Shown here: positions 1-64,000 of the stretch, piece after piece
Position numbering within the stretch: the first letter of the stretch is position 1
How the letters are laid out: the number at the start of each line of letters is the position of its first letter
Virus record (IMG/VR): IMGVR_UViG_3300049491_000383
Location: 72,080-136,079 of that record
Strand: one strand, 5' to 3'
Length of the DNA stretch: 64,000 nucleotides
Source of the DNA: a virus
Notes under the pieces: generated by a model
Seen by the model: only the letters and a program-made list of their open reading frames with translations
What the model was told of the DNA's origin: nothing
Database searches by the model: none
Program-made: the position numbers and the translations under genes

Positions 1-913
1 TTGCATTCAGCAGTTCCAGCTTTGCTTTGATGCTGTTGATAGTCAGCGTGACGTAACTAAGTTGTTCTCTGGATGCAGCAAAGTCCAGATCGCCGATTCC
101 AAACTCCAAAACAAGGCCGCATTCGAGCAAGCTGGCAACACTACCAATGTTCTTGCTAGGATCCGGAATGTTGTTCAACGGATAGGCAATGTTGCCCATC
201 AGCGCCATGCTGGCGTCGTGGTTGTAACCGCTCTTGGTGCGATAATGCACACCAGGAACAATATCCTTTTCCACATATTCGATGTTGCGGTGGTTGAATG
301 ATTCCACACCAGTGATAATCGGCTTCTTGTCGAACCATGCAAATACGGTATGTGCTTCGTTACGGAAGGACTGATAATCGTTGCGATCGGTAACGCTGAA
401 CTTAACTTCGACTCCGTTACCTTCGGTGGTGTCCGAAACAGCCATTTCCGCGATAGACGGGACACCGGATTCGTTGATGAATGCACTATAAATGCGTTGC
501 TTGCCGTCCTTGATAGCAGTGACGGTAAAGTTTTCCGTGTAACTGAAGGGTGACTTGGAACCAAGGCCCAGGGCGCCAATAAACGCATTGGAGTCAGTCT
601 TGGTAGATTCAAAATAGGTGGTGTAAATGTTGACAACCTGATTGGCGTCAAGTCCCATACCAAAGTCCTTTACCGCAAACCACGGCTCAAGGATGGTGGG
701 AAGATGTACTTCAAAGGGAACATCAGCCTTACCTGCGCCAACGTGGCTGTCTACTGCATTGCAGGAAAGCTCACGAATAATAGCGCGGATTTTGTTGGAG
801 TAAAGTCCGTCCGAAAGGATCTTAAATGCCTTAGCGGAATTGCGGATCTTGAATTCACCGGTAGTGCCCACATTGGACAGAACTACCTCATTTACGTCAG
901 CTGCAAGCTTCAT
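1..913 (-). CDS. rIIA: rIIA-like protein with GHKL/Hsp90-type ATPase N-terminus; runs off the window edge
   Basis: Manual translation from ATG at 913: MKLAADVNEV...AFKILSDGLYSNKIRAIIRELSCNAVDSH...KDFGMGL...YTTYFESTKTDSNAFIGALGLGSKSPFSY, typical of T4 rIIA. Missing from the ORF track because it is truncated. Confidence 0.85.
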   Translation of the reverse strand, partial: MKLAADVNEVVLSNVGTTGEFKIRNSAKAFKILSDGLYSNKIRAIIRELSCNAVDSHVGAGKADVPFEVHLPTILEPWFAVKDFGMGLDANQVVNIYTTYFESTKTDSNAFIGALGLGSKSPFSYTENFTVTAIKDGKQRIYSAFINESGVPSIAEMAVSDTTEGNGVEVKFSVTDRNDYQSFRNEAHTVFAWFDKKPIITGVESFNHRNIEYVEKDIVPGVHYRTKSGYNHDASMALMGNIAYPLNNIPDPSKNIGSVASLLECGLVLEFGIGDLDFAASREQLSYVTLTINSIKAKLELLNA

Positions 914-948
914 TGTGTGTCATCTTTCTGTGTTAACAATGTCTCTCT

Positions 949-977
949 ATTATGTATGTGTTACAGATCTATGTCAA
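949..977 (-). promoter_or_regulatory. sigma70-type promoter upstream of rIIA
   Basis: TTGACA-17 nt-CATAAT on the minus strand. Confidence 0.65.
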
Positions 978-1039
978 CTGGATAAATAGTAGTCTATGCG
1001 GAAATAGTTCCACATATTAGAGTAAAGGAGAGGCCCATT

Positions 1040-1456
1040 ATGGGAAGACCTATTCAGAAAAAGTGGTTCGGTCCATCCGCTACAGCCGGTAACCAAATCG
1101 TCGTAAATGGTGTGCGTTGGGCAGACAACACAACATCAACAAGTGCCTACATTGTTAAGCAAACAGGTTTCAACGCCTATGTTGTAAGCAATGGTACAAA
1201 GAATGAAATCGTATTCATGGTAAATGCAAACGCAGTTGGAGCATTGCTTCCGGGCCAGTGTTTCATTACAGCAACACCGTTCGGTGGTGCAGCACTTCCA
1301 TGCTACAAGATTGCACAGTTCCGCGTTGATATCTTCAACGTAGCAAATGCAGTTCCACGTGAGACAGGAGCTCCAGTTCCTGATGGAACAACAAGCTATA
1401 GCTGGTCAACCCAGCCTGCTGTTGCACCTGGACAAGCAGATTTGAACTTGGCGTAA
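1040..1456 (+). CDS. hypothetical protein, probably a virion structural protein
   Basis: 138 aa, strong SD (AAGGAGAGG), GATAAATA late-type motif at 981 and its own terminator. Confidence 0.6.
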   Translation: MGRPIQKKWFGPSATAGNQIVVNGVRWADNTTSTSAYIVKQTGFNAYVVSNGTKNEIVFMVNANAVGALLPGQCFITATPFGGAALPCYKIAQFRVDIFNVANAVPRETGAPVPDGTTSYSWSTQPAVAPGQADLNLA

Positions 1457-1472
1457 TATCCACAGTCAAAAT

Positions 1473-1495
1473 AAAAGGGCCCTTGCGGCCCTTTT
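1473..1495. terminator. bidirectional rho-independent terminator
   Basis: AAAAGGGCC-loop-GGCCCTTTT between convergent genes. Confidence 0.75.
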
Positions 1496-1512
1496 CCTTT
1501 TGGAAGATTAAT

Positions 1513-1833
1513 CTACCGTTCTTTCATTACTTTACGAATAATGTATTCGTCGTTTGGACTGTATGTCTTCATCTTCTTTTCTAGACGATTCATAAAGTCA
1601 AAATCCGGAGCTATAAAATAATAGTCTCCGGATTCTTCTTTAGCTTTGCTCATGATTCCTGCTAGAACACAAATTAGATATTCTGCTTCATCTGTAAATG
1701 TAATTGTTGCTGTTGATGGTTGTCCATCAAATGACAATGATGAATTCTTAATGCCATGGCAACGCATCAACCAGCCGATGAGTTCTAGCTCTCTGGTCGG
1801 TACTTTGACTTTTCTTTCAAAAATTGTTTCCAT
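1513..1833 (-). CDS. hypothetical protein
   Basis: 106-aa ORF. Confidence 0.55.
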   Translation of the reverse strand: METIFERKVKVPTRELELIGWLMRCHGIKNSSLSFDGQPSTATITFTDEAEYLICVLAGIMSKAKEESGDYYFIAPDFDFMNRLEKKMKTYSPNDEYIIRKVMKER

Positions 1834-1841
1834 TGTAGTTT

Positions 1842-1916
1842 TGGTCCCGCTTGCAGGAATCGAACCTGCGTCTAAGGTTTAGGAAACCCCTATACTCTCC
1901 ACTGTACTAAAGCGAG
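1842..1916 (-). tRNA. tRNA-Arg(CCT)
   Basis: Cloverleaf, loop TT-CCT-AA, T-loop TTCGATT, 3' CCA. Confidence 0.9.
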
Positions 1917-1921
1917 TTATT

Positions 1922-2011
1922 TGGAGGAAGATAATGGAATCGAACCATCCCCTGTTCTTCACAAAGGGCCGAGTTTTCGAGGCTCGTTATCGCCCAGCGA
2001 TGCTATCTTCC
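1922..2011 (-). tRNA. tRNA-Ser(CGA), atypical (possible 8/4 fold)
   Basis: Acceptor GGAAGATA/TATCTTCC, D-stem ATCGC/GCGAT, loop CT-CGA-AA, long variable arm, CCA. Confidence 0.75.
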
Positions 2012-2131
2012 AGTTAACTATTTATCCCAATTCGAAGAGAATTTCCTGCAACAAGTGAAGCCATACAAATCCGTTGATTATCGCTAGTATAACTATCGCT
2101 GCAAGTAACGCAAACCATTCAAGACCCGACA

Positions 2132-2302
2132 TTATCTTCTCTCGTCGTAGTCATGGTCTCGATCGAACTGTTCTTCTCGGTCCCGCTGGTGTTTTCTTTC
2201 CGCAGGATCGTCTTTCTTAAATCTTCGAGGACCTCTTTTTGTATCCTCGTAATCGTCATCATCGTAATCGTAATCTTCGTCTGACGGTGATCTTCTTGGC
2301 AT
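2132..2302 (-). CDS. small, highly charged (D/E/R-rich) protein
   Basis: Manual ORF MPRRSPSDEDYDYDDDDYED..., 56 aa with SD. Confidence 0.5.
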   Translation of the reverse strand: MPRRSPSDEDYDYDDDDYEDTKRGPRRFKKDDPAERKHQRDREEQFDRDHDYDERR

Positions 2303-2311
2303 ATCCTCTAA

Positions 2312-2545
2312 TTAGTTTTTAGCTAATTCCTGTCTAAGTCCAGTAAATCCGCCAGGTACAAGTTGTCCATCTTTGAAAATTTGTGGAACAGAACGTACCT
2401 TGCTTCCAACCCTTTCTTCCAAACTTCTCATATTTGCAGTGTCGTCGATGTCGATATAATCGTATTCGATAGATTTCGATTCACAGAGTGAAACTGCCTG
2501 CTTACAAAAGGTGCACCATTCCGCACCATAAATCTCAATCTTCAT
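2312..2545 (-). CDS. glutaredoxin
   Basis: CTFC active site, SVPQIF and GGF motifs. Confidence 0.9.
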   Translation of the reverse strand: MKIEIYGAEWCTFCKQAVSLCESKSIEYDYIDIDDTANMRSLEERVGSKVRSVPQIFKDGQLVPGGFTGLRQELAKN

Positions 2546-2594
2546 AGTAATATCTCCTTGGAGTATTACTTATCTCATCATACGCCATGACAAA

Positions 2595-2623
2595 ACTATA
2601 CAGATATCGTTGTTGCTTGTCAA
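2595..2623 (-). promoter_or_regulatory. sigma70-type promoter
   Basis: TTGACA-17 nt-TATAGT. Confidence 0.6.
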
Positions 2624-2832
2624 TCAATGACAGACATGAACTCTAAAGTGCCATCCGGGTATTCAAAAATACCAATTGTCTCCACCTTTCTTCCCGGGAA
2701 TGGGTTTCTTGCTGGAAATTCCGCCACCTTCAAAACGATTACATTCTTGCGGTATGTTTCTGTAATTTTAATAATTGTGCCCTTAAAGCCGTTGAATGAG
2801 AGTCTTCCGCCCTCTCTGAAAAATGATGCCAT
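2620..2832 (-). CDS. hypothetical protein
   Basis: 70-aa ORF in operon. Confidence 0.5.
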   Translation of the reverse strand: MASFFREGGRLSFNGFKGTIIKITETYRKNVIVLKVAEFPARNPFPGRKVETIGIFEYPDGTLEFMSVID

Positions 2833-2833
2833 G

Positions 2834-3355
2834 TTATCTCGGATATAATGTTACTATGGGTGTCCACAATGTACGATTCTTCATCTCAGTTAAATCTTTG
2901 ATGTAGAGTGCCACTTCAGTTGGATCCATCTTAGTTGCGTTAATTTGTTGAACACGTGGAGTATCTATATACCCGGGCTTCACTAACATAACCTTACACG
3001 GTTGATATGCTTGCTGCAACTGGAGACAAGCATCTTGTAACGCTCTTTTCTGCACATTATATGGTCGTGCAAAATTTGGATTATAATCGGCTGCGTCAGA
3101 CCCGATATTTACTATTAACTTTTCTTTATCCTTCCACTGTTCCCATAATTCGTAAAGGAGTGTTGTCTGTTCCCAACCTAAATCAGCATTGTTGATGAAA
3201 ATATCACAATCCTGAATTGTCAGGAACATTCGTTGTCTATTAGCACGAAGACGTAGATCAAATCCATTAGTCCTTGAAAACCCAATTACATCTGTATACA
3301 GGTTGGATAACTCTTTTCCAATGCCACTTGTGTGGCCAGTTATTGCAATCCTCAT
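2834..3355 (-). CDS. short-chain dehydrogenase/reductase-like protein
   Basis: ITGHTSGIG, FINNA, YxxxK (YNVQK), PGYIDT. Confidence 0.85.
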   Translation of the reverse strand: MRIAITGHTSGIGKELSNLYTDVIGFSRTNGFDLRLRANRQRMFLTIQDCDIFINNADLGWEQTTLLYELWEQWKDKEKLIVNIGSDAADYNPNFARPYNVQKRALQDACLQLQQAYQPCKVMLVKPGYIDTPRVQQINATKMDPTEVALYIKDLTEMKNRTLWTPIVTLYPR

Positions 3356-3912
3356 ACTGGTTTCTTGAGTTCTAATAAGGAACTAAGATCGTCTAGAACT
3401 AAATGTATTCTACGATTCCTACTACCATTTACAAATGTATGTTTCTTTCGTGTATCCACAATATAAAGATTGCCATCACAGGGAATGTGATAGAAGGATG
3501 CATCTTTTGGAAACAAAAACAAACAATCGGGATTCGTATCTATCACATAATGATAGCGCATAGATAAATCACCGTGTATGGTATAGCACTTAGGACCATC
3601 CATGGTCATAATTCTAAATCGTCCAATATTAGGTATAGACTGATACATTTCAAATAAGGATGTCGATTTGAATGCTTCGTTGAAGATTGTAAAATCCCTT
3701 TCTTCAAACTTGAATTCTTTTGATTCGTAATCAAAAATAGACCCGGTACACTCTAGTACCTTTTCTTCCATCGATAGCTCAAGAGTCTTTGGAGAATGAG
3801 TTAACCCAATCTGCGGTAAATTAAACTCTTCGATAAGAGTTAATGTATCTTTCTTAATTCTTTCAAAGTCGAATTTATACTCGGGTAGTTTTGTTACTAT
3901 GCGAGGATTCAT
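3352..3912 (-). CDS. 2OG-Fe(II) oxygenase / Asp-Asn beta-hydroxylase-like protein
   Basis: HGD...H.FVN...RIHLV double-stranded beta-helix signature. Confidence 0.65.
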   Translation of the reverse strand: MNPRIVTKLPEYKFDFERIKKDTLTLIEEFNLPQIGLTHSPKTLELSMEEKVLECTGSIFDYESKEFKFEERDFTIFNEAFKSTSLFEMYQSIPNIGRFRIMTMDGPKCYTIHGDLSMRYHYVIDTNPDCLFLFPKDASFYHIPCDGNLYIVDTRKKHTFVNGSRNRRIHLVLDDLSSLLELKKPV

Positions 3913-3913
3913 C

Positions 3914-3988
3914 TGGTGCCCCTAGCAGGAATCGAACCTGCATCTAATATTTCGGAAATACTTATTCTATCCATTGAACTATAGGGAC
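3914..3988 (-). tRNA. tRNA-Arg(CCG)
   Basis: Cloverleaf, loop TT-CCG-AA, CCA. Confidence 0.9.
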
Positions 3989-4443
3989 GTTGTCTGCCTT
4001 GCGGATTCTAGATATATCTCATCATATTTCCTACGATAGGATCTAGTTCCTTTGCCCTTATTTCTCCCGGCAAATGTTGGAGTCTGTGAATGGCAGTTTG
4101 GACACAGGAGTGTTAAATTTTCTTCCTTACTGTTAAGTCCATTACCATCAATGTGTTCTAAGGTAAGTGATAATGGTAAGCCTCTCCAGTCGGAAATACC
4201 ACATCCAGTACATTTATTCTCAAATTTTTCTTCTATATATCGACGTATATGTCTACTTATTCCATAAATTACATCACCGGTAATCGATCCGGATTTCCAT
4301 TGCTCTATGAAAATCCTGTGTTCTTCATCCTTTTGACATTTCTTACTGCAATATAAATTTGCATTACCGTGCTTAAAGTAATTCTCTTCATTACAATACA
4401 AACATCTATATGTTTTCTTACTTCCCACTATTCCGGTTGGCAT
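3979..4443 (-). CDS. HNH homing endonuclease with N-terminal Zn finger
   Basis: CxxC/YCSxxC, LEHIDG...N..NL.LLCPNCH. Confidence 0.9.
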   Translation of the reverse strand: MPTGIVGSKKTYRCLYCNEENYFKHGNANLYCSKKCQKDEEHRIFIEQWKSGSITGDVIYGISRHIRRYIEEKFENKCTGCGISDWRGLPLSLTLEHIDGNGLNSKEENLTLLCPNCHSQTPTFAGRNKGKGTRSYRRKYDEIYLESARQTTSL

Positions 4444-4484
4444 AAGGTATTACTCCTACTACAAAGTAGTATTTATACCTTTAG

Positions 4485-4558
4485 TGGTGCTGGATGAGAG
4501 AATCGGACTCTCGTTCTTTCTTTACGAGGGAAATGTAATGCCACTATACTAATCCAGC
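4485..4558 (-). tRNA. tRNA-Thr(CGT)
   Basis: Loop CT-CGT-AA, variant T-loop TCCGATT, CCA. Confidence 0.85.
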
Positions 4559-4713
4559 TTATCTTCTTCGGTAACCTGTTCTACAAGTTGCTGCCACCAG
4601 TTCTCAATTGAACCGTATTTTAATTTCCATGCTGTGTGATCTTCCGAACCTTCAACCATATTTACCGATCGGTTGACAGACATGGCCCACTCGGGAATTT
4701 CTTCTTCTGGCAT

Positions 4714-4953
4714 TTATTTCTTACTTGCTGCTATCATTAATGCTGCAATTCTTGCTGCCTCATCTTCGGCATAAGTTCCGTTGCGCTTTTTCAATTCAAT
4801 TAATTGTTCCTTGACCCACAAAGGAAAGTGTGATCCGGATAAGTTATTTATATCCTCTTCGGAATAATTTTCTATGTTGTCGATTACTTCCTGCTGTGCA
4901 GGTTTCTTCTTCATTTTCTTGAAGAACTTGTCCGGATTATAGAAACTACGCAT
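4714..4953 (-). CDS. hypothetical protein
   Basis: 79-aa ORF. Confidence 0.5.
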   Translation of the reverse strand: MRSFYNPDKFFKKMKKKPAQQEVIDNIENYSEEDINNLSGSHFPLWVKEQLIELKKRNGTYAEDEAARIAALMIAASKK

Positions 4954-4979
4954 CTCTATATTTATGACATAAATATTGT

Positions 4980-5453
4980 ATGCTCTTCAAATATTTAAGT
5001 CTACCAAAAATCCCGGACGAATTACTTCTTCACAACGAAGAAGATTTTACCGAGATGGAAAACATCTTCAAAAATAAAGGTTCCAGATTCTATAAACAAC
5101 ACCTTGTTACCAATCCGGAACTAAAAAAATTCATTGAGGACATTTTTGGCTGTCCCTGTTTCTGCACTTATCAGGTAATCAAAAATGGCATACCAGTACA
5201 TAAAGATTCAGGAAGAACTGAATGTATCAATTACCTAATTACCACAGGTGGTCCCGATGCAGCACTGGACTTCTACAATAATAGATTCAAGGTAGAACAT
5301 TCAGAAAAATTACCTGCCCATGTATGGCATTGGCTTAATGTTTCCGGACTACACGGTGTGTCGGGCCTAACATCAACACGGATTTCAATATCTATCGAAT
5401 TACGCGGTGAAAGTAATGTACTTGCACAAACCAGTAACGATTCCATTCTCTAA
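4980..5453 (+). CDS. 2OG-Fe(II) oxygenase-like protein
   Basis: HKD...H.V...R signature. Confidence 0.6.
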   Translation: MLFKYLSLPKIPDELLLHNEEDFTEMENIFKNKGSRFYKQHLVTNPELKKFIEDIFGCPCFCTYQVIKNGIPVHKDSGRTECINYLITTGGPDAALDFYNNRFKVEHSEKLPAHVWHWLNVSGLHGVSGLTSTRISISIELRGESNVLAQTSNDSIL

Positions 5454-5976
5454 AATACTCATTGACTTAACGGAAGAATATCTTAAGGATATGAATTCTG
5501 AAATGCTCTATGTTAAGGTTATTCCATTACCTAATATAGTACGAGATGGGATTAATGAATACCTACGAAGTAAAAATGTAGGAGATATCTTATCAGCACT
5601 TGCATTCAAGAGAAAGAATGTAACTGCATCCTATGTCTACAGCCATATTGATTGGTCATCAAAATGGGGAATAATGAATTGTTCTGTTGTTATTCCCACC
5701 TCGGGCCTGGGTGGGCAAGTCTGGTATGACGGCGATTACGATTTCAAAGGTGAGCAGGTCGCGGGTGCAAACGGTCTTGTTGATTACGGGAAGATAACCT
5801 GGAATGGGGTTGGTAATCTTTTAGAATCAGCAGATATCGTTGATGGACCGGAACTTGTTAGGACCGATCTTCCACATAATGCGTATTGTGATGGAAACGG
5901 ATATCGCACAACCTGCACAATTCGTTTTCACGGAAACGAAGACTTTGATACCTTATATAGGAAACTTAGTACCTAA
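5407..5976 (+). CDS. 2OG-Fe(II) oxygenase-like protein
   Basis: HID...PHNA...R.TCTIRF. Confidence 0.55.
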   Translation: MKVMYLHKPVTIPFSKILIDLTEEYLKDMNSEMLYVKVIPLPNIVRDGINEYLRSKNVGDILSALAFKRKNVTASYVYSHIDWSSKWGIMNCSVVIPTSGLGGQVWYDGDYDFKGEQVAGANGLVDYGKITWNGVGNLLESADIVDGPELVRTDLPHNAYCDGNGYRTTCTIRFHGNEDFDTLYRKLST

Positions 5977-6442
5977 TCTTTGTTTCATCAAACTCAAAGT
6001 AATATACGTTTCCATACCCGTATGCATTACTCATGAATTTATTACCAATGCAATCTGTATCTTTGTAGAAATACATCTTACCTTCATACATAAAAATAAT
6101 CATTAGGTAATCTAATTGCTTGATTTGGACTATGCGCTTATAGTCTTCAAACTTCTTATCGACTGTAAAACACTGCTTACCCTTAAATGGATAGAGTGAT
6201 GATTTCACTTTTACATCAACTGCAAATCTACCTTTTGGAGAGCCGGGTTTATTGTAAACACAGAAATCCGGTTGTATAACCTTTCCTTCTGTGCCTATCA
6301 TACGAGGCCCATATCCGTCGCCGTGGACTTGGCTTCGCGTATCTTCAACCAGACCGAAGTTCTTTATCAGATATTCAAAAACTGCATCTTCACCGGCTAT
6401 GCCGATAGCAAGGCTTTCCTGAAATTTATCGTCCGTTGACAA
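5966..6442 (-). CDS. PD-(D/E)XK nuclease-like protein
   Basis: G..GE, PDF...DVKVK. Confidence 0.6.
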   Translation of the reverse strand: MSTDDKFQESLAIGIAGEDAVFEYLIKNFGLVEDTRSQVHGDGYGPRMIGTEGKVIQPDFCVYNKPGSPKGRFAVDVKVKSSLYPFKGKQCFTVDKKFEDYKRIVQIKQLDYLMIIFMYEGKMYFYKDTDCIGNKFMSNAYGYGNVYYFEFDETKIRY

Positions 6443-6908
6443 TTATTTCTCTCGCTTTCATAAGCACAACACCAAGAAGATTCTGTCCATCCCACTGTGT
6501 CGGATCAGTTGCACGTGGATCGTTCTGTGTCATACCAATTCCCCACACCTTGTCATAGGGACTGGCTTCAACAATGATAGAATCACCAGTATCAAGCATG
6601 CAATTCAAACTGTAGGTATCTTGTGTGAATTTTGAAACAAGTGCCGGGACCATGATTTCTTGGCACGCGGCCATCCAGACTTCTTGATCAAACCCACGAA
6701 CCTGACGACCGAGGAATTTCTGTTTGCGTGGATGAGCCTGTTCCATAATCATTTCAGCAACATCAATGTCTTTGAAGAGCATTGCCTTCTTGTACATCAT
6801 ATATTGTTCGGAACAATTGTATCTGTGTCCTTCGTGATCAAAGGACTGTGGATACCAGTTGGAGAATGGGCTGTCAGATTCCCAGAAGAATGTGAATTTT
6901 TGTGTCAT
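6426..6908 (-). CDS. NADAR family protein (YbiA-like)
   Basis: FSNWY, SEQYMM..KA..F.D, K.LGR, VEASPYD.VWGIG, G.NLLG..LM; likely start MTQKF at 6908. Confidence 0.92.
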   Translation of the reverse strand: MTQKFTFFWESDSPFSNWYPQSFDHEGHRYNCSEQYMMYKKAMLFKDIDVAEMIMEQAHPRKQKFLGRQVRGFDQEVWMAACQEIMVPALVSKFTQDTYSLNCMLDTGDSIIVEASPYDKVWGIGMTQNDPRATDPTQWDGQNLLGVVLMKAREIIVNGR

Positions 6909-7101
6909 AGTGCTGATGCAATAAACATGACAACTGAAATTACTGAAAGAACTGCGGTAGCAATTGCTCCCCAGATCATCATAAATCCCCAAACAGTTTC
7001 GTAGTTGCCGACTTTGTTAACCATGTATAGGCCGAAGAAGGCCACAACCAAGGCGATAACAATCAATATTGCTAATATCATGTGTGTCTTTCAAAGTGAA
7101 A

Positions 7102-7175
7102 TGGTCCCTCGTGAAGGAGTCGAACCCTCCGAACCTGGTTTAGAAGACCTGGTGCCAAAATCCGTTGGACGAGAG
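7102..7175 (-). tRNA. tRNA-Arg(TCT), atypical D-arm
   Basis: Loop CT-TCT-AA, T-arm and CCA; D-stem abuts the acceptor stem. Confidence 0.7.
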
Positions 7176-7182
7176 AAATGTA

Positions 7183-7257
7183 TGGTAGGACTTACAGGGT
7201 TCGAACCTGTGACCTTCACAATGTCAATGTGATATTCTACCGCTGAAATAAAGTCCT
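7183..7257 (-). tRNA. tRNA-Val(GAC)
   Basis: Cloverleaf, loop TT-GAC-AT, CCA. Confidence 0.9.
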
Positions 7258-7483
7258 ATATTCTATTTACCTGATACGTGTCTTTGATGTTGTTATGAAA
7301 GAAAAAGCCTTTCGACGGTGCTTTCAACCAACGCTCAAATATTGTACGACTAATACCAGGGATTGAATATGAAATGCCGTTTGACAATCTCATAGTCAAT
7401 ACCTTGTTGGGTCTATTATATGTTAGATCGGAAATCCAGGCCGACATCACCTGCTTTTCATTAATGACTTCCGATGCTCTCAT
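7256..7483 (-). CDS. KTSC domain protein
   Basis: SAWI..Y...L...Y....F...L.APSKG.FF...IK..Y. Confidence 0.75.
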   Translation of the reverse strand: MRASEVINEKQVMSAWISDLTYNRPNKVLTMRLSNGISYSIPGISRTIFERWLKAPSKGFFFHNNIKDTYQVNRI

Positions 7484-7943
7484 TTCTTAAATATTCAACA
7501 AACCTATAATTATAGTTTTCGTTGCTCCCTGCTAGTGTACTATTTATCTTCCACTTTGTCAAGTCGATGCCAGGGAAAAATACATCGGCTTCAAAGTCTT
7601 GGTCAATGTGTGTAATGACTAACTTAGTTGCCAAATCAATTGTCTGTCTATAAATCGATGCACCACCAATCACCACAAGCTCATTGTAACAATGCTCAAC
7701 AGACAATGCGGATTCAATATCTTTTGCAACTACCACACCCATCATTTCCTGATGTGTTACAACAATATTCTTACGTCCCGGGAGTGGTCTTCCAATGCTT
7801 ACAAAAGTATTGGAGCCCATAATAACTACCTTACCCATTGTGTAAGACTTAAAATGTTTCATATCCTCCGGAATTTTCCAAAGAAGCTGATTTTTGAGTC
7901 CTAACTCATTATTCCGCCCAATAGCGGCGATAAGGGTAATCAT
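7461..7943 (-). CDS. folA: dihydrofolate reductase
   Basis: LIAA, W.IPEDMKHFK, IMG..TF.SIGRPLPGRKNIV, VIGGA.IY, D.FFP. Confidence 0.95.
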   Translation of the reverse strand: MITLIAAIGRNNELGLKNQLLWKIPEDMKHFKSYTMGKVVIMGSNTFVSIGRPLPGRKNIVVTHQEMMGVVVAKDIESALSVEHCYNELVVIGGASIYRQTIDLATKLVITHIDQDFEADVFFPGIDLTKWKINSTLAGSNENYNYRFVEYLRNESIGSH

Positions 7944-8146
7944 AGCGGCCAGCGAACATCCTTGATGTCGTCGGACTTAAGATCCTTCAGAATCTGGCGT
8001 TTTACCGGACCTAAACTCTGAATTAGCTCACCGGGCTTTGCATGGTTGTTTGTCGAGCTCAATACGTGATGCATCATAGCACCCTCGGCTAATTTCTGCA
8101 TTACTTCCTTAGCTTGATTACGCTTTGTCTTCATTTGAATCCTCAA
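7940..8146 (-). CDS. hypothetical protein
   Basis: 68-aa ORF in operon. Confidence 0.45.
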   Translation of the reverse strand: MRIQMKTKRNQAKEVMQKLAEGAMMHHVLSSTNNHAKPGELIQSLGPVKRQILKDLKSDDIKDVRWPL

Positions 8147-8414
8147 CCATTTCCCTTAGCTCAGTAAGGTTTGCTCTAAGATGCTTTAGTTTTTCAACCA
8201 GAAGCTCTGTAATCTTAACTAATGCTTCCATGGGAGGATACATTTTACGAATAGTATCACATTCAAGTTGAATCATTCTCATAGCTGCACGATTTTGAAT
8301 TGGTGCAGCCATGATTGATGCATTCAAATATTCTGTGCGCCGCCTCTCGAACTCAGCAGGGTCGGTTTCGTAAAGCCTTGACCATTCATCAAAGTTGAAT
8401 TTATCCATAGACAT
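8118..8414 (-). CDS. DUF3135-like hypothetical protein
   Basis: FDEW..L...DP.EFE..R pattern. Confidence 0.5.
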   Translation of the reverse strand: MSMDKFNFDEWSRLYETDPAEFERRRTEYLNASIMAAPIQNRAAMRMIQLECDTIRKMYPPMEALVKITELLVEKLKHLRANLTELREMVEDSNEDKA

Positions 8415-8426
8415 AGTGTAATATAT

Positions 8427-8957
8427 TTAGCCTAGGAAGTCAATAATCTTACCGACTGCGTCTCTGCCAGTTTCGATAATATGATAAGGAACTCCTTGAC
8501 TATTTAACATATTCTTAACGTCAATATCAAGTTCCTTAGCTTCATCCTCTGTCTGGAAACGACCTTTAGGATTGTAGGGCTTATTACGTACTAGGAAAAT
8601 ATTCAAGTTGTCATATATGTTGTATGCTTCTCGAATAGCTGTGCGCAATGAAGGGATTGGAAAATCGTCGGGCATATAGATTAGCCCAAGGAATAAAGGA
8701 CAGTCGGTAACGATTACATCTACATCCTGAGCGCATCTACGCAGGCGGAAATGTTGCTTACCGAAAATATATTCCTGTGCTTGGAAAACTTTGGGGACAC
8801 CTAAATGGTTTGTTCCAAATTCCCATGCTTTATCTTTTGCGTACTCTTGAACGTATTCGCAGTTTACACCACGAAACTTTAGCTCAGCAAAAACCGCCGC
8901 AGCGGTTGTTGATTTGCCTGTACCCGGACCACCATACAGATTTATTACCTTAGTCAT
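8427..8957 (-). CDS. P-loop kinase/ATPase (NadR/AAA_28-like)
   Basis: GGPGTGKST, EYAKD, GRFQTEDEA. Confidence 0.8.
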   Translation of the reverse strand: MTKVINLYGGPGTGKSTTAAAVFAELKFRGVNCEYVQEYAKDKAWEFGTNHLGVPKVFQAQEYIFGKQHFRLRRCAQDVDVIVTDCPLFLGLIYMPDDFPIPSLRTAIREAYNIYDNLNIFLVRNKPYNPKGRFQTEDEAKELDIDVKNMLNSQGVPYHIIETGRDAVGKIIDFLG

Positions 8958-8973
8958 TACTGACCTTTCACAA

Positions 8974-9063
8974 TGGAGGAAGCAGTGAGATTCGAACTCA
9001 CGGACCCGATTAAGAGTCGCTAGTTTTCAAGACTAGAGCCATCAGCCGCTCGGCCATACTTCC
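8974..9063 (-). tRNA. tRNA-Ser(TGA)
   Basis: Type II cloverleaf, loop CT-TGA-AA. Confidence 0.92.
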
Positions 9064-9068
9064 ATTTT

Positions 9069-9167
9069 TGGTAGGAGAACTTGGAATCGAACCAAGGACG
9101 TGCCCCTATCTGGGGCCACGGAGTGCCGGTGTATAAGGCCGGTGTTTTACCACTAAACTATTCTCCC
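9069..9167 (-). tRNA. tRNA-Ile(TAT) with long variable arm
   Basis: Loop CT-TAT-AC, ~28-nt variable region with GCCC/GGGC hairpin, ACCA end. Confidence 0.8.
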
Positions 9168-9330
9168 GAATACTTTACTTCTTTGCTTTGAATGCTGCCC
9201 ACTTTGCTGCAATTGCATTCTGAACCATCTTTGCCCAGAACGGTTGTGGGAAGTTCCATCCAATAAATGCACCAAGTGCAATCCATACTAATGTCATGAT
9301 AAACTCCTAGCACAAAATTGTGCTTAGTAT

Positions 9331-9609
9331 TTATCCTTTTGCAATTTTCCTGGCTGCAGAAATCTCGTTTTGGAACTCTTCTCTATTTCTAGCAAACAGA
9401 TCCCTGACTTCATCTCCAGTTAGTTCCCTGAATCTTCCGTCGGTCCATTCACTGTATGGACGAATCCATGCTTCTCGATCAAATGGCCAAACATGATTAT
9501 ATACAGTCCAGAGACTTTTGTCAACGGTACTCTTTGCCTCTGGCACAAGAACTTCATAGACACCACCATACCGGTGTTGGTAATATTTGTATACTTGTGG
9601 TTTTGTCAT
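9331..9609 (-). CDS. DUF1653-like protein
   Basis: YQHRYGGVYEVL...WIRP..W.DGRF. Confidence 0.65.
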   Translation of the reverse strand: MTKPQVYKYYQHRYGGVYEVLVPEAKSTVDKSLWTVYNHVWPFDREAWIRPYSEWTDGRFRELTGDEVRDLFARNREEFQNEISAARKIAKG

Positions 9610-9806
9610 TTCTTGATCGGGGTTGCAGGTGTGATAGTAACCGCACTGGCTGCCTGTGCAGGAGCAATAGCCTTCTGTTCCTTAACTTCCGGTTTTGGAT
9701 AAACTTTGATTGTTGGAATCAATCCGAGATCCTTGATAGGAAGTGTTGGTTGTGTTTGGGCAAGGGAGCAAACAGGAATCAATGCAACAATTAGAAAATA
9801 TTTCAT
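9606..9806 (-). CDS. small secreted hypothetical protein
   Basis: Signal-peptide-like N-terminus. Confidence 0.45.
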   Translation of the reverse strand: MKYFLIVALIPVCSLAQTQPTLPIKDLGLIPTIKVYPKPEVKEQKAIAPAQAASAVTITPATPIKK

Positions 9807-10546
9807 TATTGATTAGGTACAACTGTTGTATCTCTCCTTGGTCCGGTTAATGGTGGTAAATCAGTACGTTTTCCATCCCAATTTACTCCGTTGCATAATT
9901 GGTATGTGGTGGAACCAATTCGTGCATTTGCACAAAGGTCTGCAAGCTGAGCTCTAATTTGAGCATTCCTTGCCTCGACTGCAATTTTTCTATCATTAGC
10001 AATATTGAATTGATCAAAATTGCTCTTCATAGTATCGGAAATTTGATTAATTCGATCTGTTTGGCGCTTGATAACATCACGAATTGGAGCAAGTCTTGAA
10101 CGATCTAAATCTGTTACCATACCACGGATGGTTGCATCCCCGGATGATTTCATGTTGTTGATTCTTGCAGTGTAGGTTGCATTCATTGACATACACCAAT
10201 CATATCGAGCCTGCGGCAATTGACCGGTGCAACCAAACCCGTTGTATTCTGCCACTACTGCATCAATGCCAGCTTGTAAGGCTGCCTTCTTATCGTCAAT
10301 TTCTTTCTGCGCTACCACTGTAGCAGAAGCAAGGTTCTTATTCTGTTGATCTCTATTATCAGCCAGTACCCTGTTTTCCTTCATCAGGCGTTCATTTTCA
10401 AGAGTAAATCCCGAAAGTGTTCCTTGTAATGAAGTTGATTCCTGCAGACCGGCGCTTAAATCCGACATAAGGCTCGGAACAGTTACCTGCGAATACGCGG
10501 CAACAGATACAAAGCAGAGTGCAATCAGGGACATTTTGAATTTCAT
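9806..10546 (-). CDS. secreted coiled-coil hypothetical protein
   Basis: Signal peptide and heptad-rich body. Confidence 0.55.
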   Translation of the reverse strand: MKFKMSLIALCFVSVAAYSQVTVPSLMSDLSAGLQESTSLQGTLSGFTLENERLMKENRVLADNRDQQNKNLASATVVAQKEIDDKKAALQAGIDAVVAEYNGFGCTGQLPQARYDWCMSMNATYTARINNMKSSGDATIRGMVTDLDRSRLAPIRDVIKRQTDRINQISDTMKSNFDQFNIANDRKIAVEARNAQIRAQLADLCANARIGSTTYQLCNGVNWDGKRTDLPPLTGPRRDTTVVPNQ

Positions 10547-10565
10547 AAGTTCACCTTTGTGTGTA

Positions 10566-10639
10566 TGGAGCGGGATAGGAGAATCGAACTCCTTTGACTA
10601 GCTTGGAAGGCTAGGACACAACCAATATGCCAATCCCGC
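10566..10639 (-). tRNA. tRNA-Gly(TCC)
   Basis: Loop CT-TCC-AA, U73, CCA. Confidence 0.92.
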
Positions 10640-10640
10640 G

Positions 10641-11801
10641 TTATTTAAGATATTCTTTTAGATACTCTTCTGTTCTCTCAGCTAATACTGGATCAAAAGT
10701 AACATTCTGTAAGAAGCTATTAAACTGCTCAATTGTATTTAGTTCTTTCTGATCCAACAATTTTTGCAATCGGTCGTTAATTTCAATTCGGGCCATTTGA
10801 TCAACTATACCCGATTTCATCGAAGTTACATCAGTCTCAGAAATCGGGTTGATGTCAAATGTTATACCCTTAAACCCTTCTTGTCTAAGCTTCAATACAT
10901 ATTCCATTATATCTCTAACATTCATATAATTCATAATATTCATTGTGAACTTTATGATAATATTAGTATTTGGGTATTGTTTTCTTCTTTCCTGTAAACC
11001 CGACACAATGATCTTAAAATTTCGATCCCAGAGATTCCAGTTTAAATATTTGCGTGTTGGATTTTCACCAATTGCATCAAGACTACACATTAATACGATG
11101 TTAGGATGCTTATCAACAATACCATTTAGGATACCAAGTACGGCAGATCCATAAGATAGATTTGTAATAATAGAAATATACCTATTAGAATCAAATGGCA
11201 GAGCCATCATAAAATCAATGCAATCTTGGTCAAGCATTGGTTCACCACCAGTTACTTGCACGTTTTTAAGCAAGTTTACATCAAGTATATCGTGTATTCT
11301 TCTTGCTTCTGCAGGTCTTACTGCAATGCCTTTGAATTTAGTAAATCTCGATTGCTGATCTTCCCACATCGATGATACAGTCGGGTAGCAATAAACGCAC
11401 ATCAATTGACACTTGTTTGAAAATGCAATTTCAGCATTTCTAACAGGTTGATATACATCCAGATTTTTCCAATCTAATGGTCTACTGTCGTGGTGTGAGT
11501 GGCGGCGCCTGTATGATGGACCACCATCGTCGTCAATTTTCCAGCAAGAAGTGCATTGCGCATTCCTCTTGTTATCCTTAATGTCCCGACGAAGTTCAAT
11601 AAACTTCTTATTCAGTACACCTGTAACAGGATCAATTGGACTTGAACGAACTTTACAACAGGGAGAAACACTGTTGTCATAGAGATGAATCTGAGGCAAT
11701 CCAGTAAATGGAATTGTGCAACGATTATCTTGTGTCATAAATGTGACCCCATTGCCTTGTTCCACACTTCCCGTAAGTAGGAGGCTAGAGGGGGCATTCA
11801 C
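10641..11801 (-). CDS. radical SAM protein with N-terminal twitch/SPASM-like Cys domain
   Basis: CQLMCVYC, VTGGEP, N-terminal C..PF, CC and C..CW. Confidence 0.85.
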   Translation of the reverse strand: MNAPSSLLLTGSVEQGNGVTFMTQDNRCTIPFTGLPQIHLYDNSVSPCCKVRSSPIDPVTGVLNKKFIELRRDIKDNKRNAQCTSCWKIDDDGGPSYRRRHSHHDSRPLDWKNLDVYQPVRNAEIAFSNKCQLMCVYCYPTVSSMWEDQQSRFTKFKGIAVRPAEARRIHDILDVNLLKNVQVTGGEPMLDQDCIDFMMALPFDSNRYISIITNLSYGSAVLGILNGIVDKHPNIVLMCSLDAIGENPTRKYLNWNLWDRNFKIIVSGLQERRKQYPNTNIIIKFTMNIMNYMNVRDIMEYVLKLRQEGFKGITFDINPISETDVTSMKSGIVDQMARIEINDRLQKLLDQKELNTIEQFNSFLQNVTFDPVLAERTEEYLKEYLK

Positions 11802-11850
11802 CTCTTAATGCAGATGCTTTTAGAAACGATGCGCATCCACAAAATGAATT

Positions 11851-12051
11851 CTATACTACCAGTATCTGGTCTTCTGTCAGACCAATATCAACGCCTGTGT
11901 CAAGTTCAATGAGTTTATTCAGTGATGGCACAATGTCTTTTCTTGCTTTTTCTTTGTCCTTACTTGCAACATAGAAACCAGGAAAATCATCACAGATATA
12001 TATATGCCATCCATCAGTTTCCTTATGTTGAACTAGGACGGGAAAGTTCAT
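11851..12051 (-). CDS. HicB-like small protein
   Basis: W...C.DFPGF......E.A pattern. Confidence 0.4.
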   Translation of the reverse strand: MNFPVLVQHKETDGWHIYICDDFPGFYVASKDKEKARKDIVPSLNKLIELDTGVDIGLTEDQILVV

Positions 12052-12287
12052 GCAACCGAATTCCTAATGTCTTGTGCTGTACGGATTTCGTCTGCTTGAC
12101 GGATTAGGAATCGACCAAGTTGCTCAACCTGAGTAGGTGTTAGAAACATTTCACTACATCCACGAATTTCTTCGGGAAGAACGTGACGATCAAACTTGAC
12201 ATAAACCGATTCGGAGTACTCGTCGCTTTCGCGAACAGTTACATCGATTGTGAATGTCGGATTTGCATTAATTCTGAGTTGTGCCAT
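12048..12287 (-). CDS. hypothetical protein
   Basis: 79-aa ORF. Confidence 0.5.
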   Translation of the reverse strand: MAQLRINANPTFTIDVTVRESDEYSESVYVKFDRHVLPEEIRGCSEMFLTPTQVEQLGRFLIRQADEIRTAQDIRNSVA

Positions 12288-12304
12288 TTTGATTCCAAGT
12301 TAAT

Positions 12305-12380
12305 TGGTGCCCCCGCCATGATTCGAACACGGGACCCCCGCATTACAAGTGCGGTGCTCTACCAGCTGAGCTACAAGGGC
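12305..12380 (-). tRNA. tRNA-Thr(TGT)
   Basis: Canonical cloverleaf, loop CT-TGT-AA. Confidence 0.93.
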
Positions 12381-12433
12381 ATATCCTTATTTAGTATCTT
12401 ATTTTACAGCATTGTTCTTATATGGTCAAGCAC

Positions 12434-13255
12434 TCAATTAATTGAGCAAACTGCGCTCTTGGCCTTGTTAGCGCTCTTGGTCCGCGAGGGCCAAATTGTA
12501 TCTGCAAATTTCGCCTGTTTTGGCATAGGAAACACAAGCTTAGAGTCCTTTTGTACCTGTGCCAAGCTCGTCACAAATTGGTTCAACGAACCTTTTCCAG
12601 TTTCGTGCTTAAATTCAAACACAATAACTTCGTTGGTTTCAAGATCGACCAAAATCTTGTAGAATCCGTTTGGAACAGTTACCATGCTAGTACCGATTGT
12701 CTTATCTTGAGCTCTATTATAGACTGGGCCAGCATAGATTAGAATCCTGTGATCGCGATTAACTGCCCACGCGCGTGTCTGGGCTTCAAGCTTACTCCAA
12801 ATTCCGCGATTGAATGCTGGCAACTGTGGAGTCATGTTTGAAAGGATAAAACTTTCACGAGCTACTTCTGGATCCCAACTCATGTCTGCCGAGTTAGCAA
12901 TGTGACCCATATCATATCCGGATTTACTGTAATCCTTAACTTCTGCACGTTTATCTGCTGGAAGTGATCGATCAGATTTGAATGCACTTAGGCGCTTTTC
13001 GCAACCGGTTGCATTTGCTGGAGTAAGGACATAGGCAACCCACTGTGGGATCTTTGCCTTGTTATCGTGCTCAAGGAAATACGCTTTTCTGCAAATTAGG
13101 GTTGTATCCTGTTTTGCACCTGTTGGTTGACCAAACGGAACCTGTGCAGCACATTGCTTCACATCCAATGGATCTGACTGTGATTGTGCATTGGCTGTTG
13201 AAGCGAACGCAACTAGAATGGTAAGGAGTATATTTTTGATCATAAAAAAGCCCAT
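12434..13255 (-). CDS. DNA/RNA non-specific endonuclease (NucA/EndA family), secreted
   Basis: Signal peptide, SGYDMGH, SNMTPQ...FNRGIW..LE. Confidence 0.9.
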   Translation of the reverse strand: MGFFMIKNILLTILVAFASTANAQSQSDPLDVKQCAAQVPFGQPTGAKQDTTLICRKAYFLEHDNKAKIPQWVAYVLTPANATGCEKRLSAFKSDRSLPADKRAEVKDYSKSGYDMGHIANSADMSWDPEVARESFILSNMTPQLPAFNRGIWSKLEAQTRAWAVNRDHRILIYAGPVYNRAQDKTIGTSMVTVPNGFYKILVDLETNEVIVFEFKHETGKGSLNQFVTSLAQVQKDSKLVFPMPKQAKFADTIWPSRTKSANKAKSAVCSIN

Positions 13256-13305
13256 GTGATAATATACGTATTTATCACAGGGGCTGTCTACCTGGAGCGG
13301 GCAAG

Positions 13306-13494
13306 TTATTTCTTAGCAGGTGCTGCTACTTTCTTTGCCTTTTTTGCCTTCTTGACTTTCTTCTTTGCTGGTGTTGCCTTCTTGGCAGCGACAGCAGATG
13401 CTGCCTTTGCTGGTGCGGGTGCTACTGGAGCAGCAGCTGATGCACCAAACGACACTGCTAGTAGAACTGCAAGTGCTAATAGTGATTTCTTCAT
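13306..13494 (-). CDS. small secreted Lys/Ala-rich protein (Asr-like)
   Basis: MKKSLLALAVLLAVSFGASA followed by an AKK-rich tail; the ORF-track start overlaps a tRNA. Confidence 0.6.
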   Translation of the reverse strand: MKKSLLALAVLLAVSFGASAAAPVAPAPAKAASAVAAKKATPAKKKVKKAKKAKKVAAPAKK

Positions 13495-13511
13495 ATAATT
13501 CCTTTTTGTTA

Positions 13512-13587
13512 TGGAGCGGGTAAGGAGGCTCGAACTCCTGACATCTTGCTTGGCAAGCAAGCTCTCTACCAACTGAGATACACCCGC
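13512..13587 (-). tRNA. tRNA-Gly(GCC)
   Basis: Loop TT-GCC-AA, U73. Confidence 0.92.
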
Positions 13588-13603
13588 GGCAATCTATATT
13601 TAT

Positions 13604-14002
13604 CTAGTATAACGGAAGTCCCAATGATTTGCGACCTCTACCCTTATTTGCCGCACCACGATGTGGTGATTGACTGTGACAGTTGGGGCAGATTAGGCGA
13701 ACATTAGATGGTTTATCATCTGCAGAATTTCCATCAATATGATCAACCTCAAGTGTGATAGATTTCCCTAACCAATCAGTTACTGTGCAACCTTCATTTT
13801 CACAATTATATCCACGGTCTTTTGTAAGATATTTTCGTATGGTGGGACGATCAATCTTCTTTTCTAATGTCCCCGAATACCAGGCCTCTTTGTGTAGCTT
13901 TGATTTGTGCAATCCTCTGCATGTATTTGAACAATACTTTCCAGAAAACTGATGTGGAGAATATTCAAAATCTTTTTGACAATTAAGACAAGTAGCTTCC
14001 AT
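13604..14002 (-). CDS. HNH homing endonuclease
   Basis: YCS..C, LEVDHIDGN...N.RLICPNCH. Confidence 0.9.
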   Translation of the reverse strand: MEATCLNCQKDFEYSPHQFSGKYCSNTCRGLHKSKLHKEAWYSGTLEKKIDRPTIRKYLTKDRGYNCENEGCTVTDWLGKSITLEVDHIDGNSADDKPSNVRLICPNCHSQSPHRGAANKGRGRKSLGLPLY

Positions 14003-14095
14003 GGTAGAGTCCTTTTGATTTATTTATCACTCTACCGCACTCACTCAGTCGAAAAGGAGAGTCTCCAGACTCTCCTGCTCTACGCTACCGACCTC

Positions 14096-15529
14096 TTAGA
14101 AGTCGTAACGCTGGACCATGACGGTCTTCAGCATGATGCTGATCGGTGTCATTTCTTCACCACCTAGCACTGACTTAACAATGCTTGGAGAGAAGCCAGA
14201 CACAAGAGCTGCACCAGCCTTGTTATAGGTCACCGGGCTGTTACCGGCGCGGCCGTTCAAGTTCCAGAATACAACCTGCGGTACCTTGTACCCTGCAGCC
14301 TGATATTCCTTCTCGATGAACTCCATCGCCGATACGCTAACCGGGCCGCCGCCTGTCGAGTAACGACCGCTCTTACCAGTACCACCCGAAGTGATGCACT
14401 GGTCGAATTCCATGTCCGACAAGATCAAGACCTTTGTCGGCATTTCCTTCTGCGGAACCTTACCCTTGATTGCGGCAGACAAGATTAACTTGAATACTGC
14501 ACCCAGGTCGGTGTTCATTCCCCAATCCGAACGTTCCATCTGGTTGAAACGCTGTTCCAAAGTACCAGACAACTTTACCATCTGTGGCGAACCAGAGAAA
14601 GTAACGAACTGATCCTTGAACACACCACCCATACGCTCGGAAGTGTACAGGCCAAGTGATACAGCTACGTCCAGCGCAGTTACGCTACCGGATACGGCCA
14701 CACCGCTCATCGAGCCCGAAACGTCAACAACCGGTAGGATGTTTTCGTCAGAACCTTCCAAGTAGTTAGGCAATGCCTTCCACTGTGCGTTTGCAACAGC
14801 CTTGTCACCGTTACGAAGCGAACGGATCACATCGTAAGGGTACGCAACCGAAGCGTTGATCTTGGCTTCACCAGATTCCAACTTCTCCTTGTACTTTGCG
14901 TAACCGGCCGGGTCGTGCTTCAAGAATGCCTTCTGGTAACGACCAGCAGCAACTGAAGGAACGTGTGGGTACACGATTCCAGTCCAGTCCTGAGCGCACA
15001 TCTTCTGTTCAACAGTGTTGGACAGACCGACCAAAAGCTTACGGTAAGCCTTAGGAGTCAACTTCATGTACGAACGGATCTTGTTGGCTTGTTCGCCCTG
15101 ACGCGGCATCCACTTCGCGCACAGACCGTCTTGCACGTCGTTCAACGCGAAAGCAATCATGCGCAGAGCATCACGCTCCAGCACAGTACCAAAAGTCATC
15201 AAGACGTCGTCCCAACGACCAAGTTCGGGAACCTTCACCAACAGGCGTTCTGCAAGCTTCGGCTCGGAACGGATTACGTAACCGAACAGCTTACGGAAAG
15301 TTTCACGCTCACCCGCACCACCACGTGCGTCACGAGCCCATTCAAGGACACGGATCGCAACTTCGGAGTCTTCCACCAAAGCACCTGCGAAAGTGCTTGT
15401 GATGTCCTTACCACGGCTTGCACCGGCCAAGAAGAAGAGGTCCACGTTCTTGTTCAAAGACGAGGAGTTTGTAACTGCGCCGTTGGAAGTTACTGCGGAT
15501 GCGTTTACGGCTTCAAATAGTGTTGTCAT
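14096..15529 (-). CDS. DUF2828-type Ro60/TROVE-like protein with C-terminal vWA domain
   Basis: T.NGA...SS...VDLFF, RD.RGG.GER, GRWDD, AKWMPR, MIDAS DVSGSM, TDL..VF, SDMEFD, VFWNL, VSGFS. Confidence 0.85.
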   Translation of the reverse strand: MTTLFEAVNASAVTSNGAVTNSSSLNKNVDLFFLAGASRGKDITSTFAGALVEDSEVAIRVLEWARDARGGAGERETFRKLFGYVIRSEPKLAERLLVKVPELGRWDDVLMTFGTVLERDALRMIAFALNDVQDGLCAKWMPRQGEQANKIRSYMKLTPKAYRKLLVGLSNTVEQKMCAQDWTGIVYPHVPSVAAGRYQKAFLKHDPAGYAKYKEKLESGEAKINASVAYPYDVIRSLRNGDKAVANAQWKALPNYLEGSDENILPVVDVSGSMSGVAVSGSVTALDVAVSLGLYTSERMGGVFKDQFVTFSGSPQMVKLSGTLEQRFNQMERSDWGMNTDLGAVFKLILSAAIKGKVPQKEMPTKVLILSDMEFDQCITSGGTGKSGRYSTGGGPVSVSAMEFIEKEYQAAGYKVPQVVFWNLNGRAGNSPVTYNKAGAALVSGFSPSIVKSVLGGEEMTPISIMLKTVMVQRYDF

Positions 15530-15546
15530 TTTGTTTTTCCTTTATC

Positions 15547-15666
15547 AGAATCAGTTTTACTTTGCCTGCTGCTCTACCAACTGAGCTACCTCACTATTTC
15601 TAGTGAAGGCGGGACTCGAACCCACGACCGTCTGGTTATATTAAGTTTTGTTGCGGAATTGATTCT
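15547..15666 (-). ncRNA. YrlA-like circularly permuted tRNA mimic closed by the CMGCAA helix (family member A)
   Basis: AGAATCA-ATTCCGCAAC...T-arm GTGGG-TTCGAGT-CCCGC, acceptor stem closed by GAAA, D-arm GCTC-AGTTGGTA-GAGC...TGATTCT. Confidence 0.8.
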
Positions 15667-15724
15667 TTATTATAGAGAGGTATTCGATACAACTCAGTGT
15701 TCGGATACATCCATAAATAAAATC

Positions 15725-15823
15725 AGATTAGCTTTTGGCGAGTTTTTGCTTTCCCCTCCGGAAAGGTTCTTTGACCCGAAGGCCAAATAGTTCATGGTTT
15801 TATTTTGTTGCTGTAACTAATCT
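15725..15823 (-). ncRNA. CAGCAA-helix RNA with two internal hairpins (member B)
   Basis: AGATTAG-TTACAGCAAC...TTTGGCC-TTCG-GGTCAAA, CTTTCC/GGAAAG...CTAATCT. Confidence 0.7.
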
Positions 15824-15845
15824 TTAGTGTTTGCAAGTGTCTACT

Positions 15846-16226
15846 TTATACTTCTTCCACAATCTCGTCAATGAATTCAGTTACGTATCCGGGGTTTGGG
15901 CAACTTACAGCCGGGTCAACAAGAATTGTTGCTCCAATTGTAATCTCTTCATCGTCGGAATCAACCAACTCATAAGAGATATAGTAACCACCGGTGCCTG
16001 TAAACGAATGCCATTCATCGGGGAGTTCAACCTTGAGTTGCTTCTCTTTGATGATTACCTTAGCATTATTCATTGCACCCCTTCGAATCATCTCCTGAAT
16101 GCTTTTCATTACATCAAAAACATTCTGGGGTTCCGAAGGCCATTTAGTAACGCTCGTATTCTTCTCCCAAATAAAGGCTGCGGCCTCGTGTAAGGCTGCG
16201 AGAGGATACGATACATTAACAATCAT
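15846..16226 (-). CDS. hypothetical protein embedded between family RNAs
   Basis: 126-aa ORF. Confidence 0.55.
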   Translation of the reverse strand: MIVNVSYPLAALHEAAAFIWEKNTSVTKWPSEPQNVFDVMKSIQEMIRRGAMNNAKVIIKEKQLKVELPDEWHSFTGTGGYYISYELVDSDDEEITIGATILVDPAVSCPNPGYVTEFIDEIVEEV

Positions 16227-16251
16227 TGTGCTTCTTTCTAAAGTAGAAAAC

Positions 16252-16511
16252 AGAGTGATGTCAGGGACAAACTTTTCATCCGGAGATTACTAACTTTGCT
16301 AAGAGAGCCTAACCCCTCGTTCGAACCTTTTACATCGTCCTAGGATGTTTGCTGTACGTAACATCTGGTTTCAACGCCATGCTTCTTGAGGCTATAGCTC
16401 CACCAGAATTACTAATGCACACCTTCAACGGGTTGCCCCTCCACTATGCATCTTTTAACCAGCGCCATGATACGGATTTTACGCCGTGAATTGGTTTGCT
16501 GTATTCACTCT
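16252..16511 (-). ncRNA. large CAGCAA-helix RNA with two nested motif copies (member C)
   Basis: Outer AGAGTGA-ATACAGCAAA...TCACTCT; inner GATGTTA-CGTACAGCAAA...TGACATC. Confidence 0.65.
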
Positions 16512-16529
16512 TTGTATATAACAAGTCTT

Positions 16530-16559
16530 ATTATATAGTGTGTTTACTTATCCCGTCAA
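16530..16559 (-). promoter_or_regulatory. sigma70-type promoter for the RNA/DUF2828 operon
   Basis: TTGACG-18 nt-TATAAT. Confidence 0.6.
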
Positions 16560-16597
16560 CCTAAAACCGTTGCGATAATAGGTCAAAAATGACGGTT

Positions 16598-17344
16598 TTA
16601 TTTTTGCGATTGGACGTGTTGTAACTCTTTGTCAATGAAATCTGCACCACGCTTCAAAAGCCGCTTATAATCCGGAGAATTATTTTTATCTCGGAACATG
16701 CCTGCTACGTCATGTACTTCTAATTCATACTTGAGCATTTTGTGTGCCTTGTTTCGTGCCTCAATCTGTGGCAGGGCTGCAAGACGTTTGATCTTTGGTA
16801 CAAGAGAATTTAGGACTTGGACAAATCTAGCATTTATTTCTGCAGGCTGCGCCAGATACTTCATATCTGGAGCATAAGGATCGTTCTTCGACTTTCTATA
16901 TTCTTTATCTTTAGGAGTTGAATATCGCTTACTTGCTGCTACTCTGTATTCAGATTTAACATCGTCCAACATGTGTCTAAGTTCATGAGCTATCGTAGAC
17001 TTCATGAAATCCGATGATAGATAATCAGAGTTAAATATCATTGATTTAGTATTTGCATCCCAGAGGCCGCCAGGTGCATCTTTAGTGCCCGGATTTTCTT
17101 TTCTGACACGATCCAATAATGCAGAGTCGGACATGATGACAATCTTTATGTCATCTATTCCCTCAAATGGTGTGTCGAGGATTTGCCCAATCTTCCCTAC
17201 ATACAATGTTTCAGTATTTTCGTCGTCCCAATCTAAATCCTGATCTGCATATTTTTGCAGGAAAGAATAAAGCGGGTCAGCTAGGGAGATTAGTGCCCTA
17301 TCTTCTTCTGTAGTTTCAACTAGGAATAATTCTTGCAGTCTCAT
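16598..17344 (-). CDS. zincin-like metallopeptidase-motif protein
   Basis: HELRH motif and Y...P.EINAR. Confidence 0.55.
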   Translation of the reverse strand: MRLQELFLVETTEEDRALISLADPLYSFLQKYADQDLDWDDENTETLYVGKIGQILDTPFEGIDDIKIVIMSDSALLDRVRKENPGTKDAPGGLWDANTKSMIFNSDYLSSDFMKSTIAHELRHMLDDVKSEYRVAASKRYSTPKDKEYRKSKNDPYAPDMKYLAQPAEINARFVQVLNSLVPKIKRLAALPQIEARNKAHKMLKYELEVHDVAGMFRDKNNSPDYKRLLKRGADFIDKELQHVQSQK

Positions 17345-17375
17345 AGCGTATCCTTGATACGCTATTTATCACAAA

Positions 17376-17762
17376 TCAGGTAACAGCAACACCACGAAGA
17401 ATGTCAAACTCGTTTGGACGAAGTTTGAGTTCAATCATGATATCGCGGCGCTCTTCGTCTGTCTTTTTGATCCAGGCAGTCATAGACTTTTCATCACCAC
17501 GCATATAGGATGGCATATTGCCATCAATCCATTTAGCAAGGTCCTTGAAACTCCTACCGCTCCATGAACTATCAGCTCGTAGTATGGCTGTCTGAAAGTT
17601 ATTCTTCAGCACTGCTTCCAGAAAGCTCCCTGGTGGCAATCCATAAGCCATGTAGTTCCACAATCCTTCCCGAATAGCATCTGGAACAGAATCAAAATAG
17701 GCAAATGTTGCCGTAAATTGCGGATGGATTGATCTGTAGTCCATAAGTGGCCTATATTCCAT
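17376..17762 (-). CDS. hypothetical protein
   Basis: 128-aa ORF (Y...G.PPGSFL.AVL.N). Confidence 0.55.
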   Translation of the reverse strand: MEYRPLMDYRSIHPQFTATFAYFDSVPDAIREGLWNYMAYGLPPGSFLEAVLKNNFQTAILRADSSWSGRSFKDLAKWIDGNMPSYMRGDEKSMTAWIKKTDEERRDIMIELKLRPNEFDILRGVAVT

Positions 17763-17939
17763 TAATGGATCTTGAATCCAGTAAGGTTAAGCAACCAGCC
17801 AAGAACGTAGAGCAGGGCCAACAATGGCCACGCAATTCCGAGCAGTAACGAGTCCTGTTTGGAGACAGAACTCTCGCGTGTGCGGTAAGCAACGATTCCA
17901 CCAATCAGAAAATAAATCAACAGTGCAGTTAAAATCATA

Positions 17940-19025
17940 TCAATCCTCTTCCTTTAATAGGAATTTGTTGCTGATGGTTTTGAAACTAAAACCACCATCC
18001 ATTCTCTTGTAAACAAGACCTTCACGAATCGCATGCTTGATGCTAGGACCTTCTGCAAATGCAAGCAACTTATCCACATCAAACAACCCGAATTCATACA
18101 ATGGAACATCCATATGCAGAACAGGGACATGATGTACCATCTCGCGATTTACACCTCGTGCCCAAAGCTCATCCAAAATCAGATGACGTTCTCTCGGAGG
18201 TACATAACCACCTGTGGTAATATTGAAGATGTCAAACACAAACAATTTATGCGAAGCAAATGCCTCACGATTCTTCTGTATACCCGGGCCCATGAGCTCA
18301 GCTTGTACAGCAAAATCTCTGTCAAAAGAGCGCATAATATCGTGTAGCCCGCTGTCTACAAACATGCGTACCAAACTATTGTGCTCGTTTTTAGGATCAT
18401 CCAACTTCAGTTCCCAATTACGACCGCAAACACCCGGAACACCATCCTTTACAAATGCAGTAAAGGAAGTACCATCGAACTTCATGCTGATTTCGTAACG
18501 TGCATCCGCGTTATCAACAAAGATATCGCGCTTCATGTTTTGGCAACGTTCCTGATCAGTCTTTCGAATGAATGCAGGGAAGTTACCCTTCACTTGACCA
18601 GCAAGTTCTGTAGGAATGGCAGCTTCATACTTCTGGATATCCAACAAGTCAGATACGTCGGTGCCGACCATAAAGAACTCTGAAAGTTCCTGTCCTTCAT
18701 CTTCGTCGGAATCAATAAAGTCGTTGAAGAACAAATTCACAGGTAATGCAAGGCCCTGGCTGAGCTGACCACGCAACTTAATAGTCTTGATACGGAAACC
18801 CTCACGCTCTCCCATTCTCTTGGAGGAGTTTCTGCGCAAGATTTCGAATTCGGGACGGACAGGCAAATGGCTGTCGATTTCAAAGTAGACACACAAATCG
18901 CCCACATTGAATTCAGACTTCTTTACCACGCATTGCCAGCCATCAATTTTTGCCAGCTGAACTAAGTCCGCACCTTCGATAGGTAGCAGATCATCAATCC
19001 TACGTATTGTTGCAAGCTTTCTCAT
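17940..19025 (-). CDS. ATP-dependent RNA ligase, DRB0094/Rnl5 family
   Basis: N-terminal OB fold (I.GAD..., YFEIDS, KLRGQLSQGL), KTDQER, motif I KFDG, EGLVYK, SFK.IS. Confidence 0.9.
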   Translation of the reverse strand: MRKLATIRRIDDLLPIEGADLVQLAKIDGWQCVVKKSEFNVGDLCVYFEIDSHLPVRPEFEILRRNSSKRMGEREGFRIKTIKLRGQLSQGLALPVNLFFNDFIDSDEDEGQELSEFFMVGTDVSDLLDIQKYEAAIPTELAGQVKGNFPAFIRKTDQERCQNMKRDIFVDNADARYEISMKFDGTSFTAFVKDGVPGVCGRNWELKLDDPKNEHNSLVRMFVDSGLHDIMRSFDRDFAVQAELMGPGIQKNREAFASHKLFVFDIFNITTGGYVPPRERHLILDELWARGVNREMVHHVPVLHMDVPLYEFGLFDVDKLLAFAEGPSIKHAIREGLVYKRMDGGFSFKTISNKFLLKEED

Positions 19026-19053
19026 AAGACACCTATTTTACATTAGTACAAAT

Positions 19054-19083
19054 GGAAATGCTACCTTCCCAGGTAGCATTTCC
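19054..19083. terminator. strong hairpin, possible terminator or processing signal
   Basis: GGAAATGCTACCT/AGGTAGCATTTCC inverted repeat. Confidence 0.5.
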
Positions 19084-19296
19084 GGCGAGTTAATTACTCG
19101 TCTTCATCGTCTCGGTAGTTGCGATAAGGACTTGCGTATCGAGCGTCTACCAATACTCCGGGCTGTCTTGGGTCTCTTACCCAAATCGCATTTTCACAGC
19201 TTGCGGACCATTTACATTTGTTGCAACCACTCCAGAAGTTGTCTTCCCACATGGTTGCTTCATCTGTATTCCCACACTTGGGGCAACGAACGCCCA

Positions 19297-20220
19297 TTAC
19301 TTCTTCTTGGTAGCGACAGCCGGGGTCGGCAGGTCGTAGTAGGCCCACTTACCCTTGTTGGCTGCATCCACTTGTGCCCAGGCCGGGTGAGCGCCATCAG
19401 CATCTTGGAAGACACCGATGTTGTCATACACACACTTGCGGAAGCTGGCCAACATGCCAAGCTTGTCCGGAGTGTTGTAGGTACGTGTCACCAGCAGAGC
19501 TTCAGTGGCAATCGTGCCAACTGCGGTCGGGCTCAGCTTCGGATACGACAGCTTGTCAGCCACATACACAGTCTTCAGCAGTTCCACAGTCTTCGGCTGG
19601 AAACCCACGAGCTTGAACTCGGCACCCAGCGCCTTGACGTTGCCCAGGGGTTGACCACCAACCATCATCACGCCTTGCACTTGACCAGCTTTCAACAGGG
19701 CGAGAGCTTCATCATTGTCCTTGGCAGGAACAACAGTGTAGTTCACCTGACCTTGCAGCTTCACCAGCTGGGCGGTAATCATGGAACCACCTGCGGCAGC
19801 AACCTTCATGTTGGCAAGGTCTTCCACAGTATTGAACACAACTTCCTTGCCGCCGAAGCCAGCAACGCCACCACTCTTCAGACCCGAAGCCGACAACACA
19901 ACAACGTGAGCCGCTTCACGGTTGAAAGCAACCAGCGTCTTGATGTTGCCCAGGTCGCGGCCTTGTGCCGAAGCGAACAGTGCATCGGTCTGCATGAATG
20001 CAGCGCCAACTTCCTTGCCGCTCAGCTTGTCGAGGTTTTCCAGCGAACCGCTCGAAGGAACTTCGATCATCGCCATTTGGTCACCGCACTTTTCAGCAAT
20101 GTTGGCGAACAGCGCGTGGTAAGTACCCTTCGGACCACCAGTTGCCACCTTCACTTGTTGAGCTTGTGCGGCCATTGCACATACAGCCAGCACGGCTGCA
20201 AAAATCATCTTTTGTTTCAT
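19297..20220 (-). CDS. TAXI-family TRAP transporter solute-binding protein
   Basis: Signal peptide, VATGGPKGTYH, S.GSLENL, MQTD. Confidence 0.8.
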   Translation of the reverse strand: MKQKMIFAAVLAVCAMAAQAQQVKVATGGPKGTYHALFANIAEKCGDQMAMIEVPSSGSLENLDKLSGKEVGAAFMQTDALFASAQGRDLGNIKTLVAFNREAAHVVVLSASGLKSGGVAGFGGKEVVFNTVEDLANMKVAAAGGSMITAQLVKLQGQVNYTVVPAKDNDEALALLKAGQVQGVMMVGGQPLGNVKALGAEFKLVGFQPKTVELLKTVYVADKLSYPKLSPTAVGTIATEALLVTRTYNTPDKLGMLASFRKCVYDNIGVFQDADGAHPAWAQVDAANKGKWAYYDLPTPAVATKKK

Positions 20221-20398
20221 GTTACTCTTTCTGTGTTGAATGTGTTTAGTTAATCTTCAGGCCTTGCAACGCACCAGCATTGGGATCAACCTGTTGCGTA
20301 TTGCTCGTTGGATGCGGTGCGCTGTCATCGTATGTCAAAACATACACCGCAACAAGAATTGCCAGAACAAACAATGTTCCAAAAATTCGTGCTTTCAT

Positions 20399-21214
20399 TT
20401 AGCGACTCACTTTCTGTGTTTCGCGAACTTGCGTTACAGGGATCTCCAGTACCACAGATTCACTATGACCTAATTGTGCTGCAGGTTGGGCAGGCTTGTC
20501 GACCGCATCTACATCCAGGGCCGCTGCAACTTCAAGTTGAGCGAATGCCATGTTCATGGATTCAAAGACCGCATCACATGCTGTATCAGCCTTCAACTTC
20601 TCGAATGCATCACCAGTGTCCATACCAGCGGCACGGTTGGCTTCAATCGCGTCCTTGGACATTTCGTAATATGCCTTCATTTCTTCCAGCTTGTTGTCGC
20701 CGTCTTCCAGTGAAGTCTGTGCTTCGGAAAGCGCCTTCTTCTTGCGTTCAACCAAATCAGTCATACGTGCAAGTTGGGTCTCGAATTCATGGGCGCGGGC
20801 AGGATACTTCAATTTGAACTTTTCAACCTTGTCCTTGAAATTGGAGCGTGCAGTGATAGCTTGAGTTACCGAAGCCTTGAAGACATTGTATGCCTGCTTC
20901 TTTGCGATAAGCAATGCTGTCAATGTTTCAATTGGGTTCTGTTCCGCTGCGGCAGTAACCTTTTGAATGTGCTCAACCTTCTCAGCATCGATAAGGCGAT
21001 ACTTCCAGTTTGCAACCTTGAGTGCAAACCACGGAGAAAGCTGGACGAGGACAAATGCAATTGCGGCGGCAACGCCAAGACCTACCAAGCCGCCAATTGC
21101 CATGAAGATGAACGGCGCCACGATTAGGCCGATAACACCCATGCCAGCAAGGGTGGCGATAAGCTTCAGACGGTTGTGTTTCTGTTCAATCAATGCGGGA
21201 GTTTGTGTTTCCAC
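20399..21214 (-). CDS. membrane-anchored coiled-coil protein (PspA-like)
   Basis: Two N-terminal TM segments and a long coiled coil. Confidence 0.5.
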   Translation of the reverse strand: METQTPALIEQKHNRLKLIATLAGMGVIGLIVAPFIFMAIGGLVGLGVAAAIAFVLVQLSPWFALKVANWKYRLIDAEKVEHIQKVTAAAEQNPIETLTALLIAKKQAYNVFKASVTQAITARSNFKDKVEKFKLKYPARAHEFETQLARMTDLVERKKKALSEAQTSLEDGDNKLEEMKAYYEMSKDAIEANRAAGMDTGDAFEKLKADTACDAVFESMNMAFAQLEVAAALDVDAVDKPAQPAAQLGHSESVVLEIPVTQVRETQKVSR

Positions 21215-21279
21215 TGTATGTCCTTTCTGTGTTAGACCATCATACTATATAAGTATGTCAATCTTGTGTCAATCAAACC

Positions 21280-21363
21280 TGGTACCCCAACCCGGACTCG
21301 AACCGGGACGCCTCTCAGCAGCAGATTTTGAGTCTGCCGTGTCTACCATTCCACCATCAGGGC
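21280..21363 (-). tRNA. tRNA-Leu(CAA)
   Basis: Type II cloverleaf, loop CT-CAA-AA. Confidence 0.93.
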
Positions 21364-21731
21364 ATTTTGAATAACGTCTTGTGTGCGTATTTATTCGTTT
21401 CTCTAACTTCGTTGTGCAATAAATGTTCCCACTCAATGCCCAATTCTTTCAACTTAGCAATTGCTTCATCTCGTGTGACTCTGATACGGAATCTCTTATC
21501 GGTTTCACTGTGTTCGTAAGGAGCAACATATCCTTCAGTATGACTACGTTCATACATAAGACCTTCTTTTGCAAGCAATGAAAGGCAACGATGAATATGT
21601 CCTCGATTTTCGCCTGGAAAATGAAAGCAAAACTGTGATAGTCCAAAGCCAGAGCCATAGGCTGGATTATTTTGAAGTGCCCTGATTAGCAGCACCTCTT
21701 CACGAACTTTATCGAGGAGTTTTGGATCCAC
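21357..21731 (-). CDS. hypothetical protein (possible winged HTH)
   Basis: 124-aa ORF. Confidence 0.45.
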   Translation of the reverse strand: MDPKLLDKVREEVLLIRALQNNPAYGSGFGLSQFCFHFPGENRGHIHRCLSLLAKEGLMYERSHTEGYVAPYEHSETDKRFRIRVTRDEAIAKLKELGIEWEHLLHNEVRETNKYAHKTLFKMP

Positions 21732-21960
21732 GTTGCTTCTCTTGTTGATAATTTACATAGCTAGTGCGAAATGCGTCAGAGAGAAATGCATACAAAATTG
21801 TGCCCCAGAAAGAAAGGGCTGCAATTGTAAGCACGACTCCAATAATGACATGGACTGCGTAAGAAGCTCCAACAACTAATACAGTTACCAGCATACACGG
21901 AAGTATCAATGCAGGATCCCTACCAAATGCACGCTTAATAAGCCAACGAATGTGATCCAT
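21709..21960 (-). CDS. small membrane protein
   Basis: Two TM segments. Confidence 0.5.
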   Translation of the reverse strand: MDHIRWLIKRAFGRDPALILPCMLVTVLVVGASYAVHVIIGVVLTIAALSFWGTILYAFLSDAFRTSYVNYQQEKQRGSKTPR

Positions 21961-21961
21961 A

Positions 21962-22360
21962 TTAGAAGAGTGGCAGATTGCCAGTTATAAGGTTGATTTT
22001 GGCGGCGTCATCGGGACCGACGCCTACAGCAGTAAGTGTAGGCACGCCATTAAATTCTGTCAAGCCTGCATCTGTAATCAATGCTGTAGCGATACCCGCC
22101 TTCTTTGCTTGATTGTAGATTTCGGCAAGTTGGTCATCTGTTTCTACATAACAGGTAATCTTTGTAAACCTACCAATGATCCATTCATAGACAAAGGGAT
22201 TTTCAAGATTGATAACGAAATTCTGGCACTCGGGATCCATCCGACCAAGTGATAACAGGGCACCAAGACTTGCATGGGCACCCTGTGCAACATATTTTCC
22301 TGTTCGTAGATTTTGCGATTTAGGAAACTTCTTCATTACCAATACTTGCTTACTCGCCAT
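21962..22360 (-). CDS. pth2: peptidyl-tRNA hydrolase, Pth2 family
   Basis: KQVLV, GK.VAQ..HAS, KI, DAGLTEF, T.AVGVGP, ITGNLPL. Confidence 0.9.
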   Translation of the reverse strand: MASKQVLVMKKFPKSQNLRTGKYVAQGAHASLGALLSLGRMDPECQNFVINLENPFVYEWIIGRFTKITCYVETDDQLAEIYNQAKKAGIATALITDAGLTEFNGVPTLTAVGVGPDDAAKINLITGNLPLF

Positions 22361-22607
22361 ACAATGTCCAGTATATTTTGAATGCGTTGAAATCGTCTTC
22401 AGTTTCAAATTCTAAAGCATCAACGTCTTCAGGATTATCATTATCAATAATCGAGCCGTGATATTTCTTAATAGCCTTATCGAGTTCAAAATTCATTAAG
22501 GCTTGTTTATGCGTAGGTATATCTTTTGTAGTACACAAGACAAAGTTTCTCCACCAGACAGGGCAGGCGGAGAAACATGTGAACATGGTGAAGTCGATCT
22601 TCACCAT
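22350..22607 (-). CDS. hypothetical protein
   Basis: 85-aa ORF. Confidence 0.45.
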   Translation of the reverse strand: MVKIDFTMFTCFSACPVWWRNFVLCTTKDIPTHKQALMNFELDKAIKKYHGSIIDNDNPEDVDALEFETEDDFNAFKIYWTLYGE

Positions 22608-22614
22608 GTTGGAC

Positions 22615-23232
22615 TTACTTCAGTGCAGCAACAGCCGAGTCGTACACCTTGTGGTACACGCCGCGGAAGAACTTGGTTACCAGCAGTTGGATACCGTTGA
22701 TCAGGTCGCCGACGATGTTTTCCACCATGGAGAACGGCCAAATCATGATCCACGCAGTGATGGTGCCAAGCATTGCCTTCGGATGAAGTTGTGCCAGAAC
22801 ACGTTCCTTGTTGGAGGCACTGGTGTCACGGTTGGCTTCAACCACCTTCTCGGCGTGACGCTTGTATCGCCAGAAGCTCCAGAACAGGCCGATTGCAATG
22901 TAAGCAACAGCACCAATTCCAAGCGCGATCAGGGAGACGTTGAAGAACAGGTATGCGACGCCCATCGAAACCAACGCAGCAAACACAGCCCAGCCACGTG
23001 CGCCGTTGTGTTCAAACAAAATGCCAAGCACGATCAGCGCAATCAGCGCCGGCCATGTAAGCAGGAAGCCTGCAGCGAAGGCAAAGAGAGAAGCGAAGAA
23101 GCCGACTTCAACGGCAGTAGTGACAGCACCAACAACTGGTGCAGATGCTGCAACAGCCGGAGCAACCGTACCAGCGAATGCAGCCGATGCGCCCAACATA
23201 GCGGTCAGAGCCGCCAGAGATTTCTTAAACAT
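22615..23232 (-). CDS. multi-pass membrane protein
   Basis: Signal peptide and several TM segments. Confidence 0.6.
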   Translation of the reverse strand: MFKKSLAALTAMLGASAAFAGTVAPAVAASAPVVGAVTTAVEVGFFASLFAFAAGFLLTWPALIALIVLGILFEHNGARGWAVFAALVSMGVAYLFFNVSLIALGIGAVAYIAIGLFWSFWRYKRHAEKVVEANRDTSASNKERVLAQLHPKAMLGTITAWIMIWPFSMVENIVGDLINGIQLLVTKFFRGVYHKVYDSAVAALK

Positions 23233-23315
23233 GTGTATCCTTTGTGTGTTAATAAGTGAGCGCACCTATTGCGCCCACTAACTATAAGTGCAGTCGACCT
23301 TAATGTCAACGTGGT

Positions 23316-23705
23316 TTAGAATGCACCAGCCTTGTAGGACATTGTGGCTGCGGTGAAACTACGCTTCCACGACCACTCGTCAAGAACAAGTTGGTTGAAC
23401 ACGTCTTCTTCAACTTCAATAACATCCTCTACCGACAATTCCAACATACGGATTGCACGCTTGTAATCATTCTCGTAGGACACGGGTGCGCCGGGCATGC
23501 TCTTCATCTTCTTGAAGTCTTCCAGATCAGCAGTCTTGGCAAGCTTTACATTGCCTTGTGCAATCTGCAGTACCAACTTCTTGTAATCCTCAACGGATTC
23601 AACAAATTGTGCAACGTGTGTAATCTTGTTGGCTTGCACAATGGCAAGCAACTCAAGACGATTCATTTTGATGGCGTTCATAACATTCCTCGATGGGTTT
23701 AGCAT
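23316..23705 (-). CDS. conserved phage hypothetical protein
   Basis: Y.RAIRMLELSV...F.QLVLDEW.W; likely start MLNPS. Confidence 0.6.
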   Translation of the reverse strand: MLNPSRNVMNAIKMNRLELLAIVQANKITHVAQFVESVEDYKKLVLQIAQGNVKLAKTADLEDFKKMKSMPGAPVSYENDYKRAIRMLELSVEDVIEVEEDVFNQLVLDEWSWKRSFTAATMSYKAGAF

Positions 23706-23721
23706 ATTTGATCTTTCTTGA

Positions 23722-23814
23722 TGGCGGATGGGTAGGGAATCGAACCCTCGGCAGTTTTCACCACTCCACTTACTTTCCAAGTAAGGCTTGTATCCCAGAC
23801 AAGATACCGCATCC
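23722..23814 (-). tRNA. tRNA-Ser(GGA), atypical (8/4-like)
   Basis: Loop TT-GGA-AA, long variable arm, G73, bulged 8-bp acceptor with 4-bp T-stem. Confidence 0.75.
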
Positions 23815-23856
23815 AGATATGAAAGTATACACGAACGTGATACTTATGTCAACCTT

Positions 23857-24105
23857 TTAGCCAAGCAATGCTGCTACCAAAAGATACTCTTCTACTAACT
23901 CTATGTCGTTATTTATTCTTATTAACAGGGCATCAGCACGATGTTTCTGCCCCTGTCTAACCAATACTTCTGCTCTCGAAAGTTCAGTAACTTGGTGCTG
24001 AATATTACCAATCATCTTCTTTACATCAGCACCGTGAACCAAAGAGGATGCCTTTCGAAGCAATGTTACTTCGATTGGCGGCCAATCAAGACTGTTCTGA
24101 ATCAT
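23857..24105 (-). CDS. hypothetical protein
   Basis: 82-aa ORF. Confidence 0.5.
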   Translation of the reverse strand: MIQNSLDWPPIEVTLLRKASSLVHGADVKKMIGNIQHQVTELSRAEVLVRQGQKHRADALLIRINNDIELVEEYLLVAALLG

Positions 24106-24758
24106 CTGTTATTGATATCATTTATCGTCTTGGATAGAAGAATCAAATCTAACTTCAAAACCTCAACTTCGTAATCAGTTAGTTTCTTTGTTACGTGAAC
24201 TACCATGTATCCGGGAATATTATTTCCAAACACCGGAGGAATCGGAACTCGGCAAGACATTGTTAGTTTAGTAGCAAGGTCCGGCCAGACGCGAGCCAAA
24301 CCACCACCGGTAAATGGATCACAATGTGTTTCCCCGGTTATCAATGCAATTACCTGTGCATTATTCGAAGAATCATTCTTAATGAACATTGGCAGTGCGC
24401 CATCGCCTCCGTTAAGTCTTTCGTAGATGATCTTCTTTAGTTCATCACTGTTGAAGGCACGGTATATTGGAAGGCGCGTGTTCTTTTCAAATTGGAAGGT
24501 TAGAACTGTGAGATAAACCACCTCTGTATGCTTTCGCATAAAGATACCTATGGTTTGTTCCGATTCCGGTGGAATATGAACAAACGGTTTATTTCCAGTT
24601 GATGATTCAGACGAAAATAAAAACTTCCCTAATGCCGGTGCCTGAGTATATCCTATATATCCTATTAGTCCAAACATGATTAGAAGTCCGACAGCTAATA
24701 CCCTTTTAAAGGTTGCCTTTTCTAATATTGGTACTATAGATGCAAAAAACTTTTCCAT
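24102..24758 (-). CDS. single-TM protein with GAF-like domain, possible T4 T-like holin
   Basis: N-terminal TM and C-terminal C..P..G.. GAF-like region; weak inference. Confidence 0.35.
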   Translation of the reverse strand: MEKFFASIVPILEKATFKRVLAVGLLIMFGLIGYIGYTQAPALGKFLFSSESSTGNKPFVHIPPESEQTIGIFMRKHTEVVYLTVLTFQFEKNTRLPIYRAFNSDELKKIIYERLNGGDGALPMFIKNDSSNNAQVIALITGETHCDPFTGGGLARVWPDLATKLTMSCRVPIPPVFGNNIPGYMVVHVTKKLTDYEVEVLKLDLILLSKTINDINNR

Positions 24759-24847
24759 GAATCTCCGATGCACTAAAATTGTGCAACTATGTGGGTTTAT
24801 GCACATATTTATCGGATGTACTTGGATATACTCTGTAGGGATTTATC

Positions 24848-24932
24848 TGGTGCGGATAAGAGGACTCGAACCTCCACGCCTTTCGGCACAAGCACCTCAA
24901 GCTTGCGTGACTACCAATTCCACCATATCCGC
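24848..24932 (-). tRNA. tRNA-Leu(GAG)
   Basis: Type II cloverleaf, loop TT-GAG-GT. Confidence 0.93.
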
Positions 24933-24938
24933 AGGTGT

Positions 24939-25382
24939 TTATTTCTTATCTAGATAGGTGAATTCTCGCCTAAAATAAATTAGACTCATTACCCATCCTA
25001 TATTAACTAGATAATTTAGGATTACGGGCCAGGCTACTATAGGATTTAGAATAGCTAGAACAATAAGGGATCCGTAAAGAACAAATGTTCCCGACATTAA
25101 AAGATAGGCAATCTTCGAAATCTTTTCTTCACATTCCTTCTTACCATATGTACCGTAAATCAATGTAAAGGTCATCCCGACAATACACAATACCCAGAGC
25201 GCTATAATATAAGGAGAAAACATGGCGCCTATACCTGTAAGTGCCAGGGCTCTTTGAGAGGTCTGAAAACCAACAGTGAGGAAGAAATCCCAGGTTAGTG
25301 TTATTGTGAAGAGAACACGTAACATGATTAGCATTTTGTATGCTAATTCTTTCCAGACAATTTGATCTTCTCGTAGGTCCAT
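24939..25382 (-). CDS. membrane protein
   Basis: About four TM segments. Confidence 0.55.
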   Translation of the reverse strand: MDLREDQIVWKELAYKMLIMLRVLFTITLTWDFFLTVGFQTSQRALALTGIGAMFSPYIIALWVLCIVGMTFTLIYGTYGKKECEEKISKIAYLLMSGTFVLYGSLIVLAILNPIVAWPVILNYLVNIGWVMSLIYFRREFTYLDKK

Positions 25383-25411
25383 GATATATTTATCATTATG
25401 GATCCAAAATA

Positions 25412-25491
25412 TGGTTGCAGTGCCTCGAGAGTCGAACCGAGCTTTTCCCTGGCTTATGAGACCTGGTGCGTCTGCCGGACGCCCGCCTGCT
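25412..25491 (-). tRNA. tRNA-Met/Ile2(CAT), atypical
   Basis: Loop CT-CAT-AA, bulged T-stem, ACCA end. Confidence 0.65.
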
Positions 25492-25780
25492 ATTGATCAT
25501 GGAGTTGGGTGTCGCAGCAAAACAAACTCCAAGTCTTGCATAAGAATCGCCGGGCTTCGATTCACGCGCCGTACCCATTACAGGATGGTTGCCACCATTT
25601 AACCAGCATATCAATTTTACGTGAAAAATGACAAATATGTCAAGTGATAGTCGGTATCATATATCAGAGGCTGATTCACAGCTTCAAGCATCGTTAGAAC
25701 CTATTGCATATCACTCAACAAAAATAGTAATTGGTAGAACATATACCAATGGTGCTATTAACACTATCATAAAATAATTC

Positions 25781-25854
25781 TGGTTGCGTGGCCTCGGAAT
25801 CGAACCGGCCCTTAAGGTTATGAGCCTCACGTGCTACCATCACACTCGCCCGCA
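25781..25854 (-). tRNA. tRNA-Met/Ile2(CAT), atypical
   Basis: Loop CT-CAT-AA, bulged T-stem, ACCA end. Confidence 0.7.
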
Positions 25855-25858
25855 ATTG

Positions 25859-26077
25859 TTATTTTTCTATTATACTTGCACTTAGGACACGAGTCAACAT
25901 GGTTGTGACTTCGAGTCTAATTATTTGACTTTTCTTTAGATCTTTGAAATTTATTCCCGGTGTATTCGGATGAAGATGATAAACATTTCCATTGGACACT
26001 TTTACGTAGGCGATATTGTACCCTGCCGAGACTTCGACAACTTGCCCCTCAATAAAGAATGGACGTTCACCTGACAT
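25859..26077 (-). CDS. hypothetical protein (OB-fold-like)
   Basis: 72-aa ORF. Confidence 0.45.
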   Translation of the reverse strand: MSGERPFFIEGQVVEVSAGYNIAYVKVSNGNVYHLHPNTPGINFKDLKKSQIIRLEVTTMLTRVLSASIIEK

Positions 26078-26084
26078 CCACTAT

Positions 26085-26315
26085 TTATACTTTTTCTGAA
26101 ATTTTATCTCCGAACCGAAGTATTAATGCTGTCTCTTGTTCTGGTGTAACAAGGCATTCTAATGTGTCTTGATTGCTTAAAACTCGGCAGCCAGTTGCCA
26201 TATCGTTCAAATAAAAACTGCCGTTGTCAACAATATCAAGTCCAACGACATTCTCTTCAAGTATTTCAAAATACTCAGATCCAACATCGGAAAATTTAAT
26301 GTATAGTTTCTTCAT
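26085..26315 (-). CDS. hypothetical protein
   Basis: 76-aa ORF. Confidence 0.45.
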   Translation of the reverse strand: MKKLYIKFSDVGSEYFEILEENVVGLDIVDNGSFYLNDMATGCRVLSNQDTLECLVTPEQETALILRFGDKISEKV

Positions 26316-26320
26316 GTGTT

Positions 26321-26394
26321 TGGTGCTCTTAGCAGTAATCGAAACTGCGATACTATCGTACCAAGATAGTGTTATGCCACTTAACTATAAGAGC
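26321..26394 (-). tRNA. tRNA-Thr(GGT)
   Basis: Loop TT-GGT-AC, CCA. Confidence 0.88.
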
Positions 26395-26638
26395 GAAAAT
26401 GTAGAGCAGTGTCCGAAGCCGTTACTGCCGAGGCTATGAAGTGCGTCAAGGGCTATCTTCACAACATACTTATCTCTAAAGGGATGATAGACCGCAACTA
26501 TAGCGTGATCAAGGATAACTTATCCTTCGACATATCAAACTCATCAGATAAAATGTGGTAGGATATAATTCAATTTAATATTATATCACTGGCTTACGAG
26601 TGTAATTTCAAATAACTCAGAAAGCATACCACTAAAAC

Positions 26639-26851
26639 TTATTCCGGTGCTACGGCACCACGTGATCTACTGGCTGCGCCCTTATCGTTGTCCTTTGACT
26701 TGAGTGCTGCACGACGCGCGGCTTCTTCATGAAGTTGGGCGTCAATCATCATCCTCTTGAATGCACCCTTTTCGTGTGCATCCTTAAACGTTCCGAGAGC
26801 CAATGCAGTCTTGGTAGAACGCAGCATACGGAAGTTCTTATCTGGTGTCAT
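26639..26851 (-). CDS. hypothetical protein
   Basis: 70-aa ORF. Confidence 0.5.
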   Translation of the reverse strand: MTPDKNFRMLRSTKTALALGTFKDAHEKGAFKRMMIDAQLHEEAARRAALKSKDNDKGAASRSRGAVAPE

Positions 26852-27201
26852 GTTGTATCTTTCGTTTTAGGTGTGTTTTGTCTAATGTGCTGTCTAATCG
26901 TTATCGCTTGTTCTCGAAGAGCCTTTGTTCTCTTCTCCTGCAAGTCCTGTCTCTTGTTGGTCTCTAATATAGCACGCTGCATCTCTTTAAGTCTATCTCC
27001 AAAACCATCTTCTAGGGTCTTGGCCTTCATTTGATTCTGCGTGACTTCAATTATAACTGCATTCTGCATCGGAACAAAAGTCCTGGATTTAACTCTCCAA
27101 TCTTCTTCATCCAATGTAATTGTATCACCTATCGTGGGGACATGGCTTCCTTCACTAAGGAACAAATCTTCACCATATTCGTCAACGTATAATACTTGCA
27201 T
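26848..27201 (-). CDS. hypothetical protein with C-terminal coiled coil
   Basis: 117-aa ORF. Confidence 0.5.
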   Translation of the reverse strand: MQVLYVDEYGEDLFLSEGSHVPTIGDTITLDEEDWRVKSRTFVPMQNAVIIEVTQNQMKAKTLEDGFGDRLKEMQRAILETNKRQDLQEKRTKALREQAITIRQHIRQNTPKTKDTT

Positions 27202-27209
27202 CTTTTCCT

Positions 27210-27285
27210 TGGCTCCCCGACGTGGGCTCGAACCACGGACCTACGGATTAACAGTCCGACGCTCTACCGACTGAGCTATCGGGGA
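27210..27285 (-). tRNA. tRNA-Asn(GTT)
   Basis: Canonical, loop CT-GTT-AA. Confidence 0.95.
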
Positions 27286-27293
27286 ATTGTCTT

Positions 27294-27369
27294 TGGTGGA
27301 GGTGACAGGACTCGAACCCGCTACCTACTGCTTGCAAAGCAGCCGCTCTCCCAGCTGAGCTACACCCCC
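27294..27369 (-). tRNA. tRNA-Ala(TGC)
   Basis: G3:U70, loop TT-TGC-AA. Confidence 0.95.
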
Positions 27370-27374
27370 AAATT

Positions 27375-27743
27375 CTACTCGATAAGAAAACAAAGTCCGT
27401 TTTGGAAAACTAATTCCTTTGCCTTATCTATCCGTTTTCCATCACACACAAAATATGCAGCGGAATAAGGATTATAACTTACACAACCCTCTCTGTCAAG
27501 TAGTCTACTATTCAGAATAGGATATTTTTTAACAGTATATTTATCCGCTACGACGAAAGCATGCACGTTCTTCTGATGCTCTTTAAGAACTTTCTGCCTA
27601 CCCTTTTCATTGACCTTGAATTCTACATCCTCAGCGGTAAATGTAAAAGGTCTGTCAATTACCCTCCCATTATAACGTACAGAAAATCCCTTTGTTCTAA
27701 GGTTTCTATAAATGTAGTATCGCGCTTTCATTCTATCTCGCAA
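27375..27743 (-). CDS. conserved phage hypothetical protein
   Basis: YRNL...FSV...F.VNE.GRQ.V....KNVHAFV...YNPY. Confidence 0.6.
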   Translation of the reverse strand: MRDRMKARYYIYRNLRTKGFSVRYNGRVIDRPFTFTAEDVEFKVNEKGRQKVLKEHQKNVHAFVVADKYTVKKYPILNSRLLDREGCVSYNPYSAAYFVCDGKRIDKAKELVFQNGLCFLIE

Positions 27744-28132
27744 TGCATTGATACGGTTGTCAATCCTACACCGTTTGCAAGAACACCATTTTGTAATAGG
27801 TATTCTTTCTGCACACCGTAAGCTTCTCTCTCAAGTTCAATGATGTGCTGGCAGGTACGATGTGGCTTACCATTCTTTTCTTGCAGATAATGCACATCTT
27901 CATGAACCACAATAGACGCAGCAATCTGGTTACCTTCCACATCAAGTTTATCCCAAATATAAACAGTGTCGCCACCACGGAACCAACCTACAACTTTGCA
28001 GTTCGGGCTACCGCCACATGCTTCTTTGACAAAGAATTCTTTAGGCTTGAACTCTACCTTTGGTGGTTCGGCATTTGGGTAGCCACTTAAAGTGACTGCC
28101 CAAGAAAACAAAATTGAATAAAGCTCAGTCAC
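27728..28132 (-). CDS. HExxH-motif hypothetical protein
   Basis: VHEDVHYLQ...E.EAY..Q. Confidence 0.55.
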   Translation of the reverse strand: MTELYSILFSWAVTLSGYPNAEPPKVEFKPKEFFVKEACGGSPNCKVVGWFRGGDTVYIWDKLDVEGNQIAASIVVHEDVHYLQEKNGKPHRTCQHIIELEREAYGVQKEYLLQNGVLANGVGLTTVSMHCEIE

Positions 28133-28886
28133 GTTCGCCGGTTGCCAAATTAATGTGTTCTTCTTTCATCAGTACAACCCAATCATGCCCTGGTTCCCAG
28201 CCATCCATACGAATGCACTTTTGCAATGGTAGTGACGGTAGTTCCCAATAACCAAACTTTTCTGTGATGGTTAGAATCTTCTCTGGAATCTTGGATAGGT
28301 CAACGTAACGAAGCTTCCACGACGTATCATCTCCCCAAACGCATCCGCACAAGAATCCAAAATTGCAATACTGAAGACTAACAAAATCATCGCTTTCGAT
28401 TTCTGATTTGAATTCTTCTGGTTCCGAGTCACAATCTACATAGTAGGAATCATATGTATCATCCTTACCCTGTATATTCATTGTGTGCTTAGAATGCACA
28501 TACTGTGGAATATAGATTTCTGTCGGGCAAAATCCGTGAGCAGATTCATTCTCTCCGCACCAATCCTCGATTCGATCATCGTGCAATTTCATCACACGGG
28601 TGGCTGTATAGCTGGCACTGTAGAGTGCATACCATTCATTGTTTACTTGAAACGGATAGAAGGTCTGTGATCCGAAACTTGAATAGTTCCGAAGATACTC
28701 TCCTGTGAGTTTGTCATCTCTAAAGATTGAAACTTTAGTGGAGTTCCATGTCCCTGGTCTATTTTGTACTTGTGACAAAACAACCGAAAATGGAGTATGT
28801 GCGTATTTTTTGATTATATCGAGTTGCATATTAAAAATTAGGTGAGTGTTTTGCTGACCGGTCACTAAGTTACCTGCATGGCTCAA
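28125..28886 (-). CDS. hypothetical protein (start may be downstream)
   Basis: 253-aa ORF with GCVWGDDTSWK. Confidence 0.55.
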   Translation of the reverse strand: MSHAGNLVTGQQNTHLIFNMQLDIIKKYAHTPFSVVLSQVQNRPGTWNSTKVSIFRDDKLTGEYLRNYSSFGSQTFYPFQVNNEWYALYSASYTATRVMKLHDDRIEDWCGENESAHGFCPTEIYIPQYVHSKHTMNIQGKDDTYDSYYVDCDSEPEEFKSEIESDDFVSLQYCNFGFLCGCVWGDDTSWKLRYVDLSKIPEKILTITEKFGYWELPSLPLQKCIRMDGWEPGHDWVVLMKEEHINLATGERD

Positions 28887-29109
28887 ACGGTTTTCAACAA
28901 GATAAATTAATATCCAGCTACTTTGCCAGACCTTGCCGCGCTTTCATCCTATAGTGAATGTCCTATAGTTCTTTTGCCCATTTTCCCAACACCCGGGAGG
29001 AGACCTATTAAGAAAAGATTATAGGCTGGAGATCACTTTATCATTATGGTCCAACATAATCACCGGCAAGTCTCTTTCTTGGCTGCCCTTTACCCAATAA
29101 CAGTGTATG

Positions 29110-29733
29110 CTATTTACGACCAAAGCGCAATGACAAACCAAGTTTCTGGCCTTTGAACTTACTTGTACAATGTACCAATCTGTTGTCAAAAACAATCATG
29201 CTTGTAGGCTGAAATAGAAATGCTTCTCCACTCAACCCAAAATAACAATCAATAGGGTAGTGAGATAGATATTTCTTATGGAATTTCTTATCAATTGGTT
29301 TGTATGTGTGGTTTACAAGTTGCCAATGATCGCATGGTCGTCCAGGAACGCCAGTGTTTACTTCAAAATGGATAATATCGTGTGTTAGGCACCAAGTAAC
29401 TGAATCTACATACCAGGCTTGGTCAAACACCACAAGACTTGCTTGTTGTCCGCTGTATTCTAACGGAATTACTACATTGATTTCATTGCCCTGGCTAACT
29501 CTGTAATCAGTATGCGGAAGATAGGGTTGCGTGTGTTTGTAGAAATTTCCACTCTTAAATTCGAGATCAGTACCTAATGCTTTTTCACAATAAGGTAGAA
29601 CTAAAGACAACGAAAGGCCGGGGTCGGCCTTATTCATTGTTGATGTTTGATAATCACTACGAGAATTGTAATCTTTAATAACTTCGTCGATTACAATTTG
29701 TGGAATTATGTTTTGATGATATTCTCGTAGCAT
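29110..29733 (-). CDS. 2OG-Fe(II) oxygenase-like protein
   Basis: HTD...FD...HCTS...K.GLS. Confidence 0.6.
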   Translation of the reverse strand: MLREYHQNIIPQIVIDEVIKDYNSRSDYQTSTMNKADPGLSLSLVLPYCEKALGTDLEFKSGNFYKHTQPYLPHTDYRVSQGNEINVVIPLEYSGQQASLVVFDQAWYVDSVTWCLTHDIIHFEVNTGVPGRPCDHWQLVNHTYKPIDKKFHKKYLSHYPIDCYFGLSGEAFLFQPTSMIVFDNRLVHCTSKFKGQKLGLSLRFGRK

Positions 29734-29964
29734 AGGAATTAGTGCTATGGATGGTTAATCCTTTTCACTATTCATTTTACACGATCCCAAATCGTGACCT
29801 ACTGACTGGCTCGAGCGTCCGAGGCACTAGAATAGCAACAGCCTAACACGAGGCTGGCATGAATACTCCATGCTGTAGTTTTTGCCCCGTAAATCCGGCA
29901 ACCCGATACCAGTTAGACTCCGGCGGAGTATTGAGGGACCTTTACGGTCAACCATCCTCAAGAT

Positions 29965-30042
29965 TGGTCGGAGTACAAGGATTCGAACCTTGGACCCTCT
30001 GCTCCCAAAGCAGATGCGCTAACCAGGCTGCGCTACACTCCG
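29965..30042 (-). tRNA. tRNA-Pro(TGG)
   Basis: Canonical, loop TT-TGG-GA. Confidence 0.95.
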
Positions 30043-30236
30043 AATAAGGTATTTATGTTTCGCCGCGGTGTTTTCGAAGTACCAAAGCTAACGTTTCAAC
30101 TCACGTATCAATAGTGTTTTAAGATGCCATGATAAGGACACTCAAGATGTATAGACCTACGCCTATTACCGAGATTTAAGAGTGCTGCAATGTTACTCTG
30201 ACAGAAATTTTAACGTCCCCTGCCTGACGCGAAATC

Positions 30237-30312
30237 TGGTGGGCGATGAGAGATTCGAACTCCCGACCCGCTCCATGTAAAAGAGCTATTCTAACCGCTG
30301 AAATAATCGCCC
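30237..30312 (-). tRNA. tRNA-Val(TAC)
   Basis: Loop TT-TAC-AT. Confidence 0.9.
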
Positions 30313-30335
30313 AAATCTCTTAACTTACTTCTATT

Positions 30336-30596
30336 TTAACTTCTAAGTATCAGGACTGTCAAGTCTGGATCATCTAATGTTCCGGTCAATAAACGAACAG
30401 AACAGACAGTCTCCCTTCTTTCTTGTATTTCCCAGGTGCAATTTTTCCATAAAAATTCACCAACCGATTCATCAACAAATGTAGAACACTCTCCCCAAAC
30501 AACTCTATCCTCTACTACAGCGTCTGCTATAGCTGGTAGAATTTTTTGGTTAAATCCGTAACACTTAATGAATCTTAAATCTTGTGGCCAGGACAT
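30336..30596 (-). CDS. hypothetical protein
   Basis: 86-aa ORF. Confidence 0.4.
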   Translation of the reverse strand: MSWPQDLRFIKCYGFNQKILPAIADAVVEDRVVWGECSTFVDESVGEFLWKNCTWEIQERRETVCSVRLLTGTLDDPDLTVLILRS

Positions 30597-30898
30597 ATTA
30601 TGAATGTTGTAGTGTCGAAATCTTCAGAATGTGTGGGCTCATCGACTAAGCTAAGGGACTTGCACCCTATCCGATATACTATTTCTAGTAGTGACCATTG
30701 CTTCTGCTAGACATTTTCTACAACGAAATTTTTACTCAATAGCCGAAAGTTGATCAAGGGTGATCTTGTATCCGTTATACACAAAATAGGGGCCTGTATC
30801 ATCCACTCTGTGAGCGTCAACCTTCTCTGCTTCCGTCAATTTCTTAAATTCTTTTACGTCTTCTAACGATGCTTGTTCCATTTTTTTATCCTTATATC

Positions 30899-30951
30899 AG
30901 AATGCTTATTTTCAAATTACAAGTTTGATTTTTAGTTGCTGAACGCATTCT
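30899..30951 (-). ncRNA. CAGCAA-helix RNA with Thr(UGU) anticodon stem-loop mimic (member D)
   Basis: AGAATGC-GTTCAGCAAC...TCAAA-CTTGTAA-TTTGA...GCATTCT. Confidence 0.75.
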
Positions 30952-31255
30952 TCAAGACTTCGTAACTGCGTCGTCTGTATTTATCACATTTCTACGGTTA
31001 AATTAGAATGACTTAAACCGCTTTTTCACCAATTCTACAATGTACAAGGACTCTTAGAAATTCCAGATGTGCGCCGGATATTCGCCTGCACTCAATGGGC
31101 CAATTATTCCCACATACCAACCGCCAACTTATTACACAATTTAGATCAGCGCGATGGGCACTTCGATATAATCACCTCGGTCGATAACCGATACTAATTA
31201 GGGTGAAAGATTTATATCAAAACGTTTTGGTATCGGTCGGGCCGTACCGGTCACT

Positions 31256-31564
31256 CTAAACCTTTCTATCTATCCATTCTTCCCACTCTTTACAACCGGT
31301 GGGTGGACCATCAATTAAATCATCATCAAATGGGCCTTGATTTTCTGCTAACGCAATCGGCCCAAATGGAGGATCCTCAATGAACTCGACGTTACCATCG
31401 AAATCATCATCAAATTCAAAACCTGTTTCACCTACGTGATTCTTACCAACCCAATCCGACATTATAATAATCGGACCTGCAACTACCAGAAGGTAAACAG
31501 ACATCAATGCTGCACCAATGGGTGTAATACCACTGGATCTTAACATCCTGTAGTCATCGAACAT
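31256..31564 (-). CDS. hypothetical membrane protein with acidic tail
   Basis: 102-aa ORF with one TM segment. Confidence 0.45.
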   Translation of the reverse strand: MFDDYRMLRSSGITPIGAALMSVYLLVVAGPIIIMSDWVGKNHVGETGFEFDDDFDGNVEFIEDPPFGPIALAENQGPFDDDLIDGPPTGCKEWEEWIDRKV

Positions 31565-31830
31565 TAAAGCTTTACCTTGGTGTCGTGAACAATCAGTTCA
31601 ATCTTTTCACGGATGACAGGGACTTCAAAATTCTCAAACATTGCAACGGTCGAACGAAGTCTTTCCCACATGTCCTTATAGTCTTTAGAGTGCGATGTGA
31701 GGTAGAAAAAGTTCTTATCACCGAGCACTGGATCGCGAGCAATCTCGGATGTCTTCCAATGACAAAGTTTTGCAATGTTGGTGGCTGTTGCTGCGTCGTC
31801 TGTGGATACAGTAATGTGGCATTCAAACAT
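31564..31830 (-). CDS. hypothetical protein
   Basis: FECHITV...REKIE. Confidence 0.5.
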   Translation of the reverse strand: MFECHITVSTDDAATATNIAKLCHWKTSEIARDPVLGDKNFFYLTSHSKDYKDMWERLRSTVAMFENFEVPVIREKIELIVHDTKVKL

Positions 31831-32020
31831 TTTAGTCTTTCAGGTAGATTGTGGATTCATCTCTTGCAGTCTTAACAAGAAGTTCTCTCAGCACAGCAAG
31901 GTGACCAGAATCGCGAGTGTACTTCAATTCTTCTCTTTCAAATTTTTGACGTGTCTGGATGGCCTCGTACAACATCATTTGAAACGTGCTTCTATAGACT
32001 TCCATATGTTTCTTTCTGTG

Positions 32021-32104
32021 TGGTGCCCAAGGTGAGATTCGAACTCACAATCCTCGCGGCGCTGGCTTCTAAGACCAGAGTGTATCCCGTTCCACCACTT
32101 GGGC
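32021..32104 (-). tRNA. tRNA-Leu(TAG)
   Basis: Type II cloverleaf, loop CT-TAG-AA. Confidence 0.92.
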
Positions 32105-32514
32105 AATATTATGTCAAATCCCGAACTGAAACTTCTGTATCTGCCGTGACAAGTTCAATAGTGGGTTCAACCACATAGAACTGCCCATGTCCGTCCCGCC
32201 TGATATTTCCCATAATCTGCTGCGTAAGTACATCAACAGTTTCGGAAGCTCTCAAAGGAGCGGTTGCAGTTGTCAAGTTGTTCATTATAGATTCTATTCC
32301 TTATTTATGCAAGTTCACCAGCCGTGCTTGCGTTCTTCCTCTTCTTCCATTTCTGAAAGCATTTTTCGCCAGTTGTACCTGTTTCTTTCGTCACATTCTA
32401 CATCACCGCAAAGGGCAACGCTTGTATCGCCAAACCAAAATGCTGCTGGCTTTTTTCTGCACATGTCGCAAAGACCCTTCGGACCTGACCAACCTTTTGT
32501 TTGAATTGTTTCAC

Positions 32515-32709
32515 TCATAGTCCAGACCTTTCTACTTCAGAACGAATTTTTTCTGTTAGATTCGTAATGATAATAGCACCTTCTCTAATCTCAAACTCAA
32601 GTTCATCGCCTTCTATCCAACCATTCTTTTCAATGAGTTCTGGAGGAAATGGGAGAATCAATTCACCGTGCTCATCTTCCTCGATTGTCACTTCCCAAGA
32701 ATTGTTCAT
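32515..32709 (-). CDS. AbrB/MazE-like small DNA-binding protein
   Basis: G.LILPFP.EL....GW.EGD.LEF. Confidence 0.6.
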   Translation of the reverse strand: MNNSWEVTIEEDEHGELILPFPPELIEKNGWIEGDELEFEIREGAIIITNLTEKIRSEVERSGL

Positions 32710-33053
32710 TTTAGACCTGCTAGTTTTTCTATGTATGCTTTCGAAACCATTGGAGATATTCCCGACATTGCCATTGCCGAAGTAACATTCATCTCGGCTT
32801 GTTCGCCGCGACCCTGTTTCTCTTGATTTCTTAACTTCTCGACTACCAAGTCGGATTCATCGTATTCAAGTACAACTGTACCGGCAGGATTCTTTGAGTT
32901 TCGTTCTGTAGCATCCCTGACGAAGGTTAAGGCTTCGTGATACCTCTTGCACTTGGTTACTTTTCGCCAAATGGAAAAGAAAGATTTTTCATTCTTCCTC
33001 TGAATCTTATATGGAAGCAAATCATTATTGGTAGCAACAATTCTGTATTTCAT
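32706..33053 (-). CDS. hypothetical protein
   Basis: 115-aa ORF. Confidence 0.45.
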   Translation of the reverse strand: MKYRIVATNNDLLPYKIQRKNEKSFFSIWRKVTKCKRYHEALTFVRDATERNSKNPAGTVVLEYDESDLVVEKLRNQEKQGRGEQAEMNVTSAMAMSGISPMVSKAYIEKLAGLK

Positions 33054-33445
33054 CGCTCTAATATCCTGCGTGGCTTATTTGTTTTTCTAGAATAACGAAT
33101 AGTGGCCCACGTACCACTTCTTAATACTTCATTATCTGTTTTTGGAGAACCAATAAGAAAATCAGTCTCATCAACTATTTTATGATCACGGGCCAAATAG
33201 GGCAAGGGATCGCGATATTCATCACATTTCTTGAATGCTCTTTTCCCGTCTGATTGCGGGAGGTGACCTACAATCTTCACTTCAGGGAAGAATAGCCTGA
33301 CAATGTCGTGCGCATCGGCGTCTGCACCAATACAATCTCCGTGGTGAAATTCAGTCACACCAAGTTCTTCCAACTTTAGAACAAACTGTTCTTTCTGGTG
33401 TTGGCTCATTCCTGCTTGTGTACCTGTAAATCCTACCTTAGACAT
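33050..33445 (-). CDS. SLOG/DprA-like nucleotide-binding protein
   Basis: VGFTG, HGDCIGAD, RD..IVD, SGTWATIRY. Confidence 0.7.
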   Translation of the reverse strand: MSKVGFTGTQAGMSQHQKEQFVLKLEELGVTEFHHGDCIGADADAHDIVRLFFPEVKIVGHLPQSDGKRAFKKCDEYRDPLPYLARDHKIVDETDFLIGSPKTDNEVLRSGTWATIRYSRKTNKPRRILER

Positions 33446-33622
33446 ATCCGTGTATGCCTGCCAATTTCATTACTAAATAATCACCTTCTTCAAACTGACC
33501 AGCACCTTCACAATATTTGCACTCAACGTGAACTTCCGAGTATCCCCACGGGCGTTGATGTGCTTCCATTTGTTCACCGGATCCATCGCAGTCCGGACAT
33601 ACAACGTATTTGAGTTCTTCAG

Positions 33623-33877
33623 TCATCCGAATGTTATTTTGAATGCTGTGGCATCGTCTTCATTCCTGAAGGCATATTGAAGATACGTGAAATTATCTTT
33701 ACCCTTTCGGTATTGATAATTACCATCACCGGCGCGAGTCTTTAGCCAATAACGAACGCCAGGATTCCAGTCCTGGCGTTTCATCTTTACCTTGTACGGA
33801 AATTCAGACAAGGTCACGAAGTTCCAAATACATCTTGTGGTACTTTTCGATTCGCTTGACGTCTTTTTCGGTAACAC
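33623..33877 (-). CDS. hypothetical protein
   Basis: YAFRNEDDATAFKITFG, a C-terminal motif common in jumbo-phage proteins. Confidence 0.4.
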   Translation of the reverse strand: MLPKKTSSESKSTTRCIWNFVTLSEFPYKVKMKRQDWNPGVRYWLKTRAGDGNYQYRKGKDNFTYLQYAFRNEDDATAFKITFG

Positions 33878-34241
33878 CCTTCAAACGACGAATATCACTA
33901 TTATGACGCAAATCGGCAAGCTTCACACGGATAGCATCCGGATTGGCCTTAATCTTTGCCAAGTATTCGTCATTGGTTTCTCCGGGCACTTTTGTCATTG
34001 AGCGAATGCCTTCAATGACACGCTCGGAAAATCCCATCTCACGAAGCAGAGCATACGTAATGTTCTTGCGATCTTCAATCAGGTCATGACCTACAGCAAT
34101 TTGCTGAAGCTCGTCATCATCCGACTTCAGATAATGCATAACCTTCAGACAATGAAGCACGTAAGGAACACCACCCTTGTCATAGATGCCATCGAATTCG
34201 GTTGTAACCAAAACGATCATTTTGTTCAGGTTATGCTTCAT
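33804..34241 (-). CDS. RelA/SpoT-type HD hydrolase (small alarmone hydrolase-like)
   Basis: G.PY..H, HDLIED, VKLADLRHN. Confidence 0.8.
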   Translation of the reverse strand: MKHNLNKMIVLVTTEFDGIYDKGGVPYVLHCLKVMHYLKSDDDELQQIAVGHDLIEDRKNITYALLREMGFSERVIEGIRSMTKVPGETNDEYLAKIKANPDAIRVKLADLRHNSDIRRLKGVTEKDVKRIEKYHKMYLELRDLV

Positions 34242-34264
34242 AGAGTTCTCCTAGTGCTTACAGT

Positions 34265-34744
34265 TTAGCACTCAGAGTTCAATGTGTCAACAAGAACTTG
34301 GAAGGTGTATCTATCCGAGAAGAAACTAGGTGGCTTGATTTCGCCGTAATGTCGATACCAATCCGGACGTTGATTTAATCGTTCGATAATCCGATTAACA
34401 TTTACCTTGATTTCATCGGGCGTGGGAAACCAATCATTACCAATATGTTCATCCGGCATCTCATGTAAGAAGGCTTCGAACGCATTGAAATCTGATATGT
34501 TGAAGTTTCTCTTCTTTAATTCTCGAGTAAGATTTTGATGGCGAATATACAACCAGCCCATCTTATTGTAGAAGAATTTGACATGCCCGGTTGAAAGTGT
34601 GTACTTTGCAGGTATGTCAGCCATTGAAACTGCTTTGGCTAGATTCTTTCTAACCTTTGCCGGAATCATCTTGAGCTCGCGCCATTCGGCAAATAAATGC
34701 TGATCGGCTAAATCTTCGGGCGGAACTAAATTTACTCTTGTCAT
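34265..34744 (-). CDS. denV: pyrimidine-dimer DNA glycosylase / endonuclease V
   Basis: MTRVNLV...L.DQHL.AEWRE, GHVKFFYNK, RP.WYRH. Confidence 0.95.
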   Translation of the reverse strand: MTRVNLVPPEDLADQHLFAEWRELKMIPAKVRKNLAKAVSMADIPAKYTLSTGHVKFFYNKMGWLYIRHQNLTRELKKRNFNISDFNAFEAFLHEMPDEHIGNDWFPTPDEIKVNVNRIIERLNQRPDWYRHYGEIKPPSFFSDRYTFQVLVDTLNSEC

Positions 34745-34814
34745 ATGTTGGAACGAGGACTCGAACCTCGACTATTATAAAATAGGGACCGTGCTACCTT
34801 TACACTATTCCAAA
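34745..34814 (-). pseudogene. degenerate tRNA-like element without CCA
   Basis: D-arm and T-arm (CGAGG-TTCGAGT-CCTCG) intact, irregular anticodon arm. Confidence 0.5.
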
Positions 34815-34902
34815 CTAAAAAGTTACTGCGTAGAGACTCGAACTCTATATACCATCCTTACATGCACGAGTGCAGTGGAGGAGCATCCAAGGCAGTAATA
34901 AT

Positions 34903-34978
34903 TGGCGCGTTGTCGGGGGATCGAACCCCGTCACCTTCAGATTTAGAATCCGCCGCTCTCCCACTGAGCTAACAACGC
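34903..34978 (-). tRNA. amber suppressor tRNA (anticodon CTA)
   Basis: Full cloverleaf, anticodon arm GCGGA-TT-CTA-AA-TCTGA, G73, CCA. Confidence 0.85.
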
Positions 34979-35011
34979 ATGAGCCCATTTTACAGGCTCT
35001 TTCTCTTACTG

Positions 35012-35338
35012 TCAATAGGTGTGGCGATACAAATCCCATTTACGGAAAAATGCTCGTTCACGATCATTTATAACAGGTCGGGTACAGATTGCACTGTAAC
35101 CCATACCATTATCGGGTTCATAGAACATATAATGGTCGATTCCAGCACAATCAATCTTTCGTGAAATCATCTTCAAATCATCCTCATCTCTTGCGGAGAG
35201 AAGGATGAGACTTGAGACATCTTTATACTCCGAATGCGGAAGCATTTTGCCTGCTTCATGACAGGCATGTCCAAGTTGCACAATCTTCTGTTCAGGAGAA
35301 AGATCTTCCCGAATAAAAGTGTAGATGTATGAATTCAT
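35012..35338 (-). CDS. Pth2-like protein (PTRHD1-type)
   Basis: Y.FIR.DL...VQ..HA...FYEPD....SAI. Confidence 0.7.
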   Translation of the reverse strand: MNSYIYTFIREDLSPEQKIVQLGHACHEAGKMLPHSEYKDVSSLILLSARDEDDLKMISRKIDCAGIDHYMFYEPDNGMGYSAICTRPVINDRERAFFRKWDLYRHTY

Positions 35339-35724
35339 TTGATTCCCGCATTCTTTGTTGTCTTTGCTGCTTCGAGCAACTGCTTCATTTCGTCTTCATC
35401 CAACCACTTTGCAAAGTTAGAATACTTAATAGAATTCAATGCCGTCTCCAGTGCTCCGTAAGGGTATGCACCGTTCTCGAGCTTTACTTTGTTTGTGATG
35501 GGCTTGAAGGATCTATGCAGACGCGACTTTGCACCTTCGGGCACCTGTTCCTTACGGAGAGCTCGATAGACGCACAATGCGGCAATATCTTCTTTGGTTA
35601 CTTCGCGGGAGGCAGCAAGTGCTTTCCACTGTGGACGAATGTCCTTGATTGGCTTTGCAGCCTCCGGAGCTTGGGTTGTTGCTTCGGTCTTGGCCTCATC
35701 GGCCTTCTTCAAAAAGTTAAACAT
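35335..35724 (-). CDS. hypothetical protein
   Basis: 129-aa ORF with F.PITN..KL.NG. Confidence 0.55.
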   Translation of the reverse strand: MFNFLKKADEAKTEATTQAPEAAKPIKDIRPQWKALAASREVTKEDIAALCVYRALRKEQVPEGAKSRLHRSFKPITNKVKLENGAYPYGALETALNSIKYSNFAKWLDEDEMKQLLEAAKTTKNAGIK

Positions 35725-36152
35725 GATTTATTCCTTAAAAATTAGTTTGATTAGATAACAAAATTGCAATGCATACGATCAAACGTTTTTAGGAACTATC
35801 TTCAAAAACCTACATCATGGTAGTATTCTCCGTTGGTTAATAGATTACAGTGTAGTAGAACTTTTCGGGTATAAACCGACTGTGCAAGAGGCTTTCACCA
35901 TACACTCCTATACTACAACTGTATTTATGTCTTGAGTAAATTCTCCCGGTTCAAAGACGGGCGGGCAAGCCAGTGCTAATGCACTCCCCTAGCATACTCA
36001 AGACATAAACACAGATTATCACTTTTAATGATAACATAGATCCTATCCGGTATCGCGCTTGCCGGCCTCCTGTTTCCAGGCGAACACTTGTTCTAAAGGA
36101 TATGTGTTTATGAGCCACTACTTTAACAATAGTGGCTCTACCTGTCAACTGG

Positions 36153-37094
36153 TTAGACTATTTCCAAACCAGTACCGCATTCACTGCAAAATTTAGCATT
36201 CGCCTTATTCACGTGTCCGCATGTTGTGCATTTTTGCTTGGCTCTCGCAACCACTGGTGCAACAATATTGATTGCCCCGGCGCGGCCGGCCAAACGAAGA
36301 ATGATAACGTGGGATTGTGCTTCAGACTTGAATCCATAGACTGTGTGGAACTTTTGTTCAACCTTTGAACCTGGTACAGTAATACCGACATCATTGGTAA
36401 CAGTTACTTCTGCAGGTGCAGCAGTTTCTGTTGAGTCAAGTGTTGAGAAACTATCCATTGTTGCAGAGTTGTATGCTGCGTTTGATCCACTTACTGCATT
36501 TGCAGAAAATGTGGCATTCATTGCCTGGGCCATTCCGCCACCATCATCGACGGCACCACGAATATTTGCAGACTTTACCGAAGCTGATCCAAGTTTCACA
36601 TTGGACAGATTACCAGAGGTGCTCGATACAGAACCATAGTACGGACCGTTGAATGGTGGTGACCAGAACGACCTTCTATAGGTTGGATAATACCAATCAT
36701 CGTAATGATGATGAACTGTAGTGGTAACAACTGGTTCTTCTTGTTCGAACCAAAACTCAACACGGACAACGCCGTCATCCATCTTGATACCACGTGGGCC
36801 ATCTTCGATCTTTTGTGTGCGTTCAATGAACTTAAAGGCGTTGCCTTCGTCCATATTTCCGTTGCGGATAAAACGCTTCATTTCAACTTCAGCGTTTGCA
36901 TTCACAATAATATTTTCACCATCAAGGACATCTTGTCCATCGATGTGTAATGTGAACTTTGCTCTACGGGAGTTGAGGTTTTTAACTAGAACGCTGAATT
37001 CACTTCCAAACGGTAAGTGAACTAGGTCTTTTGCTTCTTTGAGAATTTTGCCGTTGGCCTTGATAGCCACGACGAATTTTGAATCGTACATCAT
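36153..37094 (-). CDS. hypothetical protein with C-terminal zinc ribbon
   Basis: LPFGSEF...IDG.DV; C-terminal CTTCG...FCSECG. Confidence 0.65.
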   Translation of the reverse strand: MMYDSKFVVAIKANGKILKEAKDLVHLPFGSEFSVLVKNLNSRRAKFTLHIDGQDVLDGENIIVNANAEVEMKRFIRNGNMDEGNAFKFIERTQKIEDGPRGIKMDDGVVRVEFWFEQEEPVVTTTVHHHYDDWYYPTYRRSFWSPPFNGPYYGSVSSTSGNLSNVKLGSASVKSANIRGAVDDGGGMAQAMNATFSANAVSGSNAAYNSATMDSFSTLDSTETAAPAEVTVTNDVGITVPGSKVEQKFHTVYGFKSEAQSHVIILRLAGRAGAINIVAPVVARAKQKCTTCGHVNKANAKFCSECGTGLEIV

Positions 37095-37200
37095 GTTTTC
37101 CTTTCTTACAGCACACTGAGTAAGTGCTCAATAGTTTAAAACTCAGTTAGGTACCCACTGTGGGCAAAACTATTTATCACCGGCACAAAATTATGCCAAA

Positions 37201-37222
37201 GAAAATGGGGCCGAAGCCCCAT
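37201..37222 (-). terminator. terminator after tmRNA
   Basis: ATGGGGC-TTCG-GCCCCAT followed by TTT. Confidence 0.75.
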
Positions 37223-37610
37223 GGTATTTTGGTTTACAAGGTATAACCTACCCCGGAGTCTAGTGTTTCTTAGGCAGCTAGGAGCATCATGTCGCTATCA
37301 GCCAAGGCTGAAAGGTCAAGAGCTGTCTCAGTTGTAATTGCGTTTGCTTTTACGGTTTGTGCTTGATTTACGGTCATCGCCTACCGTGTTGTCCACTCTC
37401 GTACTCTTTACCCCGTCGAATACCTGGTCCGCCCCATTATTAAACATACCGTGAAAAATTCGAATTCTCTTTCCTGCCCATACAACAGGTGACCGTCTTT
37501 AAGCTGGAGTCGAACCAGCAATAACCCATTCGATATGTTTAATGGTGGAGCGGGCGGGAATCGAACCCGCGTCCGGAACACTTTTCTGTTCGCTTCATAC
37601 AACAATAACT
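37222..37610 (-). ncRNA. ssrA: circularly permuted (two-piece) tmRNA
   Basis: The T-arm and ...CGCTCCACCA end (37543) lie upstream of the 5' end GGGGCGGACCAGGTATTCGAC (37435). G3:U70 is present. The tag ORF at 37347-37270 reads ANAITTETALDLSALADSDMMLLAA*. Confidence 0.9.
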
Positions 37611-37639
37611 AACTACTTTATAGCATTCTATTTATCTTG

Positions 37640-38149
37640 TCAACCATCCTGAAAGCAGATCTTATCCACTTTTACGTTGAATTCTAACTGTGCATGTGAA
37701 CGCACAACAAAGAAATGTATGCGATCGTTACTGATAGGATTTTCTGGATTTATTACCATATCACCTTTTCTCATACCTGCTTGATATGCGGGATAAAATT
37801 CAGGAATATGTGTTATCACATTTGTTTGCGGATTCCAAATAAATCCAACACCCTTATATGACTTATCCTTACCGTCACATACTCGTTCGTCTGTTTTATA
37901 GGTCGGCTTTGGAATTGGCAAATCACTCTTTAATGGAAGAAGATTATCAATAACGGGTTGCGGTTTTTCTTTTGGTAGTAACCTAACCTCTATACGCTTC
38001 TCTTCTTTTTTTGGAACTGTTGCTTCCGGAACAGGCGGAGTTGAAGTCACAACATACTTCTTTGGAAAATGTATTAGGTGATAAAACATTATCGTCGCAT
38101 GGATAGCGATTGATAAACTCAACCACGGAAGAATAGACTTTTTCTCCAA
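37640..38149 (-). CDS. membrane-anchored Pro-rich protein with PDZ-like domain
   Basis: TM S..IH, Pro-rich linker, Y.GVG...PA.QAGM..GD. Confidence 0.55.
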   Translation of the reverse strand: MEKKSILPWLSLSIAIHATIMFYHLIHFPKKYVVTSTPPVPEATVPKKEEKRIEVRLLPKEKPQPVIDNLLPLKSDLPIPKPTYKTDERVCDGKDKSYKGVGFIWNPQTNVITHIPEFYPAYQAGMRKGDMVINPENPISNDRIHFFVVRSHAQLEFNVKVDKICFQDG

Positions 38150-38159
38150 CTCGTTCCCC

Positions 38160-38828
38160 TTACCACATTAAATCGAAGTAACCTCTCATTACCTTACTAA
38201 CTGTAGCACTTGCACCAGTGTTGTGATCTTTTACACTATCATCCTGAAAACGATATGTACGGATCTTATCACCACGCATGCCAGATCCGACCTGTTGTTT
38301 ACGATCACTATCTAGGTTCTGTTTGAACTCTCTGCGTGCTTGTGAACTAAGTGTCTCTAGCAGTGCTTGTTTCGCCGATTCTAGGCTATTTTGCCTAGAA
38401 CGACATTGTGCTGTGGCAGTCTGGCCTGTAGGCAAATACGTCATACGACACGAATTTTGATGTTTATTTCTGTGTTGGCCGCCTGCACCTGTGCCGCTAT
38501 ACCATTCAATTCTAAAATCAGATTCCTTGTATTCTTCTACACGCAATTCGGGATCAGTGATCGCAACTGTTACGGTGCTGGTATGAACTCTGCCTTTGCG
38601 CTCTGTTGGAGGTACTCGTTGAATACGGTGACCACCTGCCTCATTCTGTAACTTAGATAAATCTGTGCCAACTACTTCTAAAAAGATTTCGCCCGGCACT
38701 TCCTTAACTATGCGATTGATTCAGCCGACTCTATCGCAGTGTCGTTGGTATGCTTGAGCAAGATCCATTGCGAATAGCTTGCTATCTTCTCCGCCTTCGG
38801 CGGCACGTATTTCAATAACTCTCTTCAT
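38160..38828 (-). CDS. prfA: RF1-like class I peptide chain release factor lacking domain 1, with in-frame TGA at codon 36
   Basis: SD GGAGG and ATG at 38828; EIRAAEGGEDSKLF...VG*INR; HRIQRVPPTE (PxT), GAGGQH, RSRQ.S, KIRTY.F. Confidence 0.85.
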
Positions 38829-38846
38829 ATTGCCTCCATAAAAACT

Positions 38847-38924
38847 TGGCGGGGCGTACGGGATTCGAACCCGTGGTCTCTGACGTGACAGGCCAGCGCA
38901 TTAGGCCAACTATGCTAACGCCCC
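38847..38924 (-). tRNA. tRNA-Asp(GTC)
   Basis: Canonical, loop CT-GTC-AC, G73. Confidence 0.93.
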
Positions 38925-38927
38925 AAA

Positions 38928-39266
38928 TTTGATTACCCTATAGCCGGGGTTCTGTGCCTCTTTCGAGCGACAATCATTCATCTACGGTATTTAGCCGTCC
39001 TCCCCAGGTTTCAATCTGGATCATAGGTGCCACAACCCGAACCCTCGGCGAACAGCGTCAACGAGTTCTGTTTGTGTTACTGCGGGATCGTTGTGGTACA
39101 AGCGTGTTATGAACGTATAGTGCAGGGTCTCATCGACCTGGGGCCACTCTATCCATTTCCTTATGGGCGTTCTATAGCGTATAACACTTCCACAGAGCGA
39201 TGAACCCTGTTCTATGCAGGCCCGAACTTCCTCTACCTTTCAGCAGCGATTGTCCAGGTAATCAAA
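38928..39266 (-). ncRNA. rnpB: RNase P RNA
   Basis: P1 TTTGATTACC/GGTAATCAAA, GACAATCGC...GAGGAAGTTCGGGC (CR-I), AGATGAATGATTGTC (CR-IV), ACAGAACCCCGGCTATA (CR-V). Confidence 0.88.
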
Positions 39267-39579
39267 TATTGTAATAATCAAACTTCTCTAGTCTTCTAAG
39301 TAACTCGTCTCTCAGAGCATCCAGTGCGTATGGGGCACGTGGTGGGGTCTGAACAGGGTCGTAATGATGAATTTTAACTTCATCCTCATACCATTCGAGA
39401 AGCTTTTTGCTTGTTTCATTTTCTATTGTCATGATTATTTGTTCGGTTGAGATACCACCGGGCGTCGACTAACGCCCTGCTGTATATTCACTCTCGGAAT
39501 GCAGTCCTAAAGCATGGAATCGCTACCAACCTAAAATGTAGTCTTAGCGGTACCTCAGGACTAAGTGTAGCTGTAATCG

Positions 39580-39849
39580 CTACTTGATGCAAGAATTCAG
39601 TGCAGCCAAAAGCTCTTCCTCGTATCCGAGATGTAACTTTCTATCTGCAAGTGTTGCCTTTGTCTTTTCAAAAACATCCTGATCTTCGGATAATTTGTCA
39701 AAACTAAACTCTGGCTTTGTTGGAACGGTAGCCTTGCAAGGCATTGCTACCGGAACTTCAACGCGCTGAATTACTGTGTTGATAAGTGGTGCATCTGTTG
39801 CACAACCTGCAAGAAACAATGCTGCTACCAATACGAGTTTATTTTGCAT
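39580..39849 (-). CDS. o-spanin lipoprotein (Rz1-like)
   Basis: Lipobox LAGC, Pro-rich, overlaps the i-spanin end. Confidence 0.75.
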   Translation of the reverse strand: MQNKLVLVAALFLAGCATDAPLINTVIQRVEVPVAMPCKATVPTKPEFSFDKLSEDQDVFEKTKATLADRKLHLGYEEELLAALNSCIK

Positions 39850-40225
39850 TTTTAATCTCCTCGTTAATTAGTTGATTAGCTGCATCGCATTTTGACACAT
39901 TCTGTGGGGAGACTCTTTTTAGAAGTGCATCTGCCTGTTTCTTAAAACTGTCAGCTTTGACTTTTGCCTTTGCGACTTCAGCAGCACCAGCTTTCTCGCG
40001 TGCGTCAGAATCGGCCTTTAGTTTATCAATCGCAGCATTTTGTTCTGTGATTGCACCTTGCAGACTCTTAACAGATGCCTGAGAAATAGCAAGCTCAGCA
40101 ACAAGATTTTTCTTCTCGGTTTCACAGTGTTTAAGCTCGGTTTTTATAAAAGCAATGTATATACCCAGGGCAACAACTATCACCCCGATGATAACATACT
40201 TATTTGTTAGCAATGATAACCACAT
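39839..40225 (-). CDS. i-spanin (Rz-like)
   Basis: N-terminal TM, coiled coil and C-terminal Cys. Confidence 0.75.
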   Translation of the reverse strand: MWLSLLTNKYVIIGVIVVALGIYIAFIKTELKHCETEKKNLVAELAISQASVKSLQGAITEQNAAIDKLKADSDAREKAGAAEVAKAKVKADSFKKQADALLKRVSPQNVSKCDAANQLINEEIKNAK

Positions 40226-40246
40226 AATAGAACCTCTTCGTTTCTA

Positions 40247-41017
40247 TTATTTATCAGATCCTAGACGTAATAGTGGGATGAAGATACGGCAGGGATCATA
40301 TTCCCACCATTTAGATCCGAAATCAAACTTAGCTGGGTATTTGTGATGATTATTGTGCCAGCCCTGTCCCCAACCTAAATACCCAAGTGGTACAAAGTTA
40401 GAACTGATATCATCTGTGTCAAAGTTTCTGTATCCAAGACTTGGCCAATGTCCAAAGACATTTACTGAAAAATCTTGAAGCATTGATATTGTTGCTGCAA
40501 TGCAGTATCCAAATAGAAGTGCTTTCCAACTTACAAGTCCAAGAAGGATAACAAATATCCATACAAGTTTGAAGTAATGTTTATGTGCAAATACGTGATT
40601 GGGTTTACGCAGTAGTTTCACAGCATATTTGTGATTCACAGATTGTGCTGTAACATGAAATATCCAACCAATAAATGCATACCATTTTCCCTTGTTAGGT
40701 GTATGTGGATCTTTTTCGGTATCGGCATGTGGGTGGTGATAACCCATATGTGTTGCTACCCAGGTGATTGAACTACTCTGGCAGGCAAGTGTTCCACATG
40801 TAAGAATAACATTATCAAGCCAAGGTTTCAATATATAACAACGGTGACTATATACTCTGTGAAATCCGGTAGCAATACCGAGCCCACTGAGTAATACCCA
40901 GAAGATAAAAGTAAGCAGGAGCCACGCATATGCCCCCGTTATTATCATTGTTGTAAGACCGATAATGCCCAATAGTGTTATCGGTAATACAATTAACCCG
41001 AAGTACCTAAAATTCAT
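40247..41017 (-). CDS. membrane fatty-acid desaturase (delta-9 type)
   Basis: His boxes HRVYSH, HMGYHH, WHNNHH; DPH.P. Confidence 0.92.
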   Translation of the reverse strand: MNFRYFGLIVLPITLLGIIGLTTMIITGAYAWLLLTFIFWVLLSGLGIATGFHRVYSHRCYILKPWLDNVILTCGTLACQSSSITWVATHMGYHHPHADTEKDPHTPNKGKWYAFIGWIFHVTAQSVNHKYAVKLLRKPNHVFAHKHYFKLVWIFVILLGLVSWKALLFGYCIAATISMLQDFSVNVFGHWPSLGYRNFDTDDISSNFVPLGYLGWGQGWHNNHHKYPAKFDFGSKWWEYDPCRIFIPLLRLGSDK

Positions 41018-41637
41018 AAAAATCCTGCTATTGGCAACTCCGTTGGTCTATGTTCAGACTTCAAAAACGCGCATCGTACAAGTGAATCAACCGGCATAAG
41101 TGTCCTGTTGAACAATATTTGCCAAGGAACAAGATAGATGCACTTTGTCTTGGCTGGTACAACAAACTCATTAACAAAATCGTATCTTTCTCTATTGTAT
41201 TTACTAAATGCAAGACGTCGGTATGTTGCCTCATACTTAAGATTAAACATAGAGAAGAATTTATATCTTCCATTATCTTCGTTATATTTGATTGCTGCAT
41301 CTAGGGCATATTTGATATGAGATTGATTCTTACTTCTAACTTGTGTCCAAAACCAATCCGGTGTTTCTACAGACTCATAAAAAGAAACGTAAGATGTAAT
41401 AATACCATCCTCGTCAAATGTTCCGAATGCTTTAAAGTTTTGAAGATTGGTAAGGTACGTATCGCAGAATACCGAATAGGCCATATATAGGAAATCCGGA
41501 TCTGATTTACTAAATGATCCGCTGGCATCGGGAGTTTCTTCCGATAACTTTACTCCCATATATTTGTTCCTGTAGAACAGATGAGCTATGGATTCCCGAT
41601 GTGTTTTATTTAATAGTTCAACTCTCATATTCACCAT
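41014..41637 (-). CDS. GNAT-like hypothetical protein
   Basis: FGTFDEDG..SY pattern; cluster context. Confidence 0.4.
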   Translation of the reverse strand: MVNMRVELLNKTHRESIAHLFYRNKYMGVKLSEETPDASGSFSKSDPDFLYMAYSVFCDTYLTNLQNFKAFGTFDEDGIITSYVSFYESVETPDWFWTQVRSKNQSHIKYALDAAIKYNEDNGRYKFFSMFNLKYEATYRRLAFSKYNRERYDFVNEFVVPAKTKCIYLVPWQILFNRTLMPVDSLVRCAFLKSEHRPTELPIAGFL

Positions 41638-42544
41638 TCAACATTTTAATTACAGTCTTTAATGAAATCCCGTCTAGGCTAGGTTCAAACCTCTTTGTTT
41701 GATCTAGCGAAATTCCCTTATATGCTTCATAATTGAATCCCAGAAGCCTTTCAAACCCGTGTGTCTTTTTCTTTACTCTTAGGCCAGGGTACAATCTACG
41801 AAGAACATTATTCTTTGTTGAGACTGAGCTTAGTTTATAATTGTACCTCTCGCTGAACAAATTTTGCATTGTTTCGTCTTCAAGGTAATACATAAGCAAT
41901 TCAGGAGTATAGGAAAACCACTCATTTACTAAAGGTATATTATACTTTTCTGAAAATCTCATTGCTGATGCGTCTTCATTTTCTCTAAATGTGTAGTACC
42001 AGTCAGTACCGAGTTTACTAACACCACGAGTAAATAGGGCTTCGCCGCCCATTACAGATGGCATACCTAATTTTAGAATGTGGTAATAAACAAGCAGGTA
42101 TGTTACCTGTGTGCATTGTATAGTTTTTCCAAACTCGGCGGCGGCGCCCGAATAATAAAAATCCTTAACATCGAAATCTAAGATTTCGAGATCAATACTA
42201 AGGTCTTTAGCAATTTCAATCGCTTCAAGAATATCGGGCGCATTGTAATCATCCTTAAATCTAACCGCTGCACATTTTGGCTTAATTCCAATATCAAGAA
42301 AATTTCTTAGTACAATCTCACTGTCAGTACCACCGGACAGGAAGATAACTAAGTCTTTCCCAAATTCATTATAGACAGAATCAGCGGTACGCCTTAATTC
42401 AGAACAATAATTACTTCGTTGATAATGATCAAAATCAATGGTGCCAAGCTGAACTGAAAACTTCTCAGATGCGTTCTCTCTATATCCGAACTCTCTTCCG
42501 CCAATAGAATAGCGTAAGTGATTATTCAGAGTATAATTGGTCAT
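41618..42544 (-). CDS. PP-loop (adenine nucleotide alpha-hydrolase-like) ATPase
   Basis: FLSGGTDSE motif. Confidence 0.7.
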   Translation of the reverse strand: MTNYTLNNHLRYSIGGREFGYRENASEKFSVQLGTIDFDHYQRSNYCSELRRTADSVYNEFGKDLVIFLSGGTDSEIVLRNFLDIGIKPKCAAVRFKDDYNAPDILEAIEIAKDLSIDLEILDFDVKDFYYSGAAAEFGKTIQCTQVTYLLVYYHILKLGMPSVMGGEALFTRGVSKLGTDWYYTFRENEDASAMRFSEKYNIPLVNEWFSYTPELLMYYLEDETMQNLFSERYNYKLSSVSTKNNVLRRLYPGLRVKKKTHGFERLLGFNYEAYKGISLDQTKRFEPSLDGISLKTVIKMLNGEYES

Positions 42545-42765
42545 TTCATTAACTGTAATAGATCACCAACTGTAAGTATTGGTGTGTCTGGATCGTCAAT
42601 TGTCACATTCATTTCGTCTTCGTAGGCCATCTGCAATTCAACAATATCAAGTGAGTCCAAATTTAGGTCACTTAGAAGTGTATCTTCAGTGAAGTTGGGA
42701 ACATCACCTCCCTGCATTTCAGCAATGGTCTTTTGTAGAAAACTTTTCTTTGAATCAAGGTTCAT
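42541..42765 (-). CDS. acpP: acyl carrier protein
   Basis: DLNLDSLDIVEL.M..ED, TVGDL; acidic, 74 aa. Confidence 0.9.
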   Translation of the reverse strand: MNLDSKKSFLQKTIAEMQGGDVPNFTEDTLLSDLNLDSLDIVELQMAYEDEMNVTIDDPDTPILTVGDLLQLMK

Positions 42766-42766
42766 T

Positions 42767-43294
42767 TTATTTCCTTAGCTGAACTACATATTGTTCAGTG
42801 TTGTAAACGGATTTTATACCGATGGGTTGAAATTGTCTGTAGATATCCGGCCAGTTGTTGAACAGTGCAGGTCTCTTTCCTTTTTCTGCCAAACAAAACC
42901 AGTCGTATATTGTCTTGTTATATTTATTGCAGGTTATCCACACTTTGTCAAAGTCTGAACAGGCTTCGAGCATTTTGGGTAAACACGTTTCTGCAAAAAT
43001 GTATTTTGCACGATGTGATTTTGAAATGAATGCTCTTGTTAAGACTAGAGCTGTAGAGTCATCATATTGATTCCATCCTGCACTTGCAAGATACTCTCCG
43101 TTCTCTTCCATAACGTAATACATTCCATTCTTGTATCTTCCATCTTTAAGTACATAAAATAGATTTGAATTTACTTCCGAGAATGTAGGGGAGTAATTTT
43201 CTATAATTCTCTCATCATCAATATTACTAAGTCCTTGCTTAAGGATATTGATCACATGCTCATTCGAAAGATCTTGAATTTCGTGTATGTTCAT
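42767..43294 (-). CDS. GNAT-family acyltransferase
   Basis: YY.ME.GEYLASAG, TRAFIS..HR.K. Confidence 0.6.
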   Translation of the reverse strand: MNIHEIQDLSNEHVINILKQGLSNIDDERIIENYSPTFSEVNSNLFYVLKDGRYKNGMYYVMEENGEYLASAGWNQYDDSTALVLTRAFISKSHRAKYIFAETCLPKMLEACSDFDKVWITCNKYNKTIYDWFCLAEKGKRPALFNNWPDIYRQFQPIGIKSVYNTEQYVVQLRK

Positions 43295-43324
43295 AGCCCA
43301 TATTTATACCCGGTAAATAACGAC

Positions 43325-44218
43325 ATGACTAACATTGAAACAAAGTTTGCACATAGGGCTAGAAAAATACTCAACTTCAAAAAGGCCTATCTTCAACTTC
43401 CAAACACACCCATAATGATGTTGGGAAAAATTGATGTTGCCAAGTTAACAGAATTTTTACAAAAGTTGCCTATGATGAAAGCATTCCCGAGTAGGTCAAC
43501 AGGATTCGCAAACATGTCCGAGTATCTAACAAAGAATGATTTAGATCCGGATTCACTCTATACAAGCGATGTTGCTCGCCAGTTGGACAATCTAATAGAT
43601 CCAATCTCCGACGAAGTCCGCAGATGCATCTCCCGTACACTTGATCACACCGTAATGATTGTTAGGGGAGTAATTGATACTATTGACGAGAACTCCTGCA
43701 TTATTCCGCACAGTGACGGATTTGTTTTTCACAAACTATCATTTCGCGTGCATATCCCGTTGTTTGTTACAGAAAAATCTATAGGTGTAAATTTTAATCC
43801 GTGGACCTGTAAACCCTATAGTTGGAAGATGGAAACTGTGGGCGGCATCTATCTTTTCAATAATTTTGAGCCACATACTGTTTCTGTACTTGACACCGGC
43901 ACTAGGGCACACCTAATATTTGATGTATCAGTTGGTGATTTAATTAGTGATTGTGATTCCGAAGGCGGGTATATTGAGGCAAAAAGAGTATTAGCAAGCA
44001 GGGGAGATTTGACTACAGATTCCTATAGCCCCAACACAATTACTCATACAGTTTCTAACTTTACAATTAGAAACAAATTGAGTTCTATCTATGCAGGATT
44101 AGAGCCAAAGAAAAGCCTGCTTGAGCAGGCTTCAATTGAATCGGTTGCAGAATCTCGTCTGTGGATTAAGCAACTTTTAAATTTTGAATTAGATAACGGA
44201 AACGTCAGGCATATCTGA
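43325..44218 (+). CDS. Asp/Asn beta-hydroxylase-like 2OG-Fe(II) oxygenase
   Basis: IIPHSD, RVHIPL, FNN..PHTV, R.HLIFD. Confidence 0.75.
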   Translation: MTNIETKFAHRARKILNFKKAYLQLPNTPIMMLGKIDVAKLTEFLQKLPMMKAFPSRSTGFANMSEYLTKNDLDPDSLYTSDVARQLDNLIDPISDEVRRCISRTLDHTVMIVRGVIDTIDENSCIIPHSDGFVFHKLSFRVHIPLFVTEKSIGVNFNPWTCKPYSWKMETVGGIYLFNNFEPHTVSVLDTGTRAHLIFDVSVGDLISDCDSEGGYIEAKRVLASRGDLTTDSYSPNTITHTVSNFTIRNKLSSIYAGLEPKKSLLEQASIESVAESRLWIKQLLNFELDNGNVRHI

Positions 44219-44779
44219 TTTAAAGGCTTTCTTTAAGGCCACATCATAGGGCTTTACTTTACCTGCAATCCATTGGTCGAGACCGTTAGTTGGAATTTCT
44301 CCTGCCTTAACAATCGCGTAGGTATGAATAGTATATTGCTTCCAAATCCTGGAAGTTTTCTTTGTCTTCTCCTGGGTCTGCGCCCATTCTAGCGGAAGCG
44401 ACCATCTAATAATTGTTCTTCCCTTTTCTTCGGCAAGTTTGATTGCTGCTTCCCATGCTTCGTCAAGCCCATTCTTTGAATAGTTCCATGGATATCTTGA
44501 TTTCGGGTTTACGGTCAGATAAGACATCAGCCAATCGCGCTCGCATGGTGTTGCAAATGTCTGCACCAAAACTGCGGAAAGTAGATTGCCATCAAAAGAA
44601 CCCCAGACAAAGTTCTTACCGTCTGGAGTTGTGACTAATAACGAAAGCTTAACAAAGGTTTCTCTAGCGTCTTCTAGCGAGATAGGATGAACTCCCATAC
44701 GTTTGCGGGAGAGTACAATTTCCTCAAGCTGCGGTAGTGAATCAACTTCAAGCAATCTTACTTGAAATTGATTTACCAT
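44189..44779 (-). CDS. GNAT-like hypothetical protein
   Basis: VWGSFDG..., AI.LAEEKG pattern. Confidence 0.45.
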   Translation of the reverse strand: MVNQFQVRLLEVDSLPQLEEIVLSRKRMGVHPISLEDARETFVKLSLLVTTPDGKNFVWGSFDGNLLSAVLVQTFATPCERDWLMSYLTVNPKSRYPWNYSKNGLDEAWEAAIKLAEEKGRTIIRWSLPLEWAQTQEKTKKTSRIWKQYTIHTYAIVKAGEIPTNGLDQWIAGKVKPYDVALKKAFKSDMPDVSVI

Positions 44780-45078
44780 TATACCTGTTGTCTAGTAATG
44801 CTGATGCTATTAGCCGAGCAGTATGCATCTCTATCAGCGAAGAATGTCGGAAGAGCTGCGTCTAGATCAGCCAAGAAGCCGTCGAGTTCCGTTTGATTTC
44901 CGTATTCTGCAACAGATGTGCAAGTAAGCATATCTCCGGAATATTCGTAAGAATATACAGGTGAATGCGAACTGTCAATCATAACTTGCTGAAATGCTGC
45001 TGCAACTGTTGGTGCCGAATCAAGATAAAACTTTACTTCGACTGCTGGACGAACATAAGTTGTGGTTACTGTGATCAT
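44779..45078 (-). CDS. hypothetical protein
   Basis: 99-aa ORF in cluster. Confidence 0.5.
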   Translation of the reverse strand: MITVTTTYVRPAVEVKFYLDSAPTVAAAFQQVMIDSSHSPVYSYEYSGDMLTCTSVAEYGNQTELDGFLADLDAALPTFFADRDAYCSANSISITRQQV

Positions 45079-45087
45079 TTTATTTCC

Positions 45088-45897
45088 TTAAATCAATTTT
45101 GCTGTTTTTACATTGGTAGCAAGACCAATTTTCTCTAACAGAGTGATAACAATAAAGCTAATGTCTACCTCTTTAGTAGATAATCCGAAACGTGCGCTGC
45201 CGGGATACTTGTGATGGTTATTGTGCCATCCTTCTCCAAAAATAGCTAATCCAAGAATTGGATTATTTTGACTCTTATCTGGCACTTCTTCAAAGTTTCT
45301 GTAACTCACAGAACTCTTTGAATGGCCAAACCAATTCAAGATATTACTTGCCAAAATTGACATGACTACTGGGATTACGAATACGTAGAAAAACATTGTA
45401 TAGCTAATGAGTGCAAGTACCAATCCAATTGATCCAAGAATCCCAAAATAGTATCTGTGCCAGAATCTAAAATATGGATCCCTGGCAATATCCTTAATAC
45501 CTTGTGCGCTAACTCTCGGGTATGCACCAAACAATGTTTTCCACACACTTGTTGGTGGATGTGGATCTAAATTCTTATCAGAATATCTGTGATGCTGACG
45601 GTGAGTCATAACCCACATAATTGGGCTGCCGGTACCAGCCATACACGCAAAGGTAGCAAATACTTTTTGGACTACCGGATGAAGCTTAACTGCCTTGTGA
45701 GTTAGTGTTCTGTGGTACGTAATACTTACGCCTAAACAGATAAAACAGAAATACAATACTAAAGAAGCGGCTATACCAATCCAACTAAATGCTACAGTAA
45801 ACGGAGATAGCAAAACTAAGATGAAAAGAAAAATATTGAAGGTAAGGAGAGTAGCAGGGTTGTTACCCTTAATGATTCCCTTAATTGTGTTGATCAT
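45088..45897 (-). CDS. second membrane fatty-acid desaturase (delta-9 type)
   Basis: HRTLTH, HRQHH, DPH.P, GEGWHNNHH. Confidence 0.92.
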   Translation of the reverse strand: MINTIKGIIKGNNPATLLTFNIFLFILVLLSPFTVAFSWIGIAASLVLYFCFICLGVSITYHRTLTHKAVKLHPVVQKVFATFACMAGTGSPIMWVMTHRQHHRYSDKNLDPHPPTSVWKTLFGAYPRVSAQGIKDIARDPYFRFWHRYYFGILGSIGLVLALISYTMFFYVFVIPVVMSILASNILNWFGHSKSSVSYRNFEEVPDKSQNNPILGLAIFGEGWHNNHHKYPGSARFGLSTKEVDISFIVITLLEKIGLATNVKTAKLI

Positions 45898-46715
45898 TCA
45901 GTTCTCCTTGTAGCATAATGCTCTTCAAGTCCTGTTTTTTGTAAAAATTCTGGTGAAAATTTGCCATCAACTCTAATAGAGAAAGTTGATGTATCTACAA
46001 TATCCGAACCGTGCCATGTGCCGTTATCAAACGTATTTATCACTCCGTTGGTATATTGTTTTTCAAAGTTCTCATCTAATACAAACATTTTCTTAATTTT
46101 CTTGGGTATGATTAATAAGAACTGGTCTTTTCTACTTTGTAAATCAGCGTAATCACAATGAACTTCGGTACACGTTCTACGCTCAGTAATAAAAAGCATC
46201 ACTCTGCCAATCTCACTAAAGGCTCCGCTATCTTCAATCCATTTACGGAGTTCCGGAAATAGCTCATACGCCTCTGTATCGTGATTCATTGCTGCGATAT
46301 GTTTTGCAGCAAACATTCCAACATAATTTTTGTAGGTTCTAAGTAAGAGCTTCTTGCCAAGCCCAATTGTGGGATATGCAAACTTTGTATATTCATAAAT
46401 TTCTCTATCGTTCAACCCTTCATTCTTTAGCTGATCAATCATACCAGACTCTTTCATTGCTCCCTGCTGATATACTGTGACCTCTGGTACTGTTTGATTA
46501 TAGAGAGCATATTTAGATCCAATAATAACTGGTTCCCAATACTTTTCTGCCTTCACCACTGATTTAATCAAATCGTGATGAATATTCTCAAGTCCTGCGA
46601 CATCAAGATATTCATCAAAATTTACTGTCCACTGCCCCTTAATCTTAAACGGCAGGGCTCGGCGATTAGCCAAGACTTGCTTGGTAGATAAGTCTGAGTG
46701 CATCTTCGTCCCCAT
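45894..46715 (-). CDS. 2OG-Fe(II) oxygenase-like protein
   Basis: IGRVMLF...HCD...WHG...SIRVDG.F. Confidence 0.55.
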   Translation of the reverse strand: MGTKMHSDLSTKQVLANRRALPFKIKGQWTVNFDEYLDVAGLENIHHDLIKSVVKAEKYWEPVIIGSKYALYNQTVPEVTVYQQGAMKESGMIDQLKNEGLNDREIYEYTKFAYPTIGLGKKLLLRTYKNYVGMFAAKHIAAMNHDTEAYELFPELRKWIEDSGAFSEIGRVMLFITERRTCTEVHCDYADLQSRKDQFLLIIPKKIKKMFVLDENFEKQYTNGVINTFDNGTWHGSDIVDTSTFSIRVDGKFSPEFLQKTGLEEHYATRRTE

Positions 46716-47376
46716 ATTTTTCAGTGATTTTATTTACATGGTACTTGTATTGATCCATAATTCTTGTCGGTGTATGATTCGTATCTTTTTTCCATAGTTC
46801 TGCATGTTTTTCTACATGCTCGTTTGCCATAATATCAAGTATGATATGTAGTCTATCATCTGTTCCATAATTAAATGCAGCGTGCGGAACAATATTATCT
46901 AAGTCAAAAAGATATCCCTGACGCATGTGATAATAGACAATTTCATAATCCTTGTCTGGAATAAAGTGAAAATTTCTACATCTGTTATTTGTCTTAAGGA
47001 CGCAATGTACTCTATGTGAAAGTTCATGATACAGGCGAGGATCTAAGTGTGGCAAGACCTGTGCGTTGACTGGTGAGAGTAAAACCTGCGATCTAAAAAT
47101 TGTGTGATTGTTGAAATGTGTATTAATCAACCAATCATACAAAGGGGAAAGTTGATACTTAAGTCTATCAACTGGTGGTATTAGACTTCCAAAATAATTT
47201 GCTGGCGTAAAGAAATCTGTTGTGGCATCATACCTAAACACCGCATTAAAGAATGCGTGTTCTTGTGTTTTGGAACTTTCGTCGTGCAAATCAAGTGTAT
47301 CTGCAACACCAATACAATACTGAATAAGATCTTCGGGAATCTTCCCCATTTCTATTGTCAGTTCAGGTAATCTCAT
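46666..47376 (-). CDS. Asp/Asn beta-hydroxylase-like oxygenase
   Basis: VLPHLD, RVH..L.TN, PHAAFN.G..DRLHIILD. Confidence 0.78.
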   Translation of the reverse strand: MRLPELTIEMGKIPEDLIQYCIGVADTLDLHDESSKTQEHAFFNAVFRYDATTDFFTPANYFGSLIPPVDRLKYQLSPLYDWLINTHFNNHTIFRSQVLLSPVNAQVLPHLDPRLYHELSHRVHCVLKTNNRCRNFHFIPDKDYEIVYYHMRQGYLFDLDNIVPHAAFNYGTDDRLHIILDIMANEHVEKHAELWKKDTNHTPTRIMDQYKYHVNKITEKYGDEDALRLIYQASLG

Positions 47377-47453
47377 GTTTCGCCATAATAGTATCTTATA
47401 TTTATCAAGCCAAAAACTTTGGTCCGATAAATACACAACCAGGAGGACAAGGC

Positions 47454-48764
47454 ATGTTTTGTAACACAGTTTGGAATGGTTTATACATTCTTCCCTACGG
47501 AGATATTAGACTCTGCTCAATCGGAAATAACCAAGATCCGACATTAGAAATGAATGCTGCAAGGGACAGAGATGGTAATATCATGAACATTCTGACTCAT
47601 GATATTAAAGAGATTATGAACTCGGATAAACATCGAGAAGTTCGTAGAGTCAACATGGCTGATCCAACTGCCTGGAGTCCACATTGCTCATGTTGTGAAA
47701 ATAGAGAGATTGTTACAAACTTCAATCGTGAACATAAAAATAAGAGTAGACGCATCTATCTTATGCAGGTAGACACAAATGGCGTTGCCTCTGAAAATGA
47801 TTTTCAAAACAAGGCCACAGAAGATGGTTCTGTAGATTGGTATCCACGAAGCCTGGACATTCGCTTTGGTAATTTATGTAATCAGAAATGTGTTATGTGC
47901 AGTCCAGAATTTAGTCACTTGTGGTATGATGATCAGAATGCATGGAATGAAAAGAAAGGCGTTAAGAAAATAGAATTTCATAATGGCCAACCGATGACAT
48001 TATTGAAGAATAAACATGATAAATGGATTCAGCCTACAGAAATGCAATGGTATGATGATCCGCGTTGGTGGCCAAAATTTGAAGAAATGATGCCACACCT
48101 ACGTCACATCTATATCACCGGTGGTGAACCAATGATTACACCGGGCCACGACACTATGCTTGATAAGCTTATTGAATCTGGTAATGCCAAGAATATTTTG
48201 TTAGAATACGATACAAATTGCAGTGTGGTAAATGACAAGATTGCTGGCCGTTGGGTCCACTTTAAGAAAGTTGACCTGCGTGGTAGTATGGATGCTATTG
48301 GTGCAGAGTATGAACTCATCCGTTCGGGCGGTAAGTGGGACCGCTTTGTTACAAATGTCAAGAAACTTAAAGAATACGAAAAAGATTCAAATAAGAAAAT
48401 TACACTGAGTGCGCTTACCTCTTGTGTTCAAACTAGCACAGCCTACAGCATTGTTGAGTCCGAAGAATGGTGTAAGTCTATCGGCATTGGTTATCATATT
48501 CGTTTCCTTGAAGGACCTCCACGTCATAGTGCAACAAATCTTCCAAGAGAGGCAAAGCTTGAACTCATCGAATACTATAGAAGTAAGGACACTGACAAAT
48601 CAAAATTGGTTGTTGCGTTTCTAAAGAAACAACTAGAATTGGGCGACACAAAACATATGAAGAGCTATATTGAATTTATGGACTTCCTCGATGTTCGAAG
48701 GAAGACAAATTGGAGAGAAACTCTTCCTAAGATTAGTGACTTGTTAGAAAGAACAATGAAATGA
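47454..48764 (+). CDS. radical SAM protein with N-terminal twitch domain
   Basis: GNLCNQKCVMC, YITGGEP; SD AGGAGG. Confidence 0.88.
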   Translation: MFCNTVWNGLYILPYGDIRLCSIGNNQDPTLEMNAARDRDGNIMNILTHDIKEIMNSDKHREVRRVNMADPTAWSPHCSCCENREIVTNFNREHKNKSRRIYLMQVDTNGVASENDFQNKATEDGSVDWYPRSLDIRFGNLCNQKCVMCSPEFSHLWYDDQNAWNEKKGVKKIEFHNGQPMTLLKNKHDKWIQPTEMQWYDDPRWWPKFEEMMPHLRHIYITGGEPMITPGHDTMLDKLIESGNAKNILLEYDTNCSVVNDKIAGRWVHFKKVDLRGSMDAIGAEYELIRSGGKWDRFVTNVKKLKEYEKDSNKKITLSALTSCVQTSTAYSIVESEEWCKSIGIGYHIRFLEGPPRHSATNLPREAKLELIEYYRSKDTDKSKLVVAFLKKQLELGDTKHMKSYIEFMDFLDVRRKTNWRETLPKISDLLERTMK

Positions 48765-49273
48765 CAAATCTGATTAGGCGTGTGGAAAAAGAGGATGCTG
48801 CAAAGATGCTCTCCGAAATTTCTACTATAGAAGATCTATTTGGTAATCATTATCGTGGAAACACCGCATACAAAGGCAGTGCTCTCGATGATGGGAAGTC
48901 CGTATGGATACACGAAGGAAAGCTCGATGATATTTTCCTTCTTGATGATAAGCTTCCCTTTGTATCTTCATACATTCGTGACACTCTAAATCTATTAGAT
49001 TCAAAGAAGGTGGGTCGTGCCTATGTCTACAATTTGGGTCCAGGACTCGAAATATTTGAACACGTAGATAGGCAACAATACTATCACATTACAAAAAGAT
49101 ACCATATCTACTTTGATGTCACAGATATTGAAATTAGACATAGTGGTCCTCCTGTTGAGTCGAATACCGTTATCTTTTTCAATCCTCTAGAACCACACGC
49201 ATACAAGAACAATTCAGACAAACCGCTAATCTTTATAGTATTCGATACTTACAATGAAACAAGAAATATTTAA
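48761..49273 (+). CDS. beta-hydroxylase-like oxygenase
   Basis: HVD..Y...RYH, PHAY.N...IFIVFD. Confidence 0.65.
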   Translation: MTNLIRRVEKEDAAKMLSEISTIEDLFGNHYRGNTAYKGSALDDGKSVWIHEGKLDDIFLLDDKLPFVSSYIRDTLNLLDSKKVGRAYVYNLGPGLEIFEHVDRQQYYHITKRYHIYFDVTDIEIRHSGPPVESNTVIFFNPLEPHAYKNNSDKPLIFIVFDTYNETRNI

Positions 49274-50150
49274 GGTACAAGAGCTGTATCCAAAAGAGGG
49301 AATGCTTGTCATTTGGTCATTGGGCAATTTCTGCCCATACAAGTGTACCTATTGCAGTCCGCACTATAATGATGGACGAGATCCATATCACTCTTTAGAA
49401 AATATTAATTCTACATTGGCTCTGATTCCAAAGCAGTCTAGGATTATATTTTCGGGTGGTGAGCCAACCTATCATCCTAACTTTGAAGAAATATTAGATA
49501 ACAAACCCGACCATTTTACATATGGTGTAATCAGTAATGGCGCAAGACCGTATGCGTTTTGGGAAAGGGTATTATCAAAACTATCACCAATCATTCTTAC
49601 ATTCCATTCCGAATTTGCAACACTAGATCGATTTCTAGAAACTGCAATGCTTTGCAAGCCCAGACTTCAGAGAATTAATCTAACAATGATTCCATGGATG
49701 TGGGAAGAGAGTGTGAATGCATATGAGACATTTACAAAATTCGGATTACCTGTATCTCCAAAACCACTTGTGAAAGATTTTGGATTTAAATCAAGTTCTC
49801 TAATTGATCAATACCTACCCGAACAGGTAGAGTGGATTAAGAGCAAGAACAACGACGGTGAATTAAAGTACATCGGGCTGTATAATTCAAAAGGCGATCT
49901 TCTAAAGAAGACTAATCCATCTGAGATGTTATCCTCTGGAGAGACAAACTTCCTCGGGTGGCAATGCCATACCCCATCAAAAACTTTGTACATAAACACC
50001 GACGGGAAAATCTATGACACCTCGTGCAAGCAGAGACGCCTTTTAGGCACAGTATCCACCGGTTTTACGCTACAAACAGACCCTGTCACCTGCCAGCAAG
50101 ACTTCTGCTGGTGTCACCCAGACATAGCTCCACTAAAAATCAAGCCATAA
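49254..50150 (+). CDS. radical SAM protein
   Basis: CPYKCTYC, FSGGEPT, C-terminal Cys cluster. Confidence 0.88.
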   Translation: MKQEIFKVQELYPKEGMLVIWSLGNFCPYKCTYCSPHYNDGRDPYHSLENINSTLALIPKQSRIIFSGGEPTYHPNFEEILDNKPDHFTYGVISNGARPYAFWERVLSKLSPIILTFHSEFATLDRFLETAMLCKPRLQRINLTMIPWMWEESVNAYETFTKFGLPVSPKPLVKDFGFKSSSLIDQYLPEQVEWIKSKNNDGELKYIGLYNSKGDLLKKTNPSEMLSSGETNFLGWQCHTPSKTLYINTDGKIYDTSCKQRRLLGTVSTGFTLQTDPVTCQQDFCWCHPDIAPLKIKP

Positions 50151-50180
50151 AAAAAGCTCGTTACCTTTCGATAACGAGCT
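50149..50180 (-). terminator. terminator for the minus-strand tRNA transcript
   Basis: AGCTCGTTA/TAACGAGCT hairpin followed by T7 on the minus strand. Confidence 0.65.
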
Positions 50181-50184
50181 AGAA

Positions 50185-50260
50185 TGGCACCCCGCTAGGG
50201 ATTCGAACCCCAACCGCGCAGCTTTGGAGGCCGGCATGCTGCCAATAACACTTGCGAGAT
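50185..50260 (-). tRNA. tRNA-Trp(CCA)
   Basis: Loop CT-CCA-AA, G73. Confidence 0.85.
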
Positions 50261-50265
50261 ATATG

Positions 50266-50340
50266 TGGAGCCGCCAAGAGGAATCGAACCCCTATTTGAA
50301 CGTTCGTAGCGTTCTGTCCTATCCGTTGAACGATGGCGAC
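50266..50340 (-). tRNA. tRNA-Arg(ACG)
   Basis: Loop CT-ACG-AA. Confidence 0.9.
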
Positions 50341-50358
50341 ATGTAATTATTTATGATT

Positions 50359-50433
50359 TGGCAGGGGAGGAAGGGATCGAACCTTCTAACCTGGTTTCAA
50401 AGACCAGTATGCATACCATTGCATATCACCCCA
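50359..50433 (-). tRNA. tRNA-Gln(TTG)
   Basis: Loop CT-TTG-AA, G73. Confidence 0.88.
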
Positions 50434-50444
50434 ACTGTATAGAC

Positions 50445-50501
50445 AGAATACGTTTTATTTTCAATTAAAAGTTGATTTTTTGAAATTGCTGAATGTATTC
50501 T
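50445..50501 (-). ncRNA. CAGCAA-helix RNA with Lys(UUU) anticodon stem-loop mimic (member E)
   Basis: AGAATAC-ATTCAGCAAT...TCAA-CTTTTAA-TTGA...GTATTCT. Confidence 0.75.
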
Positions 50502-50511
50502 TTAGAAAACT

Positions 50512-50748
50512 TTACTTTACGAAGTTGGGTTGACCTTCTCGGGCTTTCCACTTCAAATGGATCCATCCTTTTGGTACATAATGACTAATTCCAGTCTCGT
50601 CAAACAGACGATGACCTCCTGCACTAACCGATAACTTCGATGGCTTTGAAATTGTTACAACTTCTCCGCCAGGAAATGTGTATGAGCGGTAATCTTCGCT
50701 CGAAATATCTGAAAAGATATTGCTTGATTCATTAACAAATGGTGTCAT
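50512..50748 (-). CDS. conserved phage hypothetical protein
   Basis: Likely start MTPFVNES after SD AGGAGG; the longer ORF-track version overlaps a tRNA. Confidence 0.55.
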   Translation of the reverse strand: MTPFVNESSNIFSDISSEDYRSYTFPGGEVVTISKPSKLSVSAGGHRLFDETGISHYVPKGWIHLKWKAREGQPNFVK

Positions 50749-50831
50749 AAGACCTCCTAATTGATTAAAACACTTACTTGCCTTGGAAATCAAGGACGAA
50801 GTGTATTGAATCATATTTATCTGATTTCTAT

Positions 50832-50908
50832 TGGTACCCCTAGTTGGATTCGAACCTACAACCAACAGATTTTAAGTCTGTCCGCACTACCGATTAGCGT
50901 ATAGGGGC
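50832..50908 (-). tRNA. tRNA-Leu(TAA) with short variable loop
   Basis: Loop CT-TAA-AA, 4-5 nt variable loop, A73. Confidence 0.85.
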
Positions 50909-51093
50909 ATAAAAGATCAGTATGAGTTCGAATTTTGCTGTGAACCTGCAGCCGGTTATTCCACAGTTGAGGGCTATGCCTTGCCACAGATGCACCCCGG
51001 CTCGACAATATTCGACCAACCTTCCAGGAGCTTGCTCACAATGTCCTGGATAAAGCCCGGTGTGACTGTGTCTCCCCATACTGAAGGGCAAAA

Positions 51094-51185
51094 TGGAGGC
51101 CAGGGTTGGATTCGAACCAACGATGTATACCTGGGTAGTTTCCCGCTTTGCAGACGGGTGCGTTCGGCCGCTTTGCTACCTGGCC
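51094..51185 (-). tRNA. tRNA-Cys(GCA) with extended variable region
   Basis: Loop CT-GCA-AA, U73, ~20-nt variable region. Confidence 0.82.
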
Positions 51186-51335
51186 ATATTCTGACTGCTA
51201 ATGTATTAGACCGTTGCAGTACATATGCAACAGTATACCACCTGCATTGCAAGTGAGCAAGATCAATCTAATAACGTAGTAACTTCGTTTATAATCCGAC
51301 GTATACCACCGCTGTAGCACATACAGGTCGGCTTC

Positions 51336-51713
51336 TTAGGTTGCGTCTGCGCCCAATTCTTCCTGAAGCTTCTTGAACATTTTGATCTTGGATGCCTTAT
51401 CCTTTAGTTCCTTCTTGAACTTACGCTCAAGTGCAGCTTCTTCTCTCTTCTTTTTTTCCTCTTCGGCCTTCTTGGCTTCAGCGTTAGCAATTGCTAAGTA
51501 ATCCTTGAGGGTTCTTGCAACGAATGCCTTTGTATCTAACGGCTGTTCAAGAATTTGAAATCCCATTCTTGGTGCTGCGAATTGCAGAGCCTTAAACTCT
51601 TCATCAGTAACTGATTCCCATTCAGTAATGCTAGTTACAATCTTGTTGTAATCTTCACCATCATATCCAGAATAGAATTCACGTGATGTGATAATTGCAA
51701 TCTTGTGTGTCAT
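51336..51713 (-). CDS. hypothetical protein with C-terminal coiled coil
   Basis: Likely start MTHKIAII. Confidence 0.5.
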   Translation of the reverse strand: MTHKIAIITSREFYSGYDGEDYNKIVTSITEWESVTDEEFKALQFAAPRMGFQILEQPLDTKAFVARTLKDYLAIANAEAKKAEEEKKKREEAALERKFKKELKDKASKIKMFKKLQEELGADAT

Positions 51714-51801
51714 AGTTTTCCTTATATAGTCAGAGTGCGCTTTCTTTTCAAGATAATGGTTTGAAATTGTTTTAGGTTTGCGGTAAACACTCTTTAGAAA
51801 G

Positions 51802-51885
51802 TGGTGGGGCGTCCAGGTAACGATCCTGGCGGGCCGAAGCAACGGATTTACAGTCCGCTCCATCTCCTTAGTGGTCTACCACCCC
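51802..51885 (-). tRNA. tRNA-Tyr(GTA), atypical T-loop
   Basis: Loop CT-GTA-AA, variable arm, T-loop ATCGTTA. Confidence 0.8.
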
Positions 51886-51956
51886 GTATTGGTCAGCAGA
51901 ACGTTGCCAGCGTGGAGAAACATTGTCTATGAGAACAAGCGGTTCTACTCCAATAT

Positions 51957-52247
51957 CTATACACCATCTGCTTCAGCTATTGCTGCCATCAGGCATAATG
52001 CAAGAACTCTTCGCTTTTGGTTTGTTGGTTCCTTCGGTGAACCAAACGTTCCTCTATACAATGTATTATTGTATTTTTCATTTTGAAACAAGTAACACAT
52101 CGCCATAGCTTCCGGAATGTTGTAGTTGAAGAATTCCATTGACATGGGCTTCTTATATTTCACCATGTAGATAGCTGTGCAACAAAACAAAGCCTTTCCA
52201 GACTCCACTAGCTTTGCTGCTTCAAGGTATAGTGTACTTGTCTTCAT
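51957..52247 (-). CDS. hypothetical protein
   Basis: 96-aa ORF. Confidence 0.45.
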   Translation of the reverse strand: MKTSTLYLEAAKLVESGKALFCCTAIYMVKYKKPMSMEFFNYNIPEAMAMCYLFQNEKYNNTLYRGTFGSPKEPTNQKRRVLALCLMAAIAEADGV

Positions 52248-52421
52248 TTATCAATCTCAATGTCTTCGCCACGAAGTTTTGCAACTGTCGCAGCTTCTTT
52301 ACACTTCTTTGATTTACAAAAGTAAGTCCTTCCTATGCCCTTGCGATCATTTGGCTGCAAGGAAAACATATACTTTCTGCAATTATCACAGTGAACATCA
52401 ATTGTTCTGCTTGTCATATTA

Positions 52422-52497
52422 TGGTAGGCCCTGACAGCATCGAACTGTCATCACTCCGCTTAAAAGGCGGGTCTCTAGCCATTTGAGTTAAGGACCC
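52422..52497 (-). tRNA. tRNA-Lys(TTT)
   Basis: Loop CT-TTT-AA. Confidence 0.9.
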
Positions 52498-52506
52498 ATT
52501 GTATTG

Positions 52507-52581
52507 TGGTAGGACCGGGGAATTTCGAAATCCCGACCAACGGATTAAAAGTCCGCTGCTCTTCCTCTGAGCTACGATCCC
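52507..52581 (-). tRNA. tRNA-Lys(TTT), second copy
   Basis: Loop CT-TTT-AA. Confidence 0.88.
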
Positions 52582-52586
52582 TCAGA

Positions 52587-52883
52587 TTATTTCGATGGTT
52601 TAGTTAGGACTTCGTGTCCATCTCCTTGTTGTCCCGGTGTTGCCATTGTAGTTCCTTGTGACGCGATGCGCCTGTTAAGTAATTCTCTTAAATCTTTCAT
52701 GTTGCCTGCCTGTGCTCCGGTCATCCAATGATTAAGACTGGGTGAAAGATAATATGCAAGCTTTCTATATAGGTCGCTATCGCCTTCTGTCTCCTCAACA
52801 TGCTTCTGAAGAAGCAATGCATTAGACAGGGCAATACTGAGACTGTTCTCAATGTGATCGATATAATTCTTCACAACGTCCAT
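52587..52883 (-). CDS. hypothetical protein
   Basis: Likely start MDVVKNY. Confidence 0.45.
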   Translation of the reverse strand: MDVVKNYIDHIENSLSIALSNALLLQKHVEETEGDSDLYRKLAYYLSPSLNHWMTGAQAGNMKDLRELLNRRIASQGTTMATPGQQGDGHEVLTKPSK

Positions 52884-52895
52884 TGTAATCCTTAG

Positions 52896-52984
52896 TGGCG
52901 GATGATAGAGGATTTGAACCTCTGGACCGTTTATAGGTCGACGGTTTAGCAAACCGTTGCAATAAGCCTCTCTGCCAATCATCC
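52896..52984 (-). tRNA. tRNA-Ser(GCT)
   Basis: Type II, loop TT-GCT-AA, G73. Confidence 0.9.
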
Positions 52985-53135
52985 AAATTTTAAATCCTTG
53001 TAGGGAGTCGAACCCTGAGAGTATCAGTCTCTAGACCTTAGCCGTGTACCTACTAGATTTCGGGTTGCCTTTCTCTGATACATACTCGGCATGCGGTCCT
53101 ACTTCTCGTTCGGCGATCTAACAAGGACAAGTCTA

Positions 53136-53378
53136 TTATAGAGTCGTTGCTTTCTCAGAAGCAATCGACTCCAGATGCTTGCGAATGTAACGCATGAATA
53201 GCATCGCTTTATCTTCTCTTAGAAATACACCGTCTCCCACATCCTCAATAGGAACAGGGAACTCAAAACCATCAACTTCTTTGTCAAATGCCTCAACGCG
53301 GTAGAATAATTCTCCCTTGCGGTACATTACAAATTGAACACGGTTACCAGAGGCAACGTATGATTTTAAAGTTGGCAT
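53136..53378 (-). CDS. conserved phage hypothetical protein
   Basis: YRKGEL.Y...FEFPVP..D.GDG.F...DKA..FMRYIRK. Confidence 0.65.
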   Translation of the reverse strand: MPTLKSYVASGNRVQFVMYRKGELFYRVEAFDKEVDGFEFPVPIEDVGDGVFLREDKAMLFMRYIRKHLESIASEKATTL

Positions 53379-53500
53379 ATCTTTCCTTTATTATTGAATT
53401 CACAGCGCCAGGAATCGAACCTAGAGTACCAATATGAACGGAATCGAACCGTCTCTTCGGGCTGCGCGCGGTTCCCGGGCACCAAGCCTCACTGTGAAAC

Positions 53501-53577
53501 TGGCAAGGGATCTCGGACTCGAACCGAGGCTTTCATGGCTCAGAACCACGCTACTCTTCCCGTTAAGCTACTCCCCA
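53501..53577 (-). tRNA. tRNA-Gln(CTG)
   Basis: Loop TT-CTG-AG, G73. Confidence 0.82.
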
Positions 53578-53662
53578 ATTGTCTTTGGTGCCCCCGGGCT
53601 TACACCTACTACCTCATGTGGCCTACATGAGCGTTCTTCCATTCCAGGATGAGAGCATTATT

Positions 53663-53738
53663 TGGCATGCCTACGGGGAATCGAACCCCGCTTTACACCG
53701 TGAAAGGGTGTCGTCCTAAACCGATAGACGATAGGCAC
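53663..53738 (-). tRNA. tRNA-Glu(TTC)
   Basis: Loop CT-TTC-AC. Confidence 0.92.
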
Positions 53739-53744
53739 AATGTA

Positions 53745-53816
53745 TGGCAAGGGCGATGAGAATCGAACTCATTCCAACCAGGTTCAAAGCCTAGTGTCTC
53801 TCCAAGAGTCGCCCCA
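53745..53816 (-). tRNA. tRNA-Gln(TTG), compact D-arm
   Basis: Loop CT-TTG-AA; D-arm CTCT-TGG-AGAG. Confidence 0.75.
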
Positions 53817-53822
53817 ATTGTA

Positions 53823-53899
53823 TGGCATCCCCATTGGGATTCGAACCCAACTTTCCACCTTGAGAGGGTAGCGTCCTGAAACCACTAGACGATGGAGAT
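53823..53899 (-). tRNA. tRNA-Glu(CTC)
   Basis: Loop CT-CTC-AA. Confidence 0.9.
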
Positions 53900-53910
53900 A
53901 TAAATATATC

Positions 53911-54360
53911 GTGTTAAAACAAATAGATACAGATCCATTCATTGAATATCCAGAACTGCTCGACATCTGGCCACATAGGCGAGTCGAAATACTCCGTGAT
54001 GTACAGGATTGTTTGGAACATCCAGAACTTGAGCGAATGTTTCTAATAATTTACAACAACAAACCGGTAGGTATCACAGGTTATTACCAATATGATAACC
54101 AAGTCGGTCTAAACTGGCACGGTATTCTTAAAGAATACAGCGGGTATGGATACGGACTAGCAGCACTTAAGGAATTACTTCCTCTTGCCATTGCCCATTA
54201 TCCCAATGCTACATATCTAATTGAAGAATTACCTGCAATCTCTGAAAAAGAACTTAGTAGTTTCTTTCTAAAGGCCGGCTTTATGAAAACAAACATACTT
54301 GTTGATAAACCGTGGATCACAGACGATACCGATTGGATCGAATATCGTCTAAAACTCTAA
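53911..54360 (+). CDS. GNAT-family acetyltransferase
   Basis: PVGITG, WHGIL.EYSG.GYG, FFLKAGF. Confidence 0.75.
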   Translation: MLKQIDTDPFIEYPELLDIWPHRRVEILRDVQDCLEHPELERMFLIIYNNKPVGITGYYQYDNQVGLNWHGILKEYSGYGYGLAALKELLPLAIAHYPNATYLIEELPAISEKELSSFFLKAGFMKTNILVDKPWITDDTDWIEYRLKL

Positions 54361-54550
54361 TCCCAACCAAGCGTTACCTCTGTAACATACAGATGGCACA
54401 TGACGCTCTTATAATTCAGCCTAATTAGGAGGTTGGCACCATTTTTATAAGTGATGACTCCACGATTATATCGTTTATGTATGGCCATCCACGTGGGGAC
54501 CCGTACCTTGTCACCTACTTGAAATATGTGCCGTGCCATTGTTATCCTTA

Positions 54551-54621
54551 TGGACCCACCGGAGGGATTCGAACCCCCTACATGACGTTCGTAGCGTCTT
54601 GGCTATTCCAATAGCGGTGAG
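54551..54621 (-). tRNA. tRNA-Arg(ACG), compact D-arm
   Basis: Loop CT-ACG-AA; D-arm CTATT-GG-AATAG. Confidence 0.7.
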
Positions 54622-54893
54622 ATTAATAATATTTATCAAATACAGTCAGTTGACGTCTTTGCTTACTATAGTATTCTCTCTCAAGTCTGTCAACATCGGC
54701 TGCGTCTTGCGGATGGCCGGCTGTGATGTAAGCTTCCAGGTTGTGATGGTAGCTAGGCTCTGCGAAAATTTCTTTGATGTAAGCGATAAAGTTTGAAAAC
54801 ATAATGTGCTCCTTAGTATTGATAACTATTTACCAATATTTGCTGCATTGCAGCATTTATATCAGTATAAACACTAAGAACCACAAAAGTCAA

Positions 54894-54969
54894 TGGTCGC
54901 GTATGGTGGATTCGAACCACCGTATTCATTCTTATGAGGAATGCGCTCTAGCCTCTCTGCCAATACGCG
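54894..54969 (-). tRNA. tRNA-Met/Ile2(CAT)
   Basis: Loop CT-CAT-AA. Confidence 0.85.
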
Positions 54970-54980
54970 ATAAAATAATC

Positions 54981-55036
54981 AGGATACCTTTTTGCTTTTT
55001 TACAGAAAAGTTGATTTGGGTTGCGGAATGTATCCT
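54981..55036 (-). ncRNA. CCGCAA-helix RNA with Tyr(GUA)-like loop (member F)
   Basis: AGGATAC-ATTCCGCAAC...CTTTT-CTGTAAA-AAAG...GTATCCT. Confidence 0.7.
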
Positions 55037-55099
55037 TTAGAAACAGTGACCGGCTTTATCATTATATCAGATAGTGATTATAAAGCTCTCGGCCGAAAA

Positions 55100-55194
55100 T
55101 GGCGGATGGTGATGGATTTGAACCACAACCCTTTGGAAAGGGTCAAATATGATTCCAGTGATTTGCGTGCTTGCCTATCGCACTTCAACCATCC
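55100..55194 (-). tRNA. tRNA-Ser(GGA)-like, irregular anticodon stem
   Basis: GGATGGT/ACCATCC-G-CCA, variable arm ACCCTTT/AAAGGGT, CT-GGA-AT. Confidence 0.6.
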
Positions 55195-55197
55195 AGA

Positions 55198-55698
55198 TTA
55201 AAGACTATTACTTACGAAATAATCCCTTATGGTATTGTAGGTATGGGGCAATTTAAACCCTAACCCAAGAACATACCGTGTTTCACCTAAATTTAATACT
55301 GAATGAGTAGATTGAGTATTTAGCAGATACATTCCGCCGGGCTCATATACCAATTCTTCTATATTTTTCTTATTACTATGCTCTGCGTCTTCTCCATACA
55401 CCGTATGTGAGTGACCAGACCATATTTCAATGTTTAGTGCTGCTGTTCTATCTGCATCCACATGCCATTTATACCAATAATTAGCAGGTGTACGGAAAAT
55501 GTTTGATTTTACACCAAACTCTTTCATTATTTTGTCTACAACAGGATCAATTATAACACCCTGCGATATGTTAAGTACATCAAAACCATAACCAATGTTG
55601 TTCCAGGTATGATCTTTTGAGAAAATGTATTCCCTAACTTCGTTTAAAGATTGAAACTGTGAGTTGAGCTTGATGAAATTGTTATTCATATCTAACAT
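55198..55698 (-). CDS. 2OG-Fe(II) oxygenase-like protein
   Basis: WHVD..R.AALN, LLNT...HSV.N...RY. Confidence 0.6.
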   Translation of the reverse strand: MLDMNNNFIKLNSQFQSLNEVREYIFSKDHTWNNIGYGFDVLNISQGVIIDPVVDKIMKEFGVKSNIFRTPANYWYKWHVDADRTAALNIEIWSGHSHTVYGEDAEHSNKKNIEELVYEPGGMYLLNTQSTHSVLNLGETRYVLGLGFKLPHTYNTIRDYFVSNSL

Positions 55699-56242
55699 AC
55701 TTACTAAAAATTTCTAAACTCTCTGTAAGCGTTACCCAATTGTTATTCTTCTTAAAGAAAACACTTACACTCCATCGTTTCTCGTTGCTTGTGTTAAACA
55801 CTGCATGTGGAGTACCGGCATCTATCAGGCACCATCCAGATAATGCTTGTTCTTCTAGCTGAACACTATCTGCGAAATCAAAAGGTACATACACGGTACC
55901 GATAGCCGAATTCTTTGACACTTTATCTGCCCGGCAACGAGCATTGATGTCATACCAGCGCATTGTGCTACCAGTACCACCAATGACATAGTTAAGTTTG
56001 CTTCTACTTTCCCATTTATCTGGTAGTAGTGTGCCATCTATGTGACAACTTCTACTATTTGTATTAGGTTGCATATGAAATATCTCCATATGTCCTATAG
56101 TGAGTCCCAGATTCTGGAATAGTTTATGGATATCGGGGTGTATCTGTGTGTCAGTATCTAACCTAGTATGATATTGATCCTTTGGTAAATCTGCATTTAC
56201 AAAGGGAAACATATCTAGATTGATGTTGACACTATACTTCAT
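55682..56242 (-). CDS. 2OG-Fe(II) oxygenase-like protein
   Basis: HIDG, PHAV.N...RWSVS. Confidence 0.6.
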   Translation of the reverse strand: MKYSVNINLDMFPFVNADLPKDQYHTRLDTDTQIHPDIHKLFQNLGLTIGHMEIFHMQPNTNSRSCHIDGTLLPDKWESRSKLNYVIGGTGSTMRWYDINARCRADKVSKNSAIGTVYVPFDFADSVQLEEQALSGWCLIDAGTPHAVFNTSNEKRWSVSVFFKKNNNWVTLTESLEIFSKYVRYE

Positions 56243-57057
56243 TTATAAATCTTTGCGTGATCGAATGCAATTCTATGCAGAACACGCTCTTCCATATTCT
56301 CAAAATACCAACGCTTGTGAATACTTAACCATTGTTCAGAGATAACAATATCGCCATCTTGCCAATTATGATGGTACATGTATTTTTCTTGCAGTACATG
56401 TGCCTTAAGTTTCTCAAGTATAGTACGAAACTTAGTTTCTTCACAGTCCTTGAAGCCAAAGATTTGTAAGAATGGCAAAAATAACCCTGTCTCACCCTCT
56501 TCGTTAGTTTGAACTAGCTTAATTGGATTGTTTAGGTTGACGTGATCTTTGAAATATTCGGAAGTTGAGTATTGACCGTTCTTGTATCCACAATAGATTT
56601 CAATATCCTTAATCTGTTCTTTTAGCAATGGATGCAAATCACGATAACTCATGATGTTGTTTATCCAGCTTGTTCTAGAGCCGACAGTACCCTGTTCAGC
56701 ATAAAGCCAAATTAGGGGATTTCTTACAGGATTAGATGGTTGATTAGCGTGCCAATCAAGATCTTCTTTATGGCCAAACAGTCCTTCTTGGCCGTCAGCA
56801 TTCTTTTTACCTGTAACTCTAATGACATTGTCAGAGAGTGCTATGTGCTTTGCTCTCTCCATGTTGTTCTGTTGGACATTACCTGCAATTTTGCAGAATC
56901 TAACCTCATCATCTAGCGTTAGCGTCTGCTGCGGGAATACAACTACCATGTTCTTTACGGTTAGGCGGATAACCTCTCTTACTTCGTCTTCTGACAAAGT
57001 TCGAATGTCATCTCTAATGATTATTGTCCAACCATTCTCGTGTAGCTCAATCTTCAT
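56239..57057 (-). CDS. TauD/TfdA-family dioxygenase
   Basis: LDWHAN, H.WQDGDIVI, IHKR, R.LHR. Confidence 0.85.
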   Translation of the reverse strand: MKIELHENGWTIIIRDDIRTLSEDEVREVIRLTVKNMVVVFPQQTLTLDDEVRFCKIAGNVQQNNMERAKHIALSDNVIRVTGKKNADGQEGLFGHKEDLDWHANQPSNPVRNPLIWLYAEQGTVGSRTSWINNIMSYRDLHPLLKEQIKDIEIYCGYKNGQYSTSEYFKDHVNLNNPIKLVQTNEEGETGLFLPFLQIFGFKDCEETKFRTILEKLKAHVLQEKYMYHHNWQDGDIVISEQWLSIHKRWYFENMEERVLHRIAFDHAKIYK

Positions 57058-57259
57058 TCTTCATTCCCCATTTAATCTTAAGCCATACTCTTTCGTGTAT
57101 ATAATAATCAAGGCTTAGGAGAACATGAAGTGCGGTAGCAAAGCCTGCTGAGGCCATAATGCTTCCTGTAAATAAAAATGTCCAGAAGATAGTGAATAGC
57201 CAGGCAGTAAGCCTATAACTTATCATACGAGCAATTGTTCTCTTATGTGTTTCAATCAT
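57047..57259 (-). CDS. DUF2061-like small membrane protein
   Basis: ETHKRT.ARMISYR...YYIHERVW..I.WG. Confidence 0.75.
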   Translation of the reverse strand: MIETHKRTIARMISYRLTAWLFTIFWTFLFTGSIMASAGFATALHVLLSLDYYIHERVWLKIKWGMKNED

Positions 57260-57310
57260 AATATGCCTAAACAAATATTTATATGATGTGTTAACACGCG
57301 ATTTTGTTTC

Positions 57311-57384
57311 TGGTGCGGGCGGCGGGAATCGAACCCGCGAATGAACATTGGCAATGTTCGAGTATACCACTTACTTACACACGC
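57311..57384 (-). tRNA. tRNA-Gly(GCC) with A73
   Basis: Loop TT-GCC-AA; discriminator A instead of U. Confidence 0.82.
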
Positions 57385-57389
57385 ATATA

Positions 57390-57481
57390 TGGCGGAAGAA
57401 GGACGTGTCGATCGCCTACCGGCTCGTCACCGATACACCTGTTTTCAAGGCAGAGACTGAGGCCGCTCAGTGTCATCTTCC
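57390..57481 (-). tRNA. selC-like (8/4) tRNA-Ser(TGA)
   Basis: GGAAGATG/CTTCTTCC-G-CCA, 6-bp D-stem ACTGAG-CGGC-CTCAGT, CT-TGA-AA, long variable arm, T-loop ATCGACA. Confidence 0.72.
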
Positions 57482-57485
57482 ATAT

Positions 57486-57561
57486 TGGTACCTGGTGTAG
57501 GACTCGAACCTACATAAGTCATCTTGTAAGGATGGCGGTTAACCTCTCACACCAACCAGGC
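57486..57561 (-). tRNA. tRNA-Val(TAC)
   Basis: Loop CT-TAC-AA. Confidence 0.85.
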
Positions 57562-57569
57562 ATTGTTTG

Positions 57570-57642
57570 TCTACGTCATACGGGCTCCGATCCCGTGACC
57601 CCCGCCCTTGCCGGCGGTGCTCTCCCTCTGAGCTAATGGCGT
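57570..57642 (-). pseudogene. tRNA-like element with 6-nt anticodon loop and no CCA
   Basis: D-arm GCTC/GAGC, CCGCC-GGCAAG-GGCGG, T-loop ATCGGAG. Confidence 0.5.
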
Positions 57643-57675
57643 CTCTGTATAACTCTTCAACGAAGAGATAGTGAA

Positions 57676-57751
57676 TGGTGCCGCGGACTGGAATCGAACC
57701 AGTGACACATAACTTTTCAGGCTACTGCTCTACCAACTGAGCTACCACGGC
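57676..57751 (-). tRNA. tRNA-Phe(GAA)
   Basis: Canonical, loop CT-GAA-AA. Confidence 0.93.
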
Positions 57752-58020
57752 ATAAATTTTGGTGGACCTAAAGGTGTATAGGATAGTGACTTCTATGGGC
57801 CCATTGACTTGGTGGATAGTGCAGGAATCGAACCTAGCGAGCGCCCGTCGGCTTTCACAGTACCATACTAAATGGGAATCGAACCCAAATACTCTCCATT
57901 TACTACCCATAACTGACGGAATCTACGGGATTCGAACCCGCCACTCCCTATGTTGGAAGCTACTCCAAGACTTGTTCAGCATAGTGCGCCTAGGGCCGAA
58001 CTTATCACAGATCTCATAAC

Positions 58021-58097
58021 TGGTACCCCCGGTTGGATTCGAACCTACAACCATCAACTTTTGAGGCTGACCGCGCTACCAATTAGCGTACGGGGGC
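58021..58097 (-). tRNA. tRNA-Leu(CAA) with short variable loop
   Basis: Loop CT-CAA-AA; paralog of the tRNA at 50832. Confidence 0.85.
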
Positions 58098-58106
58098 ATT
58101 GAAATT

Positions 58107-58182
58107 TGGAGTGTACGATAGGAGTCGAACCTACATAAAACAGGGTTGCAATCTGTTCCCTAGCCTTTCGGGTCACGCACAC
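58107..58182 (-). tRNA. tRNA-Cys(GCA)
   Basis: Loop TT-GCA-AC, U73. Confidence 0.85.
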
Positions 58183-58302
58183 ATTGTAAGGCACCCGCCG
58201 GAGGGAATCTAACCCTCGATATATCCCAGCATCTAGGGACCTTGTTCATTTACAGCCGGAAGAGTTTGCTCCGGGCAATGACGACAGCATTGAAAACTAT
58301 TA

Positions 58303-58375
58303 GGGGTGACTAACGGGGTTCAAACCCGTACAAAGATCTTCACAGGATCTGATGCTTTCATTACATCATAGTCAC
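58303..58375 (-). tRNA. tRNA-His(GTG), no encoded CCA
   Basis: Loop CT-GTG-AA, C73. Confidence 0.7.
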
Positions 58376-58396
58376 ACCTAATAGCTCTTAGGTGTT

Positions 58397-58470
58397 TGGG
58401 GTGTCTTGGGGAATCGAACCCTCGCCTGCTGATTCACAGTCAGCTTTGCTACCACTACACTAAAGGCACC
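58397..58470 (-). tRNA. tRNA-His(GTG)
   Basis: G-1:C73, loop CT-GTG-AA. Confidence 0.88.
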
Positions 58471-58482
58471 ATTGAATAAAAC

Positions 58483-58598
58483 AGGTTCGCATTATACGTG
58501 CTACCACTACACTAAAGCGACGACCAACCTCGCTCCCAGGACTCGAACCTGGCCCTTCCATTTTCAAGATGAATAATTTTTGTTGCTGAAACGAACCT
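58483..58598 (-). ncRNA. circularly permuted tRNA(UGA) closed by the CAGCAA helix (member G)
   Basis: AGGTTCG-TTTCAGCAAC, TTCAT-CTTGAAA-ATGGA, T-arm CCAGG/CCTGG, looped acceptor GAGCGA/TCGCTT, D-arm, CGAACCT. Confidence 0.8.
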
Positions 58599-58615
58599 AA
58601 CGGTCGAAATAAATC

Positions 58616-58717
58616 AGGATGTTTGGCTTTGGACCAGGAGTCGAACCCTATTGCCATGCCCCCTCTGGGCTGGTCCGCTGAGTTTTGGTAGCGATTTTAG
58701 ATTGCTGAAACCATCCT
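58616..58717 (-). ncRNA. CAGCAA-helix RNA with T-loop domain (member H)
   Basis: AGGATG-GTTTCAGCAAT...GG-TTCGACT-CC...CATCCT. Confidence 0.7.
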
Positions 58718-58724
58718 TTAAACT

Positions 58725-58800
58725 TGGTACCCCAGAGGAGATTCGAACTCCCACACTTAGTTTCTAAGACTAATACGACTGCCAATTACGTCACCGGGGC
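58725..58800 (-). tRNA. tRNA-Leu(TAG) with short variable loop
   Basis: Loop CT-TAG-AA, variable loop GTGT. Confidence 0.85.
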
Positions 58801-58807
58801 ATATATA

Positions 58808-58884
58808 TGGTGCGGTAGGTGGGACTCGAACCCACAAGATTTAGTTTCTAAGACTAACACGTATACCAATTCCGTCACAACCGC
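58808..58884 (-). tRNA. tRNA-Leu(TAG) with short variable loop
   Basis: Loop CT-TAG-AA, variable loop ATCT. Confidence 0.87.
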
Positions 58885-58976
58885 ATAAAATTTTCGGAGT
58901 AGTGGCAGGGCATCCCCACTTGGAATCCCACATAATCCTGTTGGTCTGTTGTGTGGCCACACATCATTCCACGTCC

Positions 58977-59054
58977 TGGCTCCAGGAACTGGAATCGAAC
59001 CAGTCTAATCTTGGTTAACAGCCAAGCGGTTGACACCATGTCGCCTCTCCCGGA
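58977..59054 (-). tRNA. tRNA-Asn(GTT)
   Basis: Loop CT-GTT-AA, G73. Confidence 0.82.
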
Positions 59055-59128
59055 ATTGTATTTTCAAAGTAGGTACCCGTCTACCAGCCCACAGTGGACC
59101 CAATAGAACATCCTCGTATACTTCAATC

Positions 59129-59204
59129 TGGCCCGTTCTGCAGGATTCGAACCTACTTCATGTGCTCTTCAGGCACCTGCTATGACCACATCAGCTAAGA
59201 ACGG
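59129..59204 (-). tRNA. tRNA-Phe(GAA)
   Basis: Loop CT-GAA-GA; unusual C1:G72 and G73. Confidence 0.82.
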
Positions 59205-59209
59205 ATATA

Positions 59210-59286
59210 TGGCGGGCCGTGAGCGATTCGAACGCCCAACACGCAGTTTTGGAGACTGCTGTTCTGCCAATTGGAACTAACGACCC
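59210..59286 (-). tRNA. tRNA-Trp(CCA)
   Basis: Loop CT-CCA-AA, G73. Confidence 0.9.
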
Positions 59287-59365
59287 ATAATTTAGATTGG
59301 GCTTCACACCCACAATTGTCTGTTGCCTAGCGCATTGTTCAGGCTTACAGCTAACCCATCGATTT

Positions 59366-59441
59366 TGGCTCCGTGAGAACGATTCGAACGCTCCTCTTCC
59401 GGTTAACAGCCGGAGGTACTCACCGAGAATACGATCACGGA
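59366..59441 (-). tRNA. tRNA-Asn(GTT)
   Basis: Loop CT-GTT-AA, G73. Confidence 0.85.
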
Positions 59442-59442
59442 A

Positions 59443-59832
59443 TTATCTTATTACAAATTCATCATACTTCAAACTTTTTCCAAATGTGATACTATGTTTT
59501 ACCAGTATCTTATTTTTTGGAACTAATGCTTTTAGCTCTGTCTGGATATGATACAAAAATATCATATCCCAGTCTTGCATTGATGCATCCTTACATGTAG
59601 TGTTGGTACCATTGTTACCACCCTTTACATTTATTTCAAATCTTTCAGCGCCGGCATCAAATTGGCTACTTGTCTTTACTTGTACCTTAAATAATTTACT
59701 ATCTTTAGATACAACCAGATCCCAATCTTCGCTATCAGTTAACGGTATACATACGCCATAACCAGCTTTGGTAAAATATGCAATTGCCTGGCCGAGACCA
59801 GCGTTACCTTGCTTTAAACTATTTTGGAACAT
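59443..59832 (-). CDS. PD-(D/E)XK homing-endonuclease-like protein
   Basis: G..G...AI.YF...GY.V..P..D...WDLVV...KVQVKT. Confidence 0.8.
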   Translation of the reverse strand: MFQNSLKQGNAGLGQAIAYFTKAGYGVCIPLTDSEDWDLVVSKDSKLFKVQVKTSSQFDAGAERFEINVKGGNNGTNTTCKDASMQDWDMIFLYHIQTELKALVPKNKILVKHSITFGKSLKYDEFVIR

Positions 59833-60003
59833 ATAACTCCTGACTATAAGTCAGTTATTTATCACCGTTTGCATTGGAGCCCAATGGTCGTGTATACCGA
59901 TAGCGACGCGATTGTCGGGCATTGATTTGTCTGACATATATAGGAATTGAACCTAGTAGATCCTCTAGTCGGGGACCGGCCGCCATGCAATATGTCAATA
60001 CTC

Positions 60004-60074
60004 TGGCAGTGTATATAGGATTCTAACCTAGTCACCCTTCCGAAACAGGGCAGGTGTCCGCACGGAGATACACT
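60004..60074 (-). tRNA. atypical tRNA-like gene with 8-nt anticodon loop; identity unclear
   Basis: AGTGTAT/ATACACT-G-CCA, T-loop TTAGAAT, GCCCT-GTTTCGGA-AGGGT. Confidence 0.5.
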
Positions 60075-60082
60075 ATTGTTTC

Positions 60083-60156
60083 TGGTAGGTCCTAAAGGAT
60101 TCGAACCTTTGTGAATCGCCTATCAAGCAATCATTCTACCATTGAATTAAGGACCC
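60083..60156 (-). tRNA. tRNA-Ile(GAT)
   Basis: Loop TT-GAT-AG. Confidence 0.88.
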
Positions 60157-60161
60157 ATTAT

Positions 60162-60233
60162 TGGAGCGGGCGACAGGATTCGAACCTGCATCTTTCAGCT
60201 TGGAAGGCTAAACGTATTCCCTAAACCGCACGC
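60162..60233 (-). tRNA. tRNA-Gly(TCC), reduced D-arm
   Basis: Loop CT-TCC-AA, U73. Confidence 0.75.
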
Positions 60234-60359
60234 ATATACGTGCCAGGTGATTTATAACGCGATTCACTGACTCCCGCGACTTACGGATGGGTTCACATGT
60301 ACAAGGTTAACCCACCTATCTTATGTTCTTACCTAGCACCGAAGTGCCAGGATTTTGTC

Positions 60360-61388
60360 TTACGCTGGGACGTTAACCCAGATCATCAGGCCCATTCCCT
60401 TGGTCAACTTACGGTTAACCGACGTGGATTGCACGTAGATTTCGTAGTTGGCATGGTTGCCCGGAGCAAGCTTGACATCGCCGGAGTGCGGGAGGCCGAG
60501 CAGGTCGCGTGCATTGAAGCCACTGTAGACAGCACCGGACGTCTTGTCACGGATGGCAATCTGTTTGTAGCCCTGGACGGTTTCAGTCTTCTTCAACTCG
60601 TAGAACGCACAGCCCTTTGTAAAGGTAATGCCCTGGTCGTTGACGAAATCACGAATCTGTGCGCCATCATTGGCAGCATCCACTTCGTAGACTTCAACTT
60701 GCTTGGAGATGTCAACCAACTCGGTCTTCACTTCCTTCAGGGTCACATTGCTCAGGTCCGCGTAGAACTTGTCGGTTGCATTGATACCGCGTGCCTTGGC
60801 AGCATAAAAACCCTTGAAAGCACTCTTGGTCATCACAGTCGACGCAGCAATACCACGTTCCGATTGTTCCCATTCCTGGATGTTGCCTTCCGGAATACCG
60901 TATTGGGTAAGCTGATGCTTATAGCCCGCAGGTACTCGGAACACAAATGTCCAACGATCGGTCATTTGCAGCTTCTTGATCAGCTTCGCAATTGCCGGAC
61001 CGGTGTACTTGCGACTTGCATTTTCGCCACCGTCAGTTGTGGTGAACACCACAAAGGATACGCTGGGATCATCCGCATCGGGCACTGCCTGGAGTTGTTC
61101 AACCAATTCACCCACTGCATCAAACAGCGGAGTACCACGTCCACGAGCACTGTAGCTAGACTCCAGCAACGGCTTCAGTGCCGAAACAGAGGAGTTACTA
61201 ACGACAGTACGCACTTCATCAGTGCTGCCGTATCCAAGTTCGACCACAGTCACAACGGTATCAATACCGTGGGTGGCTGCTTCTTCCTTGATGGATTCAA
61301 TGTTTTCGTTGTAATCACGTGCGGCGTGGCGTGCAATGTTAGCCATCGAGCCGGAGTGATCTCGTGCAAGTCCTTGGTATACTTTCAT
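60360..61388 (-). CDS. vWA-domain protein
   Basis: MIDAS DHSGSM, TPLFDAV, TTDGGENAS; C-terminal VQSTSVNRKL. Confidence 0.85.
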   Translation of the reverse strand: MKVYQGLARDHSGSMANIARHAARDYNENIESIKEEAATHGIDTVVTVVELGYGSTDEVRTVVSNSSVSALKPLLESSYSARGRGTPLFDAVGELVEQLQAVPDADDPSVSFVVFTTTDGGENASRKYTGPAIAKLIKKLQMTDRWTFVFRVPAGYKHQLTQYGIPEGNIQEWEQSERGIAASTVMTKSAFKGFYAAKARGINATDKFYADLSNVTLKEVKTELVDISKQVEVYEVDAANDGAQIRDFVNDQGITFTKGCAFYELKKTETVQGYKQIAIRDKTSGAVYSGFNARDLLGLPHSGDVKLAPGNHANYEIYVQSTSVNRKLTKGMGLMIWVNVPA

Positions 61389-61455
61389 GTGTGCCTTTCT
61401 GTTTGATGTAGTGAATCTACCTCTACACTATAATACAGTTGGCTCTTTGTGTCAA

Positions 61456-61572
61456 TGGTGCCGCCGCCGGGAATCGAACACCGGATCTACTCCTTGTAAT
61501 GGAATTTAGATTGCTGTATGTATCCTTGACAGGATCACCTTTTTAGTTGTGTTGCCTTTACACTACAGCGAC
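61456..61572 (-). ncRNA. CCA-ending tRNA(UAC)-like RNA with the CAGCAA helix inserted between the D and anticodon arms (member I)
   Basis: GTCGCTG/CGGCGGC-A-CCA, D-arm, insert ATCCT-GTCA-AGGAT-ACATACAGCAAT, TTCC-ATTACAA-GGAG, T-arm. Confidence 0.78.
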
Positions 61573-61723
61573 ATTGATTGGAGTCCGTTTATACGCATTA
61601 TATGCAATACAGTGATAGGGAAAACGGATAAAAATTGGCCCCACGATGACATGATTACAGTGGTCAACAACAGGGATTGATTCAATCATCCTAATATGAT
61701 ACAGTGATCAGGGAAGACGATTT

Positions 61724-61799
61724 TGGTGGGTTCGCCCGGCATCGAACCGGGATCTCGCTGCTTAAGAGGCAGGACTCTAGCCATTTGAGTTACAAACCC
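61724..61799 (-). tRNA. tRNA-Lys(CTT)
   Basis: Loop CT-CTT-AA. Confidence 0.9.
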
Positions 61800-61813
61800 G
61801 TAACTAAGAAACT

Positions 61814-61904
61814 TGGCGGGCGCGTCACGGAGTCGAACCGGACTTTAGCGTATTTGGAGAACGCCTCATCAGACCATAAGCCTAATATAAAGCCTTAGTC
61901 GCCC
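61814..61904 (-). tRNA. tRNA-Trp(CCA)-like with expanded D region
   Basis: GCGT-T-CTCCAAA-T-ACGC, T-loop TTCGACT, G73 CCA; long D-region hairpin. Confidence 0.55.
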
Positions 61905-61909
61905 ATAAC

Positions 61910-61984
61910 TGGCATCCTGTACGAGAATCGAACTCGCCTGAATAGGTTGAAAGCCTACGGACCTCACCAGAAGTCAAACAGGAT
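61910..61984 (-). tRNA. tRNA-Glu(TTC)
   Basis: Loop CT-TTC-AA, G73. Confidence 0.82.
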
Positions 61985-62268
61985 ATAAATTTTGAAGTTG
62001 TTATCCAAACACACGAGGAGAATCGAACTCCCACACACGCCTTGCTGACGCCGCACTGCCATTATGCTACATGCTCATTTCTAAAGACCTACGTCAACAG
62101 TTACAGAAGAAACGTGGATACAACTATTAAAGTCAGTTGACGCTGACTATAATTCTTTGAATGCTATTTGCAGGGGAGTCGAACACGCCACCTTAATGTA
62201 TCTAGATTGGTAAACACACTAATGTACCGACCAGAGATCCAATCACCTCTATGCACGGTTGCAAAATC

Positions 62269-62343
62269 TGGTGGCTCAACTAGGAATCGGACCTAGGACC
62301 TACGCCTTATCAAGACGGTGCTCTGCCATTGAGCTACTGAGCC
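62269..62343 (-). tRNA. tRNA-Ile(GAT)
   Basis: Loop TT-GAT-AA; T-loop TCCGATT. Confidence 0.88.
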
Positions 62344-62469
62344 AAATTAATGTAAGTTTCGTTTGTGGTGTTGAATAGGCATTACGGCCTTGATACAAAT
62401 CTGCGCTCTCTGTGTCCGCGCATAAGCAACCCTTACGTTACCAACGTATCGAATAGTTGTATCATTGAT

Positions 62470-62543
62470 TGGTCAGGATACTCAGAATCGAACTGAGGCT
62501 TCCACGCTCCGAAGGTGGGATGATACCATTTCATCATATCCTG
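62470..62543 (-). tRNA. tRNA-Pro(CGG)
   Basis: C1:G72, loop TT-CGG-AG. Confidence 0.82.
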
Positions 62544-62810
62544 TTAAAACTTAGAAATCTTCTGAGACAGGTCCTTTGCTTCTTCTAGGATTCCCATTGC
62601 CTTAGGATCTTCTTTCTTTGGTTCTTCTTTCTTTACTTCTTCCTTCTTTGCTTGACCGCAGCAACCACACTTTTCAGTATGTTGAAGTGCTCTGGTATAA
62701 ATTTTCCAGAACGCAAATAGATTGCCTAAGACAACCATAAGAAGAGTAAAAATAGTAAACAATCCAAACATTAACGGTACGTACATAAGATATCTCCAAC
62801 TGGATATCAT
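62544..62810 (-). CDS. small membrane protein
   Basis: Likely start MISSWRYL; TM segment and charged tail. Confidence 0.45.
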   Translation of the reverse strand: MISSWRYLMYVPLMFGLFTIFTLLMVVLGNLFAFWKIYTRALQHTEKCGCCGQAKKEEVKKEEPKKEDPKAMGILEEAKDLSQKISKF

Positions 62811-62850
62811 ATTTATGTGTAAGCCGTTCCAGCTTAAAATTGTAGTTAAT

Positions 62851-62928
62851 TGGTCTGCGTGGCTGGGTTCGAACCAGCGGCCTCCGAGTTCCAAGCCCGG
62901 CCGTCTACCTGACTGACAATACACGCAG
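62851..62928 (-). tRNA. tRNA-Pro(TGG)
   Basis: Loop CT-TGG-AA. Confidence 0.88.
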
Positions 62929-63078
62929 TTATAAAATTCAGTAGATCCGTATCATTAGCGTTCGTGCTACGTGCCCAGTTACTTCCCTATCGTTTCAGGG
63001 TTCACTTATACTGAAATACATTTGTTTAGAAGCGTAGGGGGCGTCAAAAGCTGATTATACATTCTTCTAAACTAAAAT

Positions 63079-63153
63079 TGGTGCTCCGTGGAGGATTCGA
63101 ACCCCCCTCTCTAGACTACAAAACTAGCATTCTACCGAATGAACTAACAGAGC
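63079..63153 (-). tRNA. tRNA-Thr(TGT)
   Basis: Loop TT-TGT-AG. Confidence 0.85.
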
Positions 63154-63154
63154 A

Positions 63155-63562
63155 TTAATAACTTTTACCCTTGGCATATAGTTGGCGGCGATAATGTCGT
63201 CCATTACCATAGTTTTTCGCCTTATATGTAGGGGTCTTGCTATGGCAATTCGGACACAGAAGTTCTATGTTATCTTCCATATCATTCTGACTATTGCCAT
63301 CTTTATGTTCGAGTTCAAGTGTTATAGGTTCACCCAACCATGTATCATTATGACACATATTGCATTCACCAGCTTGTTTCTCAAACAAATATCTTTTCAA
63401 CCATCCGGGCGAGCCTGCTACACGAGTAGATTTTCCCGTAAGTTTCCATTCAGCTACACGAAGTTCGTATATAGCATCCTGTTGACATTTATGATTACAG
63501 TATTTTCCATTTGACCAGTTTGGTTTATGGACATCTTTCTTACATTGTTGGCAAATAAACAT
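63155..63562 (-). CDS. HNH homing endonuclease
   Basis: YCN..C, LELEHKDGN...N..LLCPNCH. Confidence 0.9.
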   Translation of the reverse strand: MFICQQCKKDVHKPNWSNGKYCNHKCQQDAIYELRVAEWKLTGKSTRVAGSPGWLKRYLFEKQAGECNMCHNDTWLGEPITLELEHKDGNSQNDMEDNIELLCPNCHSKTPTYKAKNYGNGRHYRRQLYAKGKSY

Positions 63563-63594
63563 GTCTTGCTAATATAATTGGCTAAGCTAAGCCA

Positions 63595-63623
63595 ATTATA
63601 TTACGTAGATCTTCTTTTGTCAA
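63595..63623 (-). promoter_or_regulatory. consensus sigma70 promoter overlapped by a 14-bp inverted repeat
   Basis: TTGACA-17 nt-TATAAT; TAATATAATTGGCT/AGCCAATTATATTA. Confidence 0.7.
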
Positions 63624-63629
63624 CCAAAT

Positions 63630-63704
63630 TGGCGCCGTAGACGAGAATCGAACTCGCTTGCATCCGCTAGACAGGCGGCGACCCTTCCAAAGAGCTACTA
63701 CGGC
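63630..63704 (-). tRNA. tRNA-Asp(GTC)
   Basis: Loop CT-GTC-TA, G73. Confidence 0.8.
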
Positions 63705-63749
63705 AAATATGTTGAGTATTTATATAGACGCTCTCCAGCGCCATTGTTA

Positions 63750-63820
63750 TGGTGGACCTGTGGGGAGTTGAACCCCAAGCGTCGCATTGCAAGTGCAATT
63801 CCTGACCCGTCAGCAAGCCC
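63750..63820 (-). tRNA. tRNA-Ala(TGC), compact D-arm
   Basis: G3:U70, A73, loop CT-TGC-AA; D-arm CTGAC-GG-GTCAG. Confidence 0.78.
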
Positions 63821-63967
63821 ATATTAAATTCCTAAGACTACCTGCAGGTAGTTGTCGTCTCGAGAGGGCGAGTTTTAACAAACCATACTTCACGTTAAAA
63901 CCAATGCCTGGCTTTCGCCGGCGGGCGCTACTTGGGACTCAAGCCCTTCGTCTATCTTAGGAAAGAT

Positions 63968-64000
63968 TGGTGGGTGCTATAGGATTCGAACCTATTCAGG
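63968..64000 (-). tRNA. 3' part of a tRNA, truncated by the window edge
   Basis: T-arm ATAGG-TTCGAAT-CCTAT and ...CACCCACCA. Confidence 0.75.

What the first reader, a model, noticed from the sequence alone, without database searches (positions are those of the whole stretch)
54981..55036. 56-nt family RNA with a Tyr(GUA)-like loop
The motif helix AGGATAC/GTATCCT plus TTCCGCAAC encloses CTTTT-CTGTAAA-AAAG, and CTGTAAA is the tRNA-Tyr anticodon loop. The weak A-U stem also allows a 6-nt loop register, so this is less certain than the Thr and Lys cases. tRNA-Tyr is a target of colicin E5-type and retron PtuAB nucleases.
Basis: partly seen in the sequence, partly recalled or inferred. Interest (0 to 1): 0.7.

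Follow-up and report, generated by a model that had tools for sequence, protein, structure and literature searches.

The report
Phage mini Y RNA, Tyr-anticodon arm
A 56-base RNA gene in a giant phage's tRNA cluster belongs to a widespread, uncatalogued family that joins a constant handle to a copied tRNA part, here the tyrosine anticodon arm, and it probably partners the phage's own Ro60-like protein, perhaps as bait for tRNA-cutting host defences.

Summary
The element is real (window 54981-55036, minus strand). It is one of 8 copies in the window and 64 distinct copies in the loci searched. All share a constant handle: AAG start, 7-bp covarying terminal helix (99.3% paired, 6 of 7 pairs compensatory), single-stranded U(U/A)C(A)GCAA, an A-rich 3' strand and a CUG end. 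The cargo varies and is tRNA-derived. Of 46 distinct short copies, 29 carry a hairpin with a 7-nt loop of anticodon type (U at position 2, purine at 6), against 2.6 in shuffles. In this copy thermodynamics prefers a 6-nt loop. All 7 orthologues from other metagenomes carry one more A, giving 5 bp plus the loop CUGUAAA, identical to the phage's tRNA-Tyr loop. Long copies are YrlA-like tRNA mimics lying 14 nt upstream of a 477-aa DUF2828/DUF7788 protein, whose model matches only Ro60/TROVE structures at E up to 0.001. RNA and protein co-occur in 10 of 10 uncultured phage records and lie adjacent in named phages. Best reading: a miniature Y-RNA-like partner of a phage Ro60. The decoy role is inferred. 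The nearest Rfam family is Dictyostelium Class I RNA, below threshold.

The parts
54981..55036 (-). The 56-nt element: 7-bp terminal helix, handle motif and Tyr-type anticodon-arm mimic
   Evidence: CM R1 hit 54977-55042, 70.2 bits
55030..55036 (-). 5' arm AGGATAC of the terminal helix. It is preceded by TTCTAA (55037-55042), whose last A plus the arm's AG give the family's AAG start.
   Evidence: Helix 99.3% paired over 64 distinct copies, 6 of 7 pairs with compensatory change. Flank and arm conservation.
55020..55028 (-). Handle motif TTCCGCAAC. Family consensus is T-[T/A]-C-[A]-G-C-A-A, with T, C, G and C invariant in 64 of 64 copies.
54995..55010 (-). Inner hairpin CTTTT / CTGTAAA / AAAG, with the loop identical to the tRNA-Tyr anticodon loop. 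This copy's A-run is 1 nt shorter than in the 7 orthologues.
54981..54987 (-). 3' arm GTATCCT, followed by an invariant G at 54980
   Evidence: G after the arm in 64 of 64; no CCA in 0 of 64
50441..50507 (-). Family member, Lys-type loop CTTTTAA; 12 nt before tRNA-Gln
51728..51799 (-). Family member with the 9-nt loop ACCATTATC; 8 nt after the CCA of tRNA-Tyr and just before an ORF
30895..30957 (-). Family member, Thr-type loop CTTGTAA; just before an ORF
15543..15672 (-). Long family member. The same handle carries a permuted tRNA body (T arm, sealed acceptor hairpin, D arm) and is YrlA-like.
   Evidence: Rfam YrlA RF02553 partial hit 15571-15629, 35.8 bits, below the gathering score of 69
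15721..15829 (-). Long family member in tandem with the previous one
58612..58723 (-). Long family member with a T-loop-like cargo, directly after tRNA-Leu
61455..61570 (-). tRNA-shaped gene with a real acceptor stem and ACCA. The handle is inserted as a closed hairpin between the D arm and a Val(UAC)-type anticodon arm.
   Evidence: ARAGORN with introns reports a 44-nt insertion, although it labels the gene tRNA-Cys(aca). The arm assignment is my reading of the sequence.
14096..15529 (-). P0001, a 477-aa Ro60-like protein (DUF2828 + DUF7788/vWA) and the proposed protein partner of the handle
17940..19025 (-). RNA ligase (PF09414 with a PHA02142 OB fold), 2.1 kb upstream of the long family members and 2.4 kb upstream of the Ro60-like gene

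Best explanation
The element is a miniature Y-RNA-like gene. It is transcribed with the phage's tRNA array. It consists of a constant handle (AAG start, 7-bp helix with an invariant U-A pair, single-stranded U(U/A)C(A)GCAA, an A-rich 3' strand, CUG end) and a variable module copied from tRNA. In this copy the module is an anticodon arm with the tRNA-Tyr loop CUGUAAA. The handle is proposed to be the binding site of the phage's own Ro60-like ring protein (P0001), as the terminal stem of Y RNAs is for Ro60. In known Ro60 particles the variable part of the Y RNA tethers Ro60 to another protein or gates its cavity. By analogy, this particle would display a Tyr anticodon arm to proteins that read anticodon loops. 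The most plausible targets are host tRNA-cutting defence nucleases, with the RNA acting as bait or competitor. An RNA-repair platform acting with the nearby RNA ligase is another possibility. Shown: the family, its helices, the anticodon-type loops, the Ro60 fold of P0001, and the genomic linkage and co-occurrence. Inferred: transcription and processing, handle-protein binding, and the decoy or tether function.
For: Family. CM R1 finds 80 hits, 64 of them distinct, in 46 sources, 7 of them in the window. Structure. The outer helix is 99.3% paired and 6 of 7 pairs show changes on both sides. The inner helix is 90.3% paired with 5 of 5 such pairs. 0 of 500 shuffles reach these values, and slid controls give 34-46%. 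G-U pairs and the single strand orientation argue for RNA.

Anticodon type. 29 of 46 distinct short copies have a stem of at least 4 bp closing a 7-nt loop of the form N-T-NNN-R-N. Shuffles give a mean of 2.6 and a maximum of 8 in 1000. The middle triplet varies (TTT, TGT, GTA, GTT, TGG, GCA, TGA, CAT, TCC, TCT, TTC, TAA, TAT). The framing matches the phage's real tRNAs.

This copy. 7 of 7 orthologues have 5 bp plus CTGTAAA.

Partner. P0001 is DUF2828 + DUF7788 and phrog_850 'RNA-binding protein', with an invariant DxSxS motif. The AF2 model has pLDDT 89.8. All 13 PDB matches with E up to 0.001 are Ro60/TROVE, including Thermus phage phiLo Ro60.

Linkage. Two long members lie 14 nt upstream of the gene in the window. 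Family members lie within 1.3 kb on the same strand in 6 of 10 uncultured records (G000, G001, G002, G003, G005, G007) and 5.6-8 kb away in the other 4. A P0001 homologue is present in 10 of 10 of these records.

Named phages. The best genome-wide R1 hit lies 105 nt upstream of the gene in Campylobacter CP81 and 0.5 kb downstream in Salmonella FO1a, with a second hit at 0.95 kb. It lies 190 nt upstream in Listeria LP-124 and 246 nt downstream in Mycobacterium Samty, where the hit is weak at E 0.036. Cronobacter S13 has three handle-bearing RNAs 0.5-0.9 kb downstream.

Controls. T4, T5 and phiKZ have no P0001 homologue (0 of 3), and their best R1 E-values are 0.047-0.32.

Precedent. Y RNAs lie within 4 kb of Ro60 on the same strand and mimic tRNA (PMC4201824, passages). 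Phage phiLo has two Y-like RNAs upstream of its Ro60 gene (PMC12135203, passages).
Against: This copy lies about 39 kb from the Ro60-like gene, so the linkage is shown for the family and not for this copy. The Pfam TROVE model finds nothing in 5 of 5 records, and a sequence search of the PDB gives no hit better than E 0.35. The Ro60 assignment therefore rests on a predicted fold. The handle motif is not the published Ro60-binding motif GNCGAA / GGUCCGA. The Rfam YrlA model matches only the tRNA-like part of one long member, below threshold.

No RNA-seq run holds the sequence (see Tried and rejected), so expression and RNA ends are unknown. The hairpins are thermodynamically marginal, at about -1.7 to +2 kcal/mol on their own. 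In this copy the 7-nt register is 3.8 kcal/mol worse than the 6-nt register. 17 of 46 short copies lack a canonical anticodon-type loop. The copies are related, so the counts are not independent. The alignment used for the pair counts was fitted to the model. In 4 of 10 uncultured records, and in KVP40 and nt-1, the nearest detected copy is 5.6-9 kb from the gene.
Confidence: 0.6

Rival explanations
1. Stand-alone anticodon-arm decoy. The RNA works without the Ro60-like protein, and the handle only gives stability or defines the processing sites. The loop competes directly with tRNA-Tyr for an anticodon nuclease or a modification enzyme.
For: The anticodon-type loops are strongly enriched. Lys(UUU)-type loops are the commonest, about 10 of 29, and tRNA-Lys is a known nuclease target (abstracts listed; the target list itself is recalled). 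This copy is far from the Ro60-like gene.
Against: Invariant single-stranded bases in the handle point to sequence-specific recognition rather than mere stability. The same handle carries cargo with no anticodon loop at all. The tight linkage to the Ro60-like gene across four phage families is left unexplained.
Confidence: 0.12
2. Processing punctuation. The elements are tRNA-like spacers that guide endonucleolytic cutting of the long tRNA-mRNA transcripts, and they have no role in trans.
For: Copies sit 8 nt after a tRNA CCA, 12 nt before a tRNA, or about 10 nt before a ribosome-binding site and ATG. No promoter-like site lies directly upstream of this copy. The window also has an RNase P RNA-like gene.
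Against: A spacer role does not explain canonical anticodon loops with a varying triplet. It does not explain the handle closed as a hairpin inside complete tRNAs, nor the linkage to the Ro60-like gene. A 7-bp stem without a T arm is a poor RNase P or RNase Z substrate (established knowledge, recalled).
Confidence: 0.1
3. Minimal ('armless') tRNA. A 7-bp acceptor-like stem plus an anticodon arm is charged and used in translation.
For: A 7-bp terminal helix and an arm of 5 bp plus 7 nt resemble armless mitochondrial tRNAs (recalled). Intermediate copies with an anticodon arm and a T arm, or with a full cloverleaf body, exist.
Against: 0 of 64 copies have CCA after the 3' arm, whereas the tRNA 3' ends read here do encode CCA or ACCA. 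ARAGORN and the Rfam tRNA model do not call this copy. A 10-nt conserved motif sits where the D arm would be. Long copies have a sealed acceptor end.
Confidence: 0.03
4. DNA-level repeat: a miniature inverted-repeat mobile element or a protein-binding site in DNA.
For: It has terminal 7-bp inverted repeats and is multicopy.
Against: All copies lie on the tRNA strand. G-U pairs occur in the helix. The arms covary instead of being conserved, and I saw no target-site duplication in the flanks.
Confidence: 0.03

Closest known systems
Y RNAs of bacterial and phage Ro60 (YrlA/YrlB; Rfam RF02553; Chen et al. 2014, PMC4201824; Thermus phage phiLo Yrl1/Yrl2, PMC12135203)
   Same: These are small RNAs whose 5' and 3' ends form a stem and whose variable module mimics tRNA. 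They are encoded next to a Ro60-type gene on the same strand, often two or more per locus, and are found in phages. The long members here have the YrlA design of T arm, sealed acceptor and D arm.
   Different: The protein is a DUF2828/DUF7788 form that the Pfam TROVE model misses. The handle motif is U(U/A)C(A)GCAA, not GNCGAA. Short members carry only an anticodon arm with a canonical loop and a varying triplet. Copies are scattered through the tRNA array (8 in this window). The handle also occurs closed as a hairpin inside complete tRNAs. Rfam thresholds are not reached.
Dictyostelium Class I RNAs (Rfam RF01414; Kjellin et al. 2021, PMC7919456)
   Same: Both are 42-65 nt long, with a covarying terminal stem of 6-7 bp, a conserved G at its 5' side and an AAG start. 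Both have a CUG(U) end, a conserved motif directly 3' of the 5' arm (Rfam consensus ...CCUUACAGCAA...; some phage copies read TTACAGCAA), and an A/U-rich variable middle. RF01414 is the top Rfam hit for 14 of 20 short copies at 20.7-34.8 bits over the full model. It scores 23.7 bits for this copy. Its only two hits in the whole window are family members.
   Different: All scores lie below the gathering score of 41.5. The host is a eukaryote with its own upstream promoter element. The known binder is an RRM protein, and no RRM gene was found in 5 of 5 complete phage genomes. No link to tRNA or Ro60 is reported, and the paper states the class is unique to Dictyostelia.
Phage-encoded tRNAs that replace or evade tRNAs cut by host defence nucleases (PARIS/AriB, PrrC, Cas13a; abstracts listed)
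   Same: They share the genomic setting (a large phage tRNA array) and the same presumed conflict over anticodon loops.
   Different: Those are complete, chargeable tRNAs. This is an isolated anticodon arm on a non-tRNA handle with no acceptor end.

Membership tests
Y RNA / YrlA (Ro60 partner RNA) | Encoded within about 4 kb of a Ro60 orthologue on the same strand | tested here: met
   Met for the family: 6 of 10 uncultured records within 1.3 kb, plus CP81, FO1a, LP-124, Samty and S13. Not met for this copy, which lies about 39 kb away.
Y RNA / YrlA (Ro60 partner RNA) | Terminal stem carrying the Ro60-binding motif GNCGAA(N)G / GGUCCGA | tested here: not met
   The stem is present, but the conserved motif is T-[T/A]-C-[A]-G-C-A-A. 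The published motif is taken from PMC4201824.
Y RNA / YrlA (Ro60 partner RNA) | tRNA-like module with T and D arms; Rfam RF02553 gathering score of 69 | tested here: not met
   This copy has only an anticodon-type arm. The long member 15543-15672 has T and D arms but scores 35.8 bits over model positions 27-81 only.
Y RNA / YrlA (Ro60 partner RNA) | Bound by Ro60 in vivo or in vitro | not testable with these tools
   No RNA-protein binding tool is available, and no RNA run was listed.
Ro60/TROVE protein (for P0001) | HEAT-repeat ring plus vWA domain with a MIDAS motif | tested here: met
   All 13 Foldseek matches with E up to 0.001 are Ro60/TROVE, with TM 0.46-0.65. DxSxS is invariant in 69 sequences. 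At sequence level the Pfam TROVE model gives no match.
Dictyostelium Class I RNA (RF01414) | 42-65 nt, covarying terminal stem with conserved 5' G, AAG start, CUGU end | tested here: met
   56 nt; a 7-bp stem with A-G nearly invariant (62 of 64 each); an A before the arm in 63 of 64; a G after the 3' arm in 64 of 64. This copy ends CUGA.
Dictyostelium Class I RNA (RF01414) | 11-nt motif next to the 5' arm and Rfam gathering score of 41.5 | tested here: not met
   The motif match is partial. This copy scores 23.7 bits, and the best family member scores 34.8.
Dictyostelium Class I RNA (RF01414) | Upstream DUSE promoter element about 60 nt away; dictyostelid genome | not tested
   The record is a phage record with bacterial-type tRNAs and a tmRNA.
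tRNA | Cloverleaf with acceptor end (discriminator plus CCA), D and T arms | tested here: not met
   This copy is not called by ARAGORN or by the Rfam tRNA model. 0 of 64 copies have CCA.
tRNA | 5-bp anticodon stem with a 7-nt loop, U33 and purine 37 | tested here: inconclusive
   Exact in 7 of 7 orthologues. In this copy the options are 4 bp including a G-U with a 7-nt loop, or 5 bp with a 6-nt loop.
HDV-like 'theta' ribozymes beside phage tRNAs | Nested double pseudoknot with the 3' end pairing to the segment after P1 | tested here: not met
   The 5' and 3' ends pair with each other. No ribozyme family appears in the Rfam scans at E up to 10. The family description is recalled, not read here.

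The most novel reading that the evidence does not exclude
The handle defines one RNA class shared by tailed phages of at least four families and by dictyostelid amoebae. On this reading, Dictyostelium Class I RNAs would be Y-RNA-like partners of a Ro60/DUF2828-type protein. The phage 'mini-Y' RNAs would be a set of anticodon-arm baits, each carrying a different anticodon, that the phage Ro60 particle uses to capture or blunt tRNA-targeting defence nucleases.
Probability: 0.15. Interest if true: 0.9.

Novelty: new variant of a known kind. Interest (0 to 1): 0.72.

Why it matters
Ro60-Y RNA particles are known in animals, bacteria and a few phages. What their tRNA-like modules bind is still open. 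This family gives three things. First, it provides a cognate RNA handle for the very common phage 'DUF2828 / RNA-binding protein', which has homologues in 710 cultured phage records. These include Felix O1-type, KVP40/nt-1, Listeria, Campylobacter and mycobacteriophages, so the idea is testable in laboratory systems. Second, its members are reduced to a single anticodon arm with a varying anticodon. This points to anticodon-reading proteins as the targets and ties Ro60 to the phage-host conflict over tRNA. Third, it corrects annotations: the oversized 'tRNA-Ser' (121 nt) and 'tRNA-OTHER' (113 nt) of Cronobacter phage S13 are handle-bearing chimeras. The unexpected likeness to Dictyostelium Class I RNAs, whose mechanism is unknown, suggests a concrete protein class to look for there.

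Tried and rejected
- Expression: no RNA holder was listed for window 49500-57500. Five DNA runs were listed (freshwater and freshwater-sediment metagenomes).
- Pfam TROVE in 5 records: no match.
- Pfam RRM in 5 complete records: no match.
- PDB sequence search with P0001: nothing better than E 0.35.
- Theta/HDV-like, hammerhead and other small ribozymes: rejected on topology and on the Rfam scans.
- k-turn, GNRA tetraloop closure and T-loop readings of the motif: considered by eye and dropped, because no consistent closing pairs exist.
- Intron or splicing-signal reading of the handle (suggested by the closed handle inside tRNAs): it does not explain the short copies.
- Metagenome scan with the 17-mer: the tool reports 100 stretches and 80 loci were returned. 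71 of the 80 have no closing arm within 110 nt and were treated as chance or unrelated. 2 further loci have a closing arm but are 74 and 81 nt long and of unclear kinship. 7 are orthologues.
- First viral scan: only 4 of 12 stretches were family members.
- R1 on 9-kb loci around the S13 and nt-1 genes with filters off: it found nothing at E below 0.2, although S13 has three handle-bearing RNAs there by eye. R1 therefore misses closed and long-cargo forms.
- Literature searches that found no description of this family.
- Burroughs and Aravind 2016 (PMC5062991): not held.
- Supplementary tables of Chen et al. 2014, which list the phage YrlA loci: could not be seen. They may already include some of these RNAs in mycobacteriophages.
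- Whether Dictyostelium encodes a DUF2828/TROVE protein: could not be tested with the tools.

Full report
**Setting.** The window is the last 64 kb of a 136-kb IMG/VR virus record estimated to be 35% complete. Relatives with terminal repeats are 254-385 kb long. ARAGORN finds 55 tRNA genes and a permuted tmRNA, all on the minus strand. The DNA recurs in freshwater and freshwater-sediment metagenomes.

**The observation.** On the minus strand, 55036->54981 reads AGGATAC, A, TTCCGCAAC, CCAAATCAA, CTTTT, CTGTAAA, AAAG, CAAAAAG, GTATCCT. The helix pattern occurs once, and 0 of 100 shuffles held a match. The 9-mer alone is not enriched, with 18 matches against 13.0 expected. The loop equals that of the phage's tRNA-Tyr. 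The 6-nt loop scores -5.8 kcal/mol and the 7-nt loop -2.0. The MFE of -7.9 uses another pairing, with z = -1.71.

**A real family.**
- A simple helix-plus-motif scan found four short copies in the window.
- A degenerate pattern hit the record 5 times on the reverse strand and 0 times forward, with 0 control hits.
- A covariance model was built from 9 copies in five phages. It finds 80 matches, 64 of them distinct, in 46 sources, and 7 of these are in the window. An eighth copy, a closed form, is at 61455-61570.
- Over the 64 distinct copies the terminal helix is 99.3% paired, and 6 of 7 pairs change on both sides. The inner helix is 90.3% paired with 5 of 5 such pairs. 0 of 500 shuffles reach these values, and slid controls give 34-46%. 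The alignment was fitted to the model and the copies are related, which inflates these figures.
- Several handle positions are invariant in 64 of 64 copies: the fifth helix pair (U-A), T, C, G and C of the motif, and the G after the 3' arm. No copy has CCA.

**The cargo is tRNA-derived.** Of 46 distinct short copies, 36 have some hairpin with a 7-nt loop. 29 have the anticodon-type form N-T-NNN-R-N, and 25 also have a pyrimidine first. In 1000 shuffles the means are 12.6, 2.6 and 1.1, and the maxima 22, 8 and 5. By energy alone, 26 of the 45 copies with a hairpin have a 7-nt loop. Six have 9 nt, five 6 nt, five 3 nt, and one each 5, 8 and 12 nt; one copy has no hairpin.

The middle triplet varies widely, and the Lys type (TTT) is commonest, at about 10 of the 29 canonical loops. 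The framing CT...AA is that of the phage's own tRNAs. The stems are A/U-rich and marginal in energy.

Longer copies carry other combinations of tRNA parts:
- an anticodon arm plus a T arm;
- a whole cloverleaf body;
- a permuted body (T arm, sealed acceptor hairpin, D arm), as at 15543-15672.

The Rfam YrlA model matches the tRNA-like part of that last copy at 35.8 bits, below its threshold of 69. In a third topology the handle is closed into a hairpin and inserted into an otherwise complete tRNA with ACCA (window 61455-61570). ARAGORN reports this as a 44-nt intron. Two such genes are annotated as 121-nt and 113-nt tRNAs in Cronobacter phage S13.

**This copy's register.** A 17-mer scan of metagenome contigs returned 80 loci. 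71 lack the closing arm, 2 are of unclear kinship, and 7 are orthologues. All 7 are 57 nt long and have one more A, giving CTTTT-CTGTAAA-AAAAG, which is 5 bp and a 7-nt loop. The same loop sits on unambiguous stems in two other phages. Homologues therefore favour the 7-nt Tyr-type loop. The window copy is a 1-nt-shorter variant or a homopolymer error.

**The partner.** The ORF 14 nt downstream of the two tandem long copies (14096-15529) is 477 aa long.
- It matches DUF7788 at 3.8e-51 and DUF2828 at 1e-26, and phrog_850 'RNA-binding protein' at 6e-150.
- Pfam TROVE does not match, and neither does a PDB sequence search.
- An AlphaFold model from 69 sequences has pLDDT 89.8 and pTM 0.87.
- All 13 Foldseek matches with E up to 0.001 are Ro60/TROVE structures: Thermus phage phiLo, Xenopus, human and Deinococcus. 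The next matches are vWA domains. The MIDAS motif DxSxS is invariant.
- An RNA ligase gene lies 2.4 kb upstream.

**Linkage.** A homologue of the protein is present in all 10 uncultured records that hold the RNA family. Family members lie within 1.3 kb on the same strand in 6 of them and 5.6-8 kb away in 4.

710 cultured phage records hold a homologue, annotated in mycobacteriophages as 'Ro-like RNA binding protein'. The best genome-wide hit of the RNA model falls as follows:
- 105 nt upstream of the gene in CP81;
- 0.5 kb downstream in FO1a, with a second hit at 0.95 kb;
- 190 nt upstream in LP-124;
- 246 nt downstream in Samty (weak, E 0.036);
- 7-9 kb away in KVP40 and nt-1, inside tRNA clusters.

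By my reading of the sequences printed, the Samty and CP81 copies both carry the loop CTGCTAA. T4, T5 and phiKZ have no homologue, and only chance-level RNA hits with E of 0.047 or more.

**Interpretation.** The design matches Ro60-Y RNA systems. In those, the RNAs lie within 4 kb of Ro60 on the same strand, a terminal stem binds the protein, and a variable module mimics tRNA (PMC4201824, passages). Phage phiLo has two Y-like RNAs upstream of its Ro60 gene and forms a complex with host PNPase (PMC12135203, passages). Jumbo phages are said to use TROVE proteins with a tRNA-like partner in RNA repair (PMC7824862, passage).

I therefore read the 56-nt element as a miniature Y-RNA-like partner of the phage Ro60-like protein that displays a Tyr anticodon arm. 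Binding, expression and the bait or decoy function are inferences.

Against membership in the YrlA family proper: the handle motif differs from GNCGAA, Rfam thresholds are not met, and this copy lies 39 kb from the gene.

**An unexpected resemblance.** The only Rfam family near the short copies is Dictyostelium Class I RNA. It scores 23.7 bits here and 20.7-34.8 bits for 14 of 20 copies over the full model. It has no hits in the window other than family members. All scores lie below the gathering score of 41.5. The published features of that class recur in the phage handle (PMC7919456, passages). These features are a length of 42-65 nt, a covarying 6-bp stem with an invariant G, an AAG start, a CUGU end and a motif next to the 5' arm. 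Whether this is shared ancestry, a shared kind of protein partner or convergence is open.

**Novelty.** Phage Ro60 with tRNA-like Y RNAs is known. The handle, the anticodon-arm-only members with varying anticodons, their multiplicity within tRNA arrays and the closed-handle tRNA chimeras were not found in the literature searches. Supplements that might list some of these loci could not be read.

Noticed in passing
window 38925-39265 (-): Full-length match to bacterial RNase P RNA class A at 68.5 bits (threshold 100, E 1e-18), directly upstream of tRNA-Asp. This is a candidate phage-encoded, reduced RNase P RNA.
   Followed up: no
window 37179-37635 (-): Circularly permuted (two-piece) tmRNA gene with its own tag peptide.
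   Followed up: no
window 34903-34978 (-): tRNA with anticodon CTA, labelled Pyl by ARAGORN. It is a likely amber suppressor, hinting at stop-codon recoding in part of the phage.
   Followed up: no
window 61455-61570 (-): tRNA-shaped gene with ACCA whose D-arm/anticodon-arm junction carries the family handle closed as a hairpin. ARAGORN reports a 44-nt intron and labels the gene tRNA-Cys(aca). I read the arm after the handle as Val(UAC) type.
   Followed up: partly
window about 55093-55190 (-): A tRNA-like 3' end (T-loop, CCA) lies just upstream of the element, but neither ARAGORN (with or without introns) nor Rfam calls it.
   Followed up: partly
L132 5896-6016, 6026-6138 and about 6148-6290 (Cronobacter phage S13, NC_028773): The annotated 121-nt 'tRNA-Ser' and 113-nt 'tRNA-OTHER' are tRNA bodies with the closed handle inserted. 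A third, permuted member with a 7-bp acceptor stem and ACCA follows. All lie downstream of the 'RNA-binding protein' gene.
   Followed up: partly
window 51728-51799; L018 327-398; L115 1501-1572: An odd 9-nt loop, ACCATTATC, on a 6-7-bp stem is conserved in three phages. It is not of anticodon type and is unexplained.
   Followed up: no
window 14096-15529 (-): The Ro60-like protein is unusually conserved for a phage protein. The best 120 database clusters are 78-94% identical to it, and 7999 of the 8000 candidates scored have E up to 1e-5.
   Followed up: no
L239 (Listeria phage LP-124) 4309-4458: An RtcB-like 'tRNA-splicing ligase' gene lies about 1.3 kb downstream of the DUF2828 gene. This echoes the bacterial rsr-Y RNA-rtcB arrangement.
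   Followed up: no
window 10641-11801, 47355-48764, 49254-50150: Three radical-SAM proteins, two fatty-acid desaturase-like proteins (40247-41017, 45088-45897) and a TauD-type dioxygenase (56239-57057) are interspersed with the tRNA array.
   Followed up: no

Follow-up and report, generated by a model that had tools for sequence, protein, structure and literature searches.

In the long tRNA array of a phage described as giant and freshwater, we find a 43-nt element, mini-1, that carries an alanine-type acceptor end with an encoded CCA and that is almost unchanged in a related phage in which its neighbors are different. Genome comparison indicates that conservation, and not shape, sets mini-1 above chance, and on the strength of that conservation mini-1 is probably a working small RNA. 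Our fuller reading, that is, that mini-1 is a selected small RNA gene that derives from a tRNA-Ala-type gene and is probably excised in the manner of a tRNA, seems to us to stand about as good a chance of being right as of being wrong.

The window (the whole stretch of 64,000 nt that was analysed) forms the final 64 kb of a virus record of 136,079 nt with a CheckV completeness of 35%. ARAGORN identifies 55 tRNA genes and a permuted tmRNA in its array (56 genes), all of them on the minus strand; CCA is encoded in 52 of the 55 tRNAs. Mini-1 and its surroundings, in minus-strand order, are as follows.

57914..58015, minus strand: element A, 102 nt in the window, tRNA-like, with G3.U70, a normal T arm and no callable cloverleaf.
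57810..57908, minus strand: element B, the upstream neighbor, a 99-nt tRNA-like element (GGGTAGT/ACTATCC, G3.U70, A73, CCA) with two T-arm-like hairpins.
57803..57809, minus strand: leader of mini-1, 7 nt (AGTCAAT), with U at -1.
57760..57802, minus strand: mini-1, a 43-nt RNA gene candidate with an acceptor-type helix, a 25-nt interior, A73 and CCA.
57752..57759, minus strand: spacer of 8 nt between the CCA of mini-1 and tRNA-Phe, not conserved in the related contig L089.
57676..57751, minus strand: tRNA-Phe(GAA), the downstream neighbor, called by ARAGORN (Rfam 68.9 bits), 87% identical to its L089 copy.
57643..57675, minus strand: spacer after tRNA-Phe, in which the halves of the interior motif of mini-1 (TCACTATC ... 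TATACA) are split by a small hairpin.

An initial annotation had described a 43-nt unit with an alanine-type acceptor and CCA, and the minus-strand sequence from 57802 to 57760, GGGCCCATAGAAGTCACTATCCTATACACCTTTAGGTCCACCA, is as described. In tRNA numbering, its ends pair as G1-C72, G2-C71, G3.U70, C4-G69, C5-G68 and A7-U66, with a mismatch at C6.A67, that is, six of the seven acceptor pairs form, with five clean pairs; A73 and the encoded CCA follow. The acceptor set that had been claimed (G1-C72, G2-C71, G3.U70, A73) is therefore present, with a C6.A67 mismatch that the annotation left unmentioned; the alanine identity marks G3.U70, A73 and G2-C71 are found both here and in L089. The element is also spaced like a gene of the array, as had been proposed: it starts 7 nt past the CCA of element B, it is followed by the 8-nt spacer, its CCA is encoded, and its leader ends in AAT (TAT or AAT leader ends are found in 28 of the 55 ARAGORN tRNAs). 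Thus, its ends are tRNA-like (acceptor stem with 6/7 pairs, discriminator, CCA, and short leader and trailer within an array); however, it is not a canonical tRNA (RF00005; ARAGORN), because the D, anticodon and T arms are missing. At mini-1, no tRNA is called by ARAGORN in the window or by Rfam over 50000-64000 (E ≤ 1), there is no cloverleaf, and there is no tmRNA- or Y RNA-like match (RF00023, RF02553; E ≤ 1); the 25-nt interior contains no T-loop or D-loop sequence.

The shape of mini-1 is by itself not beyond chance. Its minimum free energy (MFE) is -6.9 kcal/mol, compared with -6.36 ± 2.16 for shuffled sequences (z -0.25), and an equally good fold is reached by 68 of the 200 shuffles. 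The 136,079-nt contig is rich in hairpins of 30-68 nt that have a 7-bp stem (no more than one mismatch) and then N-CCA (360 on the minus and 546 on the plus strand), and 50 alanine-type hairpins (GGG...TCC-N-CCA, 30-114 nt), true tRNA-Ala included, occur in 2.40 Mb (the window and the loci, both strands counted).

The evidence for a selected unit comes instead from L089, an IMG/VR contig (99-kb record) that was found with a pattern built from the two ends of mini-1. In L089 (2110..2068), 42 of the 43 positions are identical, or 49/50 with the leader, which is itself unchanged (7/7) despite different upstream genes. The order in L089 is A' (96 nt, ending in A-CCA), 8 nt, the 43-mer, 6 nt, X' (73 nt), 43 nt and tRNA-Phe, so that mini-1 lies between B and Phe in the window and between A' and X' in L089; these differing neighbors argue against hitch-hiking of mini-1 with a larger block. 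Only 8,689 nt of the window genome can be aligned with L089, with a mean identity of 74.6%. By element, identity is 64-90% for 11 canonical tRNAs, 72-83% for elements A, D and E (the last two are described below), 48% for the Phe trailer and about 50% for orthologous spacers; with alignable DNA and spacers at these averages, 49/50 is not expected under neutrality. When 6,647 windows of 50 nt were examined between the window genome and L089, identity of at least 49/50 was found in three places only.

53677-53744: tRNA-Glu(UUC).
57758-57808: mini-1 with its leader.
61722-61803: tRNA-Lys(CUU).

The conserved footprint ends at the proposed borders of the mini-1 RNA, as it does for both tRNAs, and within it the interior is as conserved (24/25) as the stem. 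On this comparison of two genomes, the conservation looks like the expected picture of purifying selection on a discrete unit and fits poorly with a neutral relic or a chance hairpin; a near-identical copy in a distant relative, in another neighborhood, likewise favors the earlier view of mini-1 as a discrete gene-like unit and not debris. A covariance model built from the two copies (R1) finds only those two copies in the window, nine related loci and five whole virus records. The carriers of mini-1 read here are this strain and one relative, L089.

A second relative, L087, has no mini-1. L087 is a syntenic JGI contig that was found using tRNA-Leu(CAA) as the anchor (the same 8,818-nt contig as L088), and its array matches the window from about 50450 to 61574 with 69-90% identity. 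Its order is Cys, Leu(CAA), element A, element X and the conserved trailer; B, mini-1 and the first tRNA-Phe are absent, and X alone fills the slot. A tRNA-Phe pattern search for relatives found none, patterns taken from the trailer and from the end of element A found L088 only (and nothing in GTDB genomes), and a BLAST of 57300-60300 against 50,697 phage records gave only tRNA-sized matches. The neighboring TauD protein, as a single query, identified no relative in IMG/VR; an alignment of 25 TauD homologues led to 80 loci, 20 of which have a tRNA or tmRNA gene. In the large arrays of L007, L008-10, L013/14, L016 and L071, no mini-1 was detected with BLAST, a scan for alanine-type hairpins or the covariance model. 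Two matches of the model were rejected: one in L016 (4638-4665, E 4.6) lies in coding sequence, and one at 59134..59092 (7.7 bits, E 0.68) overlaps the end of a tRNA-Phe and terminates in ACTG.

Other contigs overlap the locus. X3 record 10, from a different sample, covers 57581-58123 with one other letter and represents a near-identical strain. X5 record 23, known by its coordinates, spans 57676-57941, differs there by 41 letters and 16 gaps, and is a putative, more diverged carrier. Two X4 contigs join across the whole block of A, B and mini-1 (57759 to 58018 and 57754 to 58021); with short sides and low likeness, these joins count only weakly against mini-1 as a selected gene.

Translation and RNA repair are richly represented around the array: the phage encodes a tRNA of suppressor type with anticodon CUA, a permuted tmRNA, a release-factor-like protein of 179 aa with PCRF and RF-1 domains, a protein with DUF2828/DUF7788 and an RNA ligase; the coordinates listed for these genes are 34903-34978, 37179-37635, 38160-38699, 14096-15529 and 17940-19025. 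Pfam identifies no gene for AlaRS, a Fem-type protein or an aminoacyl-transferase in 40 ORFs of the window (38 of the 51 ORFs of 150 aa or more and two shorter ones).

The folding predictions agree on the outer helix and differ on the interior. The 5-bp acceptor helix has pair probabilities of at least 0.96 in both variants of mini-1. Their sole difference, C21 in the window and U21 in L089, gives an A.C mismatch in the former and an A-U pair in the latter. In the L089 variant, an inner 6-bp helix with a 7-nt loop (GUCACUA) is predicted with pair probabilities of 0.74-0.89; the fold has an MFE of -9.1 (66% of the ensemble, z -1.66), and the 5-bp and 6-bp helices have 1 nt and 9 nt unpaired between them. 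In the window variant, the pair probability of the inner helix is at most 0.04. Thus, an inner hairpin of mini-1 is possible in these models and is not conserved, whereas the sequence itself is conserved. The earlier statement that mini-1 has no arms stands in that ARAGORN and Rfam find no cloverleaf; it does not stand for L089, in which the interior is predicted as a 6-bp stem with a 7-nt loop. Compared with a minihelix, mini-1 lacks the unbroken helix of about 12 bp that ends in a T loop; compared with an armless tRNA, it has U at position 37, no 5' connector and a stem that is broken in the window.

The origin of mini-1 can be approached through the other tRNA-like elements in these phages.

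5151..5077 in L087, minus strand: element X, 75 nt, GGGCCGC...GCGGTCC-A-CCA.
2061..1989 in L089, minus strand: element X', a 73-nt paralogue that adjoins mini-1.
63750..63820, minus strand: a tRNA-Ala(UGC)-like gene, 71 nt (GGGCTTG/CAGGTCC, A, CCA), the last 10 nt of which are those of mini-1.
59930-60074 (minus strand) in the window and 6158-6302 in L089: elements D and E, tRNA-like, after tRNA-Ile.

The acceptor type GGGC../..GGTCC-A-CCA is common to mini-1, X, X', the gene at 63820..63750 and the tRNA-Ala of L071. Mini-1 and X have in common the first five acceptor pairs, G3.U70, A73 and CCA; among 1,210 pairs of window and L087 tRNAs with different anticodons, only 8 have the same first 5 nt. 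The acceptor stem of X (GGGCCGC/GCGGTCC), A73 and CCA are identical in L087 and L089, and its body has diverged (53/78 overall), with the acceptor end and a T-like hairpin kept; in this hairpin the sequence has changed and the pairing has been kept (AGCGG.../...CCGCT versus CCAGGG.../...CCCTGG). X has no match to the Rfam tRNA model (E ≤ 10), and the MFE z-scores of A, B and X are unremarkable, with the exception of X' (z -2.41). The idea that mini-1 is a deleted orthologue of X was dropped, since L089 carries mini-1 and X' side by side, which identifies them as paralogues.

Element A is found in all three phages (L087 5158-5254, L089 2119-2214; 96-102 nt), with 73-87% identity across them (77% for L087 and 73% for L089 against the window). 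Its terminus is G-TCA in the window and A-CCA in L089 and is reported both ways for L087; its pair 2:71 is A.C in the window and G-C in the relatives. Element B has no counterpart in L087 or L089. In both D (AGTGTAT/ATACACT, G, CCA) and E (GACATAT/ATATGTC, A, no CCA), a T arm is accompanied by a very small hairpin that resembles a D arm; compared with L089 (83% and 72% identity overall), the ends of D and E are kept and the middles vary. In L007, a more distant relative with a TauD protein that is 60% identical, a 99-nt element (12112-12210, plus strand) with G3.U70, A73, CCA and a normal T arm lies directly after tRNA-Tyr and is not called by ARAGORN. Long tRNA-like RNAs with alanine identity may be widespread in this phage group.

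The initial annotation also linked mini-1 to a second element by a shared internal motif, GTCRCTATC-N1-2-TATACAC.

59875..59920, minus strand: mini-2, a 46-nt hairpin (GCCCGA/TTGGGC, U, CCA) with a similar motif and a TCAAT leader as at mini-1.

The motif is exact and occurs in exactly two places in the window, mini-1 and mini-2; however, the family link is at the level of chance. The local alignment of mini-1 and mini-2 scores 19; against 2,631 nt of same-strand spacers, 22% of 500 shuffled sequences reach this score, and against the whole window each of 40 shuffles did better, with at least 20. R1 has no match at 59875-59920 (E ≤ 10, filters off). Mini-2 has no G3.U70 and is absent from L087, in which another ORF is found, and from L089, in which D' and E' lead directly to a tRNA-Asn-like gene. 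The proposal of a mini-RNA family is therefore not supported by the shuffle test, the R1 search or the content of the two relatives. Run X4 includes a contig over 59874-60081, which places mini-2 in at least one other phage. Judged on sequence, the kinship of mini-2 to mini-1 is doubtful, with the chances about even.

A looser form of the motif (C[AG]CTATC, 0-25 nt, TATACA) has four copies in the 136-kb contig, with 0.34 expected, and all four lie within 57673-59905. One is the spacer after tRNA-Phe, where the copy is split, and another is on the opposite strand inside a PD-(D/E)XK ORF; thus, the motif is not a core that is specific to CCA-ending mini-RNAs, as had been supposed. In the relatives, L089 keeps the motif of mini-1 with one change, and L087 has only the split copy in the trailer. 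The Phe-trailer spacer (after X in L087, 5043-5076) is 86% identical in L087. Its layout is TCACTA(TC), a small hairpin and TATA(C/A)A (window 57643-57675, L087 5043-5076, L089 1841-1869), and in the hairpin the pairing is kept and the letters have changed in L089 (AGAC/GTCT versus CTCTTC/GAAGAG); its pattern is that of a spacer that may be a structured processing or regulatory signal. The mini-2 motif recurs, with a 7-nt insert, at 59730-59754 on the plus strand, within the PD-(D/E)XK (PF11645) ORF at 59443-59832, and forms with the copy at 59888-59905 on the minus strand an inverted pair around the start of this ORF. Neither the PF11645 ORF nor mini-2 is found in L087 or L089, so a joint arrival of the two is possible. 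A sigma-70-type consensus scan found no promoter at mini-1 or mini-2; near mini-2 it hit only a plus-strand hairpin that resembles a terminator.

In IMG/VR, GTCRCTATCNTATACAC is found in six stretches, all with zero tRNAs and no stem or CCA context, and the motif was rejected as a cross-phage family because these matches lack tRNA and acceptor context. In the same database, GTCACTATNCTATACAC is found in L089 only, in the tRNA array; in GTDB genomes it is found in 24 stretches, none with an acceptor context. Four of the 24 (L101, L105, L108 and L112) belong to one Nanoarchaeia MAG, in which ...GGTGACATAT precedes the 17-mer that was searched; this looks like a dispersed genomic repeat that is unrelated to the phage element.

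As we read these data, mini-1 would go back to the tRNA-Ala-type genes of this lineage and be a tandem paralogue of the 73-75-nt element X; it would retain the alanine-type acceptor end with its encoded CCA, whereas the D, anticodon and T arms would have been lost. From its position in the array, its tRNA-like flanks and the encoded CCA, co-transcription and excision are the simplest expectation: mini-1 would be transcribed with its array neighbors, cut by RNase P at G1, past a leader that ends in U, and trimmed at its 3' side as far as the encoded CCA. This would yield a 43-nt RNA that has no anticodon and displays only the acceptor end of tRNA-Ala. AlaRS might bind this RNA and perhaps charge it, and the RNA might tie up host factors that recognise nothing beyond the acceptor stem and CCA. 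By analogy, mini-1 may plausibly mimic an acceptor end and be bound by AlaRS or by enzymes that act on such ends; the interior is as conserved as the stem, which a pure mimic would not need. Other observations also count against the reading of mini-1 as a selected, excised RNA: a single relative is read as carrying it, L087, the closest syntenic relative, is without it, the helix is short (5 bp, a mismatch and 1 bp) around an interior of 25-31 nt and folds no better than shuffles, the 40 scanned ORFs yielded no AlaRS, Fem-type or aminoacyl-transferase gene, and a single substitution makes or breaks the inner hairpin.

Several known RNAs provide comparisons. Synthetic minihelix-Ala and microhelix-Ala were reportedly described by Francklyn and Schimmel in 1989 as substrates of alanyl-tRNA synthetase. 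Like them, mini-1 has an acceptor helix with G3.U70, A73 and CCA and no anticodon, and the two predicted helices of L089 (5 and 6 bp) could stack, in the model, to give a hairpin of ~11 bp with a 7-nt loop. Unlike minihelix-Ala, mini-1 is natural and encoded in a genome, its helix is interrupted (1 nt and 9 nt), its loop is not a T loop, and its inner helix is not predicted in the window. Mini-1 resembles the tRNA-like domain of tmRNA (RF00023) in having alanine acceptor identity without anticodon decoding; in contrast to tmRNA, it lacks a T arm and an mRNA-like part and is not matched by Rfam (E ≤ 1), and the acceptor end of the phage's own permuted tmRNA (..GCTCCACCA) is of another type. The tRNA cluster of phage T4 encodes species 1 and 2, small stable non-tRNA RNAs that are co-transcribed and co-processed with the tRNAs and whose function is not known. 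Mini-1 is likewise a candidate for a non-tRNA small RNA within a phage tRNA cluster; the T4 species differ in being above 100 nt and are not known to be acceptor-only alanine hairpins. Minihelices have been used to study G3.U70, the chief identity element for alanine (PMC9976931), and FaRel2, a toxin that acts on the CCA end, modifies synthetic minihelices (10.1101/2024.07.05.602228).

The conserved interior suggests that more than the acceptor end is read, and this keeps alive an explanation in which the conserved object is a cis-acting signal in the interior (TCACTAT(C/T)C TATACAC) and the tRNA-like ends are inherited packaging. Such a signal could be a site on the array transcript at which a phage or host protein binds or cleaves, a mark for processing or an unfamiliar kind of promoter. 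The interior matches the stem in conservation (24/25), the inner hairpin is not kept, the same half-motifs flank the hairpin after tRNA-Phe in a spacer that is 86% identical in L087, and the four copies of the two-part motif (0.34 expected) all lie within 2.2 kb. However, neither mini-1 nor mini-2 has a sigma-70-type promoter, the Phe trailer of L089 has the motif only in part, CACTAT-N1-25-TATACA occurs once in the 99-kb L089 record (in mini-1 itself), the pairwise similarity of the motifs is not significant, and the footprint coincides exactly with the stem, CCA and leader; we regard a cis-acting signal as possible, though unlikely. Quite unlikely, in our estimate, is a non-functional relic of an X-type tRNA-Ala-like gene minus its interior, the conserved look of which would come from a recent exchange of this small patch between related phages. 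The identity of 49/50, against a mean of 74.6% and spacers of about 50%, is unexpected under neutrality, and exchange needs homologous flanks, whereas here identity stops at the borders of the unit and the neighbors differ. In favor of a relic, gene fragments do occur in the array (e.g., 19 nt from the 5' part of tRNA-His are duplicated exactly), the content of the slot changes (L087 has X alone, L089 has mini-1 and X', and the window has B and mini-1), C6.A67 is mismatched and the fold is no better than that of shuffles, and the interior resembles pieces of neighboring 3' ends and the Phe trailer.

Two explanations carry much less weight with us. The element could be a decoding tRNA without D and T arms, in which the inner hairpin is the anticodon arm and the loop GUCACUA contains the anticodon CAC; like the armless mitochondrial tRNAs of some nematodes, mini-1 has ~43 nt, an acceptor stem with one inner stem-loop and no D or T arm. 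Unlike them, it has no 5' connector, position 37 is a pyrimidine (U) and not a purine, the inner stem is broken in the window (pair probability ≤0.04), and its host is bacterial rather than a specialised mitochondrion. Armless tRNAs are not known to be used by bacterial ribosomes and EF-Tu, and the acceptor identity (Ala) and the anticodon (Val) disagree. The 6-bp stem, 7-nt loop and U at loop position 2 in L089 fit an armless tRNA, as does a length close to that of the 44-nt armless mitochondrial tRNA cited in PMC9976931; we nevertheless consider this explanation very improbable. A chance hairpin ending in CCA in a 58-nt spacer would fit the fold (z -0.25) and the abundance of stem-NCCA hairpins (360 and 546 per strand); against it, 42 of 43 positions are conserved in a genome that is ~75% identical where it can be aligned, and the acceptor type is held in common with X at the same locus. 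Chance is refuted by the genome-wide identity comparison, barring a very recent exchange of this patch with L089, and we judge it scarcely credible.

A bolder proposal can be made, namely that each genome of this lineage maintains a set of alanine-identity RNAs that lack an anticodon, two or three in number (A, B or X, and mini-1), and that mini-1 is a natural alanine minihelix that is excised by tRNA enzymes, charged by the host AlaRS, and used as a non-ribosomal alanine donor or as a decoy for host defence enzymes that act on the acceptor stem and CCA end. We consider this proposal unlikely. Minihelices with G3.U70 and CCA have so far been laboratory constructs for studying the enforcement of the genetic code; a natural, selected phage minihelix would mean that viruses exploit the acceptor-stem 'second genetic code' alone, and it would provide a concrete 43-nt object to set against AlaRS, RNase P, the CCA-adding enzyme and the anti-phage toxins that act on tRNA ends. 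In full-text literature searches, no paper on such genes was listed. On the more modest reading, phage tRNA arrays hold conserved non-tRNA genes that are missed by standard tRNA finders, so the spacers of such arrays should not count as junk.

Two other spacers of this array have features of their own. The 5' part of tRNA-His is copied in the adjoining 254-nt spacer as an exact 19-nt direct repeat (58447-58465 and 58499-58517), and this spacer contains several T-arm-like hairpins. The 74-nt spacer after the second tRNA-Phe (59055-59128, minus strand) is well conserved in L087 (about 7121-7195) and not in L089, and it may hide another small RNA.

Follow-up and report, generated by a model that had tools for sequence, protein, structure and literature searches.

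A complete, acceptor-capped and circularly permuted tRNA fold in the tRNA array of a huge phage may be a Y-RNA-like tRNA mimic

The 64,000-nt stretch of viral DNA analysed here, referred to as the window (positions 72,080 to 136,079 of IMG/VR record IMGVR_UViG_3300049491_000383), comes from a huge freshwater phage and carries a tRNA array in which one RNA gene, G, presents the arms of a tRNA in permuted order. A preliminary description of the sequence had interpreted G as a complete, circularly permuted tRNA(UGA) that was opened between the D and anticodon arms and stood in tandem with a related RNA, H. The locus raises the question of whether G is a tRNA gene that matures into a chargeable tRNA or a stable RNA with the shape of a tRNA. 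On the minus strand, G reads 5' to 3' as a closing strand, the motif TTTCAGCAA, a 9-nt linker, the anticodon arm, a 4-nt variable loop, the T arm, the acceptor 3' strand, a cap, the acceptor 5' strand, U8 and A9, the D arm, nucleotide 26, a 7-nt linker and the second closing strand. Its parts are listed below, with pairing and paired changes counted over 11 orthologues.

58483..58598, minus strand: G, the entire permuted tRNA-like RNA, spanning 116 nt with both strands of the closing helix included; a CM built from orthologues scores it at 128 bits
58592..58598, minus strand: 5' strand of the closing helix of the G handle, AGGTTCG, forming seven Watson-Crick pairs with 58483-58489, two of the seven changed on both sides
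58583..58591, minus strand: unpaired conserved motif TTTCAGCAA (family consensus N-T-N-C-M-G-C-A-A), without a complementary partner
58557..58573, minus strand: anticodon-like arm TTCAT/CTTGAAA/ATGGA, 5 bp, with the triplet TGA at 58564-58566; three of five pairs changed on both sides
58536..58552, minus strand: T arm CCAGG TTCGAGT CCTGG; 100% of cells paired
58515..58535, minus strand: capped acceptor without CCA (3' strand and G73, 58528-58535; loop TTGGT, 58523-58527; C(-1) and 5' strand, 58515-58522); six of seven pairs changed on both sides
58497..58514, minus strand: U8, A9, D arm (GTGT AGTGGTA GCAC, itself 58512-58498) and nucleotide 26
58483..58496, minus strand: 3' linker TATAATG (7 nt) and 3' strand of the closing helix, CGAACCT

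In its linear order G is invisible to standard tools: ARAGORN found no tRNA in 58471-58724, and Rfam, including the tRNA family RF00005, returned no match there at E<=10. When G was rotated at 26/27 and trimmed in 180 ways, 150 of the variants yielded an ARAGORN call of a tRNA(tga) of 73 nt. This call is weak by itself, as 813 of 2970 control chimeras (27%) joining unrelated 5' and 3' tRNA parts from the window were also called, and 174 of them (5.9%) reached at least six of the seven acceptor pairs. Real support comes from comparison. Across eight orthologues aligned with MAFFT, 96.0% of cells were paired and 14 of 28 pairs had changed on both sides, a result matched by none of 500 shuffles (slid controls, 37-52%); with 11 orthologues the figures were 97.1%, 14 of 28 and none of 500, with slid controls at 35-52%. 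In these 11 sequences, which derive from related huge phages, compensatory changes maintain all five helices, the outer closing helix among them. The nucleotides that support tRNA tertiary structure (U8, A14, G18G19, A21 and U33) are kept in all 11, A37 is kept, position 73 is G in 10, and the 15:48 Levitt pair is canonical in 10 and covaries, being A:U in eight and G:C in two. The complete, permuted tRNA fold opened between the D and anticodon arms, which the preliminary description had proposed for G, is supported.

Thermodynamic folding did not single out G or H (Z of -1.39 for G, +0.61 for H and -0.93 for the G core), and the minimum free energy structure lacked the anticodon and T arms; this approach was left out of the evidence. 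A promoter and terminator scan of 58200-59000 gave counts at shuffle level. An exact 22-mer of G had no match in the viral contig collection, a strict pattern of the cap and D arm matched viral contigs in one relative only (G002), and blastn against GenBank phages matched only the flanking tRNA-Leu genes, leaving G and H uncovered. The stretch is present without differences in DNA contigs of two sequencing runs, and no RNA run was listed as carrying the locus. In a short contig of one relative, the part holding G and H is replaced by 281 other letters.

The ends of G do not join in the way first suggested. A helix formed by CAGCAA had been proposed, but its partner TTGCTG is absent and CAGCAA is unpaired; the ends pair instead through AGGTTCG and CGAACCT. 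Inspection by eye for bases in the cap loop, in the 3' linker or in the loops of H that might pair with CAGCAA gave nothing consistent across orthologues. The 7-bp helix of both RNA ends, the adjacent unpaired UUUCAGCAA and A/U-rich linkers together make up what we call the handle, which leaves the cloverleaf between nucleotides 26 and 27. The acceptor is closed by a loop as described, although not one of 9 nt: the cap is the 5-nt loop TTGGT, closed by C(-1):G73 beside a G1*G72 mismatch. Since this short loop seals the acceptor end, G cannot accept an amino acid as transcribed, which agrees with the preliminary description. We considered whether TTGGT might act as an anti-CCA by pairing with ACCA and dropped the idea, as one independent orthologue has TTAGT and the invariance of TTGGT in seven sequences was a product of the search pattern used.

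The label tRNA(UGA) carries little meaning, since the 11 orthologues display seven to eight triplets (TGA, TCA, GTA, CGT, ATG, TGT, CAA) on one conserved body. A swap of triplets while the acceptor architecture and position 73 stay constant is a poor fit to cognate charging. G also lacks an encoded CCA, which ends 52 of the 55 ARAGORN tRNAs of the window. Canonical tRNAs with matching anticodons exist (Ser tga in the window, Tyr gta in G002), and we therefore rejected the idea that the anticodon of G fills a gap in the tRNA set. Bacterial tRNA-Ser has a long extra arm, and neither Ser nor Tyr identity agrees with a variable loop of 4 nt; the tRNA-Ser genes of the window are 89-90 nt long. Taken from sequence comparison, these features suggest that G is probably not a decoder.

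H, which follows in tandem, belongs to the same family as proposed, as it shares the TTTCAGCAA motif, a closing helix and a T loop.

58616..58717, minus strand: H, second handle RNA, in tandem with G, with orthologues in L038 and G002
58599..58615, minus strand: U-rich conserved spacer GATTTATTTCGACCGTT between H and G

The closing helix of H is 6 bp long (AGGATG/CATCCT); H also has TTTCAGCAA, a hairpin whose loop has 10 nt, and the T loop (58637-58648), in whose stem a small hairpin is inserted. It is kept in three phages, which is thin support. We infer that G and H are Y-RNA-like paralogues.

The handle is not confined to these two RNAs. An initial family pattern gave seven loci, six of which were chance matches in coding DNA, and was discarded. 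The pattern AGRNNNNNTNCMGCAA has 11 matches in the window, all on the minus strand, against 0.53 expected, and none of 100 shuffles reached 11. The closing strand is perfect downstream of nine matches, lies upstream as a capped arm in one and is absent from one. By sequence, the helix and motif of the handle mark at least ten RNAs of the window, which besides G and H include the following.

15547..15666, minus strand: X2, handle RNA with a T arm, a GAAA-capped acceptor-like stem and a D arm, directly upstream of a Ro60-like gene
15725..15823, minus strand: X1, handle RNA, 99 nt, with an orthologue in G002
16252..16511, minus strand: X0, handle RNA with a 260-nt structured cargo, with an orthologue in G002
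30899..30951, minus strand: mini handle RNA whose cargo is an anticodon-like hairpin only, loop CTTGTAA
50445..50501, minus strand: mini handle RNA, loop CTTTTAA
51732..51793, minus strand: mini handle RNA, hairpin with the 9-nt loop ACCATTATC
54981..55036, minus strand: mini handle RNA, loop CTGTAAA
61456..61572, minus strand: normal-order tRNA(TAC) with an encoded CCA; the handle is inserted between nucleotides 26 and 27 and forms a capped extra arm about 42 nt long

The orthologue of this last tRNA in G002 (L036) was called by ARAGORN only once its 46-nt insert had been removed. In sister classes found in relatives, the acceptor is sealed by GNRA tetraloops. The anticodon loop of G is the same as that of the tRNA-Ser(tga) of the window, and together the loop of G and those of all three minis with a 7-nt loop are identical to the anticodon loops of four tRNAs of the window, Ser(UGA), Thr(UGU), Lys(UUU) and Tyr(GUA). 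As the displayed loops copy particular tRNAs and differ between close relatives, they point to tRNA-specific partners in phage-host conflict, for example anticodon nucleases or repair enzymes. Lys(UUU) and Tyr(GUA) tRNAs are known targets of anticodon nucleases.

Three of the ten handle RNAs in the window, X0, X1 and X2, lie directly upstream of one protein gene and on its strand, a connection that the preliminary description had missed.

14096..15529, minus strand: Ro60-like protein gene (Pfam DUF2828 and DUF7788); AF2 model with a pLDDT of 71

The best 12 Foldseek matches of this model in the PDB are all Ro60/TROVE structures (E of 5e-8 to 4e-4, TM of 0.3-0.39), and a PDB search with the protein sequence returned nothing below E 0.35, so that the link to Ro60 comes from the fold match. 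At the moderate confidence of the model, the predicted protein has a Ro60 fold. Of the 37 viral loci examined that encode a relative of the protein, at 41-87% identity, 26 have same-strand handle RNAs within 3 kb upstream, and two more have them only just downstream. Furthermore, among 19 phage records with the RNA ligase, a strand-biased excess of handles was found only in the three that encode the Ro60-like protein; the other 16, including two complete genomes, were at control level. The synteny could partly reflect density, since handle RNAs are dense in the tRNA region (about ten per 64 kb), and the co-occurrence of handle RNAs and protein is confounded with phylogeny. We consider the handle a putative binding site of the Ro60-like protein.

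YrlA RNAs (RF02553) mimic tRNA, have a closed acceptor stem and are bound by Ro60, next to which they are encoded in both bacterial and phage genomes (Chen et al. 2014, PMC4201824; Wang et al. 2018, bioRxiv 10.1101/312249). YrlA resembles G in its paired ends, in a short conserved motif on the 5' strand, in the module order of T arm, closed acceptor-like stem-loop and D arm, and in its retained tertiary nucleotides and lack of a free CCA. It resembles the handle family as a whole in having several paralogues per genome, some with a T arm only (YrlB; here H), and in having relatives beside a Ro60 homologue and near an RNA ligase. X2 comes closest, with 35.8 bits (E 3e-6) against the Rfam YrlA model, over model positions 27-81 only and below the gathering score of 69. 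G itself has no RF02553 match at E<=10 in 58471-58724 (gathering score 69 bits). Published YrlA RNAs are without an anticodon loop, whereas G has a complete anticodon arm with a 7-nt loop in which U33 and A37 are kept; the stem of G leaves the cloverleaf at 26/27 rather than taking the place of the anticodon arm; and G carries UNCMGCAA, not the Ro60-contact motif GNCGAA(N)G, so that the architecture is alike and the sequence is not. G is located in a tRNA array about 43 kb from the Ro60-like gene, although on the same strand, which is outside the roughly 4 kb YrlA criterion that X0, X1 and X2 satisfy, and the presumed partner is filed in Pfam under DUF2828/DUF7788, not TROVE.

The best structural match of the window's protein is the Ro60 of Thermus phage phiLo (PMC12135203; PDB 9KOP, 9L5Y), which binds two Y-like RNAs encoded upstream of its gene. 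Like the handle RNAs, Yrl1 and Yrl2 of phiLo are built on a terminal stem beside a bulge, and the bulge contains a short motif that is conserved. The portions of that report used here describe no tRNA-like module in them, unlike in G; phiLo has two such RNAs, where the window has ten or more.

Drawing these lines together, we consider it somewhat probable, from sequence evidence, that G belongs with the YrlA-like Y RNAs as a stable non-coding RNA and is not a decoding tRNA. G would probably be transcribed with the tRNA array and excised near the closing helix. It would then fold into a tRNA-like L with an elbow made by the T and D loops, an exposed anticodon-like loop and a sealed acceptor end, while its ends would pair in the 7-bp helix that, with UUUCAGCAA and the A/U-rich linkers, makes up the handle leaving the cloverleaf at 26/27. 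A common handle closes at least nine other small RNAs of the window, including the three directly upstream of the Ro60-fold protein gene. On this reading, a phage Ro60 RNP may have a number of interchangeable "effector modules" shaped like tRNAs, G among them. G could present a mimic of a particular tRNA, through the anticodon loop of tRNA-Ser UGA, to host or phage tRNA-binding factors as a decoy or tether, with anticodon nucleases, repair enzymes and exonucleases as candidate partners. Expression, RNA ends, Ro60 binding and the decoy or tether role of G are all inferred here. Besides the differences from YrlA, the density of handle RNAs and the moderate confidence of the protein model given above, the following speaks against this reading: G is far from the Ro60-like gene, which only three of the ten handle RNAs adjoin, and the CCA-bearing tRNA with the same handle is left unexplained by a pure uncharged mimic.

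In another account, which we find unlikely, the handle is unrelated to Ro60. It would be a general processing or stability cassette of this phage group, with paired ends and a nuclease or chaperone site and serving in places as a 5'-UTR stabiliser, and G would be a free tRNA decoy aimed, for example, at host anticodon nucleases or tRNA-modifying enzymes. Seven of the ten handle RNAs lie away from the Ro60-like gene. Three minis, X2 and the L007 element end 10-25 nt ahead of a ribosome-binding site and start codon, and the position of several minis right before such sites suggests a UTR or processing role for the handle. TAAAG is conserved upstream of most members, with a U-rich tail downstream, and the copied loops would suit a decoy. 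This account has to contend with the conserved synteny and co-occurrence with the Ro60-like gene, with the resemblance of X2 to YrlA, and with a stem-plus-bulge-motif design that is that of published Y RNAs (PMC12135203).

We judge it improbable that G is a genuine permuted tRNA gene whose product can be matured and charged. In the permuted tRNA genes of Cyanidioschyzon merolae, green algae and Thermofilum pendens (Soma 2014 review, PMC3978253), the 3' part of the tRNA is encoded ahead of the 5' part, the acceptor is closed by a short intervening sequence, the leader pairs with the trailer and CCA is not encoded, all as in G, where the 3' part of a complete cloverleaf precedes the 5' part with an intervening sequence at the acceptor. 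According to the same source, a bulge-helix-bulge (BHB) motif is then cut by the splicing endonuclease and a circular intermediate yields the charged tRNA. The preliminary description had offered ligation and re-cleavage of this kind as an alternative, but the defining parts are absent. Inspection of the aligned orthologues revealed no BHB at the junction of G, where no 4-bp helix with 3-nt bulges is seen; instead, an internal loop of 18 nt/7 nt lies beside the 7-bp helix, and orthologues have A/U-rich unpaired linkers of 17-21 nt on the 5' side (the 9-nt motif counted) and 6-9 nt on the 3' side. The tRNA-splicing endonuclease (PF01974) was found in none of five phage genomes, four of them complete, with a positive control in four archaea. 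In a further difference from those genes, the flanks of G are conserved across paralogues with different cargo and the triplet is not conserved among orthologues. As for the enzymes attributed to the phage, Rfam identified no RNase P RNA in the window, while an RNA ligase gene is indeed present.

17940..19025, minus strand: RNA ligase gene (PF21189 and PF09414), in the same minus-strand cluster as the Ro60-like gene

Two routes to a chargeable product can nevertheless be drawn. RNase P could cut in the cap, followed by 3' trimming and CCA addition, to give a two-piece tRNA held together by acceptor, elbow and closing helix; or the phage RNA ligase could join the ends before the cap is opened. 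A complete cloverleaf with a 7-8-bp acceptor, U33 and A37 would suit either route, as would the ligase gene and the CCA-bearing, normal-order tRNA with the same handle at 26/27. The YrlA of M. smegmatis, with a 7-bp acceptor-like stem, is RNase P-cleaved and CCA-added in vivo (PMC4201824). The window also holds a permuted two-piece tmRNA gene (RF04321; 37270-37604 by Rfam), which like G is a permuted gene for a tRNA-like domain and whose two-piece product needs comparable processing; unlike G, tmRNA is cut in two pieces, has a CCA end, is charged and has a tag reading frame, none of which is found in the sequence of G. Set against maturation, besides the missing BHB and endonuclease, are the CCA that G lacks and nearly all tRNAs of the phage encode, the variable triplet on a constant acceptor architecture and position 73, the 4-nt variable loop, the canonical tRNAs for the same anticodons and the tetraloop-sealed acceptors of the sister classes. 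That G in particular has its cap opened by RNase P and is trimmed and CCA-added into a two-piece chargeable tRNA tethered to the Ro60-like protein by the handle, or is rejoined by the ligase, appears from the sequence to be quite doubtful. Were it true, this would be the first case of a bacterial virus whose permuted tRNA genes produce a functional acceptor end, and the phages would be swapping the anticodon of these genes freely.

Finally, that G has no function and is a scar, in which deletions in a fast-changing array left the 3' part of one tRNA gene beside the 5' part of the next, might be read from the 19 nt that its D-arm side has in common with the neighbouring tRNA-His, from the 27% of random half-tRNA chimeras that ARAGORN accepts and from other odd tRNA-like pieces in the array, but it appears close to refuted and is very improbable, given an arrangement that 11 distinct sequences from phages keep, every helix, the outer closing one included, showing compensatory changes, a handle common to other RNAs, and many paired substitutions that argue against the orthologues being recent copies of one another.

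We return to the reading of G as a Y-RNA-like mimic. Y RNAs are already known as tRNA mimics; on this reading G mimics a complete tRNA, has a capped acceptor and is carried on a handle that is presumed to bind Ro60. The literature searched on permuted tRNA, Y RNA and tRNA mimics in phages or bacteria and on DUF2828, supplements aside, reported no such RNAs in huge-phage tRNA arrays, where tRNA finders miss the whole gene class. This phage group presents a natural series on one handle, from an anticodon hairpin alone, a T arm alone and YrlA-like RNAs without an anticodon loop to complete tRNA mimics opened at different points and true tRNAs that encode CCA and have the handle added as a further arm. 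Should the handle bind the Ro60-like protein, this system would allow the function of the tRNA-like module to be approached directly by experiment.

The tRNA region of this IMG/VR virus (source record 136 kb, CheckV completeness 35%, of which the window is a part) is enormous and lies on the minus strand throughout. In the window, ARAGORN called 55 tRNAs and a tmRNA, and Rfam at the gathering score reported 47 tRNAs and the permuted tmRNA. The interval 58483-58717 falls in a 254-nt gap between tRNA-Leu(tag) on one side and tRNA-His(gtg) on the other, and this gap gave no ARAGORN call and no Rfam call, the latter even at E ≤ 10. Two RNAs lie there in tandem, G and H, each formed by a handle (a closing helix, an adjoining unpaired CAGCAA-type motif and linkers) around a cargo, which is whatever the handle encloses. 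The parts of G (58598-58483, minus strand), 5' to 3', are:

Part 1 (-): closing strand AGGTTCG, then TTTCAGCAA
Part 2 (-): A-rich linker, 9 nt
Part 3 (-): 5-bp stem with 7-nt loop CTTGAAA
Part 4 (-): 4-nt variable loop, then canonical T arm
Part 5 (-): acceptor 3' strand, loop TTGGT, acceptor 5' strand
Part 6 (-): U8 and A9, canonical D arm, nt 26
Part 7 (-): 7-nt linker, then CGAACCT

The preliminary description had joined the ends of G by a CAGCAA helix; as TTGCTG is absent, CAGCAA is partnerless, and the ends pair through the neighbouring AGGTTCG and CGAACCT. The acceptor loop, put there at 9 nt, has 5 nt; C(-1):G73 closes it, with a G1·G72 mismatch alongside. The tandem placement of H and its T-loop domain were confirmed. 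After rotation of G by script at 26/27 (reordering between tRNA nt 26 and nt 27, where its cloverleaf is opened), 150 of 180 trimming variants gave an ARAGORN call of a 73-nt tRNA(tga). This test is weak alone, since ARAGORN also accepts 813 of 2970 chimeras that combine unrelated tRNA halves of the window. At least six of seven acceptor pairs form in 174 of the 2970.

Other elements of the array were also recorded. A permuted, two-piece tmRNA gene (37270-37604 (-); Rfam RF04321, 115 bits) has a tag peptide that ARAGORN reads as ANAITTETALDLSALADSDMMLLAA. The tRNA with anticodon CTA at 34903-34978 (-), labelled 'Pyl' by ARAGORN and found also in the related complete phage G002, is a possible amber suppressor. 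A 96-nt tRNA at 9072-9167 (-), detected by Rfam (58 bits) and missed by ARAGORN, has a long extra arm and CTTATAC (TAT) as its anticodon loop; ARAGORN does call a 93-nt tRNA-Ile(tat) in the related contig L014. Uncalled T-arm motifs occur in further gaps (-) at about 53396-53500, 52990-53135, 57752-58020, 58183-58302, 59442-59600 and 61800-62007, including one element with two T arms within a 9-bp closing helix and one gap with three T arms, in which there is a ~115-nt tRNA-like sequence ending in CCA; the handle motif is absent from these elements. After G come two tRNA-His(gtg) genes (58303-58375 and 58398-58470 (-)), the first of which does not encode CCA, and the second of which has an acceptor C:A mismatch and 19 nt of its 5' part in common with the D-arm side of G. 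A short DNA contig of the run labelled X1 (398 nt, depth 5.7) agrees with the window at 58478-58517 and at 58740-58801 but has 281 different letters between these two stretches; it represents a co-occurring relative whose G/H segment differs.

The handle is reusable, comprising the closing helix, the motif N-T-N-C-M-G-C-A-A and A-rich linkers. The pattern AGRNNNNNTNCMGCAA has 11 matches in the window, all on the minus strand (0.53 expected; 0/100 shuffles reach 11). Their complementary strand is perfect downstream in nine and lies upstream in one, a capped arm; the one match without it is probably due to chance. The handle RNAs and their cargos are:

G, 58598-58483 (-): full permuted tRNA
H, 58717-58616 (-): hairpin and T loop, with an inserted hairpin in the T-loop stem; kept in 3 phages, 5/21 predicted pairs compensated
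Four minis (handle RNAs with a single hairpin): one hairpin each, with a 7-nt anticodon-like loop in three
X0, 16252-16511 (-): handle RNA of 260 nt
X1, 15725-15823 (-): handle RNA of 99 nt
X2, 15547-15666 (-): T arm, GAAA-capped acceptor-like stem, D arm

G and these three minis share the sequences of their 7-nt loops with tRNA-Ser(UGA), Thr(UGU), Lys(UUU) and Tyr(GUA) of the window. Where the window has H, relatives carry a mini (loci L039, L043) or another permuted tRNA (L046). The latter (L046:679-812 (-)) consists of T arm, capped acceptor, D arm and anticodon arm (CAA), is opened in the variable region, and is called by ARAGORN once rotated. A second class of complete permuted mimics (L097, L099, L100, L101; records G023, G021, G030, G043) has the closing helix AGTATAG/CTATACT, the anticodon-like triplet CAT in 4/4, and acceptors with covarying stems sealed by GNRA tetraloops (GAAA, GAAA, GTAA, GCAA). 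Three handle RNAs (30899-30951, 51732-51793 and 15547-15666 (-)) end 10-25 nt ahead of the next ORF's ribosome-binding site and start codon, a position from which the handle could act in a 5'-UTR.

ORF 14096-15529 (-) encodes a Ro60-like protein (Pfam DUF2828 and DUF7788), and X0, X1 and X2 are its immediate upstream neighbours. The AlphaFold model of the protein, built on a 26-sequence alignment, has helical repeats in one half and vWA in the other (pLDDT 71), and the best 12 Foldseek PDB matches are all Ro60/TROVE (E 5e-8 to 4e-4, TM 0.30-0.39), headed by Ro60 of Thermus phage phiLo. The tRNA-like core of X2 scored 35.8 bits (E 3e-6) against Rfam YrlA, whose gathering score, 69, it does not reach. 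On the minus strand the order is RNA ligase (17940-19025), three small ORFs, X0, X1, X2 and the Ro60-like gene, a layout (14096-19025) like an RNA-repair operon that recalls rsr-yrlBA-rtcBA (PMC7790460, excerpt); farther down lie a small ORF, tRNA-Gly and a DNA/RNA non-specific endonuclease (12434-13255). Of 37 viral loci that encode a relative of the Ro60-like protein (41-87% identity), 26 have same-strand handle RNAs at most 3 kb upstream and 2 have them only just downstream, while 9 showed none. A strand-biased handle excess marks 3/19 RNA-ligase phage records, exactly those with a Ro60-like gene, the other 16 (2 complete genomes) being at control level; this synteny and co-occurrence are confounded by local handle-RNA density and by phylogeny.

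tRNA-mimicking Y RNAs are already known, phages included. In excerpts of the published work, YrlA RNAs are bound by Ro60 and mimic tRNAs, their acceptor stem being closed, 'resembling circularly permuted tRNAs' (bioRxiv 10.1101/312249), and they adjoin Ro60 in bacteria and in 22 phages (PMC4201824); the Ro60 of phiLo engages PNPase of the host and binds two Y-like RNAs, both encoded upstream of the Ro60 gene (PMC12135203); and a TROVE protein is present in a subset of jumbo phages (PMC7824862). The YrlA RNAs excerpted in bioRxiv 10.1101/312249 are without an anticodon loop, whereas G shows one. This published work supplies the model. G and H are most likely Y-RNA-like paralogues, with the handle as a putative protein-binding module and the cargo as effector module. 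Against this count the 43 kb between G and the Ro60-like gene, a handle motif unlike the published GNCGAA(N)G, the lack of a match of G to the Rfam YrlA model, the only moderate confidence of the protein model, and the handle on CCA-bearing tRNAs, which this reading leaves unexplained. The handle might instead be a cassette for processing or stability that has no connection with Ro60, and G a free decoy, which we consider unlikely.

One handle-bearing tRNA is of normal order (61572-61456 (-), anticodon TAC), with the usual leader, A73 and an encoded CCA; its handle forms a capped extra arm between nt 26 and 27 (42-46 nt including the G002 counterpart). That syntenic counterpart, L036 (about 170.2-170.3 kb), is called tRNA-Ile(gat) by ARAGORN only once its 46-nt insert is removed, and the two arms are similar whereas the tRNA bodies are dissimilar. 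The arm may be an intron, a tolerated arm or the mark of a Ro60-tethered tRNA.

A pattern from the flanks common to G and H gave 7 matches and 1 true relative, a normal-order tRNA-like sequence without CCA inside the same helix plus motif. The window's RNA ligase led to the 385-kb G002 (ligase 63% identical), with syntenic orthologues of H and G and tRNA-His next, as in the window. A looser pattern run on a metagenome collection gave 14 loci (12 true; 7 distinct, including G002 itself), and a covariance model from the found sequences, requiring no exact word, added 3 orthologues in other Ro60-bearing viral records. MAFFT alignments were scored against the permuted cloverleaf:

8 orthologues: 96.0% of cells paired; 14/28 pairs changed on both sides; shuffles 0/500; slid controls 37-52%
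11 orthologues: 97.1% of cells paired; 14/28 pairs changed on both sides; shuffles 0/500; slid controls 35-52%

Compensatory changes occur in every helix of G, the outer closing helix included. U8, A14, G18G19, A21 and U33 are invariant (11/11), and the 15:48 Levitt pair covaries and is canonical in 10/11, the exception being the window's G (G15/G48). TTCAGCAA, the T-loop word and GTTGGTC were fixed by the metagenome pattern, so their invariance there is by construction; in five independently found sequences the cap is TTGGT in four and TTAGT in one. On this comparative sequence evidence, G is a selected, structured RNA with the complete tRNA fold in permuted order originally proposed.

That G matures into a chargeable tRNA is improbable. 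In M. smegmatis, RNase P cuts YrlA, whose acceptor-like stem has 7 bp, and CCA is added to the RNA (PMC4201824, excerpt); in addition, the window holds both an RNA ligase gene and a permuted tmRNA gene; nevertheless, CCA is encoded by 52/55 window tRNAs and not by G. The triplet at 34-36 varies among orthologues (TGA, TCA, GTA, CGT, ATG, TGT, CAA; one with a shifted hairpin), while the T arm, cap architecture and position 73 (G in 10/11) hardly vary. No single tRNA body can follow the identity rules for Ser, Tyr, Thr and His together, and a 4-nt variable loop is unfit for a Ser or Tyr tRNA. Canonical tRNAs with the same anticodons exist (Ser tga, 8974-9063, in the window; Tyr gta in G002), and in related classes of complete permuted mimics from sister phages a GNRA tetraloop or a different short loop closes off the acceptor. 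The algal and archaeal permuted-tRNA pathway requires a bulge-helix-bulge motif and a splicing endonuclease (PMC3978253, excerpt), whereas the junction of G is an asymmetric A/U-rich internal loop beside a 7-bp helix, and PF01974 is absent from 5/5 phage genomes examined (4 complete; archaeal controls positive).

Since the helices are kept by compensatory changes across orthologues, the view of G as a scar, a non-functional leftover, is untenable and deserves almost no credence.

Supplements aside, we found no literature report of a dispersed family of at least 10 handle RNAs in huge-phage tRNA arrays, of a complete permuted tRNA mimic whose stem departs at 26/27, of an anticodon changing among orthologues of such RNAs, or of true tRNAs bearing the handle. 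If G and H are Y-RNA-like, the handle would bind protein and the cargo would act as effector, and G, a capped tRNA mimic with an anticodon loop on display as well, would be the fullest form.
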